In this document: positions 1-64,000 of the stretch, piece by piece | Layout: every line of letters starts with the position of its first letter | Position numbering within the stretch: position 1 is the stretch's first letter | From: Callorhinchus milii | Taxonomy: Eukaryota | Direction: 5' to 3' | Length of the DNA stretch: 64,000 nt | NCBI RefSeq assembly: GCF_018977255.1 | Contig: NW_024704742.1 | Location: forward strand, 103,914,001-103,978,000 | Notes under the pieces: model-generated | The model's input: only the letters and a program-made list of their open reading frames with translations | Database searches by the model: none | Told to the model about the DNA's origin: nothing | Made by a program: the position numbers and the translations under genes

Positions 1-274
1 ACCTTACTCTACCTATTGCAAACGTTTCCAGTAGTATACTTATTAAACCATTAGATCGCTTCTAAAAACTTCAAACGTTTTGCACAAAAAATATACAGTA
101 TATTCTGTGAGGTGCTTTGAGACGTCTCGAAGACATAATAAGGCCCTATATCAAATGCAAGTATTATTATTATTATTAGCCACTTTCTCTCCCTGCATTG
201 AAAAGTTCAAACCACATCCTTTAAATCAGTAATAATAATCCTTGCTTTTGATATAACTTCAGAATTCTGAACTC

Positions 275-1030
275 AACAATAACTTAAATTTATATAGCAC
301 TTCTCACACAGGGTAACGTCTCAGATCACTTGGCAGTAATGGATCCTGCCCCAAGCCAGGGGGTGGTGGGTGTGACTGCAAACATAGTCAAATAGGAAGG
401 TCTTCAGGCATGAACTGAAGATAGGAAGGAGGGGGCAGGCAGAGAGATTGAGTGAGTGTTCCAGGGCATAGTGGCTGAAAGTGCAGTAGCCAATGATGGA
501 ACGGAGGGCATCAGGGACAAGCAGGAAGCCAAAGCCAGTCAAGCAAAGGCAATGGGTTGTGGATTGGGGTGTAAACAGGTCAGAGAGGAAGGTTGCTGCC
601 TGGACATTTGGGGACTTGAAGACAAACATGAGGATTTTTAAATCAATCCGTTCGGCGATAGGAAGCCAGTGGAGCCTGGCAAGAACTGGTGTGATGCACT
701 ACGGAGTTTAGTGCGAGTGAGTAGTTCTGCATTAACTCGATTTTGTGGATAGCGGAGCTGGGGAGACCAGCGAGGCGGGATGTGAAGGAGGTGGAGAAAA
801 TGTTCCTGGTCGAATCTGGGGTAGGAAGGATATTTCTGGGTCAAACCTGACGCCTATGTTGCGACAGGTGTGTCGGTGAGTCTGAGGGATAGGCCGGGAA
901 GGTTGAGAAAGTCAGAGCCACAGGGAGAAGATGTTGACAGGAGCCAAGGAGTATGGTTTCCATTTTGTCAACATTCATCTGCAGAAAAATTGCATTCATC
1001 CAGGCTCTGATGTCCGTCAACTCAGTCTAG
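275..1030 (-). mobile_element. Old degenerate L2 LINE 3' fragment
   Basis: Reverse tail acaataacttaaatttatatagcac; decayed matches to the L2 ORF2 3' region (gaagccagtggagcctggc). Confidence 0.7.
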
Positions 1031-3417
1031 GCTGATTCGGTACAGTGTTGGGGTAGCATTGAAGTGTTGGAGGAGTGCTAAAGTGCCAGTGGTGGGATCC
1101 TTTGGATGAGACATTAAACTAACATTCTACTGTCTGTTAACTGGATGTTAAAATCCCAAGGCACGACCCGTCTCCTGGTATTCCAGCCAACAATCCCGCA
1201 GATAGTAATGTATATTTATTATAATAGAATAAGACACCAACAATTTTTCCATATCTTTTGGTCCTGGATCCAAAGTTCAAAATACTTGGCCTGAATGTAA
1301 AAAAATAGGTCACAGTATCAAATACTGCCTTGATTCAAGCATTCTTTTCCACCTCTGAACCATGCCAAATAATCAACCTTCATTGACAAACAGGACTACC
1401 ATCACACACTACTTGGATATGAAAGTTTCTGGGAACCAACCAAAGTGTCTTGCCAAATACAACTACAATAACTTGCATTCATATACCCTTCACATCGTGT
1501 AGCATCTCAAAGCACTCAACAATTACAGAACTCACCTCACCTAAATACTCAGTCACTACAGTAAATCTTGTGAAGAAGCTATTTAAGAAATGAAAGATAC
1601 TATAATCAAATACAAGGATTATTATTACAAACAGCAGACCCTGTGCACTAAAGTAAATGTTAGTTTGTTGTTCAGAAAGGAATGAAAGCCTGCCTCATCT
1701 TATAATATTATTATTATAGGTTTGAGTACATCTCTCTTACGGACAGACACACAAATATAAACACAGTGTACCTTAAATTTCAGTCTGTTTATTTTGTCTG
1801 AAAAAAAACACAGATGAAATATAAGAACAGGTCAGATCATCAGTCTTGTGCTTGGTAGGCTTACAGTGACCTCTTCTGGAGAACTATAACACTTGTTTTA
1901 TTCAATTTTTAACCTTGTAATAATAGTAAGTATCAGGGTTGGACATTATAATTAATATTTTCAAACTTTGTCTCCATAATTAAAGTGTTTCTATATTTTA
2001 AACTAAATGCAATTTTTATTGTTAATACCGTATGCTGTTTGTAAAACAAAATTATATCCATAAATTGTACCATTCTGCATGTTCTGGGGTTGATCCAATT
2101 TAATAATCCTATTTGATATAAAGCCGAGACTTTTAAACGTCTCAAAGTGCTTCACAGTGTTTCTGTAAAGTGCGGTGACTATTTGTAGGGCAATATGGCA
2201 GCTAAGTTGCAAGCAGATGAACAGGAGTCGGCCATTCAGCCCCTTGAGCCTGTTCGGACATTCTATTAGATGTTGGCTGATCTACACTCAACTCTAATTA
2301 TCTGCCTTTGCCCCATATCCCTTGATACCTTTACCTAACAAAGATCTATCTACCTCAGTCTTGAAAATTTGAATGGATCCAGCAGCAACAATGTCCCACA
2401 AACAACCAATTATGAATGACCAATATCTAGAGGATTCTTGGCAGGAGAAACTTCCATCTCTTTTTGACTAGTACCATGGGGGCTCTTAAGATCCACCTGA
2501 ACAGACAGGCAGGACCTCATTCCAACATCTCATCCCAAAACACAATAACTGTTAATGCATCACTCCCCCTGCACTTCATTGGAATCTCCACCTACACTGA
2601 GCAGGAAGTCCAGAGGTGTGGGGCTTGAACTAACAACCTTCTGATTCAGGGGAGGAGCAACACCTTGCTCAACTATAGATACAGCTAAAAATTCATATAG
2701 AACTTTTTATGCTCAGAAGACATCTCAAAACATTTCACGGAATCATCTGGGAGCCCAATTGGTCTGAAAACGATCAAACAGAAACATTTTGATGGGAGAT
2801 TTTGAAGGTGAGGAGGGAGGGGGGCGAGGGTGGTGCTCCAGAACAGATTAAAGCTCACCTACCAAATTGGTGGTGGGGGTGGTCAGCAATTGACAAGAAA
2901 CCAGTTGTTCAATCATCAAAGGAAGCGACCAGGGTTGAGAATTGCAGGTCATCACAGAGGTAGGATGGCAAGACAGTGCAGGGGTTTAAAAGAGGACAAA
3001 GATTTTGATCCATTGGAGGATGGGGAGTCAGTGAAGGTGAGCAAGGGTCGGAGTCATGAACTCAGAGCCTGACTCTGCCCCCTCCCCCAGCTCAGAGTCA
3101 GGCTCCACCACTGTTAAACGCTCTGAGCCACTACCCTGCATGGAGGGCACTATATAAGTGCAAGTTGTTGTTGTTGAGTTCTGGATGTCAAACAAACAGT
3201 AAAAGGATTTGATAAAGCATTTTCATGTTGGGAGGATGCCTGAGCTTTTCACAGGATATCCTGTAAAGTGCAGCAACTGTACTATATTTTGTGGGCAAAT
3301 GTGGCAGCCAAATTGCACACAACAGTATCCCTCAAACAGCCATGAAGTAATTGATTACTTTTATTAAGAGAATTCTTGGCCAAGCCTCTTTAAGAAACCC
3401 CTTTTCTCTTTTCGAAA

Positions 3418-5056
3418 GATGGGGTCAACTTCCACATGTATGTGGATGACACCCAACTCTATCATTCTGCCTCTACCCTCAACTCCAAGACCACTGCTGT
3501 CCTGACAGACTGTCGGACATCAAGTCCTGGATGAGGGCAAATTTCCTACAGTTGAATGTGAACAAGACTGAGGCCCTCCTGATTGGCTCGCGCCAGCGCC
3601 TCAGCACCAGTTCAGTTCCCACCCCCTAAAAACAGCCGCTATCACCCCCATCCTGAAAAAACCTTCCCTGGATCCATTCCTCCTCTCCAGCTACCGCCCC
3701 ATCTCTAATCTTCCATTCCTCTCCAAGGTCCTGGAACGAATCATCACGTCCCAGCTCCTTTCCTTTCTCTCCCGCCATTCTCTCTTTGAACCCGTTCAAT
3801 CCGGCTTCCGCGCTGCCCACAGCACGAAAACAGCGCTGGTCAAAGTCACTAATCACATTCTGAATATCTGTGATCAGGGCTCCCTCTGCCTCCTTGTTGT
3901 CCTAGACCTCTCTGCCATCTTCGACACTGTCGACCACTCCGTCCTCATACATCGCCTCTCCTCTTTACTCAAATCTTCACGAATCTGCACTTGCCTGGTT
4001 TGATTCTTATCTCTCTCACCATCTCCACTTCGTTGCCTCTAACAGTTTCTCCTCCAGCCCCTGCACTGTCACATCTGGCGTCCCCCCAGGGCTCCGTCCT
4101 TGGCCCTCTCCTTTAATATCTACATGCTCCCCCTTGGTGACATCATCCGCAGACATGCTCAACTCCAGGACCACTGCTGTCCTGACAGACTGTCTGTCGG
4201 ACATCAAGTCCTGGATGAGGGCAAATTTCCTACAGTTGAATGTGAACAAGACTGAGGCCCTCCTGATTGGCTCGCGCCAGCGCCTCAGCACCTCAGGCTC
4301 TGGCAGCATCAACCTCCATGGTTGCACACTACAACTCACCAGCCAGTCAGGAGCCTCGGTGTCTTGTTCGACCCTCAACTGCCTTTTCTTCTTCACATCC
4401 AAGCCATGACCCGCTCTGCCTTCCCTCACCTCCGTAACATCAACCGACTTACCCTTCAGGCCCCTGAAACTCTTGTTCATGCCTTCATCACCTCCAGGCT
4501 CGACTATGCAAACGCCCTGCTTGTCGGCCTTCCCGACTCCTCCCTCCACAGGCTGCAGGTAATCCAAAACTCTGCAGCCCGTGTCCTCTCCCGCACCAAA
4601 CTCCGTGACCCCATCTCCCCCACTCTCACCCGACTCCCTATCCTTCAGAGGATCCAGTTCAAGATCCTGGTCCTCACCTACAAAGCCCTCCATGGCCTCG
4701 CCCTATCCTACCTCTCTGACCTCCTAACCCCCTACCAACCCACCCGTTCCCTTCGCTCAGCTGGCTCCAGCCTGCTCCACATCCCCCGACCCACCGGTCC
4801 CACCATTGGCGGGAGAGCCTTCAGCGACTCTGCCCCCAACCTCTGGAATTCCATCCCCCAGTCACTCACCCCCCGCTCCTTAGCCTCCTTCAAGTCCCAC
4901 CTCAAGACCGTCCTCTTCGACCATGCCATCGGCCACCCCCCTTCCCCTCCCCCTCCCTGACCCCAGCTTGGGTCTGAAATGCTGTACACTGTCCAGCACC
5001 TTGGGATGTCCTCCCAACGTGAACGGTGCTATGCAAATGTAATCTTATTGTTGTTC
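3418..5056 (+). mobile_element. L2 LINE fragment (RT and 3' end), internally rearranged
   Basis: RT motifs, SRLDYANALLVGLP and IQFKILVLTYKALHGLA; (TTG)n tail. Confidence 0.9.
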
Positions 5057-5191
5057 AAACAGTGCCATAGAATCTCTAAAATCCAGCTGATCGAGCAGAC
5101 TGGACCTCAGTTTAATGTCTCATCCAAAGTTGCCTCCGAGAACACAGCGCTGTATTGGAGTGTCAACATAGACTGAGTTCCACATCCTGAC

Positions 5192-5660
5192 ATACAATAC
5201 AAAATTACATTTGTAAGAGCGCCTTTCATGTCGGGAGGTCATCCCAAGCCCCAGGATAGTCAGGGATTTGGACCCGAGTGGGGGGACTGGTTGGGATCAG
5301 GGGGGGTGGAGGGCAAGAGGGTGGCCAAAGGCTTGGTCGAAGAGGAGGGTCTTGAGACATACCTTGAAGGAGGCAAGGGAGGGAGCGAGGCAAAGGGAAT
5401 GTGGGATGGTGTTCCAAAGTGTGGGGGCAGAGAGGCTGATGTCCCGACCGCCGATTGTGGGGTGGACCAGGTGGGGGATGTGGAGCAGGCCGGAGCCTGC
5501 TGAGTGGAGGGAAGGGACAGATTGGTAAGGGGTAGGCAGGTCACAAAGGTAGGAAGGAGCAAGGCCATGGAGGGCCTTGAAGGTGAGGTCAAAGATCTTG
5601 AACTCTGTCTTCTGAGGGATGAGGAGCCAGTGGAGCCAGGCAAAGGTGGGGGTGACATAG
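5192..5660 (-). mobile_element. L2 LINE 3' fragment
   Basis: ORF 5297..5674 encodes LHWL..EFKI..LTFKALHGLAPSYLCDL; reverse-complement L2 tail. Confidence 0.88.
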
Positions 5661-5915
5661 GGCTTGAACCACAACCTTCTGTCTCAGAGGTGAAACTGCT
5701 ACGTTCGAGTGGTAGCAATATATTTTCACTTGAGACTACAGTTCTACATTGCTCCTTTCAAGCAGGATTCTTTCTTAAAAATGCTGCACACATACATTTC
5801 AGATATTGTAAATCGATCACTAATCATAAAAAGGGATTCTTTCAGAGATTGAGATGCACTCTCAAACTTGCAAACAATTTTTAATATGGTAACTAAACAT
5901 TTCTAATTTACCTTT

Positions 5916-7032
5916 CACACCACCTCTACTTCGTCACGGCAAACGGCTTCTCTTCCAGCCCCCGCACTGTCTCGTGTACAGTTCCTCGGGGCTCTGTCCT
6001 CGGTCCCCTCCTCTTCACCCTCTACATGCTTCCCCTTGGTGACGTCATCCGCAGACATGGGGTAAATTTCCACATGTATACGGATGACACCCAACTCTCT
6101 CTCTCTGCCTCCACCCTGAACTCCAGGACTACTGGCGTCCTGACCTACTGCCTGTCCAACATCAAGTCCTGGACTTGGGCCAACTTTCTCCAACTCAACG
6201 TCAGCAAGACTGAGGCCCTCCTGATTGGCTCGCGCCAGCGCCTCCGCACCTCAGCCTCCGTGGCTGCACACTCAACCTCACTGAGCCAGTCAGGAACCTG
6301 GGTATCTTGTTTGACCCTGATTAATTCTTTCTCCCCCACATCCGCGCCATGACCGGCATTGCCTACCACGACCTCCGCAACATTGCCAGACTCTACCACT
6401 GCCTCACCCCTCAGGCTGCCAAAACCCTCACCCACGCATTTGTCAGCTCAAGGCTTGATTATGGGAACTCCCTCCTCATCGGCCTTCCCAACTCTTCCCT
6501 TCACAAGCTGCAGATCATCCAAAACTGCAGCTCGTGTACTCACGCACCAGGCTCCGTGACCCCATCACTCCCACCCTCGCCCGACTCCACTGGCTCCCCA
6601 TCCCCCAGAGGATTGAGTTCAAGATCCTCATCCTCACCTTTAAGGCCATCCATGGCCTTGCCCCCTCCTACCTCTCTGACCTGCTGACTCCCTACCAACC
6701 TGCCCGCTCCCTCCGTTCATTGGGCTCCGGACTGCTCCATGTCTTCCACCCGACTCGCCCTACCATCCGTGGCCGGGCTTTCAGCCTCTCTGCCCCCACA
6801 CTCTGGAACTCCATCCCACGTCCCTTCACCTCACTTCCTCCCTTGCCTCCTTCAAGGCCGGTCTCAAGACCCTTCTCTTCGATCGTGCCTTTGGTCTCCC
6901 TCCCACCTCCCTGCCTTCCCTCACCCCTACACCATCCCTCCCCCATGCTCGGGCACCGACACCTGACTGTTCAACGCTTTGGGCCGTCCTCCTGCCGTGA
7001 AAGGCGCTCTATAAATGTAATTTTGTTGTTGT
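5916..7032 (+). mobile_element. L2 LINE 3' ~1.1 kb fragment
   Basis: [20 protein letters not shown] and LHWLPIPQRIEFKIL motifs; (TTG)n tail. Confidence 0.9.
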
Positions 7033-8789
7033 TTTATACATAACCTTTTGAGCTCCACAGAAGTTGTCTCACAATACACACTTGGAAAGTCAAGCTGGGC
7101 AAAATATTATAACCCACAATGTGAAATTACAAGTGAGTACACATTTCTTGTACATTTGAACAGGCTCAAAATGTTTGTTGGGCTCAATTTTTTACAAAAG
7201 TGAATTGCAACATCTAGAATAAATGAGTGGAACTTTTAATTAAAGCAGAAATTAACATGAGGGTAATTACAAAATAAAATGCGCAATGTTTGAGAGCAAA
7301 GAATGTAACTTAAGAGGAACTGAACCCCTAAACACATAATTTAAAATTGACAATCATCATTGCATTGGATCACACTATCTAGATATAAAACAACAGTGTC
7401 AAAGGAATTATATACATTTAGTTCTACTGTACACAGATTTTTATAAAATCCATGTGATTAAAACTTTACATTAGAGCAGCACACTTTTGCTTCTACATTC
7501 ACCTGTTTATGAGAGGCGTTATACAAATGTAATTTGTTGTTGAGGTGCCTTGTTCTAATCTTAAAACCTTCAAGTTTGAAAAAAAAGTTTGACATGTTAA
7601 GCAGTGATTTAGTTGCTGAACAGCTGCGGCATTACTGTACATGTCCGCTTATATTTTAATAGGTTTTGTTAATGTCTGTTTGTCAAATACTTGTTCACAT
7701 TTCTGTTTACATGCAACCCTTAGAATATGGAATCAGTAGATTTCAAATATTTAATGCAAACTGTGCAAGACTAAACAGTAGAGAAATGTATAGAACCACA
7801 GACCATTTAATTTACAGTATTCAAAAAGGAACACTTTAAATTAACCTCAATTGGATTGAGTTTTTAAACAATTACCTGATTACACTCAGTCCTTTAAAAT
7901 GGTGTTAAATCTGCCTCAATTGGCCGCAGCTTTTGATTACTCTCGTGATTCCTGGGAAAAATATGTATGGAGCAACAGGATTAATCTCAAGTGTAATATC
8001 CTATGATCACATACTCCATTGACATTCACTATCCAGGCTCACAAGTGGAAGATGATACTTAAGTGAAGTAGTGAGTGATAGCTGGTACCTGTGGAACTGT
8101 ACTCCAACAAACTCCTCTTCAAGAGAGAGAGGCTTATATTTACCAAAAGGAAATAGGATATGAAGTGTAAAAAAACAAAATGTACAAACAACAACGTAAA
8201 ACAAGTAAAATTAATATAGTCAAAAGGAGACAAGGTGGGGAGAAATCCTTGGACACAAAGCTTTGATGTTTCTGCTTGGATAATAATAATCCTTGCATTT
8301 AATATAGCGCCTTATCACAGCTCAAAGCGCTTCACAGGGTATACTATATATATTCTATATATCCACATACACTGGGATAAACAAAAATACCAACTTCTTT
8401 TAGTACAATGAACTCCTAGCATTTTACAATCCACAGCCGGAAAAGTGGAAATAGACATTGAAATCCAAGAAGCCAAAACAACAACTGATGTGATCAATAA
8501 ATTCTTAACGGTCCTGTAGCTGGTTCCAATTTCAAGGCTGGAAGTTGGGGCATTGTTGGTTGTAATAAAGAGACCTCTCTTCTACATTGAGTCTATACTC
8601 TGTAGAATTTGCTTGGTGGTCAAAATGGAATAAACCTATCCATTCACTAGTATGCTCTCTCGTTTAGAGCAGATCGGAGCTATTGTTATATCACATAACA
8701 AGTAATTATAAAATAGCAGAGGCAACCCACCCTCCTATTGGTTGTGGACTGGTGAGCAAGACAAATCTTGTTTCCATTTCAGTAATATC

Positions 8790-11700
8790 TTTTTATTTTA
8801 ATTTAATGGTCAACTAAATACAGTAGCAATGTTAAAAACAAAAAGTGACTTTAACACTCGAAACAGATTTCAATAAAATAGAAGAAAGGCATCAGAATAT
8901 CTTTATACTGAATTGCTTTATTCAATCTTTCTGTGAAGCAAACATTTGTGTGTGAAAGATATTCATTTTGCTGGAATAAAATGTTTCCATTAATATAGCC
9001 AATTAATTGGCATGTAGGCTATGATATTATATTTCAACAACACTGAGTATCAAGTCAATATGTTTCTGAACATTTTTTCATTAATAGGCACAATTTGAAG
9101 GTAATACAGGCATTCAGTTTTCAAAAGTTTAATCTAATGCCAGTATGAAAGAAAACTTTGAGCCTATCATGATACTGGTTTATCAGTATAAACTATTGCA
9201 ATACAGAAACTACAGTAAAATCTTGATAACTTGTCATTCAAGGGAAAAGGGTTCGGGAGTGACAGGTTAGGCATAGGTATAAACACATGAATAAATGTGG
9301 TTGGGATATTGAGAGCATTATGATTCAATGATAGTGACGAGTTAGGTCAGGGTCAAATTATCAGGAGTTTACTGTAGTATAAAGTGTTGCACAATGAACT
9401 CTGTTGCACAATGTCTGAAACACTTGTTAAGTTTGTCACAATATAATTTGTTTAATGCAAATATGCACAGGTCAATCTATGTTGAACAAGTCCTCATAAC
9501 AAATTATTGAAACTGGTGAAACATCAGATGTTTAGCATACAAATAAACTATAGAGGATAGTGGGAAGAAAATATGAACAGGGTGAAATCATTTAACACTT
9601 TACAATCCCTTGTTATCCCACCTTTCTAATACATCAATATTTGGGGCATTAAAAGTTAAAATATAGCAGTATCTAAATATTGTGCAGTTCAATACTACTA
9701 GCCCAATTTCAAAGCATCTTTTCAGCTCGATTGCAAGGTTTGACAAAAAATGGTTCCTTTGTTCAACCTGCATCAACTCACCAGATTTTCCATTTTTTTT
9801 AAGTTTACATTTTTTTTTAAAAAAGTTCCCTGTTTTTAGATGCTAAAATGTAGGACCTGTTTTTTTTTATAGTACATTTCATCCAACTGAACAGTGCAAC
9901 ATTATGGTCTTCTCCTCTCCCCTCTAAAGCTTGACTTTTTTTTCCTTTATCTTGGCCCAATTCCATAAGCACTTGCCACCTCACCCAAGTTGTCACTCAC
10001 CAGGTGTGAGCCACCAGTGAGCAGTCCAATACAGTTCTCAACTAACACCTAAATGTTAGGATGCACCTCCTGCAGAAGATAGGTTATAGGATAGTGATCA
10101 AAATTCTTGCATTATTTGCCTCTCCCTAACAAAGGGAACACTGAACCTTCCCACTATTTACGGCTTAATTATTCACTAGGTGAACTCAGTGAGTCAATGG
10201 GGGAAGTTATTTCTATTGTAACCACTAATGGATCATTTTCTGAGCCCAGAACATTCTATCATTGCTAACAGAATATTTTTCCACTCTGAACTCTTTTGCA
10301 AAAGATGCAGATGAACATGCAATGAGAAATGCAGAAGAAACATGTTCAGCATTCAAGATACGTGGTCAAGATTTTAAACATTTTTCACAAGCTCTTTTTG
10401 GAGACATTAGTTAAGTTTGCAGCCAATAACAACTTAATCTTGAAATATTTTCTAAAACTGGGTGCATTTGGCTCACCTATATGTACTTTAATGTTACACT
10501 GAGGCAAAGGCAACAAATCACTATTTGCATTAGTGATCTTTCTGATTTAATTTCTAAAAAGGTGAACAAGTTCACAGTAATCCACATTTTTCGCAATAGT
10601 TGTACATTTTGTACTTGGAACTTCTACAGTACTAATTAAAATAATCAAATTGAGGTCATACAGGTTAATTTCCTCTTTCTCATGAAAGGAGATCAAGGGT
10701 TTGTGCATCCATAAGGTAAAAATCAATGGAGGAGAGCACACAATCACACTACCCATTTCCATTCTCTTTAAATTACACACTAGTAGACAAAGCAATAGTA
10801 GTTGTGTATAGTGATCTCTTGTAGACTAAGGTTGATGGTAATTTAGTCCATAAATAATCACATCTCAGACTTAAAACTAAATCAACAAAAGTAGAGGGTC
10901 ATTGTGTATGAGTACTATTGCAGTAAATGCATCACTGAGCTATTTTTCTTTTTTAAAAAATCATATTGGATTACATCAGGGAATAGTCTATTAAAATCCA
11001 ATGTCTCAAATTGGCTAATTTGTAGCAAAGTCTTCAAATGACACATTTTAAAGCCAACACGTGGTAAAAATGGATTTAAAAACTAAATTGAGTCCATTCT
11101 CATATTCCAACCATCCATCTAATAATGGATTTGCTGATAAAATTGAGTTTATTCCATAAATAGAGGCTTCTTTGTGTGAATCAAAACATGAATGAATGAC
11201 TTTGCTTCAAAATCTGCCATCTCTCTCCAATTAGAAAATAGAACTTATGCATTCAAAGTCTATCATGCTAATGTATGACTCAATATAAAATAAACTTCCA
11301 TGAAACTGTGCTGAAAGTACTCACATTGTGATGCAATTATTTGACATTAAATAAGTAATGTGCTTGAAAACACCCAGAAGTGAAAACAAAGATCATTAAA
11401 CTTAATCTTCAAAACATCTGGTTATAATAGTAATAGTGAAGACTGTTCTAAAGCCTTTAAAATATTTTTAATGCATGAACACAAAAGTAAAACACCTGCC
11501 ATTTGGTACTTGTATCACTACCTCAAGAGGCAAGATTCATTAACCTGCAAAAAAAGCTTCTTTGTTTAAAAAAGTTTGAAGCTGAAACAATCCATTCTGG
11601 CCTGCCTTTCCAATTACATGTTTCATACAGTATAATGTTTCTGCATTCAGCAGAAAAAGCTGTGTCCAAGCTAAAACAATTAAGGAAAAAAAGGGATGAA

Positions 11701-11991
11701 AATAATCTCTCCAGTATACAACAGTATTAAAAAAACATGGAAAATAGATCAATTCTAAATACTGAAAAAGTACTTTTGTGTACAAAGGCTAAGTTGCATT
11801 AACCGTGCAAGAACACATTTGACCTCATCAGACACACTTCTGCAGATTTTTTAAAAAATCCCCCCCTCTGCTTGTTGAACCTCTATGTCTTTAAACACCT
11901 GAGAAAGGAAAGGTCTATTTCTCCACTGATCTTACAGCTTGTACCACGAGACCCTCTGATCCCTCCGTATCAAAGCCAGAAAGGCATTCCG
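8790..11991 (-). other. DCP2: Putative long DCP2 3' UTR with candidate poly(A) signals
   Basis: AT-rich and poor in young repeats downstream of the stop codon. Minus-strand AATAAA at 11148-11153, 8917-8922 and 8792-8797; the 8917 signal is followed by a U/GU-rich tract. The true end cannot be determined from sequence. Confidence 0.5.
9213..9374. mobile_element. Tc1/mariner (pogo/Tigger-like) MITE
   Basis: Imperfect TIRs CAGTAAAATCTTGATAA ... TTATCAGGAGTTTACTG, flanked by TA on both sides (9211-9212 and 9375-9376). Confidence 0.7.
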
Positions 11992-12167
11992 TCATAGGTC
12001 AAAGCATTTCATAATTGCATCTCGATCAAACTTGAAGCTGAGGAAGGCAGTCGATGAGAAACTGAAGTCAGAGTTTCCATTGCTGGAATCTGAGAGGTCA
12101 GAACCAGATCTGCATGTCCCAGTAATGTCTAAAAGCTGATTAGAGCTGCACAGCTCACAAACTGCAT
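11992..12167 (-). CDS. DCP2: DCP2 exon 11, last coding exon (...FSFSSTAFLSFKFDRDAIMKCFDL*)
   Basis: gttcag| acceptor; TGA at 11992-11994; conserved Phe-rich C-terminal motif AFLSFKFD..AIMK..DL. Confidence 0.94.
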
Positions 12168-12281
12168 CTGAACGTGAGAAAAAGGATAATCAGAGATGTC
12201 ATTAAAAGCAGGTTACAAATTTCTACAATATCAAATGTTGCACAGATAAAAAAAAATATACATATTTGAAGTTGAACTTAC

Positions 12282-12333
12282 CAGTTTCAAAATTGTCCTG
12301 AAGTCGCCTTGGCTGAAGCTTTTTATCAGATTT
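12282..12333 (-). CDS. DCP2: DCP2 exon 10 (KSDKKLQPRRLQDNFET-D)
   Basis: tttgtag| acceptor and G|gtaagt donor; 52 nt; matches human KCEKKLHPRKLQDNFETD. Confidence 0.94.
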
Positions 12334-14473
12334 CTACAAATAAAAAAAAATCCAGCATTAAGCCAACTTTACTGGATAAGGAGAAACATTCATGGTATTA
12401 ATGTGTGGTGCAATAGATAACACCTTCACCAGGGTAGTGCAGCATAGTATCAGATCTAAACCAAGTGGTCAGATAATGAAAGCAAGGATCAGAAACCTTA
12501 GATCATGTTTCAGGTAACTCCAGACAGCTAGTAAAGACCTTCAACTACTGGTTCTCAAGGAGAGAAAATGTGCAAAATTAACTTATTTTGAAAAAAAACA
12601 AAATAACCATATGATATTTGATGATTTCTCTACACAAAAGCAACATGGTAGATATAACAGTAGCAGTATATAACAGTACCACTTCCAGACGTGGTAATCA
12701 TTAAAGAAAGAGCACAATAAAATGGAAATTTGGGAATGCATTTAAATTCCAATTCAATATTTTTTCTCACCACCTCACAAAAGTACTTGGGCCAAACAAA
12801 ATATTACATTAACTACCACAGGTTAATCATTCTCATTTTAAAATGCAGTTCAGACATAGAAATTGGTCGTCTTCCAACTATATTGGGGGTGGGGGGGATT
12901 AAATCCAACATTCGCCATGCAGTGATCACATTGGTCTTGCAGTTTTCCCAATCCCTTGCTTGGAAAGCATACCTCAATTCTGTTGAAAGGGTGCAGCAGC
13001 AAAAACCCCAGTGATAAACTTTATGGAGAGAATAAATTTAAAATTTAAAAACAATAATGACCACATCTTTAAAGAGATACCGACATTCAACACACAAATG
13101 AATTGTGGCATGTACAGAAAGTGGTGAGAATCTTGTTGCCAGATCAATGGAGGTTTTAGACAAACTTGAATTGCTTCCCATCACTTCAGCCAGTAAGTGT
13201 GCTTGTGGAAGCATTTCGCACGTTTTAATGCATCTTGACCCGTCACCACATACACACTTACTGCCAAGCCACGGAATAACATTGCATTGCAGGAAATTAA
13301 GTTTTTCTGTGCATGCAGTGACAGATCAAGACTAAGTTTCCCACAGTTCAATGCAGCCAGTTAGTAATGAAGAATAAAGGACCAGCATTACAACATCGGA
13401 GATAATTTACTTATAAAATACAAACTTATAAAAGAAATCTAAGTGGTTTTGATAGAAAACTGAATGGCACTTGAGTGCATGTATTACTTGGGTGATTATA
13501 AGATTTATGAAGACTTACGCTGTTTTACTGTATCACCACTTCTTGAGGGAGGGAGGGGAGGGAGGGAGGGAGGGGAGGGATAAGAATAGGTAGGTGCAGC
13601 TGCTGGCCTCCTCAATCGGAAAATACAATTCCAGGTCTGTGTACCGTATGAGATTGTGAGTTTTGTGCACCCCTGGAATTTTTGTTAATATAAAGGTACG
13701 ATAAGCAAAGTTTAAGAGTACTGTAGGAAAAGGCCTAATAAAACATGCTGAGACTTACTTTAATGTCAGTAAGATTGCCAAACCTGAGAGGCTGGATGAT
13801 TTATAGCTTCAGCTACAGATGGATTACCAAAGTCCTAAAGAATCACAGCACTTCCTAATTTGATATAGAACTTGAGCTCTGCCACGTTTCTGCCCTCTGC
13901 CCTCCAACCAGCTTATATCTAACCTACAGCTGTGCTTCTTCAACTTGCTTGAACCAGGGTTCTCAGTACAGAGCAGACAATCCCAGCGATTTAAACAGTC
14001 CTCAAGGCAGGTTCCAACAAGCAAACTTAAGATAGGCTGCACACTTCTTGAAACTGCTGATTTCTTGAACAAGCACATCTCAAGGCCATCAGTGAGAAAA
14101 CTCCATGACAAGGGGATACTTGACTTACTGCTTCCAATTGCTTTAAATTTGTTTCTTATCCAGTTACACATTCATACACAAAAACAGTGAAGCATTGTCA
14201 TGGTTGAGTTTATTATAGACCTAGATATCTCCACTCCGCCATATCTGATGACGCTACACTCAATTCAGAAGTCTTGAATATTGATCACTGATAGTTAAAA
14301 TGTGTTCCTATTCTCCAACGATTCCTTTCTTCTCTGCAAAAAGGCTAGTATTGCATTGTTTCAGGATGAAATGTTTTCAGAATTAATATTTGCAGCGATA
14401 AAATGTGGAAAGGAAAAACACTAATATTTCATTTGCAATTGACAGCCATTCCTCACCAAAAGCAAAAACTCAC

Positions 14474-14581
14474 CAATATCTGATATTGCTTTATTTGCTG
14501 ATCGTTTACTCCATTAGACTTCTTCTTTTGGTTGGGAGAGTCTTGGTGCTGCTTTCTGCCATTACCCCGCACATTATGTGA
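14474..14581 (-). CDS. DCP2: DCP2 exon 9 (SHNVRGNGRKQHQDSPNQKKKSNGVNDQQIKQYQIL)
   Basis: ttttattag| acceptor and |gtgagt donor; 108 nt; RGNGRKQ.QDSPNQKK is conserved with human. Confidence 0.93.
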
Positions 14582-16018
14582 CTAATAAAAATAAAACAAA
14601 ATCCAGGTGTTCAAAAATGTGAATAAAACTGCAGAATGTTGCGATCAGAATGGACATGCTTATACTAAATAAAAACAGACCCGATAATCCACAGGTTAAT
14701 ATGCAGAAGAAACAAATCTTCCAATTATCCAAAATAAGGAATCCACAACCTAACAGTTTAGGAGGTAACTCACTTTCTTCCAAGTCTCAAGACCACCAAT
14801 TACGTCTGGAAAATTGAATTTTTTCAGTTTGTGGCTCAACTGCTAAAACTTGAGACAGGAGTTGTATCTCAACAGAAGAACAGCTGATACAACCTCCTGT
14901 TGCACCTCCTTTTAATACTCATAAAACAGCCTGTTGGCAATGGAAATGCCTGTACCACAGACCACTTAGCACTCCTGGTGAAAATTTGTTAGGGTGAGAA
15001 ACAGTCACAAGAAAGAAAAAGGTAAACAAATTATGATTTTATTTAAAAATCACTAATGGAAGTTAGAACTATACAAACCCATGTATGAATTAGAACTAGT
15101 CAGCTGCAAAACTAGATTTGCCAATACACAGATGCAAACCTAGATTTTTGAAATCCAGTGGCAAACTGCAGTTTCAGCTCACAATTTGATTTTGGATTCT
15201 ACTGTAGGTCAAATACTACAAAAACTGTGCAGAAGCCCCATAATGGAGAAGTCTTGGTAGCTCTTAATGTCCTCCCAAGGACAGAACTAGATGTAGGAAA
15301 AATTTTAAAACTTCCACAAAATTAAATCGACTTCACAAACCTTTTATTTACCCTGAAAATGTAGCAAACATCAAAATTCCAAATTTTAGTTTTTAAACTG
15401 ATATTCACACAAAAATTATGCCTCCAACTCGTGTACTTTACATCAAAAGGAAAGCCACACCATACAATATAGGAAATACAATTCTGTAGGGGTAGATTAT
15501 TAAAGGAATAAGATGTCTGTAAATGTGAGTATTTTCCCCACAAACATTTAAGTTACTGAGCAACAATTACAACTTGCATTATTCAGCATACAAGTACAAA
15601 GACTAGGATTTTCAAAATTGAAGTACTGAAACTGAACCTGAGAACCTTTGTACATTCAGCATTACCAAATAAACACTGCATGTAGTGCTCCAGAGGTATT
15701 AAGGAGGTTAGCGAAATGGATTACAATTAAAAGATCTGCCAAAATGTAGTAAACTGGTGAATAACTTTCTCTTGTCCTCCCACATTTCCTAAGCAGGAGA
15801 TACAGTATAAAACACAACATCTGCCACAGCTAATTACCCTGTGTTCCCAGAATTCCAGCCAGCAGCTACAGGAAGCAAAGACACTGATCAGACCCACCCA
15901 CACAAGATTAGCAATTTTGCATCATCAAGAGATAAATTTACTACAAGAGGAAACTATTTTTTTTCTTTATGACTTCTCCCTCACAATAAGACAATACGTT
16001 TAAAGAAATAGAACTCAC

Positions 16019-16157
16019 CTTTGACTTTAAAGGCTCAGAAATGTCATGTGGATTGTTTGGGCTGAATGGCTTTGATTGTGATTTGTGTTTAACTGAGCCT
16101 GCCCATTGATCTGCCGTGCACCCATCAAGTAACTGCTGGTTCTGTTGTGTTTTGGAC
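16019..16157 (-). CDS. DCP2: DCP2 exon 8 (SKTQQNQQLLDGCTADQWAGSVKHKSQSKPFSPNNPHDISEPLKSK)
   Basis: ggacag| acceptor and AAG|gtgagt donor; 139 nt; DQW..KH motif as in the human low-complexity C-terminus. Confidence 0.9.
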
Positions 16158-16440
16158 CTGTCCAAATAAATTAAATATGTTAAGATTTTTGTGTTATTCA
16201 CCACCAAGTAAAAATTATTTTCTATTCCAATTTTAATCTCCTTCAAGTACAGGGTTTTTAAACAAACTTTCGAGTTTGTAATTTCTTTTTAAAAAATCAT
16301 TAAATAAGGACACAGAGAAACCTGGCTAATCATCACATATTAAATTTTAGGTGTTAGATTACGAAGTTAAGAGAACAGCATTCCCCACAAAGTAATAGTG
16401 GAAAACTGTTTGTCTATAACCTAAATATGTTATCTAATAA

Positions 16441-16556
16441 AAATCATCAAATTTGCTGAATTAGTGCTTGTGTATAAATCTATATTGTCCAGTCTGTCTG
16501 TCAGACTACACGATATAGATTTACACGCAGCACTAATTCAGTAAATTTAATGATTT
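16441..16556. repeat. 116 bp imperfect palindrome in DCP2 intron 7
   Basis: Left arm aaatcatcaaatttgctgaattagtgcttgtgtataaatctatattgtccagtctg versus reverse complement of right arm aaatcattaaatttactgaattagtgctgcgtgtaaatctatatcgtgtagtctg; loop about 5 nt. Confidence 0.9.
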
Positions 16557-16675
16557 CTTCCATCCTTGCATTTGATATAGCGCTTTTCACGTCGGGAGGA
16601 CGTCCCTCAAAAAGAACCATTCAAATGATTTTTAAAACGATTAGAATATTTTTTTAACCTTAAAAACAACCTTAC

Positions 16676-16786
16676 CTTACACCTACTTTATCCAAAACAG
16701 TTTTGGACGGAGTTGCGTTGTTCGATGCAAGACCATCACTGTCTGAAGAGTCTCCGTAGTTTTTGGCCAGCCAATCTCTTAAGGGT
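16676..16786 (-). CDS. DCP2: DCP2 exon 7 (PLRDWLAKNYGDSSDSDGLASNNATPSKTVLDKVGV-R)
   Basis: gcacag| acceptor; the donor AG|gtaagg was chosen because it is the only nearby GT that keeps frame with exon 8; 111 nt. Confidence 0.9.
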
Positions 16787-17551
16787 CTGTGCAATAACAA
16801 AAACCTAGCATTTGTAAACATTTTTCAAAAGAACGTTCATAGAAATAAAACTTGATATTTTTATAGCACTTCCTCTTTGAAACATCTCAGAACACTTCAA
16901 GTAATTACTGTGCTGAGCAGTGACTATTTTTGTAGGTTAATGCTGCCATTTGCATTAACAAACTTCTACAGACAGTCAAGGTATGAAAAGACAATTTGGA
17001 TGACCGTTGGCCAGATTAAGAGAAATTCCCTGCTCTTATTTGGGGAAAAACAAACTATCTGCACATGCTTGACCTAGTTCTAAATTATTACTGGACAAAG
17101 AAATAGTGACATTTATTTTTGGCTTATAGCTGTGCAATAGGCACATGAAAGCTAAAACATAACCATTAGTTATGGAATGTTCAGCATGAAGCTGCATGAG
17201 TGCAAAATGCCTTAATTTGCACAACAGCTTTATAGGTTTCCATGAAAGCATGGAAAATCAATCCATTATACAAAGAAAAATAATTCAATAAACAAAACAT
17301 ATTTTACATGAGCACTCAATGTTGGTTAAGATATCAGTTCCTTCTCTTTTAACAGCAGTTAAACCAACTGAAGCAGCAATAAGTTATACAATTTTAAGAG
17401 CCGATTATTGCATGGATGTAAAACATTTGACGATATCAAACATCAATATGAGCAAGTATGTTCAATCCCAGATTTATTCACAATGCCCCAAAAAACTATT
17501 ATTCAACTTTGTTTCTCACTCCTCCGCCCACCACATACCCATTAATCATAC

Positions 17552-17664
17552 CTTATAAAAGGAATAGCCATGAAAAACTTGTTGGGTGCTAAACCCAGTT
17601 TGGACTTGGGAGTCATGTCATTCCTATGACATGGCAGCTTCTCGATGGAAAACCATTCAATATT
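17552..17664 (-). CDS. DCP2: DCP2 exon 6 ([38 protein letters not shown]; Box B region)
   Basis: ttgcag| acceptor and AG|gtatga donor; 113 nt; matches the recalled human peptide. Confidence 0.96.
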
Positions 17665-18417
17665 CTGCAAAACAAGTTTGTTAATTAGCAAACAATACTC
17701 ATTTTTGCTCCCCCCATAAAAATCAAACTTTTTTACTCTCTTCTAAATGCACCAAGTACATGCTGTGATGAGATTCCAAACACCCTGCAGTACTTCCAAG
17801 GGTCATGTTTCACTTGAATCAGCAGTCTGTTTGCTTATTTGGGTATCACAGGTGACCCCAATCCATTGCTCACCTAATGCTCACGTTCCAGCATGGTCAC
17901 TGACCCTCCAACCCAAATTCCAAGAGCAATCATAGCACCCATATTGCTAACCAAACAAGACAAGATACCACACAGATCTGGGATCTTCTTGGCCTTTATA
18001 ATTCAGCTTTATACCAGGCAGTGTTTTTTTTTTTTACAAACAACAAGATTACATCTGTATAGCGCCTTTCATGTCGGGAGGACATCTCAAGGCGCTGGAC
18101 AGAGTACAGCATTTCAGTCCTGAGCTGTGGTCGGGGGGGAAGGGAGGGGAGGTGGCCGATGGCATGGTCGAAGAGGAGGGTCTTGAGGCAGGACCTGAAG
18201 GAGGATAAGGAATTTGAAGAGCCTCAAGGTTGTTTAAACATTCGCTGCATTGTATTAAAGAAATCCTGAACTAAAGAAGCTTGTGATTGAATGGCAGATT
18301 TCTGAAAATTCCACGAAAATGTGACAAAGGTTCCACAGGATTACCTAGTATCAATGGTATATGCTAACCTTAAATTTGGAACTCAGTAAAATAGAAGAAA
18401 TTTGCAATAATCTCTAC

Positions 18418-18570
18418 CCTGATTTCCTTTCGAGTTTTGGGGTTAAACTTTGTCTCCTTTGGAACCCCTGGGATTATGTACAAGCGAGCCAACTGGTCAT
18501 TGATTCTTTGTTCAATGAAGTCATCCTTGCAGATACGGTCCCTTATGTCAAAGCCAGTTTCTTCTAGAAC
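18418..18570 (-). CDS. DCP2: DCP2 exon 5 ([51 protein letters not shown])
   Basis: ttttcag| acceptor and |gtagag donor; 153 nt; completes the Nudix box [23 protein letters not shown] (GX5EX7REUXEEXGU). Confidence 0.96.
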
Positions 18571-19483
18571 CTGAAAATAAAATGTAAAAAACTCAAGACA
18601 ACAAAATATTATAAGATATTTAAAAGGAAAATAATTGGAAAATAAAAATCACAAATATAAACGCTCATGTTCAAATTGTGATACTTTCAAATTGCTTGAA
18701 TCCAATAATTACAATGACTCAGATACATTTAACTTAACAATGGAAGAAAAGCAACATTGGGGACCCAACTATTGGAGCACTTTCCCTTAGGTTACTTCAC
18801 TAAACATTGCAGCATGTGGTTCAATGACCCTCTACAGGAAAGCAATATTTCTAAAAACATTTTTAAAAAACTGTGTGAATAATCATCTGTTGATTAGAAA
18901 CGTGATTTATACCTCATCGGAAAGGTCTTGCACGTAGGAGTGACATGGGCATATTTGTTTTCGGGTATCTGCTATCGTTCATGAGTTATGACTTAAAATT
19001 AATTTCAGTTTCACGTTTTTCGATGCAGTTACACCTGGTGGCCGCTGGCTCAAAGTGGTACTGTGACATTGTGCAGTTACACCTGGTGGCTGCACCGGCT
19101 GACTGTGCTGCTATGGCATCGTGTGTCACAGAGCACGCATGTAGCCAAGGGGCCAAAGAACACAGACGAACCTAAGCCGTGGCAACAACAACAAAATTAC
19201 ATTTTTAAAGCGCCTTTCATGTCAGGAGGACGGTCCCAGTGATTATAAATTGTACATTTATATTTATCATTATAAAGATGCCTAAGCAAAAATCAAACCT
19301 TTCAAGGATAAGTAAGTGTGTGTCTATGTGTCAATCTACATTCCATATTGCATCCTTTAGTAACAAGCGTAGCTGCAACAGATACAGCTAGTAGATACAT
19401 AAATCTACATTAACAGGTTAATCTGGACTGGATTAACATTAATTTAAATAAAGATGCTTTTATACACAAAAAAGTAATCTTAC

Positions 19484-19582
19484 CTCTCTCACAGCACAGT
19501 CATGTGGGGCTTCCTCTTTATTCACTTTGCCTTTCGGAAACCCCCATCCAGATTTTGCCAGATAGCCTTGCACAAGTAGTGC
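19484..19582 (-). CDS. DCP2: DCP2 exon 4 ([33 protein letters not shown]; first part of Nudix box)
   Basis: cacag| acceptor and |gtaaga donor; 99 nt; translated by hand. Confidence 0.96.
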
Positions 19583-22166
19583 CTGTGTCACAGAGGGTGT
19601 GTGGCGTGAAAAAAAAATCAGTTCCATCTATATGCATTCATGTTAACACATTTATAATCTGTATTGATAGGAGGGAGGTAAGGGGAAGGGAAAGATACCA
19701 TTACTGCAATTTTCCTCCACACCGGGTTCTTTGCTTTCCTATTACTACAATAACAATTTGAACTTATATAGCACCCTCCACACAGGGTAGCGTCTCAGAG
19801 CACTTAACAATGGCGAAGCCTGACTCCGAGCCTGGGAGGGGGAGGAGGTCAAAGAGGAAAGTTTTCAGGCGGGACTTGGAAGAGGGGAGAGAAAGGGCAA
19901 GGCGGAGGGTGAGGATTTTGAAGTTGATCTGTTTGTTGATAGGGAGCAGTGGAGCCTGGCTAGAACCGGTGAAGTGTGAGTATGGAGTTTGGTCCGGATC
20001 AGTATGCGGGCAGCAGAGTTTTGAATGAGCAAAGTACTACTGACAAAGGCAACACACAAGGTGTGACTGTTGCATTCAGTGACTGTGACCGAGGAGAGCC
20101 TTTATTCCATCTCAGAAGGTAATGAAATCTAGCTAAGCTCTTAGTGACTATCCTCCGTGTGGGGGGGGGGGGGGGAGGTAAAAGAGTTTAGCAGGGTATC
20201 CATGGAGCTGAACTAATTCCAATGTACATGTTTCTTAGTAGGACTTGGGGAGGCAGACCAGTCATTATGGGCAAGGATTTTTTCCACTCAGCTCCCATTA
20301 ACCCTGCAAGCCCAAATCCCAGTGGGTTGGGTGGTCCTAAGCTGGGCTAGCAGCAGGAATGTTTCAAAGCATTATCTGCCAATGGCAAGCTATGCAATTT
20401 TAGCTGATCAGATTCCAGCAGGACCTCAATGCACATTCTGGGGTCTCCAAGCCTTGGCTCTCCCCAACCTGTACCTAATACTCTCTGCTAGGTAAGCAGG
20501 GGGTTTCCCTCCAAGGAAAGAGTGCACATTCTATTCCAACACCTGGGAATTTCCATGTGTAGGTGAGATATATGGAACTTTCAGTTTGGTTACTCTTAAG
20601 CATGGTGATGGGTTTTGCATATCTCAAGACACCCGGCTGACCAAAAAAAAGCTAACTGAGCCCTCTCCTCTTCCTTCCCCTCCTTCGCAGTCTCCAGCTG
20701 TCATGCCTGTAGGCAGATTGAGCCACGAGCCTGGCTTACATGACAGTTACTCATCTTTGTCCCAGTTGCTTGTTATATAAGTTGGATCTGCAGCCAGAAC
20801 CTTGAAACTGTGTTTGGGTGAACATGCGAATATACAGTTGTTTTGATGTCAACCGTGTTTTGGGATTCCTAACAGGATGACATCCTAGTACCCACAGCCC
20901 CCAGGCACTTCAGAGCAGCTTCTGAAGTACCTGCAATATGAACATGCCATCACATTCTCATTAAACCACCATCTGTATTCAGAAAGTTCAAACATATTCA
21001 CAAACCAGTGTTGTGTTAATTGTGCTTCCAAATTGTAAAATGCACATCTGGCAAAAAGAGCTAAAACGCTGACAAGAGACAGATGGTATTTTCCTCACCA
21101 GCAATTTTTTTCTAGGACTCTTCCGACTAAGTTTAGCTTCATGAGTAACCAATGCGATGTTAGCAAATAAAAATCCAATTTAACAACAAACAGTCAAGTT
21201 CTAAACTGCAGGAGGAAGCAATTTGTTCTAAGATTACCACAATTCTATGCATTGGACAGTGTTATCATACTGAGAGGTCTCAAAGCACTTCATACAACAA
21301 GCTGCTTTGAACTGCAGTAACCTACATGGGGAAAGTCATTGTAATCAATCGTAATACAACTTTCCATATAAACGGTACAGAGAGCTTGCAGACCAAGCTG
21401 ACTGACATTAACAGATGAAGCCATAAAATCATTCCCTCTAGTTTTTGTCTCATTAAATAGTCCCATAAGTGACTAAAAAGGCCTGAACATAGGAATGTGA
21501 TCTATAATCAATGATTAAGTATGGCTATCTAAATTATAGGTATTTCCTTTATTTTATGAATGTATTAAAAATGACCTTCAAAAATATGAACATAGACAAT
21601 TTCCTATATATCTGGTTACCCACATTAGTCACTAAAATACAACTCAAATTTACTCCTGCAATTATTTTCTTTTAAATGCAAATGAACAAAAAATACCTCC
21701 ACTAAACCATAGTAATTTTGTACAGAGGCAGCTCTTCAAGACGTAGGACTTTATTGGACAACAATTTAGATTTCCATAATCCCTTCAAAGTGTTTGGCAA
21801 ACCAACTTCAATACAAGTATTGCTTTACCAAGATTCACTTATTCTAAGTCAGCACGTCAACTCTAGAGGATTGTGCACAGCAGAGAGAAGTACTTTTAAA
21901 AGGCCTTTACCTTTAAAAATAGAGCTAACTAAAATTATACCAGTTACCATTTTGAAATATGGTTTGCTTCCAAACTTGGTGAGGGCCAACAAGTGAAGAC
22001 GGTTTTACTTACCATGAACCTTGGCCTTTCCACAAGATACAAACACAGCATTCAAACTAGCCACTTCTACATCATGATCAGTGATAGACACATGTTTATT
22101 TTCTCAAACAAAGCGAGTACATTTAGAATCTCAAATATACAGCAGCCACTCCAGACAGTTACTTAC

Positions 22167-22294
22167 ATTTTCCAGTGTTTCATCCAGTATAATTGCACCA
22201 TATGTAGGGACTCCCATCTTATACTCCTTCCAATCATCTAAAATATTTTCCACATCATCCCCTTTGCGAAGTAAAAACGGACAGTGATTGAAGA
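22167..22294 (-). CDS. DCP2: DCP2 exon 3 ([43 protein letters not shown])
   Basis: Starts after the non-canonical AC acceptor; 128 nt; ends AAT|GTAAGT; frame is continuous with exons 2 and 4. Confidence 0.96.
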
Positions 22295-24400
22295 GTTCAA
22301 CTGCGGTTAAGGAAAACACTAACAAGACGAGTTACATTGCATTTGACATTTGTTTTTTTTACAAAGGAAAATACAGCAACACCCAGTCAAAGTTGTATAT
22401 AAGTCTACATATTCTGTGACTGTCAAATAATTCTGAAAACACTTTATAGTCAATTTTTCTTCTTCCCATTTGAACCCCCACTCCCACCACAACCACCAAT
22501 TTTCTTTCCCTCCTCTGTTGAAGGTGCAGACGCATGTTGGGGTCCTTTAACACAGGTACTGAGTTCCCACAAGCACCTCATCAAAATTGTCATTTTTTTA
22601 AAGTCACAAGCCCAAACACCAGTCATTTATGAACGATTCATTCAACACATCATCGTCAAGTCCAATTACATCCTCACCCTTACATCTGATTACATGCAAT
22701 GAAGGATTGGCAAGGATCATTGGACAGGAACCAGAAATCCTGGTTGGGTTTTCTCCTCCTCAATCCAGAAGATTTAAAACCTGGATGGAGCCGCAACTGA
22801 GATCAGCTAACTCAGCACAAGCAAGTCTTGGTCTGTATGGACCAATATAATCCATACTGTGTATCCACTGTGTATCCACCCACTGATCCCCATCAATGAA
22901 TCCCTGATAATAATACTAAACAAAATTCATTGCATAATTTGTAGTGAGTTATTACACCCATTGATTCAGGGCTGTACGTTTTTGACATAAAATAAGTGAA
23001 ACACCAAGTGAAAATAATCAACCTTTCAAGGAAACTAATCTATGCCATTCCCAGAAAAATTGGTGATAACAAAAAGTGTCATGGAATAATACAAACATGT
23101 TATTGATGAGTAACAAAAGCACTGTAGAAGGGGCATTACATACAAACAACTAATAATTGTGGGCCATTCAGATTTCCACTTGAATACTTGTTTTTGGCTG
23201 TCGTTTTTAGAGGGACTAAAAATGAAATTATCATGATGCTGTGAATTGCCAGATAAAAAATAAAAATAAGGTATACTAATTAAAATAAATATTGATCTTG
23301 TATAGAATTAGACATCAACGGTGTGGAAGGATTCATTTCATAGTATATATTGTGAGATAGCATAGTTACAACTTGATTATTCAAAGTTATCTGAAGTGCA
23401 TCTTCCATGGACTGAAGTACTGCCACCCGCTTCATACAACGAGTTGTGTTAACATTTCATGTTTTGTCTCCAAGTTTCATTGGTCAAAGATCATGAAGAC
23501 AAAAAAGTTATTCCAAGATTAATCAAATCTATCAGTAACATCTTAAAGATAATGTTAGTGTCTGTAAAAAAAATGTGATGTGGGAGGAGTGAATCTCATC
23601 TAAGCATGTAAGATACTTAATGGTACAAATGGGGGTGAACCAAAAGTATTACTTCAAAAGTAGGTCAATAAATAAGATTAGAGGACCCCATGAGTGCAAA
23701 AAAATTAGAGCTGAGGTCAGGACAGCAATAAACATTTAGAATAATCTGCCAACATATACAATAGAGAAAATCATTTGGGGTCATTCAAAACAAGGTCAAC
23801 GGTAGAATACAATAAGCTTTGGTGGATGGGACAGCATTTCCTTACACTGTTACACAAAAAATGCAAAGCATCTCCAGTTGAGATGAAAACATTAGAGCCC
23901 CACTGCACTTCATACAGAGGTCCTTTATTTCAACTTTCTTTTTCCTCCATCTTTCCGTGCATTTGAAAAAATATGTCTTTTCCATGTATCAATAAAAAAT
24001 GAAACTCAACCAAATTTCGCATGAAAAACGTACAGCCACTGGGATTTTCTGACACAACCCTCCCAAAATACAGGCAAAACTGGCATCCAAACTTGCAATT
24101 CTCTTGAGTTACAAGGCCATGCAAAAAAAATCATTTGCTAAAGCTATACTTCAGGATAAGGTTTATAGAGCTTTATCCCAGAGTACTCCAGCTTCACATA
24201 CTACTTACATGCACTTGAAATTCTTCCATGCATTGGAACTGATCATTTGCAATGGCATTAACCAGACTAAAACTATTATTTGGAAGAAAAGTACTCCCCA
24301 GATTAACCTATAGTACTGCTGTAGTTCTAATGGAGACTTCCCATGATTTTTTCAATAAAGTGAATATTTTGCTGAAGTACAGCTATTATCAAAAGGATAT
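22295..24400 (-). other. DCP2: U12-type (minor spliceosome) AT-AC intron, DCP2 intron 2
   Basis: 5' end ATATCCTTTT; branch sequence TTCCTTAAC at 22306-22314; 3' end ...TTGAAC. Joining these termini gives in-frame G|TC (Val), collinear with the homologue. Confidence 0.95.
22730..22880 (-). mobile_element. LF-SINE-like ancient SINE fragment inside the U12 intron
   Basis: Reverse complement contains TGTGCTGAGTTAGCTGATCTCAG, a motif I recall from the LF-SINE consensus; related pieces at about 29915-30030, 46410-46530, 48460-48830, 54205-54300 and 9965-10200. Confidence 0.6.
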
Positions 24401-24552
24401 CTGATTTGGCAAAATCTCTTATCCCACACTGAGGCAATCCTGGTGTATTCTGCAAGTAGAAGTCCAAGTAAAACCAATGGGCCAGCTCAATCTGAAAGCA
24501 CACTCGAATCGCATTGTCCCTTTCTTCACTTGGAATGTGCAGAATGAATCGG
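24401..24552 (-). CDS. DCP2: DCP2 exon 2 (Box A domain; [50 protein letters not shown])
   Basis: Acceptor ttgtacag|C; 152 nt; peptide is visible in ORF 24327..24587; ends at the U12 donor G|ATATCCTTTT. Confidence 0.97.
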
Positions 24553-27258
24553 CTGTACAATAGATAAGCCGAATAATTACCCTTCAATATTAGTTGTTAT
24601 TGCATTATTTCCATTTCTAAAAATATTTCAACATCCTGATTAATATTCTATCACACTACAAATGCTTGCATTAACTGATTATCAAGCTTATCAGAATGAA
24701 ATCTAAAGACGTTGCAAAAGTTAGCATAAACTTTGATCAGATATCAGACAAGCATTATTGTTTTTGATCCCCCAAATAAATGTGTCTGCATTCCCAAAGA
24801 AGAATGCAGTGTAATATGGAAGGCTTCAAGAAATAAACAACTTAATGCCAAGTATGCAGAGCAACACAGGAGATTCCAAGACCAAGGAGACACCATATCA
24901 TACTTGCTGTTCAAATGAAAAATCTGACCTATTTTGCATACTGTTCAATGGGACATGCTAAATCCACACATGTTATAGAAACAGGCCTCATTTTATGATG
25001 GCTGTTCACAAGAAAATAATCTTGGTAGGATTTATGTAAGGATGAATAAAACATTAACAATTGCTAAAATTAGGCAATTATTTATGTGAACATTAAAGAA
25101 AACAATCATCTGTAAAAATGCTGTCTTAATTCATACATGTTTCTAATGCTTAAATTATGATACATCATACAGAAAAACTAAAATGTGAAATAGAGGATAT
25201 TAAATGACCTCAACAAGATACCAAAGAATGGGAACTTAACGTTTTCATAACTATTAAAAGGAAAAAGGCTAAACGTAAGATCCAAAAATGTGTGAACACA
25301 ACTATCCTGTCTCTTGCACAGAATAAAAATATACTTTTCTTTAAAAAACATACTGAACATACTGCAGGAAGACTGAAATCTGTATAAAAAAAACTTGGTA
25401 CCCATTCAGAGTGTGATTCAGTTCACATAAAAGCACTTAGCAGTATTAAAAAAAAGTCCAGTTATGGTCCATGTAAATGCATCTAAACCATATAAAATAT
25501 ACACCATGAACAACAAGAGTAGAACATTTTTAATTTTAAGCCTGTAACTAATAGCATGCATAACCAATCTTACTTTCTCTATCCAGATATTACATATTCT
25601 GTAAATGTACTAAAACTTACACAAAGTTTAATACAACCTATTCATCGCTGATCTACATTCACCTAGGTTTTGCTGATCGAATTTGGTTTACAGTGAATCT
25701 TAGTGGAAACTGAGCCAAAACACAGTAGTTGAAGAAACATCATTGAAGGAATACTCTTCATGGAGGATGGGCAAGGTAAGCAAGGTCTCCTTGGGACTGA
25801 GCTGGCTCCAAGGTGATGTTGCAATGGAATGACAGAATGGATTCTGTGGTGGTATTGGGTTCCTGAGGCAGGCAAGCCACAGTACTCAAAGGCACTAATG
25901 ACAGACCAACCAGCCAGGCTTGACAGGAAGACTTGGGAGAGGCATGGATTCTCCCACTCGGCTCCAACTAACCCTGCAAGCCAAAACCTTAACGGGTTGG
26001 GTGGTTGGTCCTAGAAGGACAATCAGCAGGAAGCTTTCCACTATGCAGATCCCTCATCCTTGGCTCTCGACAATTTGTGTGCACCTAATACTTTCCAGAA
26101 TTAGATAAGCAGTATTCACCCTTAGGAGGGAGAACTCAACTGAAAAAAAAACACCCTGTTAAACCCGGGAGTTGGCCAACAGTGGAACTAACAACTCTGT
26201 TAAACGTGGGATCCAGATGTGGCTAGAAAAGACCAGCTTTAATCCAAATACTAGGAAAATAGGAAGTCCTTACTCAAGAGTTTTTAATAATTCAAGTTTT
26301 TTTTGAACAAAGACCTCATTGGTAGAGCTAATACAGATGTCTTTCATCATGTTCATGAAAGATTTTGTGGCCAAGTTGATATGTGTAGATGTCTACATGG
26401 CATATAGTTTGCACATATAAACCTATAAGTAAGGACTTTTGATTCACCTGTATAAAGTCAGGAACCCACAAACAGAGGAACCAAAGTCACTTATATTCTA
26501 TGCTTAACAATTCATTTAATTATGGAGGCAAAATGAAATAGTTTCAAATGAATTCAATAAGCAGGCCTACAAAAGGCACGTCACAATCCTGGCAATATTA
26601 CTGTGTTCCTGTACTGTCAATGTCTGTTCTTTCTTCTTATGATATATCTCGAATCTCAGAAAACCTCAGTTGGGAGTTCTGCCTTCCTGGAGGAATGAAC
26701 AACGTACCCGCTCTCAAGCCAAATCTAACTGACTAAACACAGCAATGTAGCTCGACTATACTTTATATCATAGTTATCTACGTCAGGCTGCTCAGTGCAT
26801 GTTAGCTGACTGATTGGACTGTACAGCAGCAATTAATTCACAACCCTAACAGACACAAAAAACTGCAGCTACAATAATAAATTCACTTCTTCCTTGGCCA
26901 ATTTAACTGTTCATAACACAATACATAACATATTGCATCATATCATTTTATCTAGCACCATACCAGCTACCCTGTGACACCTGTTATGTTTAGATAGAAG
27001 TTCCACAATTTACCTTAATTAAAAGATTTTAAGAATAAAGATTGTAGTTCTGCAAGTCATCCCACATCAGCTAACAAGCATAAGCAACCTTCACTTAAAT
27101 AAAAAAAATTATAAACAGAATTGTAATTCTGGGGATCAGCTTGACACTAGCCAACAAGCATAAGCATACGTAACTTAACCAAAACTTTTTTTTATTCTTA
27201 ATACAGTAGGATTATAACAGCTATGTTCAATTTGCTTTTTAAAATCAAATACATGTAA

Positions 27259-27570
27259 AGATAATAATAATAATCCCTGCATTTTATAAAGCACCTTATC
27301 ATGTCTTCAAGAGGCGTCTCAAAGCACTTCACAGAATATACTGTAAAGTGAATTGACTGTATATTTTGTGGGCGAAACGCAGGAACCAATTGTGACAGCA
27401 GTCATCGATTGAGTGACCAAATTATTTTTAGAAAAGCAATTGGTCAATCAACTAACAACTGGGTTCCTACTTACTGCCAGGTAAACAGAGGCATGTGGAG
27501 TAAGGAAACTTGTCCAACATTTCACCCTGCCGGGAATCAAACCCATGTCCTCTCACTTGCAAAGTGCTCT
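27259..27570 (-). mobile_element. SINE copy in DCP2 intron 1
   Basis: Collinear with 61955-62329, with small deletions. Confidence 0.82.
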
Positions 27571-30126
27571 ACTGATACTGAACCAGGTTAGAATCTTTTT
27601 TAAATACTGACATAAACAGCATCAATAATAGATACTGAATATAAACACACTGTTTATATAACTTGATTTCATTTTATACACATCGACGATATTAAAATTT
27701 AGCCTATTAAGTATTACTTATTGGTTCTTTGATTTTATATATTCAGTTTCACAATGCTATTCCTAAAATATAAATTTCAATTGTTGATCAAAGTTGCCAA
27801 AAGTACATAAGGTGAACAGAAGAAACCACTGAGGCAAAGAACAAGTCAGTATTAATGATTTCTGGTTAATTAAAAGGGCTTCCAAACATAATTAGCATCT
27901 GGCAGAGGTTCAGCTTTTTTTTAAAAAAACATTTTTTCCCATTTACTTCAATCATTAGATTTCTGGAAGAATTTCCCTCACAATGTTTGTAGTTTCTTTA
28001 TTGGCTGTTAATTTCTTTGTGAGTCTTGCTCAAGGCAAATGTTATACAGGTTTCCCAGCGTCAATCCTTTCCCACACTCCTTAAAATGTCCCTTCTTTCT
28101 GCCACTCCCAAGTCTACTTGTAATTATAGTCTGATGTTAGCTATTTTGCCTATGAACCTGATCACCTGTGAAACTTCTGGATCACAAAATAAAATGAAAC
28201 CAATGAATTTCATATAACAAACCATAACAGAAAACATCTCAAAGCACTATAAAGCAGGGTAAGTGCTGCAGGCAGGGCAGCTAAGTGTTAAACAGCCAGT
28301 TTATAGCGTAGATACTAGTACAAACTTCCACCTTCACATTTAATAAGTTATCTCTGAAGCTGTTTCTAAATAAATGTCTGCAAGCAACAACAACAACAAC
28401 AACAAGATTCCATTTATAGAGCGCCTTTCACGTCAGGAGGACGTCCCAAGGCGCTGCACAGTTGGGTCATGACCCGAGCAGGGGGGAAATGGTCAGGGTG
28501 AGGGGAGGGAAGGGAGGGAGCGAGGAGGGGGGAAATGGTCAGGGTGAGGGGAGGGAAGGGAGGGGGCGAGGAGGAGGAAGAGAGTCGAGAGGGGAGCTGA
28601 AGGCACGGTCAAAGAGAAGATTAACAAACAGATTAATTGAGAAACTCCCCCAAGTAAATATACATGCTTTGGAAGTTTGCCCAGTCTGCACAAATTTGGT
28701 TTCAGGCAATTCCCAAATCTAATTCCCAGATTTTTTCCTCCTCGGTAAAGCATACAGGAAGTTCTTGATTAGTTCAACTGCAACCCATTGCTTTTGATGG
28801 GGAAGGAGAAATGAGGGAACCTTCAGCCTACATCTTATGCCTCCAATTTTTCTTTGCATTCTCAATCTGACTGGATTGAGTTTTCCTACATGCAGGAATT
28901 TAGACCTTCCTCCTCAACAACAAATCCATCTGTCTTCCTCCTATTTGGTTTGTTTGGTTTTTAACCCTACAATTATCAGTTCTTATTCATTTATGTTTAT
29001 TAAGCTCTTCTGCATCATTTAGGTTTTGTGTTTGATATTTTGGTAAAGTTTACAAATAAGCTTCAAACAGGTTGAAAGATTTGAATTTCTGTGGCTTAAA
29101 TTCACTTATTTTAGCCAAGCCTCAGTTCCTACTGCTCACTCTTGAAGCTTGGTAAATAATAATCATAATTTTTTCTCCCATTTCCATTATTTTCTGAACA
29201 TAAATACACAGCTGATAGAATTGAAATAAGGAAGCCTGAAAATCAAAAACAGAAAATTAACTCTGGATTGAATCACAAATTAACTGCATTACCAATTCTG
29301 ATCTCAATCTGTATGTTCTATTGGTATGCTAACATGCTATGCACCAAAGTGGAAATGACAACAGCTCATGCTCAAAAGTGCCCTATACAGCAAAATCCAA
29401 ACCAGTCTGTTAAGTGACACTGTAAAGAGAAACTTCTCAAGGAAGGTAGAAGAGGGAAAGGAGCCGAGGAAAAACAAGTAGATGCACGATAATAACTGAT
29501 AATAATAATCCTTGTTTTTGATATAGCACTTTTCACGGCTTCTAGACGTCTCAAAGCGCTTCACAGGATACAGTGGACTGTAAAGTGAATTGACTGTATA
29601 TTTGTGGGCGAAATGCAGCCGCCAATTGTGCACAGCAGTGTCCCACAAACAGTTGTGGATTGAAGTAACCAATTTATTATTGTTTTGTTTTCTTGAGGGA
29701 TTATTATCATAACTAAATATAGTATTCCCAAAGGACATTCTCATGCTCAGCGACATTTTCGTGCTAAAGGGTGGAAATAAAAATAAAAACAGAAACAAAC
29801 AAATAAGTTTGATGTGCTCAGCTGCTGATGGAAACAAACGCTAAGCTTCCCCTTGACAGCTCAATTTATAACATCACTGCCATCATGAAACTGAACTATA
29901 CAGATTTAGAAGAATCCAGTTGGTTTCAGTGTGTGCCCAGTTAGCTGATCTCACCTGGGGCAATAGTGGGCATATTAGGCTCAGGCAGGGAGAAGGATCA
30001 CCGATGTCATCTAATTCCTGTTAGCATCCAGAAGATATGTGGATACAAGACTCACACATGATCAGGTTCTACTGCAATTCTATCCACAAATACATAGCCT
30101 GCTGGCACTCACCTGCACATTATACA

Positions 30127-30427
30127 TTATAATAATAATAATAATAATAATCGTTGCATTTGATATAGCGCTTTTCACGTCTGGAGGACGTCCCAAAGCG
30201 CTTCACAGAACACACTGTAAAGTGAATTGACTGTATATTTGTGGGCGAACGCGGCAGCCAATTGTGCACAGCAATGTCCCACAAACAGTCGTAGATTGAA
30301 AATGACCAATCTATTATTGTTTTTTTTTTGGTTTTTTGGAGGGATTATTATTAGGCTCTGTGTGGAGTAAGGAAACTTGCCCAAGGTTTCGCCCTCTGCC
30401 TGGAATTGAACTCAGGTCTCTCACTTG
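30127..30427 (-). mobile_element. SINE copy with internal deletion (a second partial copy at about 29496-29706)
   Basis: (AAT)n tail, body and tRNA-head remnant present; central ~60 bp missing compared with the other copies. Confidence 0.8.
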
Positions 30428-31343
30428 GACAAGATATTAAAGAGCATAGAGCATCCAACTAAAGCAAGATGAATCAGCGTGCCAGGCCAGGGGTAGAAAA
30501 GCCCCCAAAAAACTGCATTCTGAAAATTGTACACTCAGTAATGTTAAAGGATTTTCACATTTTGAATATACAGTATAAAGAAACAGCAATGTGATCGCAC
30601 ATCAAAGGCTTGGCAGAACAAATGTATGATGCACATTTCTCTAACCGTGACAAATCACAGATAAGAATACAAACAATAAAGACAATAACAAAAATACACA
30701 GAAATTATATATACATATAAAAACAACCCCCGGCCCGGTCCCAGCCTGCGGCCCACTCTGATATACTATAAACCCTCACATGGAGAGAAACTCTATTCAA
30801 ACTTGCGCCATGTCTGAGGATCCCAAGGCACAGAGATTGTTGGGAGGAACTGAATAGCGAAATACAGCAACACGAGAGATACAGAGACCATTCAACCCCG
30901 ACACCTCCCTTCATCCCCACAACTTACTTCAATTTTAATGATGAAAACAACTAACCAGCGCCAACTCCATGACCGTCTCCCTCCCTCCCTCCCTTTGTGC
31001 TTTTCTCTCCTCACCAGATACTCACTCACATACACACTCACTCACTCACTCACATACACACACACGCGGGGGGGGAAGGGGGTAAAGAAGCGAAAGTGAA
31101 ACTCCCTTCACTCTGTCGCCATTTGAGAGCAATAACAGTGACTAATGTCTATGTATCGGGAGCGGCCTCCAGTGTAACTGGGTCTCCAACTCTAACCCCT
31201 GGGCTCGCTGCCGCCGGGCCGGGCCGGGCCAGGCCGGGCCTAGTGTGGTCTGACCGGGGGGGACTCTCGAGCCTCAGCCCCACAAACACAAACACGGCTC
31301 TGCTCTGGGGAGTGTGTGACTGCCCTCCCGGACTGCCGTGTAC

Positions 31344-31396
31344 CTGCACAGGTCATCCAGCACCTCTCCCGGGATCTCCACTCGCTTGGTCTCCAT
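31344..31396 (-). CDS. DCP2: DCP2 coding exon 1 (METKRVEIPGEVLDDLCS)
   Basis: Reverse complement reads ATG GAG ACC AAG CGA GTG GAG ATC CCG GGA GAG GTG CTG GAT GAC CTG TGC AG|GTA. Nearly identical to the vertebrate DCP2 N-terminus; 53 nt, phase-2 GT donor. Confidence 0.96.
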
Positions 31397-32460
31397 CCCC
31401 GGCCTCAGCCCCGGCCTCCCCCTCCCTCAGCCCCTCCCCCAGCCCCGGCCTCCCCCTCCCTCAGCCCCTCCCCCGGCCTCCCCCTCCCTCAGCCCCTCCC
31501 CCAGCCCCGGCCTCCCTCAGCCCTCCTCAGCCCCGGCCTCCCCCTCCCTCAGCCCCTCCCTCAGCCCCGGCCTCCCCCTCCCTCAGCCCCTCCCCCAGCC
31601 CCGGCCTCCCCCTCCCTCAGCCCCTCCCCAGCCCCGGCCTCCCCTCCCAGCCCTCCCCAGCCCCGGCCTCCCCCTCCCTCAGCCCCTCCCCAGCCCCGGC
31701 CTCCCCTCCCTCAGCCCCTCCCCAGCCCCGGCCTCCCCCTCCCTCAGCCCCTCCCCCAGCCCCGGCCTCCCCCTCCCTCAGCCCCTCCCTCAGCCCGGCC
31801 TCCCCCTCCCTCAGCCCCTCCCCCCCCCCTCCCCCTCCCTCAGCCCTCCCCCAGCCCCGGCCTCCCCCTCCCTCAGCCCGCCTCCCCTCCCTCAGCCCCT
31901 CCCCCAGCCCCGGCCTCCCCCTCCCTCAGCCCCTCCCCCAGCCCCGGCCTCCCCCTCCCTCAGCCCCTCCCTCAGCCCCGGCCTCCCCTCCCTCAGCCCT
32001 CCCTCAGCCCCGGCCTCCCCCTCCCTCAGCCCCTCCCTCAGCCCCGGCCTCCCCTCCCTCAGCCCCTCCCCAGCCCCGGCCTCCCCCTCCCTCAGCCCCT
32101 CCCTCAGCCCCGGCCTCCCCCTCCCTCAGCCCCTCCCTCAGCCCCGGCCTCCCCCTCCCTCAGCCCCTCCCTCAGCCCCGGCCTCCCCCTCCCTCAGCCC
32201 CTCCCTCAGCCCCGGCCTCCCCCTCCCTCAGCCCCTCCCCCTCCCTCAGCCCCTCCCTCAGCCCCGGCCTCCCCCTCCCTCAGCCCCTCCCTCAGCCCCT
32301 CGGACCCTCCCTCAGCCCCTCCCCCAGCCCCGGCCTCCCCCTCCCTCAGCCCTCCCTCAGCCCCTCCCTCAGCCCCGCCCCCTCCCTCAGCCCCCTCCCT
32401 CAGCCCCGCCCCCTCCCTCACCTCAGCCCCGCCCCCTCCCTCAGCCCCGCCCCCAGCTCC
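31397..32460 (-). repeat. GC-rich minisatellite, unit ~34 bp (plus strand CAGCCCCGGCCTCCCCCTCCCTCAGCCCCTCCCC), about 30 copies
   Basis: Directly visible tandem array that begins at the base next to the DCP2 ATG; G-rich on the DCP2 sense strand. Confidence 0.95.
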
Positions 32461-32590
32461 GGCCTCACTGCCTCCCGCGGTCCGGCCCCGGAGCCTCCCC
32501 GCCCGCCATTCCAGCTGCCTTTGTGACGTAGGACTGATTGACAGCGGCGGAGCCGAGCACAGCGCTGCCTGTGTGACCTGTCACGAGGGT
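32461..32590 (-). promoter_or_regulatory. Probable DCP2 core promoter (CpG-rich, TATA-less)
   Basis: The only non-repetitive CpG-rich stretch directly upstream of exon 1. Carries YY1-like CCGCCATT (32503-32510), CRE/ATF-like TGACGTA (32524-32530) and PBX-PREP decamer TGATTGACAG (32535-32544). Confidence 0.65.
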
Positions 32591-33277
32591 TGGGGGGGAT
32601 TGTGGGGGGAAGTTGAGGGAAGGGGGATTGGGAGGGGGATTGTGGGGGGAAGGGGATTATTGGGGAGGGGATTGTGGAGGGAAGGGAGGGGATTGTGGGG
32701 GGAAGGGGATTATTGGGGGAGGGGATTGTGGAGGGAAGGGGAGTTGGGGGAAGGGGGATGTGGGGGAAGTTGAGGGGGATTGTGGGGGAAGGGGATTATT
32801 GGGGGAGGGGGATTGTGGGGGGAAGGGGATTATTGGGGGAGGGGGATTGTGGGGGGAAGGGGGAGTTGGGGGAAGGGGGATTGTGGGGGGAAGTTGAGGG
32901 ATTGGGGGAGTGGGATTGTGGGGGAAGGGATTATTGGGGAGGGGATTGTGGGGGAAGGGGAAGTTGAGGGCAGGGGGATTGGGGGAGGAAGGGATTGTGG
33001 GGGAAGTTGAGGGAAGGGGATTGGGGGAGGGGGATTGTAGGGGGAAGGGGGGTTGGGGTAAGGAGGATTGTGGGGGGATTGGGATTGTGGGGGAAGGGGG
33101 AGGGAGATTGTGGGGTGAAGGGGGAGTTGGGGGAAGGGAGATTGTGCGGGGTGGGGGAGGGAGATTGTGCGCGGGAGGGAGATTGTGTGGGGGAGGGGGG
33201 AAGGGGGATTGTGGGGGGAGGGGGATTGTGGGGGGAGGGGGGAAGGGGGATTGGATTGGAGGGGTATGGGAGGGGGA
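32589..33277 (+). repeat. G-rich degenerate minisatellite (GGGGATTGTGGGGGGAA-like units)
   Basis: Directly visible; the plus strand is almost free of C. Confidence 0.93.
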
Positions 33278-36200
33278 AACTCCCTTCACCTTTTTGCATC
33301 ATGCCATTGGATGTGGACCGGACCTCAGTTTAACTGATGGACAGCACGTTTCACAGCACCAGTTCCAGGTTTGGTGCAAACAGCACTGATTGAAACCATC
33401 ACAGAATTTATTTGGTTAACTGGGTGTGTGATACATGCAGAAACCCATCATCCTGTTTAATGACGATTAAAGCCTCCCGACGTGAAAGGCACTATACAAA
33501 TGTAATCTTGTTGTTGTTGTAAAAGTATCTAATCCAGACTGACAGTTCCATGCACATGGAAATTCTTGTTTCTGGAATTGAATGCACCCTTGTTTACATC
33601 ATTCTGGAAAGTATTAGTACAGGTTGGCAAAGTGCGTAGGGAGTAGTGCTGGAGTTTAACCAGTTAGAACTGCATAGCTTGCCAACTGCAACTGCATGGC
33701 AGCCAATTTGCTCATAGCAATGTTTATTGCACAAAATTTTTATCACTGAATATTGCTCATTCTTGTTAGACTGCCGGAGGATCCAAATGAACACACTGAT
33801 TCTTATTTACACAAACAAGCTGCAATTTTGACCTTTGATTTTTACTTTTTTAGTTGTGTGACTTGGAATCTTAAAAATATACTTTTGAGAGTGAAGCTAA
33901 ACATGCAATTCTCGAATGTTTGGTCACTAAGTCTATTAAATCTATCCTATTATTTTCACATGAGGGTTGTGCAATAGTTTTGCTTTTGATTTAAAAACTT
34001 TTGTGATTACAACATTTCTTGTGGGAGCATATTGCATAATCTTACCCAACACTACAATGTGGCAACCCTATAAATTCATAATCCTGATTAATTATTACTT
34101 ACTGACTAATATGTATGTGTTCAGTAGAAATCAGCATGAGTTACATTGTACATTACATTAAGTGCTCTGGGACGCTACCCTGCGTGAGGGACGCTATATA
34201 AATTCAAGTTGTTGTGGTACTCCATAGAATTGTCATATACAGTTCTTCATTAACACTTTCCTATTAGAGTTTGGCTTCAGTAACGGCTATGGCTCTCACT
34301 GATGCTGGAGTTTCATCAGTGATTTTAGCTTTATTTTAGCCTGTCAGTTTTCCACATAATTTTCCCTTGTTACTTCTGTTACCCAAATTTTATTTTGGTC
34401 ACATGTAGAAATCTATCACAACGCTTAATACTGTAGTATTGAAACAGCCTGAGAGTTGTACATATGTATGACATCTACACGTGGAAATTTCCCTGTGTCT
34501 GAACTAGAATGCATACTCCCTGAAGCAATAATAAAAACTTGCATTTATACTTTCATGTAAGGTAAAGTTTTGGAGGAATGTACAAAGACAGGGTCAGCCG
34601 CTAAGCAAAGAAGAGGCCAAGAATGGGGAAGTGGCCATACGCATGGTCAAAAGTGGCGAAAGTTTAAGGCAGGACTTAAAGACAGATAGAGAGGCGTCAA
34701 CGGAGGGGCAGAGAGAGTAAGTTCGAGAGGTTAGGAGTATGGAATCTGAATGTTTGGCAACTGAAATTGCCCAGCAGAGGGGGTTAGTGGAGGGGACAAG
34801 TGGATGGGATGAGCAGAGGAGTGGCATAGGAGTAGAACTGAGAGATAAGAAGGTGCTATAGTATGAAGAGGTTTTCAGGTAAGGGTGAGGACTTTGAAAT
34901 CAATCCTCTGTGAGCCAGGGAATCGGTTTAACCATAGAAACCAGAAGAAGGACATTCGGCCCATCGTGTCATTGTGGAGTCTGGCAAGGACTGGGATAAT
35001 AGCAGTGAGGCTGGTGACCGTTTTGTCAGGTGAGGCAATCTGAGTTTGCTTAAGCAAACCATCTTGTTATCATGGCAAAGGGCCCTTCAACCATGGACAG
35101 TGTCTTGGCCTAAAGTGTTTGGCTCCAGTAATGGCTATGGCTCTCACTGATGATAATAATAATATTAATAATTCTTGCATTTGATATAGCGCCTTATCAC
35201 ATCTTCAAGACATCTCAAGGCGCTTCACAGAATATACTGTTAAGTGAATTGACTATATTTTGTGGGCAAAATTTTGTGGGTGAAATCCAAGTTTTATTTT
35301 CGTCAGCAAGGTTTCTGACAGAAATCTGTCACCATGCTTAACACTGTAGTATTGAAACCAGCCTGAGAGTTCCACATTTGTATGCCATTTACCCCCACCC
35401 GCCTTGCTCTCTCCCATGCTGCTCTCACAATGCTCATCAGATGATGTGGTGCCTAACTTGCCTCACCTGATGAGCTGCCACTGGGTATGGAGTTTTGTGC
35501 AGGTGAGGATGCAGGCAGTGGAGAGTTGGATAAATTGGAGCTTAGGGAGAACAGAGTTGCGTGTGTCAGAAAAGCCTAAATAGGAGGTAACAAAGAAACA
35601 CCCAGGTTATCTAATTCCAGAGAGTATTTGTTGCCCCAAAAGTATTATTAATAATTGAATAATATCCTTTCACATGAAGGACTCAGTGTTCAGGCAACAT
35701 AATCCCTTGTGACACAATTTATTTTTGCTATTCGTGATCTACCTTCCTTTTATTTAATCTATTTTGAGGTAGAAAAGGCACAGCTAGAGGAACTCCCAAC
35801 GATGCAGAAGCCCCAAATTCCACCTAGTATCAACGTGTTTTATTTTAAAATGCAGGACCGCACAGAATTGTGAAAATTCTTAAATTCAGTCTTAATTTAG
35901 AAGACAGTTTCCCAAAGACCTTTAAAATAATGAATTGTACATTCAGATGGATTTAAGGATTTTCAACAATTCTGCACAATTTAAAGTCAAAGGGTCATAC
36001 AGGCTAAAACTGCATGAAATTTCAAGCCCTTTATAATGTCTCGCAAAGAGTATTCCTGGTGGTTATTGAGAGCAAAAAAATTGCCCAGGAAGTTTTGTGC
36101 TGGAATGCTGTGGGCAGGTTTACAGCCTTGACGTGGCCTTTTGCATATGCTGGCCCATCGTTTCTCACTCAATAACAGCTTGTCCAATTATCCGCCTCCA

Positions 36201-38539
36201 TTTCTCCACCCTTATGCTCACCCATACTAAACTGCATCACACCAACCATTGCCAGGCTCCACTAGCTCCCTATTATAGAACGGATCGATTTCAAGATCCT
36301 CTCACTCGTCTACCAACCACTTCACACCCTGGCACCTCTACTGTTCAGCACTCTTGAGACGCTGCCTATGTGAAGGGTATTATGTAAATGCAAGTTGCTG
36401 TCTTTGCTTGTTATCCAAAATAAATAACAGAGGAGGGCAAATTCCATTGTTGTAACATATGTTTGTGTAGATTATAGCGTTCCTAAACACTAGGGTCAAA
36501 ATTCCATAACATGAACATAAAGGGATCAAGCTAATGCTTCAGTATGTTAGTTTTTCCAAAACGTCAACTGTGCCATATTTTGACTTGTGAAACGTTAACC
36601 TCTGGAAAGCTTCAGATTTAGTCAATCATAATTTTCAGTTGGAGGCTCTGTCAATGAGCCTGGCAATATATGACACATATAAATGCTGTTTTCAATGGGG
36701 TAAGCTACTGCAAAGGTGGTAGAAGGAGGAGTAAGAATGAAAGAGGTGGGGGGGTGCATTTGCTAGAAAAGTGGGGTTCACAGATGTGCCCCAACTAACA
36801 TTGGCTGAGAGGTTCCCCAAGTAGAAGAAAAGTCTCTCCATGGGTTGCGTTATGAAAGCCAGAATGAAAACAAGAACAGGAAGAGATCACAGCCAGGGTT
36901 AATGTTGCCAGCATTACCCGAAGAAGAACAATGTCATGGAAAAACAAAAGGTGAGGCAGGGGAATTTCTTCTGAACCACACAGAAGAGAACTAAACTGAA
37001 CTGGCCAGCTGTTACTATGGATATGCAGAAAGTTGGAGGAGTCAAACATCTGCACCGAGCCAGCTGGCCTGACTATGTTGCATAATCTCATGTGTCACAT
37101 CGATGAGCTTTATGATAATGTGGTTACGATTTTGCAGCCTGCCTCAATTATGATGGGTTCTATCAGTGCCTCCTGTGCAGCATTTCCCCAGGCCATGGAA
37201 TGAACTGAGGTAACCTCTCCCATTACTTCCTGGACTTCCTCCTTGAATGTGATGTGCAGTGCGAGAAGAGGAGGGTTTGTAATCTGGAAAAATGCAATCA
37301 AATTAGTTGAATAGCTTTCTTCTTTCAAATCTTTCGTGTGATCTTGTGACTTGTAGCGTCAATGAAAACTGCTGTCTGTTACAAAACTATACATTCAGCG
37401 GAGAAGACATTTTCTTCAGCGCTTAAATCTATAATGTGACTAATTCTGCTTCAATTTCACACAAGCTGGCTGACAAGTCCAAAAATACAATTTACAGTGA
37501 CTTAGCTCTTTATTTCTTACCACGTATAACTACAAAATCAAACTTCTCTGTCGCAAACGGCTTGTACAAATGCTGGAAGTGTGCTGTGTGCACGTATACT
37601 GAATCCATATCCAATGATCTCATCCCACAAACCAAGTTGTTCAATTTTAGGGCATTAAGAATAGGAAGTTGCAGCTAAAGATATTGGGAAATGAAACTTC
37701 TCACATCCACAGTGTGAGGACATACAATGCGTTGTCGAGTACTTGTACCTGTTGATTTTCAAATTTTATTGCTGATGTAACCTTCAAAGCTATCGTATTT
37801 CTTGATAATGTTGGTGCAGATCAAATATAACTGTTCTTATGTTTTGGTTATTTTCTTTGCAACAGACTTTTTCTGTATATGTGGGAAGGCACATATTTAA
37901 AGATCGTGACAAAAAGAAATTGAGGTTAGAAAAAATATTTACAAACAGTTGGAATGTGAAATTCTCCATCACAAACAGCTTTGTTACAGAGTCTATAAAT
38001 TCTTTAAAAATAATTGGTTAGATGCTTGAAAAAGAAGTTAAAGGGATGTGTGGATCAAGAGAATGGGGTTGAATTAGCTGGTTCATGTGCTGCCTTTTCA
38101 AACTCAAACCACGTTGAGTCCTCAGTTCATAAGGGAAACCCATTAGCTCTGCCGCTACTTAAAGTAGAACAGTTTGTGAGGTGGTAGGACATTAGCAATG
38201 AACTATTCAGAGAATTTGCAATTTTTGTGACCCTTGTGTTCTTGTGATAGAGCATTATTCTAGTTTGAGAGCTGGTTCATGTGATAATGGCTTCACTCAA
38301 CAGAAGTTTTTTTTGAAGTAAAGCTGCACACACTAGCATGCTTTGGGTCCCAACATTGCAATGAATGGGGGCTTTCACACCAGTGGCCAGTCGATAATTT
38401 TTGACTGTCTCAACCGTGTTTATCAATGAGATGAAAATGATCACACTTTGCACTCTTCATCCTCTTCTTCATTTATGCCTTGCTGCAACTTGTGACTATA
38501 AAAAAATTGCTTCCTAGAGATCAAAAAGCTGTGGATTCA

Positions 38540-39460
38540 ACAACAACAACAAGATTACATTTGTATAGCGCCTTTCACTTCGGGAGGACGTCCCAAGGCG
38601 CTGGACAGTGTACAGCATTTCAGACCCAAGCTGGGGTCGGGGGGAGAAGGGAGGGGAGGGGAAGGGGGATGGCTGATGGCATGGTCAAAGAGGAGGGTTT
38701 TGAGTTGGAACTTGAAGGAGGCTAAGGAGGGGGTGAGGCGGAGTGATTCGGGGATGGAGTTCCAGAGGTTGGGGACAGAGTGGCTGAAGGCTCTCCTATC
38801 AATGATGGGGCGGGTGGGTCAGGGGGCGTGGAGCAGGCCAGAGCCGGCTGAGCGGAGGGAGTGGGTGGGTTGGTAGAGGGTTAGGAGGTCGCAGAGGTAG
38901 GGTGGGGCGAGGCCATGGAGGGCTTTGTATGTGATAGATCCAGGATCTTGTATTGGATTCTCTGTAGGATAGGGAGCCAATGGAGTCGGGCGAGAGTGGG
39001 GGAGATGGGGTCACGGAGTTTGGTGCGGGAGAGGACACGGGCTACAGAGTTCTGGATTATCTGCAGCCTGTGGAGGGAGGAGTTGGGAAGGCTGACAAGC
39101 AGGGAGTTTGCATAGTCGAGCCTGAAGGTGATGAAGGCATGAACAAGAGTTTCAGGGGCCTGAGGGGTGAGTCGGTTGATGTTATGGTGGTGAGGGAAGG
39201 CAGAGCGGGTCGTGGCTTGAATGTGGGGGAGAAAAGACAGTTGAGGGTTGAACAAGACACCCAGGTTCCTGACTGGTTTGGTTAGTTGTAGTGTGCAAAC
39301 ACGGAGATTGATGCTGCCAGAGCCTGAGGTGCTGAGGCGCTGGCGCGAGCCAATCAGGAGGGCCTCAGTCTTGTTCACATTCAACTGTAGGAATTTGCCC
39401 TCATCCAGGACTTGATGTCCGACAGGGAGTCTGTCAGGAAAGCAGTGGTCCTGGAGTTGA
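38540..39460 (-). mobile_element. L2 LINE 3' fragment, same subfamily as 4158-5056
   Basis: ORF 38881..39384 is near-identical to the ORFs at 4134-4960. Confidence 0.9.
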
Positions 39461-39694
39461 AGATGGATATGAAAAGATAGGGTTCATGCTTCACATCAGG
39501 ATTTTGAGCTCACAGCCTGGTCTGACACTCCAGTGCAGTGGGGGTGCACTGCATTGTTGAAGGTGGCATCCTTAGAACGAAAAGTTCAATTGAGGTCCAG
39601 TTCTGCTTGTTCAGGAGGATGTCAGAGATCTCACAGCATTATCCGAAAAGAGGAGAGTTTCTCACAATGACCTGGCCAATAATTTCCAGATGGA

Positions 39695-40052
39695 ATCCTA
39701 TAGCTCATTGGTTAGAGCGCTCGCCTCACAAGCGAGAAACCTGGGTTCGATTCCTGGCAGGGCGAAACATTGGGCAAGTTTCCTTACTCCACACGCCGGT
39801 TTACCTAGAAGTAAATAGGAACTGGTTGTTAGTCAATTGACGGATCGCTTTTTCGGGGGTAATATTTCCATCAAAACAAAAGTAAATAAATTGGTCACTC
39901 AATCCATGACTGTTTGTGGGACACTGCTGTGCGTAATTGGCTGCCGCGTTTCACCCACAAAACATACAGAATTGCAGTATATTCTGTGAAGTGCTTTGAG
40001 ATATCTAGAAGGCGTGATAAGGTGCTATGTCAAATGCAGGGATTATTATTAT
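39695..40052 (+). mobile_element. Full-length tRNA-derived SINE with an L2-like 3' tail
   Basis: Pol III A box TAGCTCATTGG (39701) and B box GGTTCGATTCC (39744); body gctgtgcgtaattggctgccgcgttt; tail aaatgcaggg(att)n; multiple copies in the window. Confidence 0.88.
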
Positions 40053-40712
40053 AAAAAACTGTACATTCACTTCATGGTTGTTTGTGAAATTGCTGTGCGC
40101 ATTTTGGCTGCTGCATTTTTCTACAGATACAGCCATTATACTTTACAGAAAACTCAAAGTGTGAACAGATTTGAGGTGTTTCAACATGATACAGTGATAT
40201 TGATACTTTTATTGAAGAATTAGTGGAAGAGTTGCCCCACTCCCCACAGCCCCCTTACAATGTGTCAATGATTATATGGAGAAATATATTTTATTCCACA
40301 TGTTCACACTTATATTTGGCATAAACATCTAAAAAAAGCAAGAACATTGCTTTGCACTGAAATTCTCCAATGTTTAATTCTTATATTTGTTTGCTGTCAA
40401 TACCAACCCAGTGTTACTGGGGTCCACATACAAGCAGGATCCTCAAATTATTTTCGACAAGGAGGGTCCTTGAGAGCATCTAGTTTAAGGCACATCAAAT
40501 ATTCATCTGTCGCTAGTTAATGGAATTTCATGTTGATATTCTTTACCAGTTCTGCAATCCTCCTCCAATTTTGCCTACAAAATACACACAGTCGTATCAC
40601 TTTTACAGTGTATTCTGTGAAGCACTTTGAGATATCTCAATGATGCAACAAGATCCTATATCAAATGCAAAGATTATCAGTAATTATAAGTGAAATGTCA
40701 GCATCATTCTCA

Positions 40713-41866
40713 CAACAAGAACAAAATTACATTTGCATAGCACCTTTCATGTCAGGAGGATGTTCCAAGGCGCTGGACAATCAGTGTTTCAGACCCGAGT
40801 TTGTGGTCAGCATTGGGCAGGGTGGGGGGTAAGGGGGAAGGAGAGTAGCCGAAGCCACGGTCAAAAAGGAGGATCTTGAGAAGGCCTGGAAGGAGGCAAG
40901 GAAGGGGTGAGGCGGAGGGAGTGGGGGATGAAGTTCCAGAGGGTGGGACAGAATGATTGAAGCATGTCTGCCAATGAAGTTCCAGAGGGTGGGGCGCGTG
41001 AGACGGGGGACTTGAAGCAGCCCGGAGCCTGCAGAACAGAGAGAGCGGGCAGGATGGTAGGGAGTTAGGAGGTCGCAGAGGTTGGCGGGGAACAAGGCCA
41101 TGGTGGGCTTTGAAAGTGAGGACCAGGATCTTGAACTGTATCCTCTGGGTGATGGGAAGCCAGTGGAGTTGGGCGAGGATGGGGGTGATAGAGCCTGGTA
41201 CGGGAGATGACATGGGCTGCAGAGTTCTGGATGATCTGCAGCCTATGGAGGGAGAAGTTGGGAGGCCGACAAGCAGGAAGTTTGCGAGGTCGAGCCTGGA
41301 TGTTATGAATGTGTGTATGAGGGTCTTGGCGGCCTGCGGAGTGAGACAGTGGCGGAGCTGGGTGATGTTACGGAGGCAAGGAAAGGTGGAGCAGGGCATG
41401 GCATGGATGTGGGGTATGAAGGACAGTTGAGGGTCGAACGGGACCTGAGGTTCCGTATTACCTCTGTGAGATGCAGTGTGCATCCATGGAGGGAGCTGCT
41501 GTCAGTGCCCGACATATGGAGGCACTGACGGGAGCCAATCAGGAGAGCCTCAGTCTTGTTGACATTGAATTGAGTTGGACTCCATTGGCTCCCTATCCTT
41601 CAGAGGATCCAGTTCAAGATCCTGGTCCTCACCTACAAAGCCCTCCATGGCCTCGCCCCACCCTACATCTGCGACCTCCTAACCCCCTACCAACCCGCCC
41701 ATTGAGCTGAGAGGAGAGGCAGTGTCAGAGGATCCAGTGGTCGACAGTGTTGAAGGCAGCAGAGAGGGTGAGGAGGACAGAAGGAAGCAGAGAGAGCTCT
41801 GGTCCCAGAGGTTTAGAATGTTGTTAGTGACTTTGACCAGAGCTGTTTCCATGCTGTGGGCAGCAA
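40713..41866 (-). mobile_element. Composite L2 LINE fragment with an internal opposite-strand segment
   Basis: Minus-strand L2 peptides at 40752-41570 and 41700-41866; plus-strand L2 3' sequence at about 41577-41700. Confidence 0.85.
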
Positions 41867-43689
41867 TCAAGATTGATAGTCAAATGTAAACGAGGTGATG
41901 TATATTCATAAAAAGGGCAAGAAAACTAGGTCTAAAATTTAGGCAGAAATGAGGTCTAAATTTGGAAGTTATTGTGTAAAGAATATAATTTTCCAAAAAA
42001 AATCATACGTAAAAGCAATGTGAAGATGAAGCAAAATGTATTAATATAATAATATCTTGCAATATTCTCCTAAAGAAGGTGAAAAACAGGGTATATATTT
42101 TATATTGAGATCAATTCAGACTTTGCAACCAATTTCTTGGCCAGTATACCTTAGAATAATCTACATTAAAAATCCTGTAATTCAAGTGAAGATTAATTAA
42201 ATTCATTCATAATGCTTTTAATTCAGGTGTGAACATATTACTGTGCAAATTTAGTCCATTCCAGGCCTTAGAATTCGTTTTCTACTTGCATGTTTAAAAT
42301 TAATTAACACACCTAAATTTAGCAGTAATAATTACCTGAAGTAAATCTAATACAGTATTGTACTTAAGAATTTCCATTGGGCACCAGAAACATAAAATAT
42401 TCCTTTGATAGCAGAGAAACATTCTTTATCCTCAAGTAATGTCCTCCAGACTCCTTTAATGCAAAGTGCTGCTGGTTGCTGCAATGACACGTTTGCTGCG
42501 GATAAAAACATACCTTTAAGGCAGGAGATAATGGAGATGTAATTCACAGTTGTGCATTAATTTTTCATGATAATGTGGGTGATGTTATTTTTTAAACTTT
42601 CTCAGTGAACCTTTACTGGCAGCAATGATATGTGCGTCATGCAAACTAAGTCCCTTGCCCCAGTTTAGAGTGCTTTTGAGAGTCGTGTGGCTGGCTGAGT
42701 AGGTTCACTGCCAACTCACCTTGCTTTCGACCCAGAGAAAGCTGAACTACACCCAAGTACAACATGAACATTTCTGCTCACTGGCTTCTTGACTGCCAGT
42801 AAATATCTCTAAAAATAGAACCGGAGCTGATAATCCTATAAACTCTTTGGCAACATCAGGAATGAATAGGCCTTACAGGATGCTGTCTGAACATTTTCTT
42901 GAACTGTATGCATTCAAATTTGACACACTCCCTGGCTCACTCAATGGTTTGCAGTCAGGGAGAGTGAGACATTATTAGGTAAGTATATGTTTTCCTAAGT
43001 GCAAAGGGTCCACTCCCTATTAGGTGATTGTACTGTACAGCTTATCACAAGTCATCTGTGACTGTAGCTTTAAAACATTGGAAAAGTATGGGAGTGCAGC
43101 TGCCTTAACTATAGTGACATCTGCACTGTGTACGATGGGAGTAACATTGCACAGTCAGTTTGTGACAGCCCATTGGGGAATGAGAGCCAGATATTGTATA
43201 ATGACTACAATGAGATTAGCAGTGGGTCTGCGACAGCACCTTTGGGAGTAGGGGTGCAATATAACGACAGCAGTGAGAGAGTCAGTGCACGACTGACTAT
43301 TCTCAAATTCACCGCTTATGCGCTGAGCCGGTAACAAATAAATCCCTTGGCCGCGATTACAGGTTACTGCACGAAGAACATAGCGAAATCTGCAGGCTAT
43401 AAAACTAGCGTGAAACCTACGCTGCCTTGGAACAATAACCCCTTGCATTTGATGCAGTTCGCCCACAAAACACACAGCCAATCCACTCCACAGCCTATCT
43501 ATCTTGTGAAGCGCCGCGAGACGTCTCCACAACCGTGCAGGTCAAATGCAAGGATCACGATGATGACGACTAGTGTTATTCTTATTATTATAATTATACA
43601 AAGCCTTATTTTTGCCGTCTCTACGGTGCATCGACGATGAGGAGGAGGAGAGTGGGGAGAAAGAAAAAAAAAAAAATTTTTTTTTTGCA

Positions 43690-44097
43690 GAGAACTTGTG
43701 ACATGCAATGCGGGTGGTGCGGTGAGAGCTCTGTGCATGAGAGCCCGTGTCGGGCCCTTTAAATGCATTGCGAGGGAGGGAGGGAGGGGGGGGATTGTGA
43801 CGCCCTCCCCCAGGCTGAGGGGGGGGGTGTGGGGGGGGTGGGGGCCCGAGAAGCAGCGCAGAGCAGCAGCAGCACAGCCACGACTCGGCTCCTCCCCGTC
43901 CCCGCGCCGCCGCGTTAGCTCAGCCCCACACACACACACACAACAGCACAGCCACAGCCACAGCCCAGACCCGAGCCCGAGCCCAGCACCGAGCACCGAG
44001 CACCGAGCAGAGCCTCTCCGCTCAGCCAAGGGAAACCCACCCCCACCCGCACCCCGCACCCGCACCCGCACCCCCCCCGTGCGGTGGTGGCTGAGCC
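43690..44097 (+). promoter_or_regulatory. REEP5 CpG-island promoter / 5' UTR with short tandem repeats
   Basis: CpG-rich, with G-runs and (GCA)n, (CA)n, (CACAGC)n, (CCGAGC/A)n and (CCCGCA)n arrays upstream of the ATG. Confidence 0.7.
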
Positions 44098-44215
44098 ATG
44101 GCGGCAGCGATGTTGGAGCGTTTGAAGAAGTTCCTCAACGAGGACAACGCGTTAGGCAACGCGTTGGGCAAAGTCGAGAGCAAGACGGGCGTCAAGAGGC
44201 ACTACACGGCGCTGG
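44098..44215 (+). CDS. REEP5: REEP5 (DP1/Yop1 family ER-shaping protein) coding exon 1 (MAAAMLERLKKFLNEDNALGNALGKVESKTGVKRHYTAL)
   Basis: Strong Kozak GCCATGG; 118 nt; donor G|GTGAGT; resembles human MSAAMRERFDRFLHEKN...KTGVNRSFIAL. REEP5 is preferred over REEP6 because of adjacency to DCP2. Confidence 0.9.
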
Positions 44216-44218
44216 GTG

Positions 44219-44650
44219 AGTGCGGGGCGGGGCGGTGCCGTGCGGGGCTGGGCAGTGCGGGGCAGTGCGGGGCTGGGCAGTGCAGGGCTGGGCAGGGCAG
44301 GGCAGTGCGGGGCAGGGCTGGGCAGTGCGGGGCGGGGCAGGGCTGGGCAGGGCAGGGCAGTGCGGGGCAGGGCAGTGCAGGGCAGTGCGGGGCTGGGCAG
44401 GGCAGGGCAGTGCGGGGCAGGGCTGGGCAGTGCGGGGCAGGGCTGGGCAGTGCGGGGCTGGGCAGTGCGGGGCAGGGCAGTGCAGGGCAGTGCGGGGCTG
44501 GGCAGTGCGGAGCAGGGCTGGGCAGTGCGGGGCGGGGCAGGGCAGTGCAGGGCTGGGCAGGGCAGTGCGGGGCTGGGCAGTGCAGGGCTGGGCAGTGCAG
44601 GGCAGGGCTGGGCAGTGCGGGGCAGGGCAGGGCGGGGCAGGGCTCGGGCA
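44219..44650 (+). repeat. G-rich tandem array of pentamer units (GGGCA / GGGCT / GTGCG) at the start of REEP5 intron 1
   Basis: Directly visible; starts within a few nt of the splice donor. Confidence 0.95.
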
Positions 44651-45534
44651 ATGCAGTGCACTGCGCACAGCCACATATGTTATGTTCCCTGATGTTAGAC
44701 TCTTCAGTTATTTCACCACAATAATAATAATAACAACAACAATAATAATCTTTGCATTTTGACACAGCGCTTTCCATTTCGTCCGGATGTCTTGAAGCTC
44801 TTCACGGGATGTGCACTGTAATGTGGATTGACTGTATTTTGTGAGCAAAGCGTTTCGTCCGGATTTAAATTGGACCGTCAACGACATCATCTGGGGAGAG
44901 GGGAAAAAAAAAGGCCATATTTTACTGAAAAGATTGGAGGAGGCATTGGTTCGAGCTGTACTGCGGCTGTTATCAGTGTTACTTAACGCCAGATGGGCAT
45001 TTTATGCTGTAACCTGAGATCGGGCTACGCCAAATAGTGTCTCATTTTACAGAAGTCTGCGAGGGACGCTAAGTGATTATATTTATAAACCAGGGCCCAT
45101 CGTGGCAAGATCTCTTTATGTAATTTGAGTTGGGGAGGTGGCCATTTCAACCTGATGTTTTTGCACTCAATAAGTTTTACCATTTAGCTTTCAAAATGCA
45201 GTCTCAATGATGTCCACAAAATATACAGTCCGTTCACTTTACAGTATGTTCTATGAAGCGCTTTGAGATGTCGCAAAGGACGTGATAAGGCACTATATCA
45301 AATGCAAGGATTATTATTATTCTGTCCAGGTTTTGCCTTTAAGCAGCGAGTTGGCCAAAAAAAAGCAAGACATTTCACTTCCACGTGGGATGTGGTGAAC
45401 ACTTCTTTGCAAGAGTTAAAATGTATTTTTAAAATAAGCGAGGTGTGACAGATTCTGTCTGGCCCCTTCGAGATGGATTTGCACTGTATAAAGAAATAAA
45501 TTGCTTTTAATTGTCACTTTGTCCTGTTTGTTAA

Positions 45535-45633
<99 letters not shown>

Positions 45634-48600
45634 TAAGTGACAACCACTTATAGCTAAATCTATGTGTGTCAAATTGTTTTGATAGGTGCCTATTAAGCAT
45701 ATTATTTGCTAACCTTTTTATTATTCAGGATGTCTATGCTTTCAGCATTAATTCATGTAACAATAATTCTCCTGAAAAAATGGGGATTTCTGTTAGATTG
45801 GCTTCCAGCAGCAAGCAACTCTGTAGATGGAATAGCTTGGCAGGTCATAAAATGTTAAAGGCCAGCAAATGAAATGGTGTCACTTATCTTATAAATAAAT
45901 ATGGGGTGTGGTTAACTCGTAACGTGGAAATACTTTGGGAACTAGCAGACTTTTTTTCATTCAACAGGAAAAATAAACCTCTCTGAGTAATTGCAATAAC
46001 ATCTCTTAAGTTTTTTTTAAAAGAAGCATTTAGATTTTTGCATTGTTCAATAGGACTGGGTGTGGTATTGCTTTTTTTCCTGAGAGAGAGAGGATCAGAT
46101 CAACCTTGAATTTTTGAGTAAGATGGTTGGCGATTCAGTCCAAAGAAAAGCTAGTGAATTAGTGTCAATTAAATGGGTTCTATCAAATTCTATTGAGTAA
46201 ATTTTCTCTCGTGATGAAAAGCTCCAAGACTGGTTGCAGTTGGGGTAGCAGTTTTAGATAATACCAGTTTAGATGCCAGGAAACTTATATGAAAGCCATA
46301 CTTCCCAATCACCATCTGGTATTTCTTGTCAGAAATTGCATATGTGATTCTGTTTTCTCACAGTAGCTCTCGGTAGAGGGTCAACCAACGTGGAATTGAA
46401 TGATGTAAACCTGGATGGGCCCAGGTTCAATCCCAATCCTTGCTGAGTTAATAGATTTCAGTCAGGTAGGGAGGTGCAATAAATGGGCTAGTAAAATTAA
46501 GGTGCTTCACTTATCCAGTAACCTGTGTTGGAAACTATTTTGGGTATTGGGTGAATATAATAAAAATCAACATTTTATATATTGCCTTTCACATTGAAAG
46601 GATGACTCCAAGCAATTGGGAGCCCAAACTGGGGAGGGGAAAGCTGGAGGAGGAAGGTGGCTGAAAGCCTCATGGAAAGATGAGGTCCATCTTCTTTCCA
46701 CTTCGTCCTTCCCTCCACCCCGGCGCAACTAGTCTAGAGATAAGTTTACAGGCACGCACATTGTTGATGAACTGGAGGTGAAGTTTGTGTGTACAATTGG
46801 TGTCTTTTGGGAGAGGGTGGAAAGCTTGGATGGAAATAAATATACTTTATTTGTGGGAAAGAGCTTCATAGATTTTTAATTTGGGAGATAGATGAGCTGT
46901 GCAGTGTATGTGTCCGTTTTGACAACTAATTTTTTTTCAAAAAATATATGATGGCTATTAGGAAATCAGATTGGCAATTCAATCTCTTGCAGGAAATTTG
47001 TTCATGACTGTTAAACTAGTAAACATTCATATGTAATCACATCTATGATCACACAAGGAAGTGCAGTACTTCCTTCAAGTATGTTTTTTTTAAACAGCCA
47101 GTCCTGGATACGGTCTGCATTCCTTTGACAGACTTCAAACATTTTACATTACTGGTGAGGTTGTGTGGCTCCTGCAATCATGTATTTATACTTTAGAATC
47201 ATTTTTTAAGAGAATCCTGTTTTTACAATTGAATTGACCCATATTGAATTCTTGCTGTGCCATTGATCGATCCACTATATTTATCATAGAATGCTACAGC
47301 ACAGAAGGAGGCCATTCGGCCCATCGTTCCTGTGCCAGCTCTTTAAAAGAGCTATCCATCTAGTCCCACTTCCCCACTCTTACCCCCATAGCCTTGCAAA
47401 TTTCTTCTTTTCAATTACCTGTTTACTTGTTAAATCAATAATGGTTATTTCTTCTATCGGTTTCTGCCAGAATTTCTTTCTAATTCTCACGTTTTACCAA
47501 AAGCTGTTCTTACAATGGATTGCTTATCGTAAAAATCATAATCTTTGTATTTGATACAGCGCCTTATCACATTGCAATGTTTCAAAGTGCTTAGCCGTAA
47601 TTACTGTTGAGTGTCATGTATTTAAGTAAAATTGGTCAGATTTGAAAATCAAAGAACCCTTGGCATTTTAACAAAGTAAATCAGGCTGCTTTGTGTGTGT
47701 TGCTGCTCGCTGGTTTATTTACACTTTCCAGTTTCTTTCTTCTCTCTCCCTGTTACTGGGAGGGTGTGGCAACTATATCAAGGTCATGTTGTGAGCATCC
47801 AGATCCACGTTCATACCAGGTTGAGATGAGGGCTGCTTAAGATTTTTCTCTCATCATGGAATGTTATGGCACCAAAACAGATCATCTGGTCCACCAAGTC
47901 TCTGCTGGTGTTATTCTCCTCACAAGCCAATTTAATTTTGCTCGTCTGTTCTCTCCCCTTGAGATTTTTGTACCACATTTGCAGTATTGTTCCTAGCTTA
48001 CCAAGTTTAAAACTTGTTACCACTCCCCAAGCTTCTCTTCTGTAAATGATTGAACACTTCCTTCCTTAATCCTCGCTGTGTTGAAATTAAAACTCATTGG
48101 ATTTAGTTACTCATTCTTTCTCAAGATTGTAGAGCTCTTTGCTTCTGTCCTTCCTCAGACAATCTGCAGGTATTTAAAACCCAACTTTGGGTTCACCTAA
48201 CCACTTCTTGAATTATCAGCTATGTTAACCCTTTGTATACTCCTGTACTATGAGCCTCATTGTTCTCAATTTGGGTTCTCACTTGGATTCTCAATTTGTT
48301 TTTTTAAAAAAAGCTACCATCAAGCTGCCTAGCAATTCCCTGTACTTTCAGTTGCCCATGAAAGGCTGTAACTCGATTGCTTTTGTTTCATTACCAAACT
48401 GCGTTTATTTTTTAGAAAATCTAGTATCTCCCCTCCTCTCTGACGCTGAATGTTACTGTGGAGCTTTGGTACCAGTTTCACTTGGGTAGCCATTAATGTA
48501 TGAGCCTAAACTGTTCATATCCCATCATGAATGGGTAACAAAGGATTGCTGTTTTTTAGAGATGCGTATCTTATGGAAATCAGTGAGTACTGCAGACTGT

Positions 48601-49014
48601 TCAATTCTCGAGGGCATGCTCATTTAATATGCACGTAGCTGCTGGACATTAGATAGGATCAGGAATGGAGAAACTGGGCTGCGTGTTAAACTTCCCTCCC
48701 AGGCTGAGGGCCTCCAGTTATCCTCTGCCTCCTCACTGCTGCTTTGACTGAGGTAACTCAAGACAAATTAGGTATCTAACCTGAAACAATCCTGGTGCAT
48801 TTAGCTCTGTGATGTACAAGATAATGCATTAACTGATATTTGAGAACACCTACTTTCAGTTTACTTTAATGTTATTGTAATTGCTGCCAATGTATTGTCA
48901 TGTCAAGATCCTCATCTTCGCGAACAAATCCCTTCATGCTCTATAACTTCCTTACCTCCCTGACCTGCTTGTACCCCATTCCTCTGCCCCCATCCCCATT
49001 TGCTCAGCTAACAC

Positions 49015-51861
49015 AAGTCCTCATGGAGGCCACACCACCCGGCTACACCTCCCACCACATCCCTCGCCCCAACCGCCTTGGCGGTGGTGTAGTAGCCCTA
49101 TCACCACTTGGGACAAGGACACCACCAAGGACACCACTTGCCCTATCCCCCTACTCCTCTGGCTCTTTCCCCTCTTTTGAGCACCTCACCCTCTCCCACC
49201 CCTCCCATCTCTCACTCAAAATCCTCCTCCTCTACCGGCCCCCTAAAACCTCTCCCACCTTCATCTCCGACATTTCTACCCTCCTAACATCTCTCTGCCT
49301 CTGCTCTGATCGCCTCATCATCCTGGGCGACTTCAACCTGCACTTCACCCCCTCCTGCTCCACCTCCTCGGACTTCTCTTCCCTGCTCTCCTCGCTCAAC
49401 CTCTCCCTCCACATCAACTCCGCCACTCACATTCATGGCCACCCACTCGATTTGGTGATCACTCGGGGCCTCAGTGTCTCGGTTGTCACCATTACCGAAA
49501 AGGCCATCTCCGATCACCACTTCATCTCCTTCATCACCTCCACCCCCCTCCCTAGCTCCACCAGACCCACCAACATCTTCTACCGACCCTGGAAGAAGTT
49601 ACCCCCACAATCTCTAACCGCTGCCTTGGAGTCCTCTGAACTCCTCTCCCTCTGGCCTTCATCCCTCACTGACCCCATTTCTGCTCTCACCCTCCTCCAC
49701 AACCCTCTCCTCCACACTCGACACTCTTGCCTCCATCACCTCCCGTACTGTCTCTTACTCTCACTCCTCCCCCTGGTTCACCACCCACCTCCGCTCACTG
49801 AAGAGCCAGGTGCGGGCCGCTGAACGCACCTGCCTCAAATCTGGCCTAACGGTCCACCGGCAAATCTGGCTGGACCTCCTCAAAATCTACCGCTCCACTC
49901 TAGCCTCGGCCAAGTCGTCCTTCTACTCCAGGATAATCCTGGAGGCGAAGATCAACCCCAGGCTTCTGTTCTCTACCATATCCCGACTGCTCCATCCCCC
50001 CCGCCACCCAGCGCAGGTCATCTCCATCCTTCACTGCGAGGAGATGCTGGATTTCCCTGAATCCAAAATCAAGGGAATCCGCTCCGCGGACACTGCCCCT
50101 CCAACTTCCACCCACCCCTTCCCTCCCACACTCCGACTCCTACCCACCCTCCCCTACACACCTTCGAACCCGTTTCCCCACCCTCTGTCACCAACCTCAT
50201 CCTGTCCTTGAAACCCACCACCTGCTCCCTTGACCCCATCCCAACTCCACTCCTTATCTCCCAGCTCCACCTCCTTGCCACACTTCTCACAGACACCATT
50301 AACCTGTCCCTCTCCTCTGGCTCTGTTCCCATTCCCCTCAAAACTGCCACCATCACTCCCACACTGAAAAAACCCTCCCTTGATGCGTCGCAGCTATCAA
50401 GCTACCGGCCCATCTCCAACCTCCCCTTCCTGTCCAAGGTTCTCGAAAGAGTTGTCGCCTCCCAGCTGCGCTCTTTCCTCTCCACCCATTCACTATTTGA
50501 ACCCCTCCAGTCGGGTTTCCGTGCTGCCCATAGCATGGAAACCGCCCTGGTCAAGGTCACCAATGACATCTTGACCATCTGCGACCAGGGCTCCCTCTGC
50601 CTCCTCGTCCTCCTCGACCTATCGGCCGCATTCGATACGGTCGACCACTCTATCCTCCTCCACCACTTGTCCTCCCACCTCAACCTTCAAGGCCCTGTCC
50701 TTGAGTGGTTTAGGTCGTACCTCTCCCACCATCTTCATTTTGTTTCCACTTACGGCTTTTCCTCCAGTCCCCGCACTGTCTCGTGCGGTGTCCCTCAGGG
50801 CTCTGTCCTCGGTCCCCTCCTCTTCACCCTCTATATGCTCCCCCTTGGTGACATCATCCGCAGACATGGGGTTAACTTCCACATGTATGCGGATGACACC
50901 CAACTCTACCTTTCCTCCTCTACCCTCAACTCCACGACCACCGATGTCCTGACAGCTGCCTGTCCGACATCGAGTCCTGGACGAGAGACAACTTTCTTCA
51001 GCTCAACGTGCGCAAAACTGAGGCCCTCCTGATTGGCTCACGTCAGCGCCTCCGCACCTCAGGCGCTGACAGCATCAGCATCCAAGGCTGCACTCTCCAC
51101 CTCTCAAAGCCAGTCAGGAACCTCGGGTTCTGTTCGACCCTGAGCTGTCCTTTCTCCCTCATATCCGCGCCACAACTGGCACCGCCTTCCATCACCTCCG
51201 GAACATCGCCAGACTACGGCACTACCTCACCCCTCACGCTGCTGAAACTCTGGTCCACGCCTTTATCACCTCAAGGCTGGACTATGGGAACTCTCTCCTC
51301 GCCGGCCTTCCCGGCACCTCCCTCCACAAGCTGCAGGTCATTCAGAACTCTGCAGCTCGTGTACTGTCCCGCACCAGGCTTCGGGACCACATCACTCCCA
51401 CCCTCGCTCGCCTCCACTGGCTCCCCATCCCCCAGAGGATCGAATTCAAGATCCTCATCCTCACCTACAAGGCCATCCACAGCCTTCCTCCCTCCTACCT
51501 CTCCGACCTACTATCCTCCTACTTACCTGTCCGTTCCTCTCTCTCTGGTCTGCTCCACATTCCCCGCCCTAACCGCCCTACCATCGGTGGCCGGGCCTTC
51601 AGCCTCTCAGCCCCCAGGCTCTGGAGCTCCATCCCCCAGTGCCTTCCCCTTGTTTCCTCCCTTTCCCCGTTCAAGGCCGGTCTCAAGTCCTTTCTCTTCA
51701 ACCGTGCCTTCACCCCCCCTCTTAACTCTCTACCCCCTCCTCGCTCCCTCCCTTCCCCCTGACCATTTCCCCCCTGCTAGGGTCCCGACCCAACTGTCCA
51801 GGGCCTTGGGACGTCCTCCCGACGTGAAAGGCGCTCTATAAATGCAATCTTGTTGTTGTTG
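49015..51861 (+). mobile_element. L2-clade LINE, 5'-truncated, most of ORF2 (APE endonuclease + reverse transcriptase), frameshifted
   Basis: EN motifs YRPPK, ILGDFNLH, THIHGHPLDLVIT and SDHH; RT motifs [31 protein letters not shown] and YADD; split over four ORFs; 3' tail ...GGCGCTCTATAAATGCAATC(TTG)n. Confidence 0.93.
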
Positions 51862-54800
51862 CATTCCCACTACCCTCATCCTCTCTGCCATCGGCAGCCA
51901 TGCTTCTAGCCACTATGCCTATAATCTCTGAAACTCCCCACCTCAATCCCACTGACTCTCTCCCCCATTATATATCTTTAAATCCCATCTGTATCCAACC
52001 TCTTTGACGATGCCTATCATCACCTCCCTCTTTTTCCTTGCTTGGTGTCCAACTCCGCCACTGTATAAATGTTCTTGTTGTAATGGCTGACAATGTTAAC
52101 CCAATAATCATTCAAGCATTCTTTGATTTGTGTAATTTGTGTAATCAGTACCACATGCCTGATGATCGGAGGGGAAGTTTATGTGAGAGTGAGCTGTCTG
52201 TAGAATAATATTTTAGTGCCGGAACTGGGGAAAAGGCTACCACTGGTACTCTCTAGTGTTGCATCAGAATTAGAGATTGCAAAAATAAAATTCTAACCTT
52301 CTTGCCCAATGCCTCTGATCTTGTTGTGAAATGTACTCAATGTTGTGTTTCTGGGTGTGCACAAAACGGTGCAATAAGAACCTGTCCCTCCCCACCACTC
52401 CCCAGGAAGTGTGGCGATGTCTGCAAAGGTAAAAGGAGCAGGTGTAGGAAACGCAGCCCTGGACTGCCGGCTGCTCCATTCTTTGACGTCAGTCATGCTG
52501 CAGTAGATGGCTGTGAATGACTAGCAGGTTTGGATGACTATAAACAGCTCTAGCTTTACTAAACCCTTGAGAATTGCAGCCTCAAACACATTTCCAGACC
52601 GTGCTCTATAATGGAGATGATGTGAAAATTTGAGTTTACGCACAGCTTTAGTCATCTTACCGGAAACTAAAAATATTGCCAACGATGAAAATATGAAACA
52701 TTTTAAATGGAATCCTTACAATGTCTCTTTTTCAAAAGGTGCTTTTCTAATAGCGTAGGATCTATTGTTCTCAGTGTCCTGCTGCAGAGGTCAAATTGGC
52801 ATTGAGCACAATGTGTAAATATTAATGTTAGACACACCCTGAAATAATATATGGAAGAAAGATCATTGAAATACAGTGGAAAACAACAGGAGAAGCAGAA
52901 CAGATACTGACACAAATATTTCCTTATTGTGCATCAATAAACCATAAACCCAACGTCTTGGGACATCCTCCCGACGTGAGTACAAATGTAATTTTGTTGT
53001 TGTTGTACAATTGCAATTTTATGTTGTATTTATTTTCCATTATGTAAATAATCTAGCCAGAATGAGTGCTTGCTGCCTGTGGATTTAATTTTTTTTTAAA
53101 AATGATGCCGACTTTCACTGCAGGTCAACAATTAAAAGTCAGTAATTTCTAGCATTACATTTACTCTTTAATTAGTTAAGATTAAAATAAACTCATTTTC
53201 AGTAGAATTCCCTCCAGAAGCTAAGACTTCTTGCTGCGGCATGCTTGGCTGCTAGATTGGCAGCAGTTCAAAGCCCACATGACTCATGTTTAATCTATTG
53301 GTTCACATTTACTTGGCTATATCTTTGAACAAAAATTGAAATGTTTTTTATACCTACCTAGTGCTAATGTTCTGTGAAAGGTTTACCTTTTAAAAATAAA
53401 ATCCTATATAAATTGAAAGTAAAGCTGGGATATAATTTTTTAATATCAGTAATGGTTTTTGGTGTAGTGCCTTTTGCATTGGGAGGATGTCCCAAAGTTC
53501 TTCATAGAATATACTGTAACGTGGAGTGACTGTGTTTTGTAAGTGAACGTGGCAGCCAATTTGTGCACAGTAATGTCCCACACACAGCCATGAAGCAAAT
53601 GACCAACTTTATTCGGGTGATTGTTGGCCAGATATTGGGAGAAACTCATTTCTCTATTCTGTGGATCACCAAAAATATATTTGTTTGTGTAATCGTGTTT
53701 CAGATAACAGGAAATCTATTGAAACGTACAATGTTGGACTGCAAGATTCAAAACCCAGCTATTTCAAAGGCTTCTTGCGCAAAGACGATCCTGTGTGTAG
53801 TGACTGTTTATTACAGTTATGAGATGTAGAGCAACACAGGTATAACCAGATGCAATTCTCAGGGGTATATATTTACAATTTTGGGAAATATTTGAGACAC
53901 ACCTGTGCCAATATTCAAGCGTAATTTCAAATAATGCAGATTAAATCCTCCCCTAATGTACATAAATAAGATTAAGATCATTTGTTGATATTTTTTAGAC
54001 TTTAGTAGAGATTGGCTTGTTGTTTTCTTTAAGAGTTTTTTTTAAAGCATTGTTGACTATGTAGCTTAAGAGTTCCAAGAATATTATTGTCCACAAGAGG
54101 CATAGCATAAGAACCTGTTTCTGTTTTTCTATTAATTGTTAACTTCCTCTTCCAAAGGTGGTGGAGACTCTTTCTGAGATACAACTTCTCTGTGCAAGTC
54201 TCCCTCGACTAGCTTATCCCATCGCCATTCTTCATGTGTGAACCTAGCAAATGGGAACTGGGTGGCAGGTATCATAGCGTAACCTGAATCTGTACCAAAT
54301 TAAATAAAATATGAATAAAATTCTGAAATTTTTCACTACCATTGTCTAATGACCATTACAATTTATGATTTTTCAAGGAAAAAAAATCAATGGAAACTAG
54401 CTTTAGGAACGGCAAAGAAGCAGCTTCTAAATTTAAAGACCTTTCTACACTATTAAATTTTAGGCAATGGACTGAAGGCTAAGAACATAGAAAATTTCAG
54501 GCTTTTGATAATAATGCTAATAATTCTTACATTTGGTATAGCTTTTTTCATGTTTGGAGGATGTTCCAAAGCGTTTCACAGGATACATTTTAAAATGCAG
54601 TGACTTTGTATTTTGTGGGTGAATGCCCTGATGTCCACACTGCACATTCTTGGAAGCATCACTGAAAAGTGACCATGAATCTTATTTTTAGCAGTATATT
54701 ACAACAATTTTCATTTGCATGGTGCCCCTCACGCAGGATAGTGTTCCAGAGCACTTGATAGTGGAGGAGCATGACGCCAAGCCGGGGGAGGTGACTGGTC

Positions 54801-55962
54801 AGGCGGAGGCATAGAGGAAGAGTGTTCAAAGTTTCGGAGTGTTGTAGCTGAAAGCGCAGCCATTAGCGGTGGAACGGAGGGCACAAGGGACATGCAGAGG
54901 GCCAGAGCCAGTCAATAAAACTTCACTAACACTGAGGAATTAAATTTAAGACCTCTACCACATAGTTGGTATGCGGTTCTGGAAGTGAATTACTATGATG
55001 TTGAGGAATGTGTTCGTGACTCAGAGACTCCCAATTTGAGTCACTGTAGAGAGATTCAGCTGACTACAAAGGTCATCCAGGCGGTTAAGTGGAATCCACT
55101 GAGTAGTTTGCTTCAGCTTCTCGCTGGAACCAGCTTCTAATTTCAATCTTCCGATGTGGAAGAGGAGAACACAAGGTTATCATTGAAATTGGGTCCAATT
55201 GTTGTGCAAAAGGGCAAAGGTGCGTAACCAGGATGATCAACTTGCACATTGCATTGTGATAGTGAATTGGGCCACTTTAGCATCTGTCATGATACAAGGG
55301 CAAAGTCTTGTGATTCTGAAGATTTATGCTTCTGAAAACACACCAGATGTTGCTTTAGTGTTGCTGAGTACACGCACACATATGGCAGTGTAAAAGCAGA
55401 GTTTGTTCTAGTTTGGCAGGAATGCTTTTCCCCGTTCCTTTTTACTTTTTTTTGTTGCCTAGAGCAATGGAAATAATGCGAATTGGTTCAAAAGAATTTT
55501 TTGACACCAAATTCTAGTGATCAACCTTCTCATGCAACATATTTAAAATATGTTGTGTGTATTTATGAAGTCACACCCAGAAGTTTTATAAAATTTTACT
55601 AAATATAATTTAGGATTAGTGATAGAAATACTGTAGAGAGACAGAGAAACAGGGAAAGAGAGACAGAGCAAGGGAAAGAAAGAAGTCATAGAAATTTACA
55701 GCAAAGAAGAAGCCATTTGACTCTTCATGTCTATGCTCTCTTTTAAAGTGCAACCCATTCAGACCCTTTAACCAGCTTTTCCCCTATTACTCCTCCAAAT
55801 TACTGACGCGCTTTATAAGTTTACCCATGAGTTTCGTGACGTCTTATTGATTTCTCTCAAGGGGAAGGGGTGGAGGGTATTATTTTTAATTAAATCTTTT
55901 TACTAAAATGTTTAATGCCATTGGTGCAAAAGAGTTTTTTTAAAAAAAATCAGCATTTGGAC

Positions 55963-56331
55963 TCCTGTAACTTAATGGTTAGAGCACTCACCTCGCAAGC
56001 GAGAGGACTTGGGTTTGATTCCCGGGAGGGTGAAACATTGGGCAAGTTTCCTTACTCCACACACCTCTGTTTACCTAGCAGTAAGTAGGAACCTGGTCGT
56101 AAGTCGAATGTCGGATCGCTTTTCTGGGGATAATAATTCCATCAAAATAAATAGAAAATAATTTGGTTACTCGATCCACAACTGTTTGTGGGACACTGCG
56201 CAATTGACAATTGGCTGCCGCGTTTCGCCCGCAAAATATATGGTCAATTAATTTACAGTATATTCTGTGAAGCGCCTTGAGATGTCTCAAAGACGTGATA
56301 AGGCACTATATCAAATGCAAGGATTGTTGTT
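55963..56331 (+). mobile_element. Full-length copy of the same tRNA-derived SINE
   Basis: Collinear with 39695-40052 throughout. Confidence 0.88.
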
Positions 56332-58924
56332 GTTTTTTTCTCTCCCTCCCCCAACTAGGCATGTTTGTTCCTCTCTTCATTCTTCAACACTTCATTTGAT
56401 TTAAAAAAATAAATAATGCTTGTTGATTTAAAAATGGCCTACCAAGAGACAAAGCCAATTGAATGCAATCTTGTGGGAAAAAGAGTACACGGTTTCCTGA
56501 ACTGTAAACAAATGATGCCTTTTATAGATATTAGCAGAGTCATTGTGCAGTCTCAGGCCTATCTTTTAAACTGTACTGAAAATAGTGTTGAAATATCTAA
56601 TACGAGGTTTTGAATTATTTTAAAAAAATTTAAACCCCAGCCTATCACCAGAATTTAATGTAATAAATATCAATACATATGCCAATATACTGCTTGATGT
56701 GTTGCTTCTATCCTTGATCATTAAGCTCGTAATACTAATAAACCTTATAGTTATCCCTATATATCTTTGTGCCTTTCATGTTGGGAGGATGTCTCAAAGC
56801 GCTTCTCAGGATGTATTCATTTTGTATTTTGTTGTTGAACAAGGCAGCAGTGTACCACAAACATGAAGTGGATGGCCAATTTTTTATTTGGGTAATGGTT
56901 GGCCAGGATACAGGGAGAAACTCCGCTTTTCAAATGGTGCCATGGGATCTTTAATGTCTACCTGAATAGGTAGATGGGACTTTGGTTTACAACAACTTGT
57001 ATTTATATGGTGCCCTTGGAGCACTTAACAAAGAGGAAAGTCTTCAGGTCTTATTTCAAGACTGGCAAAGAGGGATCAGAACAGAGGGATTGAGGCAAGG
57101 AGTTCCAGAGATTCAAAGTATAGTAGCTGAAAATGGGCTGCCAGTGGTGTAGCAGAGGGAATGAGGGATGTGTAGAACATCTGGTTTATTGTGTCCTCTG
57201 AACGGCAGCAACAATAACATTACATTTATAGAGCGCCTTTCACGTCGGGAGAATGTCCCAAAGCGCTGAACAGTCAGGTGTCGGGGCCCGAGCATGGGGG
57301 GAGGGGGGGTGTAGGGGTGAGGGAAGGCAGGGAGGGAGACCAAAAGCACGGTCGAAGAGAAGGGTCTTGGCACAACTGCAGCACTGAACCTTCTGACTCT
57401 GAGGCCAACTGAGCCAGGCTGAAACACATTGAAATTGAAACAGTATGAAAAGGCATGCGTGATGAAGTTTAAAGTTAGTTGGCAACAATCGCCCTCAAAT
57501 CTTTATTTAGTCATGAACATTTCTTGGTCATTATTGTCCTGATAATATTCTGGTCCCCAAAGTGAGGGTGGACAAGAAGGGTAGATCAGATGGAGTGAAC
57601 TGTTGGGAGTGACATTGGCTGATGGCTGGAGAAGGCATATGGCATGGGTAGACTGTAGAGGAGAAAACAATTTGCACATTTACAAAAGAGGTTGCTTTGT
57701 AATACATTTGCAGTGAGCTGGCAGTCTGACAACAGGGACTGAGCTTTTGTGCGTGCAGATAACCTTCCTGTGAAGAGTCTTTTGTTTGTGGATGGTGTGG
57801 TTCATACAATTTGCATGACATTGGAGTTCCAGTGTTCAAGCTGGTCTGCTGCCGTATGGTTCAAACTGAAATTTAAAACATTTGTTTTTATAAGTGAATA
57901 CTGCCAAAACGTTTGCATGATGCATTCAATTTGTGTTGCAATCCCTCCCTATCCTCCTGCAAAAAGTGCTGTGCATCTGTTCATGAACCAAACACACAAG
58001 CATTGATCATTTGATGGTCTATTTTTTCCTTATCTGAATGAGCAATCGCCAGTTCCTCTTGCAATACCATATTACTTCAGCCTCAGAACAGTGCTTTCAA
58101 CTGTAGAAGTTGGATTTACAAAATTCACTCACTTATTTGTATTTAAATTCCCCAAACATTCTTTTTGTTATTTTACAAATACCAGAGGTGCTCGAGATGG
58201 AGGAAGCCTGTTGATTTTTAATGGTTACAATTTTTTAAAAGGCCTACTTTGTTTACTTTTTTTGAAAAAAATATTGAGTCTCCTGAACCGCGAACAACTG
58301 ATGCTTTTTATAGATACTAGGAAAGAGCTGAATCATTGAAGCGCTTGCCCCCTTTATGTATTTGCTTAAACTCATCAGACCAGTGGAAAAACATAATGCT
58401 TGCCCCTGTATCTGTATAATGGGATGTATCTTATCACTTGTCTAATGAAGTATACTACTCTGACTGCAAGCTTTCAAAACTAGACAAGATTTAGATTTAA
58501 AAACACTCCACAGGGTGTGTATATAATGTTGGAGAGGTTCACAACCCTCTAAAAGTAGTGTGTTCTTATTTTCTGCATTGCTCATTGGGAGATTGTGTCC
58601 CTTTTGCTCCTGGTCTGACCTCTTCTTGCTGGGGTATGGTTCTTTGGGAGCTATTTTCCCTACAGTAGCCTGATCGAGTGGCCATTGTTCATGTATCAGC
58701 CTTGACAGTGTCTGCAGGCCATAGGGTGTCGCAGCCAAGCCTGACATCTCCCCACATGGCTGCCTCACGCACAAACAACACAGTAGAGAATGCCAGAGAA
58801 TGATGAGAAACAGGAATCCTATCTGAATTTTTTTTCTTTTACCTTCTCTAACACTAAGGTTCAATTTAGCTTTCCCATGCAGCACTGAATGAGACCAGCC
58901 AATTTAATATAATAAAAATTATTA

Positions 58925-59270
58925 TGATAATAATAATCCTTCCATTTGATATAGTGCCATATCACTTCTCCAAGATGTCTCAAAGCGCCTCACAGAATGC
59001 ACTGTAAAGTGAATTGACTGTATATTTTATGGCCAAAACTCAGTAGCCAATTGCACACAGCAGTGTCCCACAAACAGTTGTCGATTGGGTGACCAAATTA
59101 TTATTTAAAAAGTTTTTTGACTGGATTATTAGCCCTGGAAAAGTGATCCGCCAATCGACAAACAACCGGGTTCGTGCTTACATATAGGTAAACAGAGGCG
59201 TGTTGAGTAAGGAAACATGCCCAACGTTTTGCCCTGCCGGGAATCGAGCCTTGGTCTCTTGCTTGTGAGA
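58925..59270 (-). mobile_element. Near full-length copy of the same SINE
   Basis: Collinear with 61955-62329. Confidence 0.85.
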
Positions 59271-60006
59271 TGAGATTGAGTCAGCGAGCTCCTGGCCTGC
59301 AAACTGAAGCTTTAACCAGTGCAGTATTGTGCTGCCCTAAATAGGAAATGTATTTATACTTCACAAGCCCGTACCCCTCCTACTCCATAATTCCTACTGT
59401 ATGCCAAGATGTTCTACGTGAAGAGTATCATCAAGCTGTTGCTCGAAGGCTGTCAGCAAAACAACATCACAAAATCAGCTGCTTTTATTTTTGTAGTTTG
59501 TTCCACGTATCTTTTTCGGGGAAGAAGGAACAGCCTCTGTTGTTCAGCTGTTACAGGTTTAAGCTGCTACACTCGACATTTATTTACCGACATTCAAATC
59601 TCCTGCCCCACCCAAAATTCCAAGCCTGGATCCTGTTGTGGTTGTGATCCAGGAAAGCTGCAGTGCTGTAATTCAGCCTTGGTGAACTGAACTGGAAGTC
59701 TGTAGTTTTGATTTGCCTGGTTGCACAGAATCAATTGAGCATTGATTGTATGTATCAATCACACAATCAACCTCCAGTCAGGCATGTAGATGTATGAATT
59801 AGGGCTTGAGGCAGCACCTCACTCTCTCCCCTCCTCCCCCGGATAGGTCGCCAGGAGTGGTGGGGGAGTGATGCCTGTTCAGTGAAATCAGTGGAGTGTA
59901 GATGTAGACTATACATTTGGAGTGGCACATGGTCCACAACCGAGCGAACCACATACTCGCTGTAAGAGGAGACGTCTGTAAGTATTTTTACCCACACCAA
60001 CCTCAT

Positions 60007-60860
60007 TTCATAGAATCATAGAATTGTACAGCACAAAAAGAGGCCATTCGGCCTATCGAGTCTATGCCGGTCCTTTGAAAAGAGCAATTAATGTCAATCC
60101 CACTCCCCAACCCTTTCCCCATAACCCTGCAAACCATTCCTCCTCAAATACCCGTCCACCGCGTTTTTAAAAGTAGTTATCGAATCGGCCTCGACCACCC
60201 TTGCAGGCAATGCGTTCCAGATTCGAACAACTCGCTGCGTGAAAAAAATTCTTCTCACCTCCCCTCTGCTTCTTTTACAGACTATTTTGAATCTGTGACC
60301 TCGAGTCACCGACACACACACCAGTGGAAACAGTTTTTCTATTTCTAACCTATCAAATCCCCTCATGATTTTGAAGACCTCTATTAGGTCTCCTCGTAAC
60401 CTTCTCTGCCCCAATGAGAATAATCTCCGCCTCTCTAGCCTTTCCTCATAATCAAGGTCCCTCAGTCCTGGTACCATCCTCGTAAATCTCCTCTGCACCC
60501 TTTCCAATGCCTTAACATCCTTCCTATAGTGTGGTGCCCAGAACTGGGCGCAGTATTCTAACTGAGGCCTAACCAGTGTTTTATATAGGTTAATCATAAC
60601 CTCCTGACTTGTACTCTGTGCCCCTATTTATAAAGCCTAGTATCCCATATGACCTTTTTGCAGCTTTATCTACCTGTCCTGCCACCTTCAAGGATTCATT
60701 TACCTGCACCCCGAGGTCTCTCTGTTCTTTTACCCCCCTTAAGATTGTATTACCAGCCTATATTGCCTCCCCTCATTCATTCTACCAAAATGCATTACCT
60801 CGCATTTCTCCACACTGAAACTCATCTGCCATGTGTCTGCCCATTTTACCATTCTTTCTA
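60007..60860 (-). mobile_element. CR1-clade LINE 3' fragment
   Basis: ORF 60094..60597 (LYKTLVRPQLEYCAQFWAPHYRKDVKALERVQRRFTRMVPGL...RLRGDLIEVFKI) is a typical CR1 ORF2 C-terminus; terminal (ATTCTATG)n repeat at 60007-60025. Confidence 0.92.
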
Positions 60861-60899
60861 TGTTTGGGATTTGTAAGATTTCTAAATTCATGACGGTTT

Positions 60900-61560
60900 T
60901 CTCTTAGTCAAAGATGAAAGTCCTCAGGTGTGACTTGAAGATGGGCACTGAGGAATGAAAGGATTGAGACAGGGAGTTCCAGAGATTCAAGGTGTTGTGT
61001 CTAAAAGCTTGGCCACCAATTATCGAGTGGGGAGGACATGAAGCAGTTGATTGAAGGTGATTTGTAGAGGAGTTGGGGTGTGAGCAGGTGGGAGAGGTAG
61101 AAGGTGCCAGGGTCAAAAGATTTGACAGCAAGAATGATGAACTTTAAATTGATCCTGCACACAATGTTTTGCAACTGGGAGCCCATAGAGCCTGGCAAGT
61201 ACTGGGGTGATGAGGATGCGGGGCCTGGTATGGATGATGATGTGGGTAGCAGAGATTTGAATCTTTTGAACCTTGTTAATTATCGAGTTGGGGAGACTGG
61301 CGAGGAGGCATTGGAAAAAAAGCAAGATGAAGTAAGATGGAGCGATGTGGTGGAGGAATGCAGTTCTGACTGTATGTGAAATAGGAAGGATAACTGGGGA
61401 TCAGACCCGTTGCCAAGGTTGTGATGGACAGGTAGGGAAGGTTAAGGAGTTCTCAGGTGAGAAGATGTTGATCGGAGCCAAGAAGGATGGCTTCCATCTT
61501 ATCCATGTTCAGCTGCAGGAAGTTGGTGCTCATTCAGGCCTTGATGTCACACAAGCAGAC
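60900..61560 (-). mobile_element. Old L2 LINE fragment
   Basis: Decayed peptides ITPVLARLYGLPV and IGGQAFRHNTLNLWNSL. Confidence 0.75.
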
Positions 61561-61954
61561 ACACAGAGAAAATCATAGGTTGTATTCTACTTTGAATAAG
61601 CTGTGATATCTAGATTAGTGCTAGGTTTGGCTGAGGGTTGCTGTCTGCCTTGTAGCACATTAAATTGGAAACGGGAATTGAATTGTTACGGATTTATCTT
61701 TTCATTTGGATGAAGTAGCTACGTAGATGTTTACATTTTACACAAATACTCTTCATAGTGAGATAAGTAGAGCATAAAATTCCATGTTTATACCATTAAG
61801 GAATATTGTTATTTGTGAAACTATTCTGCCATATTTGACTAAAAAAAATAGACATGTGCTCACTTCACATGTTTGTAAACAGAATTTGTAACTTGTTACA
61901 TTACATGGTATCCTTGTAACCTGTTTTTGAAAATGTTTTGTGGCCCATAAATTA

Positions 61955-62329
61955 CATTATAATAATCCTTGCATTTGATATAGCACCTTATCACGTCTTT
62001 GAGAATCTTAAGGTGCTTCACAGAATATACTGTAAGGTGAATTGACTGTATATTTTGTGGATGGAACGCGGCAGTCAGTTTTGTACAGCAGTGTCCCACA
62101 AACAGTCATGGATTGAGTGACCACATTTTTTTAAAAAATGTTCTTTGAAGGGATTATTACCCCCAGAAAAGCAATTCACCATTCGACTAACAACCTAGGT
62201 TCCTACTTACTGCTAGGTCAACAGAGGCGTGTGGAGTAAGGAAACTTGGCCAGCGTTTCACCCTGCCGGGAATCGAACCCAGGTCCTCTCACTTACGAGG
62301 CAAGCGCTTTAACCACTAAGCTACAGGAC
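61955..62329 (-). mobile_element. Full-length copy of the same tRNA-derived SINE
   Basis: Reverse complement is collinear with 55963-56331; B box intact. Confidence 0.88.
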
Positions 62330-63344
62330 TTCACTGTACATAGAAATGTCATGGCATAGCCCACTTAATCCAATCCGGTGTTTATATCTCACATGAGTTT
62401 CCACCTCCTATTTCCTTTTCCAATAAATTCTCTATTTCCTTCTCCCTTATGTGTGCATCAAGCTTCCTCTTTATTTTGCTTTGTGCGCAGCTTCTGCCAG
62501 CAAGTTCTACGTTCTCACCACCTTGTTCCTCGTAAATTCCCTTTTAGATCTACTGCTGGCTATCTTACATTTGCGCCCCCTTGTTTTAGACTCGCCACCA
62601 AGTGAAATAACTTATCGATCACCACCCTATTGAATCCTTTCTTAATCTTAAAATCAATTAGAATTTTTACAAAGAGCTCACAATGTGAAATATTTTGATA
62701 TGAAAGCTAAGTTCATGATTCCTCTGCTTTATTAAATTTCTACTAATTTGGGACAAATGGCTACCAGCTCCTCGTATTTACAAATGTAGCCATTTCTCTG
62801 TTGTCAGTTTGTATCTATTTGTATTGAAACCTTTGCAATTGTTATCAATTTTACTCATACATAGTTTTAATCAAACGTTATTGCTAGAAAAGTTATTTGA
62901 AAATGCTGCTGAAGATAAACTTCAAAGACACTTGTATTCCACAGTTAATGTCAAGAGTCACCCATAGGCATTTTTGTCCTGAGTTGATTAGGTCAAAAAG
63001 ACGGGTTGGTGTGACATACATTTGTTTTCTGGAAGGAGTCCCCATTTGAACTCCTCTGGTTCCTTTTTAAGGAATTGTATTGCGGAATCCTACAAATTAG
63101 ACTTGCACTCCTTTTGCTGTAATTGTCACTTTATATTTTTCAGAAGTAGGATTTAAATCCTGATGCCTAATATGTGGCTGAAATGAAATCTACTTTATTG
63201 CTCCACAACAGCCAATACATTTTTAAGCATGTTTTCTAAGAACCTGTGATTATAAATACCCTTATACCCACTTTCCATCCTTGTGAAGCTCTCCGAGGTG
63301 TTGTAAAGCTATACAAAGGGATTTGCACACACAGGATAGTGTAA

Positions 63345-63550
63345 ATCTGAACCTTTCTCCCCCAAAAGGTTGTGGATGCTGGATCAATTCAAATTTTCAA
63401 GAGTGAGGTAGATAGATATTTGTTAGGTCAGGGTATCAAGGGATATGGCCCAAGGGCGGGTAATTGGAGTTGAGGTACAGATCGGCTATGATCTAATAGA
63501 ATGGCGGAACAGGTTCAAGGGGCTGAATGCCCTACACCTGTTCCTATGTT
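63345..63550 (+). mobile_element. CR1-type 3' end fragment (related copy on minus strand at about 2212-2375)
   Basis: ggtatcaagggatatgg...ggggctgaatgcctacacctgttcctatgtt matches the reverse complement of 2219-2370. Confidence 0.7.
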
Positions 63551-64000
63551 GCCTACATGAAGGGAGCTATAAGAATGCAACTTGTTATTGTTTTCAGTAT
63601 TCTTTCTCATAGACACCACAGTGGCTTTTCAATTGTTTCAAATCCAATCCTAAGCATCTCTTTTCACTGAAAATTTGCTGATATAAAGGAGTGGCCAGCA
63701 TCACAAAGTGCAAAAAACATTACATAATTCCTTAATCACGGACTCCTGCACTCGATTCTGCTACACTGCACAAATCAGACGTGAAATTATTTGCTGAATA
63801 TCAGAAGTCTAGTTCTAGCAATCAGTCAAACAATAATCTCAAGGAAAACTTCGTCATAATTATATGAACCTCTGTGTGGGCAATATTTTATTTAAAATAT
63901 GTTTCGAATAAATCATTCCACAGTGAAATGATTCAAATTCACTTACAGCTCCCACAAAAGTCCAGTGTTTTCCCAGTGAGGAGCCGAGGTTTCCTGTGTT

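Follow-up and report, generated by a model that had tools for sequence, protein, structure and literature searches.

Intron 2 of the DCP2 gene of Callorhinchus milii is a real, spliced intron of the U12 type that has AT-AC ends, and its ends, its splice joint, its reading frame and its orthology are established by the evidence set out below. The wider account that we favour, and that we regard as close to certain, is that this is an ancestral DCP2 intron of jawed vertebrates, read by U11 and U12, in which the terminal AC is chosen by its distance from the branch site and around which the major spliceosome permits a bypass splice to leak.

The region analysed is a stretch of 64,000 nucleotides (here called the window), in which the coding span of DCP2 occupies 11992..31396 on the minus strand, from an ATG at 31396 to a stop codon at 11994-11992. 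The 11 coding exons specify a protein of 427 amino acids, on which Pfam places Box A at residues 11-93 and the Nudix domain at 98-210. The coding part of exon 1 (31344..31396, minus) ends at a GT donor that also serves the bypass splice discussed below, exon 2 (24401..24552, minus, 152 nt) encodes the core of Box A, and exon 3 (22167..22294, minus) is 128 nt long. Between the last two lies intron 2 (22295..24400, minus), which has a length of 2106 nt and is in phase 1. Upstream of the gene a G-rich minisatellite of about 1 kb (31403-32466, period approximately 34, some 30 copies) reaches to within 7 nt of the start codon of DCP2, and a second array, which is C-rich, is found just upstream of it at 32591-33276.

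The intron opens with ATATCCTTTT, that is with the donor ATATCCTTT (24392..24400, minus) followed by a T, and at the spliced border this donor matches the 5' splice site RTATCCTTT with no mismatches and agrees with the human and mouse 12-mer at 11 of 12 positions. The branch motif TTCCTTAAC (22306..22314, minus), which agrees with the mouse 12-mer at 10 of 12 positions, is of the form TTCCTTRAC and is separated from the intron end by 11 nt, placing its two branch As at 13 and 12 nt. The acceptor in use, as given by the transcript joint, is the terminal AC at 22295..22296 (minus). The donor, branch motif and terminal AC that had been proposed from the letters alone are thus all present, and the claim that AT-AC ends restore the conserved reading frame also holds, since the spliced model gives a 427-residue protein identical to the C. 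milii RefSeq entry XP_007895586.1. The same protein aligns without gaps to V9KRM2 at 99.8% identity, with one residue different. When exon 2 was used as a query against the PDB the sole matches were yeast Dcp2 chains, and skipping of exon 3 alone would lose the frame and bring a stop at codon 90. The nine other DCP2 introns are all GT-AG, and neither the donor nor the branch motif of intron 2 is found in any of them. One element of the original prediction, the lack of a strong pyrimidine tract, is less clear-cut: there is none in the 11 nt that follow the branch motif, but the pyrimidine share at positions -20 to -4 is 0.65, which falls inside the range of 0.59-0.82 found for the nine GT-AG introns, so this property is no distinguishing mark of intron 2. 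The pyrimidines near its acceptor are those of the branch motif itself.

Taken by itself, each motif is unremarkable in a sequence of this size. Within the 64-kb window the donor motif is found twice against an expectation of 1.59 and the branch motif once against an expectation of 1.56. The rough odds at fixed sites are much smaller, at around 1e-5 for the donor and 1e-4 for the branch motif, and the coincidence exceeds chance because both motifs sit at borders that are set independently by protein and RNA, and because both are absent from the nine other introns.

The transcript evidence comes from assembled contigs of four runs from three studies (X1, X3, X5 and X8), examined out of 14 runs listed. 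The type of these runs as RNA is a guess of the tool, although the presence of spliced joints means that all four contain RNA, and assembled contigs drop rare forms. The joint that the original prediction called for, linking 24401 to 22294 with 2106 nt skipped and an unambiguous cut, is present in contigs of all four runs, in which introns 3-7 also show the GT-AG joints expected of them. A further contig in X1 (22265-24430) covers the whole of unspliced intron 2 with both borders included. In X1 and X3 contigs extend over introns other than intron 2 as well, possibly as a result of pre-mRNA or DNA, and the X1 figures of 29.1 for the intron 2 contig, 18.9 for intron 3, 97.7 for the U12 joint and 187-268 for the later joints are depths that cannot rank introns.

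A number of other features of these introns can be recorded here. In the region 23924-24122 of intron 2 (minus strand) an AATAAA at 23929 follows closely on an isolated contig of X5 (23956-24122, 167 nt), which could reflect A-rich priming, pre-mRNA or an intronic 3' end; X5 provides no further cover of intron 2 beyond this contig. Four donor-like GT(A/G)AG sites are found on the minus strand of the intron, at 24208, 23845, 22683 and 22677, and the X1 intron contig has no break at any of them. In each of the four runs, short interspersed-repeat copies within the DCP2 introns (approximately 16560-16610, 18060-18170, 19180-19260 and 21270) have a very high depth and give rise to spurious cross-joints. 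RNA structure around the acceptors does not exceed that of shuffled sequences (z 0.11).

The intron, including its conservation, is already known. The suggestion that its ortholog would be recognised as U12-type in mammals is borne out, as human DCP2 is listed as a U12-intron gene in Table 1 of PMC1874599 and file 1 of PMC6717393 gives the 12-mers of the donor and the branch site for both human and mouse. Comparison with other vertebrates gives the same picture: in Tables S6 and S8 of PMC11347168 the human, mouse and zebrafish DCP2 introns are all classed as minor. The minor introns of these three species (the human intron at chr5:112985987-112992120) share gene, position and phase with that of C. 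milii. They differ in length, with 2106 nt in C. milii compared to 6134 in human and 3599 in mouse. In C. milii an AG lies between branch motif and AC; the DCP2 rows in the published tables are printed without the 3' terminal dinucleotide. The conservation had been put forward as the main novelty, but it is not new, because the orthology in Table S8 of PMC11347168 (column 225 of 675) already scores the C. milii DCP2 entry as 'minor'. The same source credits C. milii with 495 minor introns together with genes for U11, U12, U4atac and U6atac. No paper on this intron in Callorhinchus was found among the titles and abstract openings searched, a search that left subscription journals largely uncovered.

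The position of the donor is also reflected in the mistakes of gene predictors. The phase 1 intron follows the FAK(A/S) codons, and among the 120 exon 2 homolog records listed, 86 have the canonical residue spacing and in 34 the donor is translated as D-I-L, the same read-through that results from translation of the human exon end and donor. These 34 records come from birds, mammals, reptiles and one teleost, and some are fragments called on unspliced sequence. They indicate that the donor is conserved at the same place and that predictors stumble there, so that the mis-modelling that had been anticipated is real in other species; in C. milii itself, the three full-length DCP2 records are all correct at intron 2.

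What would follow if the intron were not removed? Computed translation agrees with the earlier expectation of truncation before the Nudix domain: the first in-frame stop is a TAG (24327..24329, minus) at codon 93, giving a product of 92 amino acids, of which 68 are native and 24 intron-coded, that ends inside Box A. The accompanying claim that the supply of the decapping enzyme depends on the minor spliceosome has to be divided. Dependence itself is upheld for the orthologous intron, which in PMC11347168 responds to minor-spliceosome loss in three of nine human conditions (with no response in the other six), three of six mouse conditions and one of two zebrafish conditions. According to PMC6800510 retention of the DCP2 intron in TALS increases from 0.5% to 24.9% in lymphoblastoid cells and from 0 to 0.8% in fibroblasts, and PMC8034651 gives retention values of 0.04-0.10 in three controls compared to 0.29-0.52 in three Roifman patients. 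The second part of the claim, that slow minor splicing acts as a regulated, rate-limiting valve that sets the amount of DCP2 with the retained RNA being destroyed, appears doubtful. It accords with the general model of U12 introns described in PMC3584512, with the strong rise in retention in the U4atac patients and with the X1 contig across the entire unspliced intron. Set against this, retention in human controls is 0 and 0.5% in two cell types and 4-10% in another set, and total DCP2 expression in three controls (25.7-36.6) overlaps with that in three patients (6.9, 7.4 and 56.6). With control retention low and expression overlapping between the groups, it cannot be concluded that the intron is rate-limiting in normal cells. 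Other introns, too, have contig cover in X1 and X3, from what may be pre-mRNA or DNA, and PMC10639083 argues that much of minor-intron evolution represents neutral processes.

Alongside the favoured removal of the AT-AC intron there are signs of a second route, from exon 1 directly to an AG inside exon 3 (22262..22263, minus), which lies 33 nt past the AC and after a pyrimidine-rich stretch. In X5 record 16 and X8 record 21 exactly 30 letters precede exon 2, and the last 7 of these fit the end of exon 1, which implies a branch of the assembly graph at that point. X5 record 15 starts at 22263 and has a 30-letter overlap with the end of record 16, and in X8 record 20 there are 28 non-fitting letters ahead of 22263. 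With exon 1 lying outside the compared stretch, the simplest reading of these breaks is an alternative route that leaves exon 1 and enters exon 3 after the AG at 22263-22262. X3, in which DCP2 is represented by one unbranched contig of 4844 nt, indicates that the bypass form is not seen everywhere.

A bypass mRNA built from the window contains three reading frames of interest. From the main AUG it encodes 19 residues, with a stop at codon 20. An internal AUG in exon 1 (31354..31356, minus), which is in the +1 frame and in a weak context, starts a frame whose product is identical to the RefSeq isoform X2, XP_042189833.1, a protein without Box A. A frame of 333 amino acids starts at the AUG of Met96 (22215..22217, minus), whose context is strong and which lies immediately ahead of the Nudix domain.

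The bypass junction is also found in the protein records of other species, where it is visible only if the frame happens to include an upstream AUG. The 335 DCP2 records considered are those that reach the start of the Nudix domain, a non-random sample made up entirely of predicted models. They include 244 that are canonical and nine in which exon 1, in the +1 frame, is joined to the internal exon 3 AG. Six of the nine are RefSeq isoforms that stand beside a full-length model (C. milii, Chiloscyllium punctatum, Pristis pectinata, Ahaetulla prasina, Crotalus tigris and Pantherophis guttatus), and the junction occurs in other models from Vipera latastei, Prionailurus iriomotensis and Balaena mysticetus. 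Seven of the 335 begin at Met96. A further seven, all from elasmobranchs (P0130, P0187, P0249, P0251, P0252, P0253 and P0254), reach the same AG from a different exon, through a common short alternative first segment. A search of the window for this alternative exon gave nothing convincing; the best sense match, near 23420 in intron 2, ranks 51 of 127,924 when 12 residues are compared, and 6 of 127,948 when the comparison is limited to the last 8. Five amniote records (P0211, P0223, P0288, P0292 and P0307) delete exon 2 in frame by means of a nearer site, with exon 1 joined a few bases into exon 3; C. milii has no AG at the site used by these models.

The bypass is most likely an ordinary leak around a minor intron, of Olthof category CAT3, and mostly unproductive. 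A more ambitious reading is that it forms a conserved spliceosome switch, in which the minor spliceosome would give full DCP2 and the major spliceosome would give an mRNA that escapes NMD and is reinitiated at Met96, producing a Nudix-only DCP2 without the Box A that binds DCP1. We consider such a switch improbable, and we give equally slim prospects to its extension to jawed vertebrates generally, whereby slow minor splicing would feed the bypass, translation would stop at codon 19-20, and the resulting enzyme, lacking Box A and unable to be activated by DCP1, would link the minor spliceosome to mRNA decay. The records do provide some encouragement, in that the same junction recurs in the nine records from a chimaera, a bamboo shark, a sawfish, four snakes, a cat and a whale, the seven elasmobranch records use the same AG and seven more start at Met96, while the contig breaks in X5 and X8 are compatible with it. 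The Met96 frame, with its strong context, would retain the whole Nudix domain, and PMC12776119 reports escape from NMD in LMNA and HBB when the stop falls within the first 21-23 codons. Furthermore, PMC8984151 describes Box A as securing product specificity, as part of a composite active site and as contacting Dcp1, with both the specificity and the contact changed by its loss, and on these grounds an enzyme without Box A would be poorly activated. However, the records are all predictions, and a GT-AG-only predictor would produce an identical join. Three out-of-frame AUGs lie ahead of Met96, the internal AUG of exon 1 is weak and is missing from the other eight bypass records, and the X3 contig shows no branch. 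The AG itself sits in conserved coding sequence, so that its conservation needs no splicing role. No paper on a bypass of DCP2 exon 2 was found among the titles and abstract openings searched, with subscription journals again largely uncovered.

The preferred reading of the 3' end is that the terminal AC is used, and yet an in-frame AG at 22301..22302 (minus) lies between it and the branch motif. This AG completes a CAG that ends at 22301, 6 nt before the AC, and it shows no sign of use. That it might be the true or common acceptor, making this an AT-AG intron and adding two residues to the protein, is very unlikely, despite its being in frame, having pyrimidines before it and looking like a standard acceptor. 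No matching joint occurs among the 15 listed (30 further joints fall outside that list, and contigs drop rare forms, so that low-level use may occur), the X1 contig 22265-24430 is unbroken at that point, and the two-residue insertion is found in none of 306 proteins; it is on the contigs and the proteins that this candidate was rejected. Its distance from the branch As is also just 6-7 nt, compared to the optimum of 11-13 nt for the branch-to-acceptor distance given in PMC3584512, where AT-AG is described as disfavoured; the AC, at 12-13 nt, fits both the optimum and that disfavour. That intron 2 is instead a U2-dependent AT-AC intron, of which examples exist (PMC1557818), or a chance look-alike, as the chance-level frequency of each motif alone might suggest, is scarcely credible given that both U12 motifs, donor and branch, are complete and sit at borders fixed by RNA, and given the response of its orthologs to minor-spliceosome loss.

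For the U12-type intron with its bypass leak the sequence of events may accordingly be pictured on the basis of its orthologs and the textbook mechanism, from which the roles of the snRNPs are taken. U11 would read ATATCCTTT and U12 would read TTCCTTAAC, after which a distance rule would pick the acceptor, such that the AC, 12-13 nt away from the branch As, is taken and the AG at 6-7 nt is passed. Removal of the intron gives full-length DCP2. If definition of exon 2 fails, the major spliceosome could splice exon 1 to whichever usable AG comes next, which is the one within exon 3, and the product would be a frameshifted mRNA without Box A.

Such a bypass has parallels in other minor-intron genes. 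It resembles the skipping categories CAT2-CAT4 of PMC6717393 and PMC8034651. Since its donor is a major one upstream of exon 2 and its landing site is in the exon downstream of the minor intron, it would come under the definition of CAT3, with the joint deduced from identity to XP_042189833.1 and the contig breaks. The human DCP2 event on record is of the CAT2 type, with both flanking exons skipped upon U6atac inhibition, unlike the C. milii bypass, which lands 33 nt inside exon 3 and comes from samples not known as perturbed. In MAPK12 (PMC8329584) the minor acceptor is reused, something that the DCP2 bypass cannot do as its minor acceptor is AC. With SRSF10 and Drosophila prospero, also described in PMC8329584, whether the product is full or truncated depends on which spliceosome is chosen, as it would with the DCP2 bypass too, but these are nested U2 introns with demonstrated regulation, whereas DCP2 involves exon skipping and a putative switch.

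In terms of its wider meaning, intron 2 adds little in itself, as one of approximately 500 minor introns in C. milii and one that is already catalogued. It does provide a useful annotation warning, because 34 of the 120 homolog records read through its donor. The bypass splice, the less familiar detail of the locus, represents one open lead. If it gives rise to a DCP2 without Box A in normal tissue, then the activity of the minor spliceosome would tune the quality of decapping as well as its amount, and, if true, this would be of relevance to the U4atac, CENATAC and ZRSR2 disorders, in which the human intron is retained.

Follow-up and report, generated by a model that had tools for sequence, protein, structure and literature searches.

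A G-rich minisatellite directly before the DCP2 start codon of the elephant shark and an overlapping reading frame without an AUG start

The DCP2 locus and its tandem arrays

We analyzed a window of 64 kb (the whole stretch of DNA under study) from the elephant shark, Callorhinchus milii, in which DCP2 lies on the minus strand. The initial annotation had identified the gene as DCP2 and this identification was confirmed. The window matches 426 of the 427 residues of RefSeq XP_007895586.1 (P0011) exactly, the exception being junction residue 69, and this protein carries the Pfam domains DCP2 and NUDIX. The last DCP2 exon was 97% identical to a C. milii protein, compared with 78-83% for sharks and skate. 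The coding part of exon 1 (31344..31396, minus strand, 53 nt) begins with a strong-context ATG at 31396 and is followed by a GT donor at 31343, while exon 2 is located at 24401..24552 on the same strand.

At window position 12165, which corresponds to DCP2 residue 371, we observed Ala both in the window and in the RefSeq protein, and Gly in V9KRM2 (P0002); this difference is a probable allele. Intron 2 (24400 to approximately 22295, minus strand) has AT...AC ends, with ATATCCTTT at its 5' end and TTCCTTAAC near its 3' end, and judged by the consensus it is presumably a minor-spliceosome (U12-type) intron. In the gene models P0010, P0006, P0032, P0045 and P0046 exon 1 is joined to a site inside exon 3, bypassing intron 2, and the +1 frame of exon 1 becomes in frame with the catalytic domain. 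Head-to-head with DCP2 lies a gene with its start at 44098, which we take to be REEP5. Neither a Pfam search with two short exon pieces of this gene nor an Atlas look-up gave anything useful for its name. Many broken LINE-type reverse-transcriptase-like reading frames are present in the window (3500-7050, 38500-41500, 48900-51850 and 60094-60627).

The segment directly upstream of the DCP2 ATG (31397..32466, minus strand) is a tandem array, G-rich on the DCP2 sense strand, which we call array A. TRF reported it with a length of 1,070 nt, a period of 34, 32.1 copies and 82% matches, and a 12-mer alternates in it with a 22-mer. Its units are arranged head to tail and exceed the 7 bp from which such repeats are counted as minisatellites. 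The final partial unit stops at 31397, one base before the ATG, which begins at 31396. The 22-mer, GAGGGAGGGGGAGGCCGGGGCT, matched 20 times in the window with at most 2 mismatches (0.01 expected); 19 of these matches were exact and all were inside array A. The earlier description of the array as adjoining the start codon, rich in G-runs and free of ATG, pyrimidine tract and splice acceptor therefore held. Its sense strand is 69% G, with 158 runs of at least 3 G and 39 non-overlapping canonical quadruplex motifs of the G3+ N1-7 type. There is no ATG in it and no CAG or TAG, and its longest pyrimidine run is 3, so that we found neither the acceptor nor the tract of a U2-type intron ending before the ATG.

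Unit types of array A are arranged in ordered blocks, and its 5' end decays into GC-box-bearing, flank-like units. Further, of the 27 variant units, 15 deviate from the three main ones in homopolymer length alone. The 9-mer TGAGGCCGG was found in two copies in the whole window, one at each edge of the array (31399..31407 at the 3' edge and 32459..32467 at the 5' edge, both on the minus strand), which suggests that array A grew from local leader sequence. No Rfam match at the gathering score was obtained in 30500-34000, and a literature search, for which subscription journals were mostly outside the scope, gave no paper on array A among its top matches.

Beyond array A lies a unique segment of 124 bp (32467..32590), the only non-repetitive CpG-rich segment upstream of DCP2, with a GC content of 0.69 and a CpG o/e of 0.83. 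We infer that this segment, further called the core, is the core promoter. It contains sequence matches to what we take to be CRE-, CAAT-, Inr- and YY1-like motifs, among them a putative CRE-like TGACGT (32524) and a putative CAAT-like site (32540), and the putative YY1-like motif (32503-32511) holds an upstream ATG. The promoter-like motifs thus do lie on the far side of the array, as had been noted initially. Across the core GC skew flips from approximately -0.7 to +1.0, so that on both sides the G-rich strand leads away from the core.

On the other side of the core we observed a second G-rich array (array B, 32590..33276, plus strand), which is degenerate, has a 16-17-nt period, is unrelated to array A and points away from DCP2. 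Array B was absent from the initial annotation, as were the upstream ORF and the donor-like sites described below. It contains almost no C (skew +1.0), and the first AATAAA on the plus strand follows at 33466, a pattern as for a short divergent transcript. A third G-rich array, again unrelated (array C, 44211..44660, plus strand), is located in intron 1 of the neighbouring gene, just after its exon 1. This gene has short C-rich repeats at 43962-44075, just before its ATG, and the 450-bp G-rich array right after its first donor. We did not find any 14-mer common to arrays A, B and C. Among the 44 TRF rows of the window, all three arrays of at least 400 bp lie no more than 1.2 kb from one of the two start codons (P approximately 0.001, calculated post hoc and with arrays A and B not independent). 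For human VNTRs, enrichment is described in CpG islands, in 5' UTRs and in the regions upstream of genes (PMC8096271).

Upstream and overlapping reading frames of DCP2

A preprint describes for human DCP2 one strong-context overlapping ORF, the 3' end of which causes ribosome stalling and is required for the gene to be induced by the integrated stress response, and a legend in it terms the C-terminus of the encoded peptide highly conserved across vertebrates (bioRxiv 10.64898/2026.08.25.746704). The frame of the human overlapping ORF would be +1.

In the elephant shark the only ATG between 31397 and 33298 is located at 32509, 1,113 nt before the main ATG, with G at -3 and +4. Its ORF (32465..32509, minus strand) ends after 14 codons with the TGA of the 5' copy of TGAGGCCGG. 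The three frames of array A contain 19, 18 and 12 stops, and the nearest stops upstream of the main ATG in the three frames were found at -33, -11 and -67. The stop at -11 is the TGA of the 3' copy of TGAGGCCGG, and it interrupts the +1 frame before the main ATG is reached. Downstream of this ATG the +1 frame is open for 61 codons, up to a stop at approximately 24419-24421 in exon 2, and the other alternative frame closes after 13 codons. An opening of 61 codons is expected by chance with P = 0.13 (uniform codons) or P = 0.19 (codon usage of this gene). Selection keeping the +1 frame open was therefore not significant.

Because the TGA at -11 closes the +1 frame and the lone upstream ATG is followed by a stop after 14 codons, the leader contains no AUG with a frame running past the main AUG, and an AUG-started overlapping ORF is impossible in the elephant shark, wherever transcription starts. 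Stress control through an overlapping ORF, as described for human DCP2, is not possible in this species if it has to begin at an AUG. As possible CUG starts, 15 strong-context CTG are available.

We compared this arrangement with gene models of other species, and the upstream ATGs given here come from such models and not from measurements. Predicted isoforms joining exon 1 to exon 3 expose the +1 frame, with an upstream ATG at -29 in cat and whale, at -86 and -11 in bamboo shark and at -11 in sawfish. According to these models, use of the upstream ATG in these four species could give an enzyme without most of Box A. For skate, two models use starts in the other frame, at -85 and -82, and a further sawfish model has an in-frame start at -39. 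The C. milii model of this isoform (P0010) starts at an internal weak-context ATG, which is consistent with the lack of an upstream ATG in the +1 frame. Further, a metagenome scan gave one orthologous locus (L001), with a fish-like DCP2 exon 1, on a contig which ends 12 nt before the ATG (2556-2567). Both alternative frames are closed inside exon 1 of this locus, so the absence of the overlapping ORF is not peculiar to the elephant shark.

When array A was collapsed between its edge 9-mers, the upstream ATG came to lie at -53, in the +1 frame. This agreement has a 1-in-3 probability by chance, and the TGA would still stop the ORF. The stop that closes the +1 frame may predate array A. It is conceivable, though we regard it as rather unlikely, that the ATG at 32509 descends from the start of an overlapping ORF, that the stop cut it off and the stop-bearing piece was then amplified, and that stall-based induction was swapped for a length-variable quadruplex leader of 1.1 kb, possibly with CUG starts, while the 61-codon +1 frame survived.

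Transcription start and the leader

We modestly favour, with about even confidence, transcription starting in the core beyond array A, which would give an unspliced leader of approximately 1.1 kb. A start in the core is suggested by the motif cluster, the CpG density and the switch of GC skew that coincide there. It is further suggested by the lack of an acceptor in array A and by the shark and skate gene models, in which the leader would be contiguous over at least 82-86 nt. G-skew downstream of the start is described as a mark of strong CpG-island promoters that scales with first-exon length (PMC3787257), and YY1/Kozak-like motifs approximately 10 bp after the start are described for sponge promoters (PMC4773876). 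The long leader is disfavoured by the resulting first exon of approximately 1.2 kb, far above the human medians of 178-259 bp (PMC3787257), and by the cost that 39 quadruplex motifs would impose on the leader of a housekeeping enzyme. The skew argument is weakened, since AGGG-type microsatellites are found at human promoters without strand preference (PMC3566118). We did not observe homology between the back-translated shark and skate leaders and the core (95, 195 and 188 of 200 shuffles scored as high).

If transcription does start in the core, the following course of events can be proposed. The minisatellite would have been born at the locus and would have grown from a short stretch, rich in GC boxes, of the leader in DCP2 exon 1. 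Most transcripts would start near 32510-32550 and array A would be read as an unspliced leader. Ribosomes would meet the strong-context 14-codon upstream ORF first, and would then have to scan or re-initiate across G-rich, quadruplex-prone RNA up to the strong-context main AUG. Translational damping, if there is any, would be a tolerated by-product of repeat growth and not a tuned device. Array A is a promoter or leader minisatellite, probably a by-product of repeat growth at CpG islands.

The initial annotation had offered two alternatives, a quadruplex leader or an array that is itself a dispersed promoter. This was the right pair of candidates, and the core motifs, CpG density and skew modestly favour the leader. 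We give a lower, tentative place to the second, in which array A would be promoter DNA with Sp/KLF/MAZ-type sites, transcription would start at dispersed positions within it or near the ATG, and the mRNA would carry a few units only and no upstream ATG. The array could itself initiate transcription, as it contains 63 GGGAGGG sites and 4 GC boxes, together with 64 TG and 34 CG dinucleotides usable as starts, and the cell would be spared a costly leader of 1.1 kb. The promoter VNTR of XRCC5, which reportedly carries Sp1 sites, would be a precedent. However, the CpG o/e of array A is 0.39, compared with 0.83 in the core, CA and TA dinucleotides and Inr-like matches are absent from it, and the motif cluster of the core would then sit 1.1 kb from the ATG.

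Improbable, in our estimate, is a strong form of the leader reading put forward initially, in which array A would be a selected, length-variable rheostat of DCP2 translation acting through stacked RNA quadruplexes. Such a rheostat presupposes the long leader. The array adjoins the ATG, the predicted energy of its 170-nt pieces drops from approximately -37 to -48 kcal/mol to approximately -134 to -140 kcal/mol once quadruplexes are allowed, and in humans a VNTR overlapping a 5' UTR exon of MXRA7 is described as correlating with expression (PMC8096271). However, with quadruplexes allowed the 3' 170 nt of array A gave -133.7 kcal/mol, compared with -149.6 +/- 18.0 kcal/mol for 30 base shuffles of this one piece. 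The shuffled sequence folds as well or better; quadruplex optimisation was therefore rejected and a special quadruplex brake is not supported. Nor did we find support for undescribed regulation in which copy number tunes dosage, as unrelated G-rich arrays are present also on the far side of this promoter and in the first intron of the neighbour. Neither the 12 nt preceding the ATG in the teleost locus L001 nor the leader peptides of shark and skate show any trace of the array. For the unique leader, special structure was likewise rejected (z = 0.76).

Very improbable is a start in the core with array A skipped by splicing to exon 2. Two putative donor-like sites fit GTRAG, namely GCA|GTGAGG (32463..32471, minus strand, donor at 32468) and GAG|GTGAGG (32416..32424, minus strand, donor at 32421, in the degenerate 5' end of array A). 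The upstream ATG lies 41 nt from the first donor, which gives phase 2, the same as exon 1; with this donor the upstream ORF would continue in frame into exon 2 and yield an alternative N-terminus, and a skate model (P0005) has an upstream-ATG N-terminus joined to exon 2. However, such phase agreement has a 1-in-3 probability by chance, and none of the 4 C. milii proteins in the cluster has such an N-terminus (3 start in the main frame of exon 1 and 1 at the internal ATG of exon 1). Since the same splicing event would remove exon 1 too, it cannot be the sole route. The alternative N-terminus of sharks (P0003, P0031, P0018) had no counterpart in 22250-32600, where the best scores were 18-20.

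We consider it equally improbable that the length of array A is an assembly artefact: the homopolymer-only differences in 15 of the 27 variant units are of a kind that long-read error can also produce, so that unit-level detail may include such error, and the C. milii record P0012 (A0A4W3JFW7), which is without the first two residues, may point to a region that is hard to assemble, its source assembly possibly having broken where the array ends. However, the array has ordered blocks of unit types and degenerate edges, the window contains no N, a repeat of 1 kb should be spanned by long reads at 68-fold coverage, and collapse of repeats is a more frequent assembler error than expansion. The published chromosome-scale assembly, from which the window would derive, relied on 68-fold coverage with SMRT reads and on FALCON, Quiver and Pilon (PMC8302630).

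Significance and known systems

We see array A as a natural experiment rather than an unusual repeat. If the long leader is real, ribosomes would have to pass more than 1 kb of quadruplex-prone RNA to translate a core mRNA-decay enzyme, and the locus would test how long and how structured a scanned leader can be. The overlapping ORF without a start codon is a better-grounded regulatory point than a quadruplex brake, and the absent start of this stress-responsive ORF is the testable addition made here. Neither the elephant shark nor the one teleost locus appears able to make the DCP2 overlapping ORF, which sets a bound to the vertebrate conservation put forward in the legend of the 2026 preprint (bioRxiv 10.64898/2026.08.25.746704). 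The elephant shark DCP2 leader would offer a ready comparative reporter pair.

Among known systems, TYMS carries a 28-bp repeat in its 5' UTR. Other human minisatellite VNTRs are described in a 5' UTR exon of MXRA7 and upstream of CSTB (PMC8096271). Array A shares with such promoter and 5' UTR VNTRs its GC-rich tandem units, its GC-box-like sites and its position at the 5' end of a CpG-island gene. Unlike them it extends over approximately 1.07 kb and ends one base before the ATG, and it is known here from one allele. NRAS reportedly has an RNA G-quadruplex in its 5' UTR. Canonical motifs are found on the sense strand both in 5' UTR quadruplexes of this type and in array A, whereas in array A there are 39 motifs in tandem, predicted from sequence. 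Similarly to the GC-skewed (Class I), R-loop-prone CpG-island promoters described in PMC3787257, the non-template strand downstream of the proposed start is G-rich, but in the elephant shark tandem arrays flanking this start produce the skew, which is known from sequence alone.

A further comparison is with human DCP2 itself. It is the same gene, a strong-context upstream ATG is present in both species, and in C. milii an overlap of 61 codons with the main ORF is seen for the +1 frame, the frame of the upstream ATG in the cat and whale models. In contrast to human DCP2, the upstream ATG of C. milii is 1,113 nt away and its ORF ends after 14 codons, with a TGA at -11 standing before the main ATG in the +1 frame.
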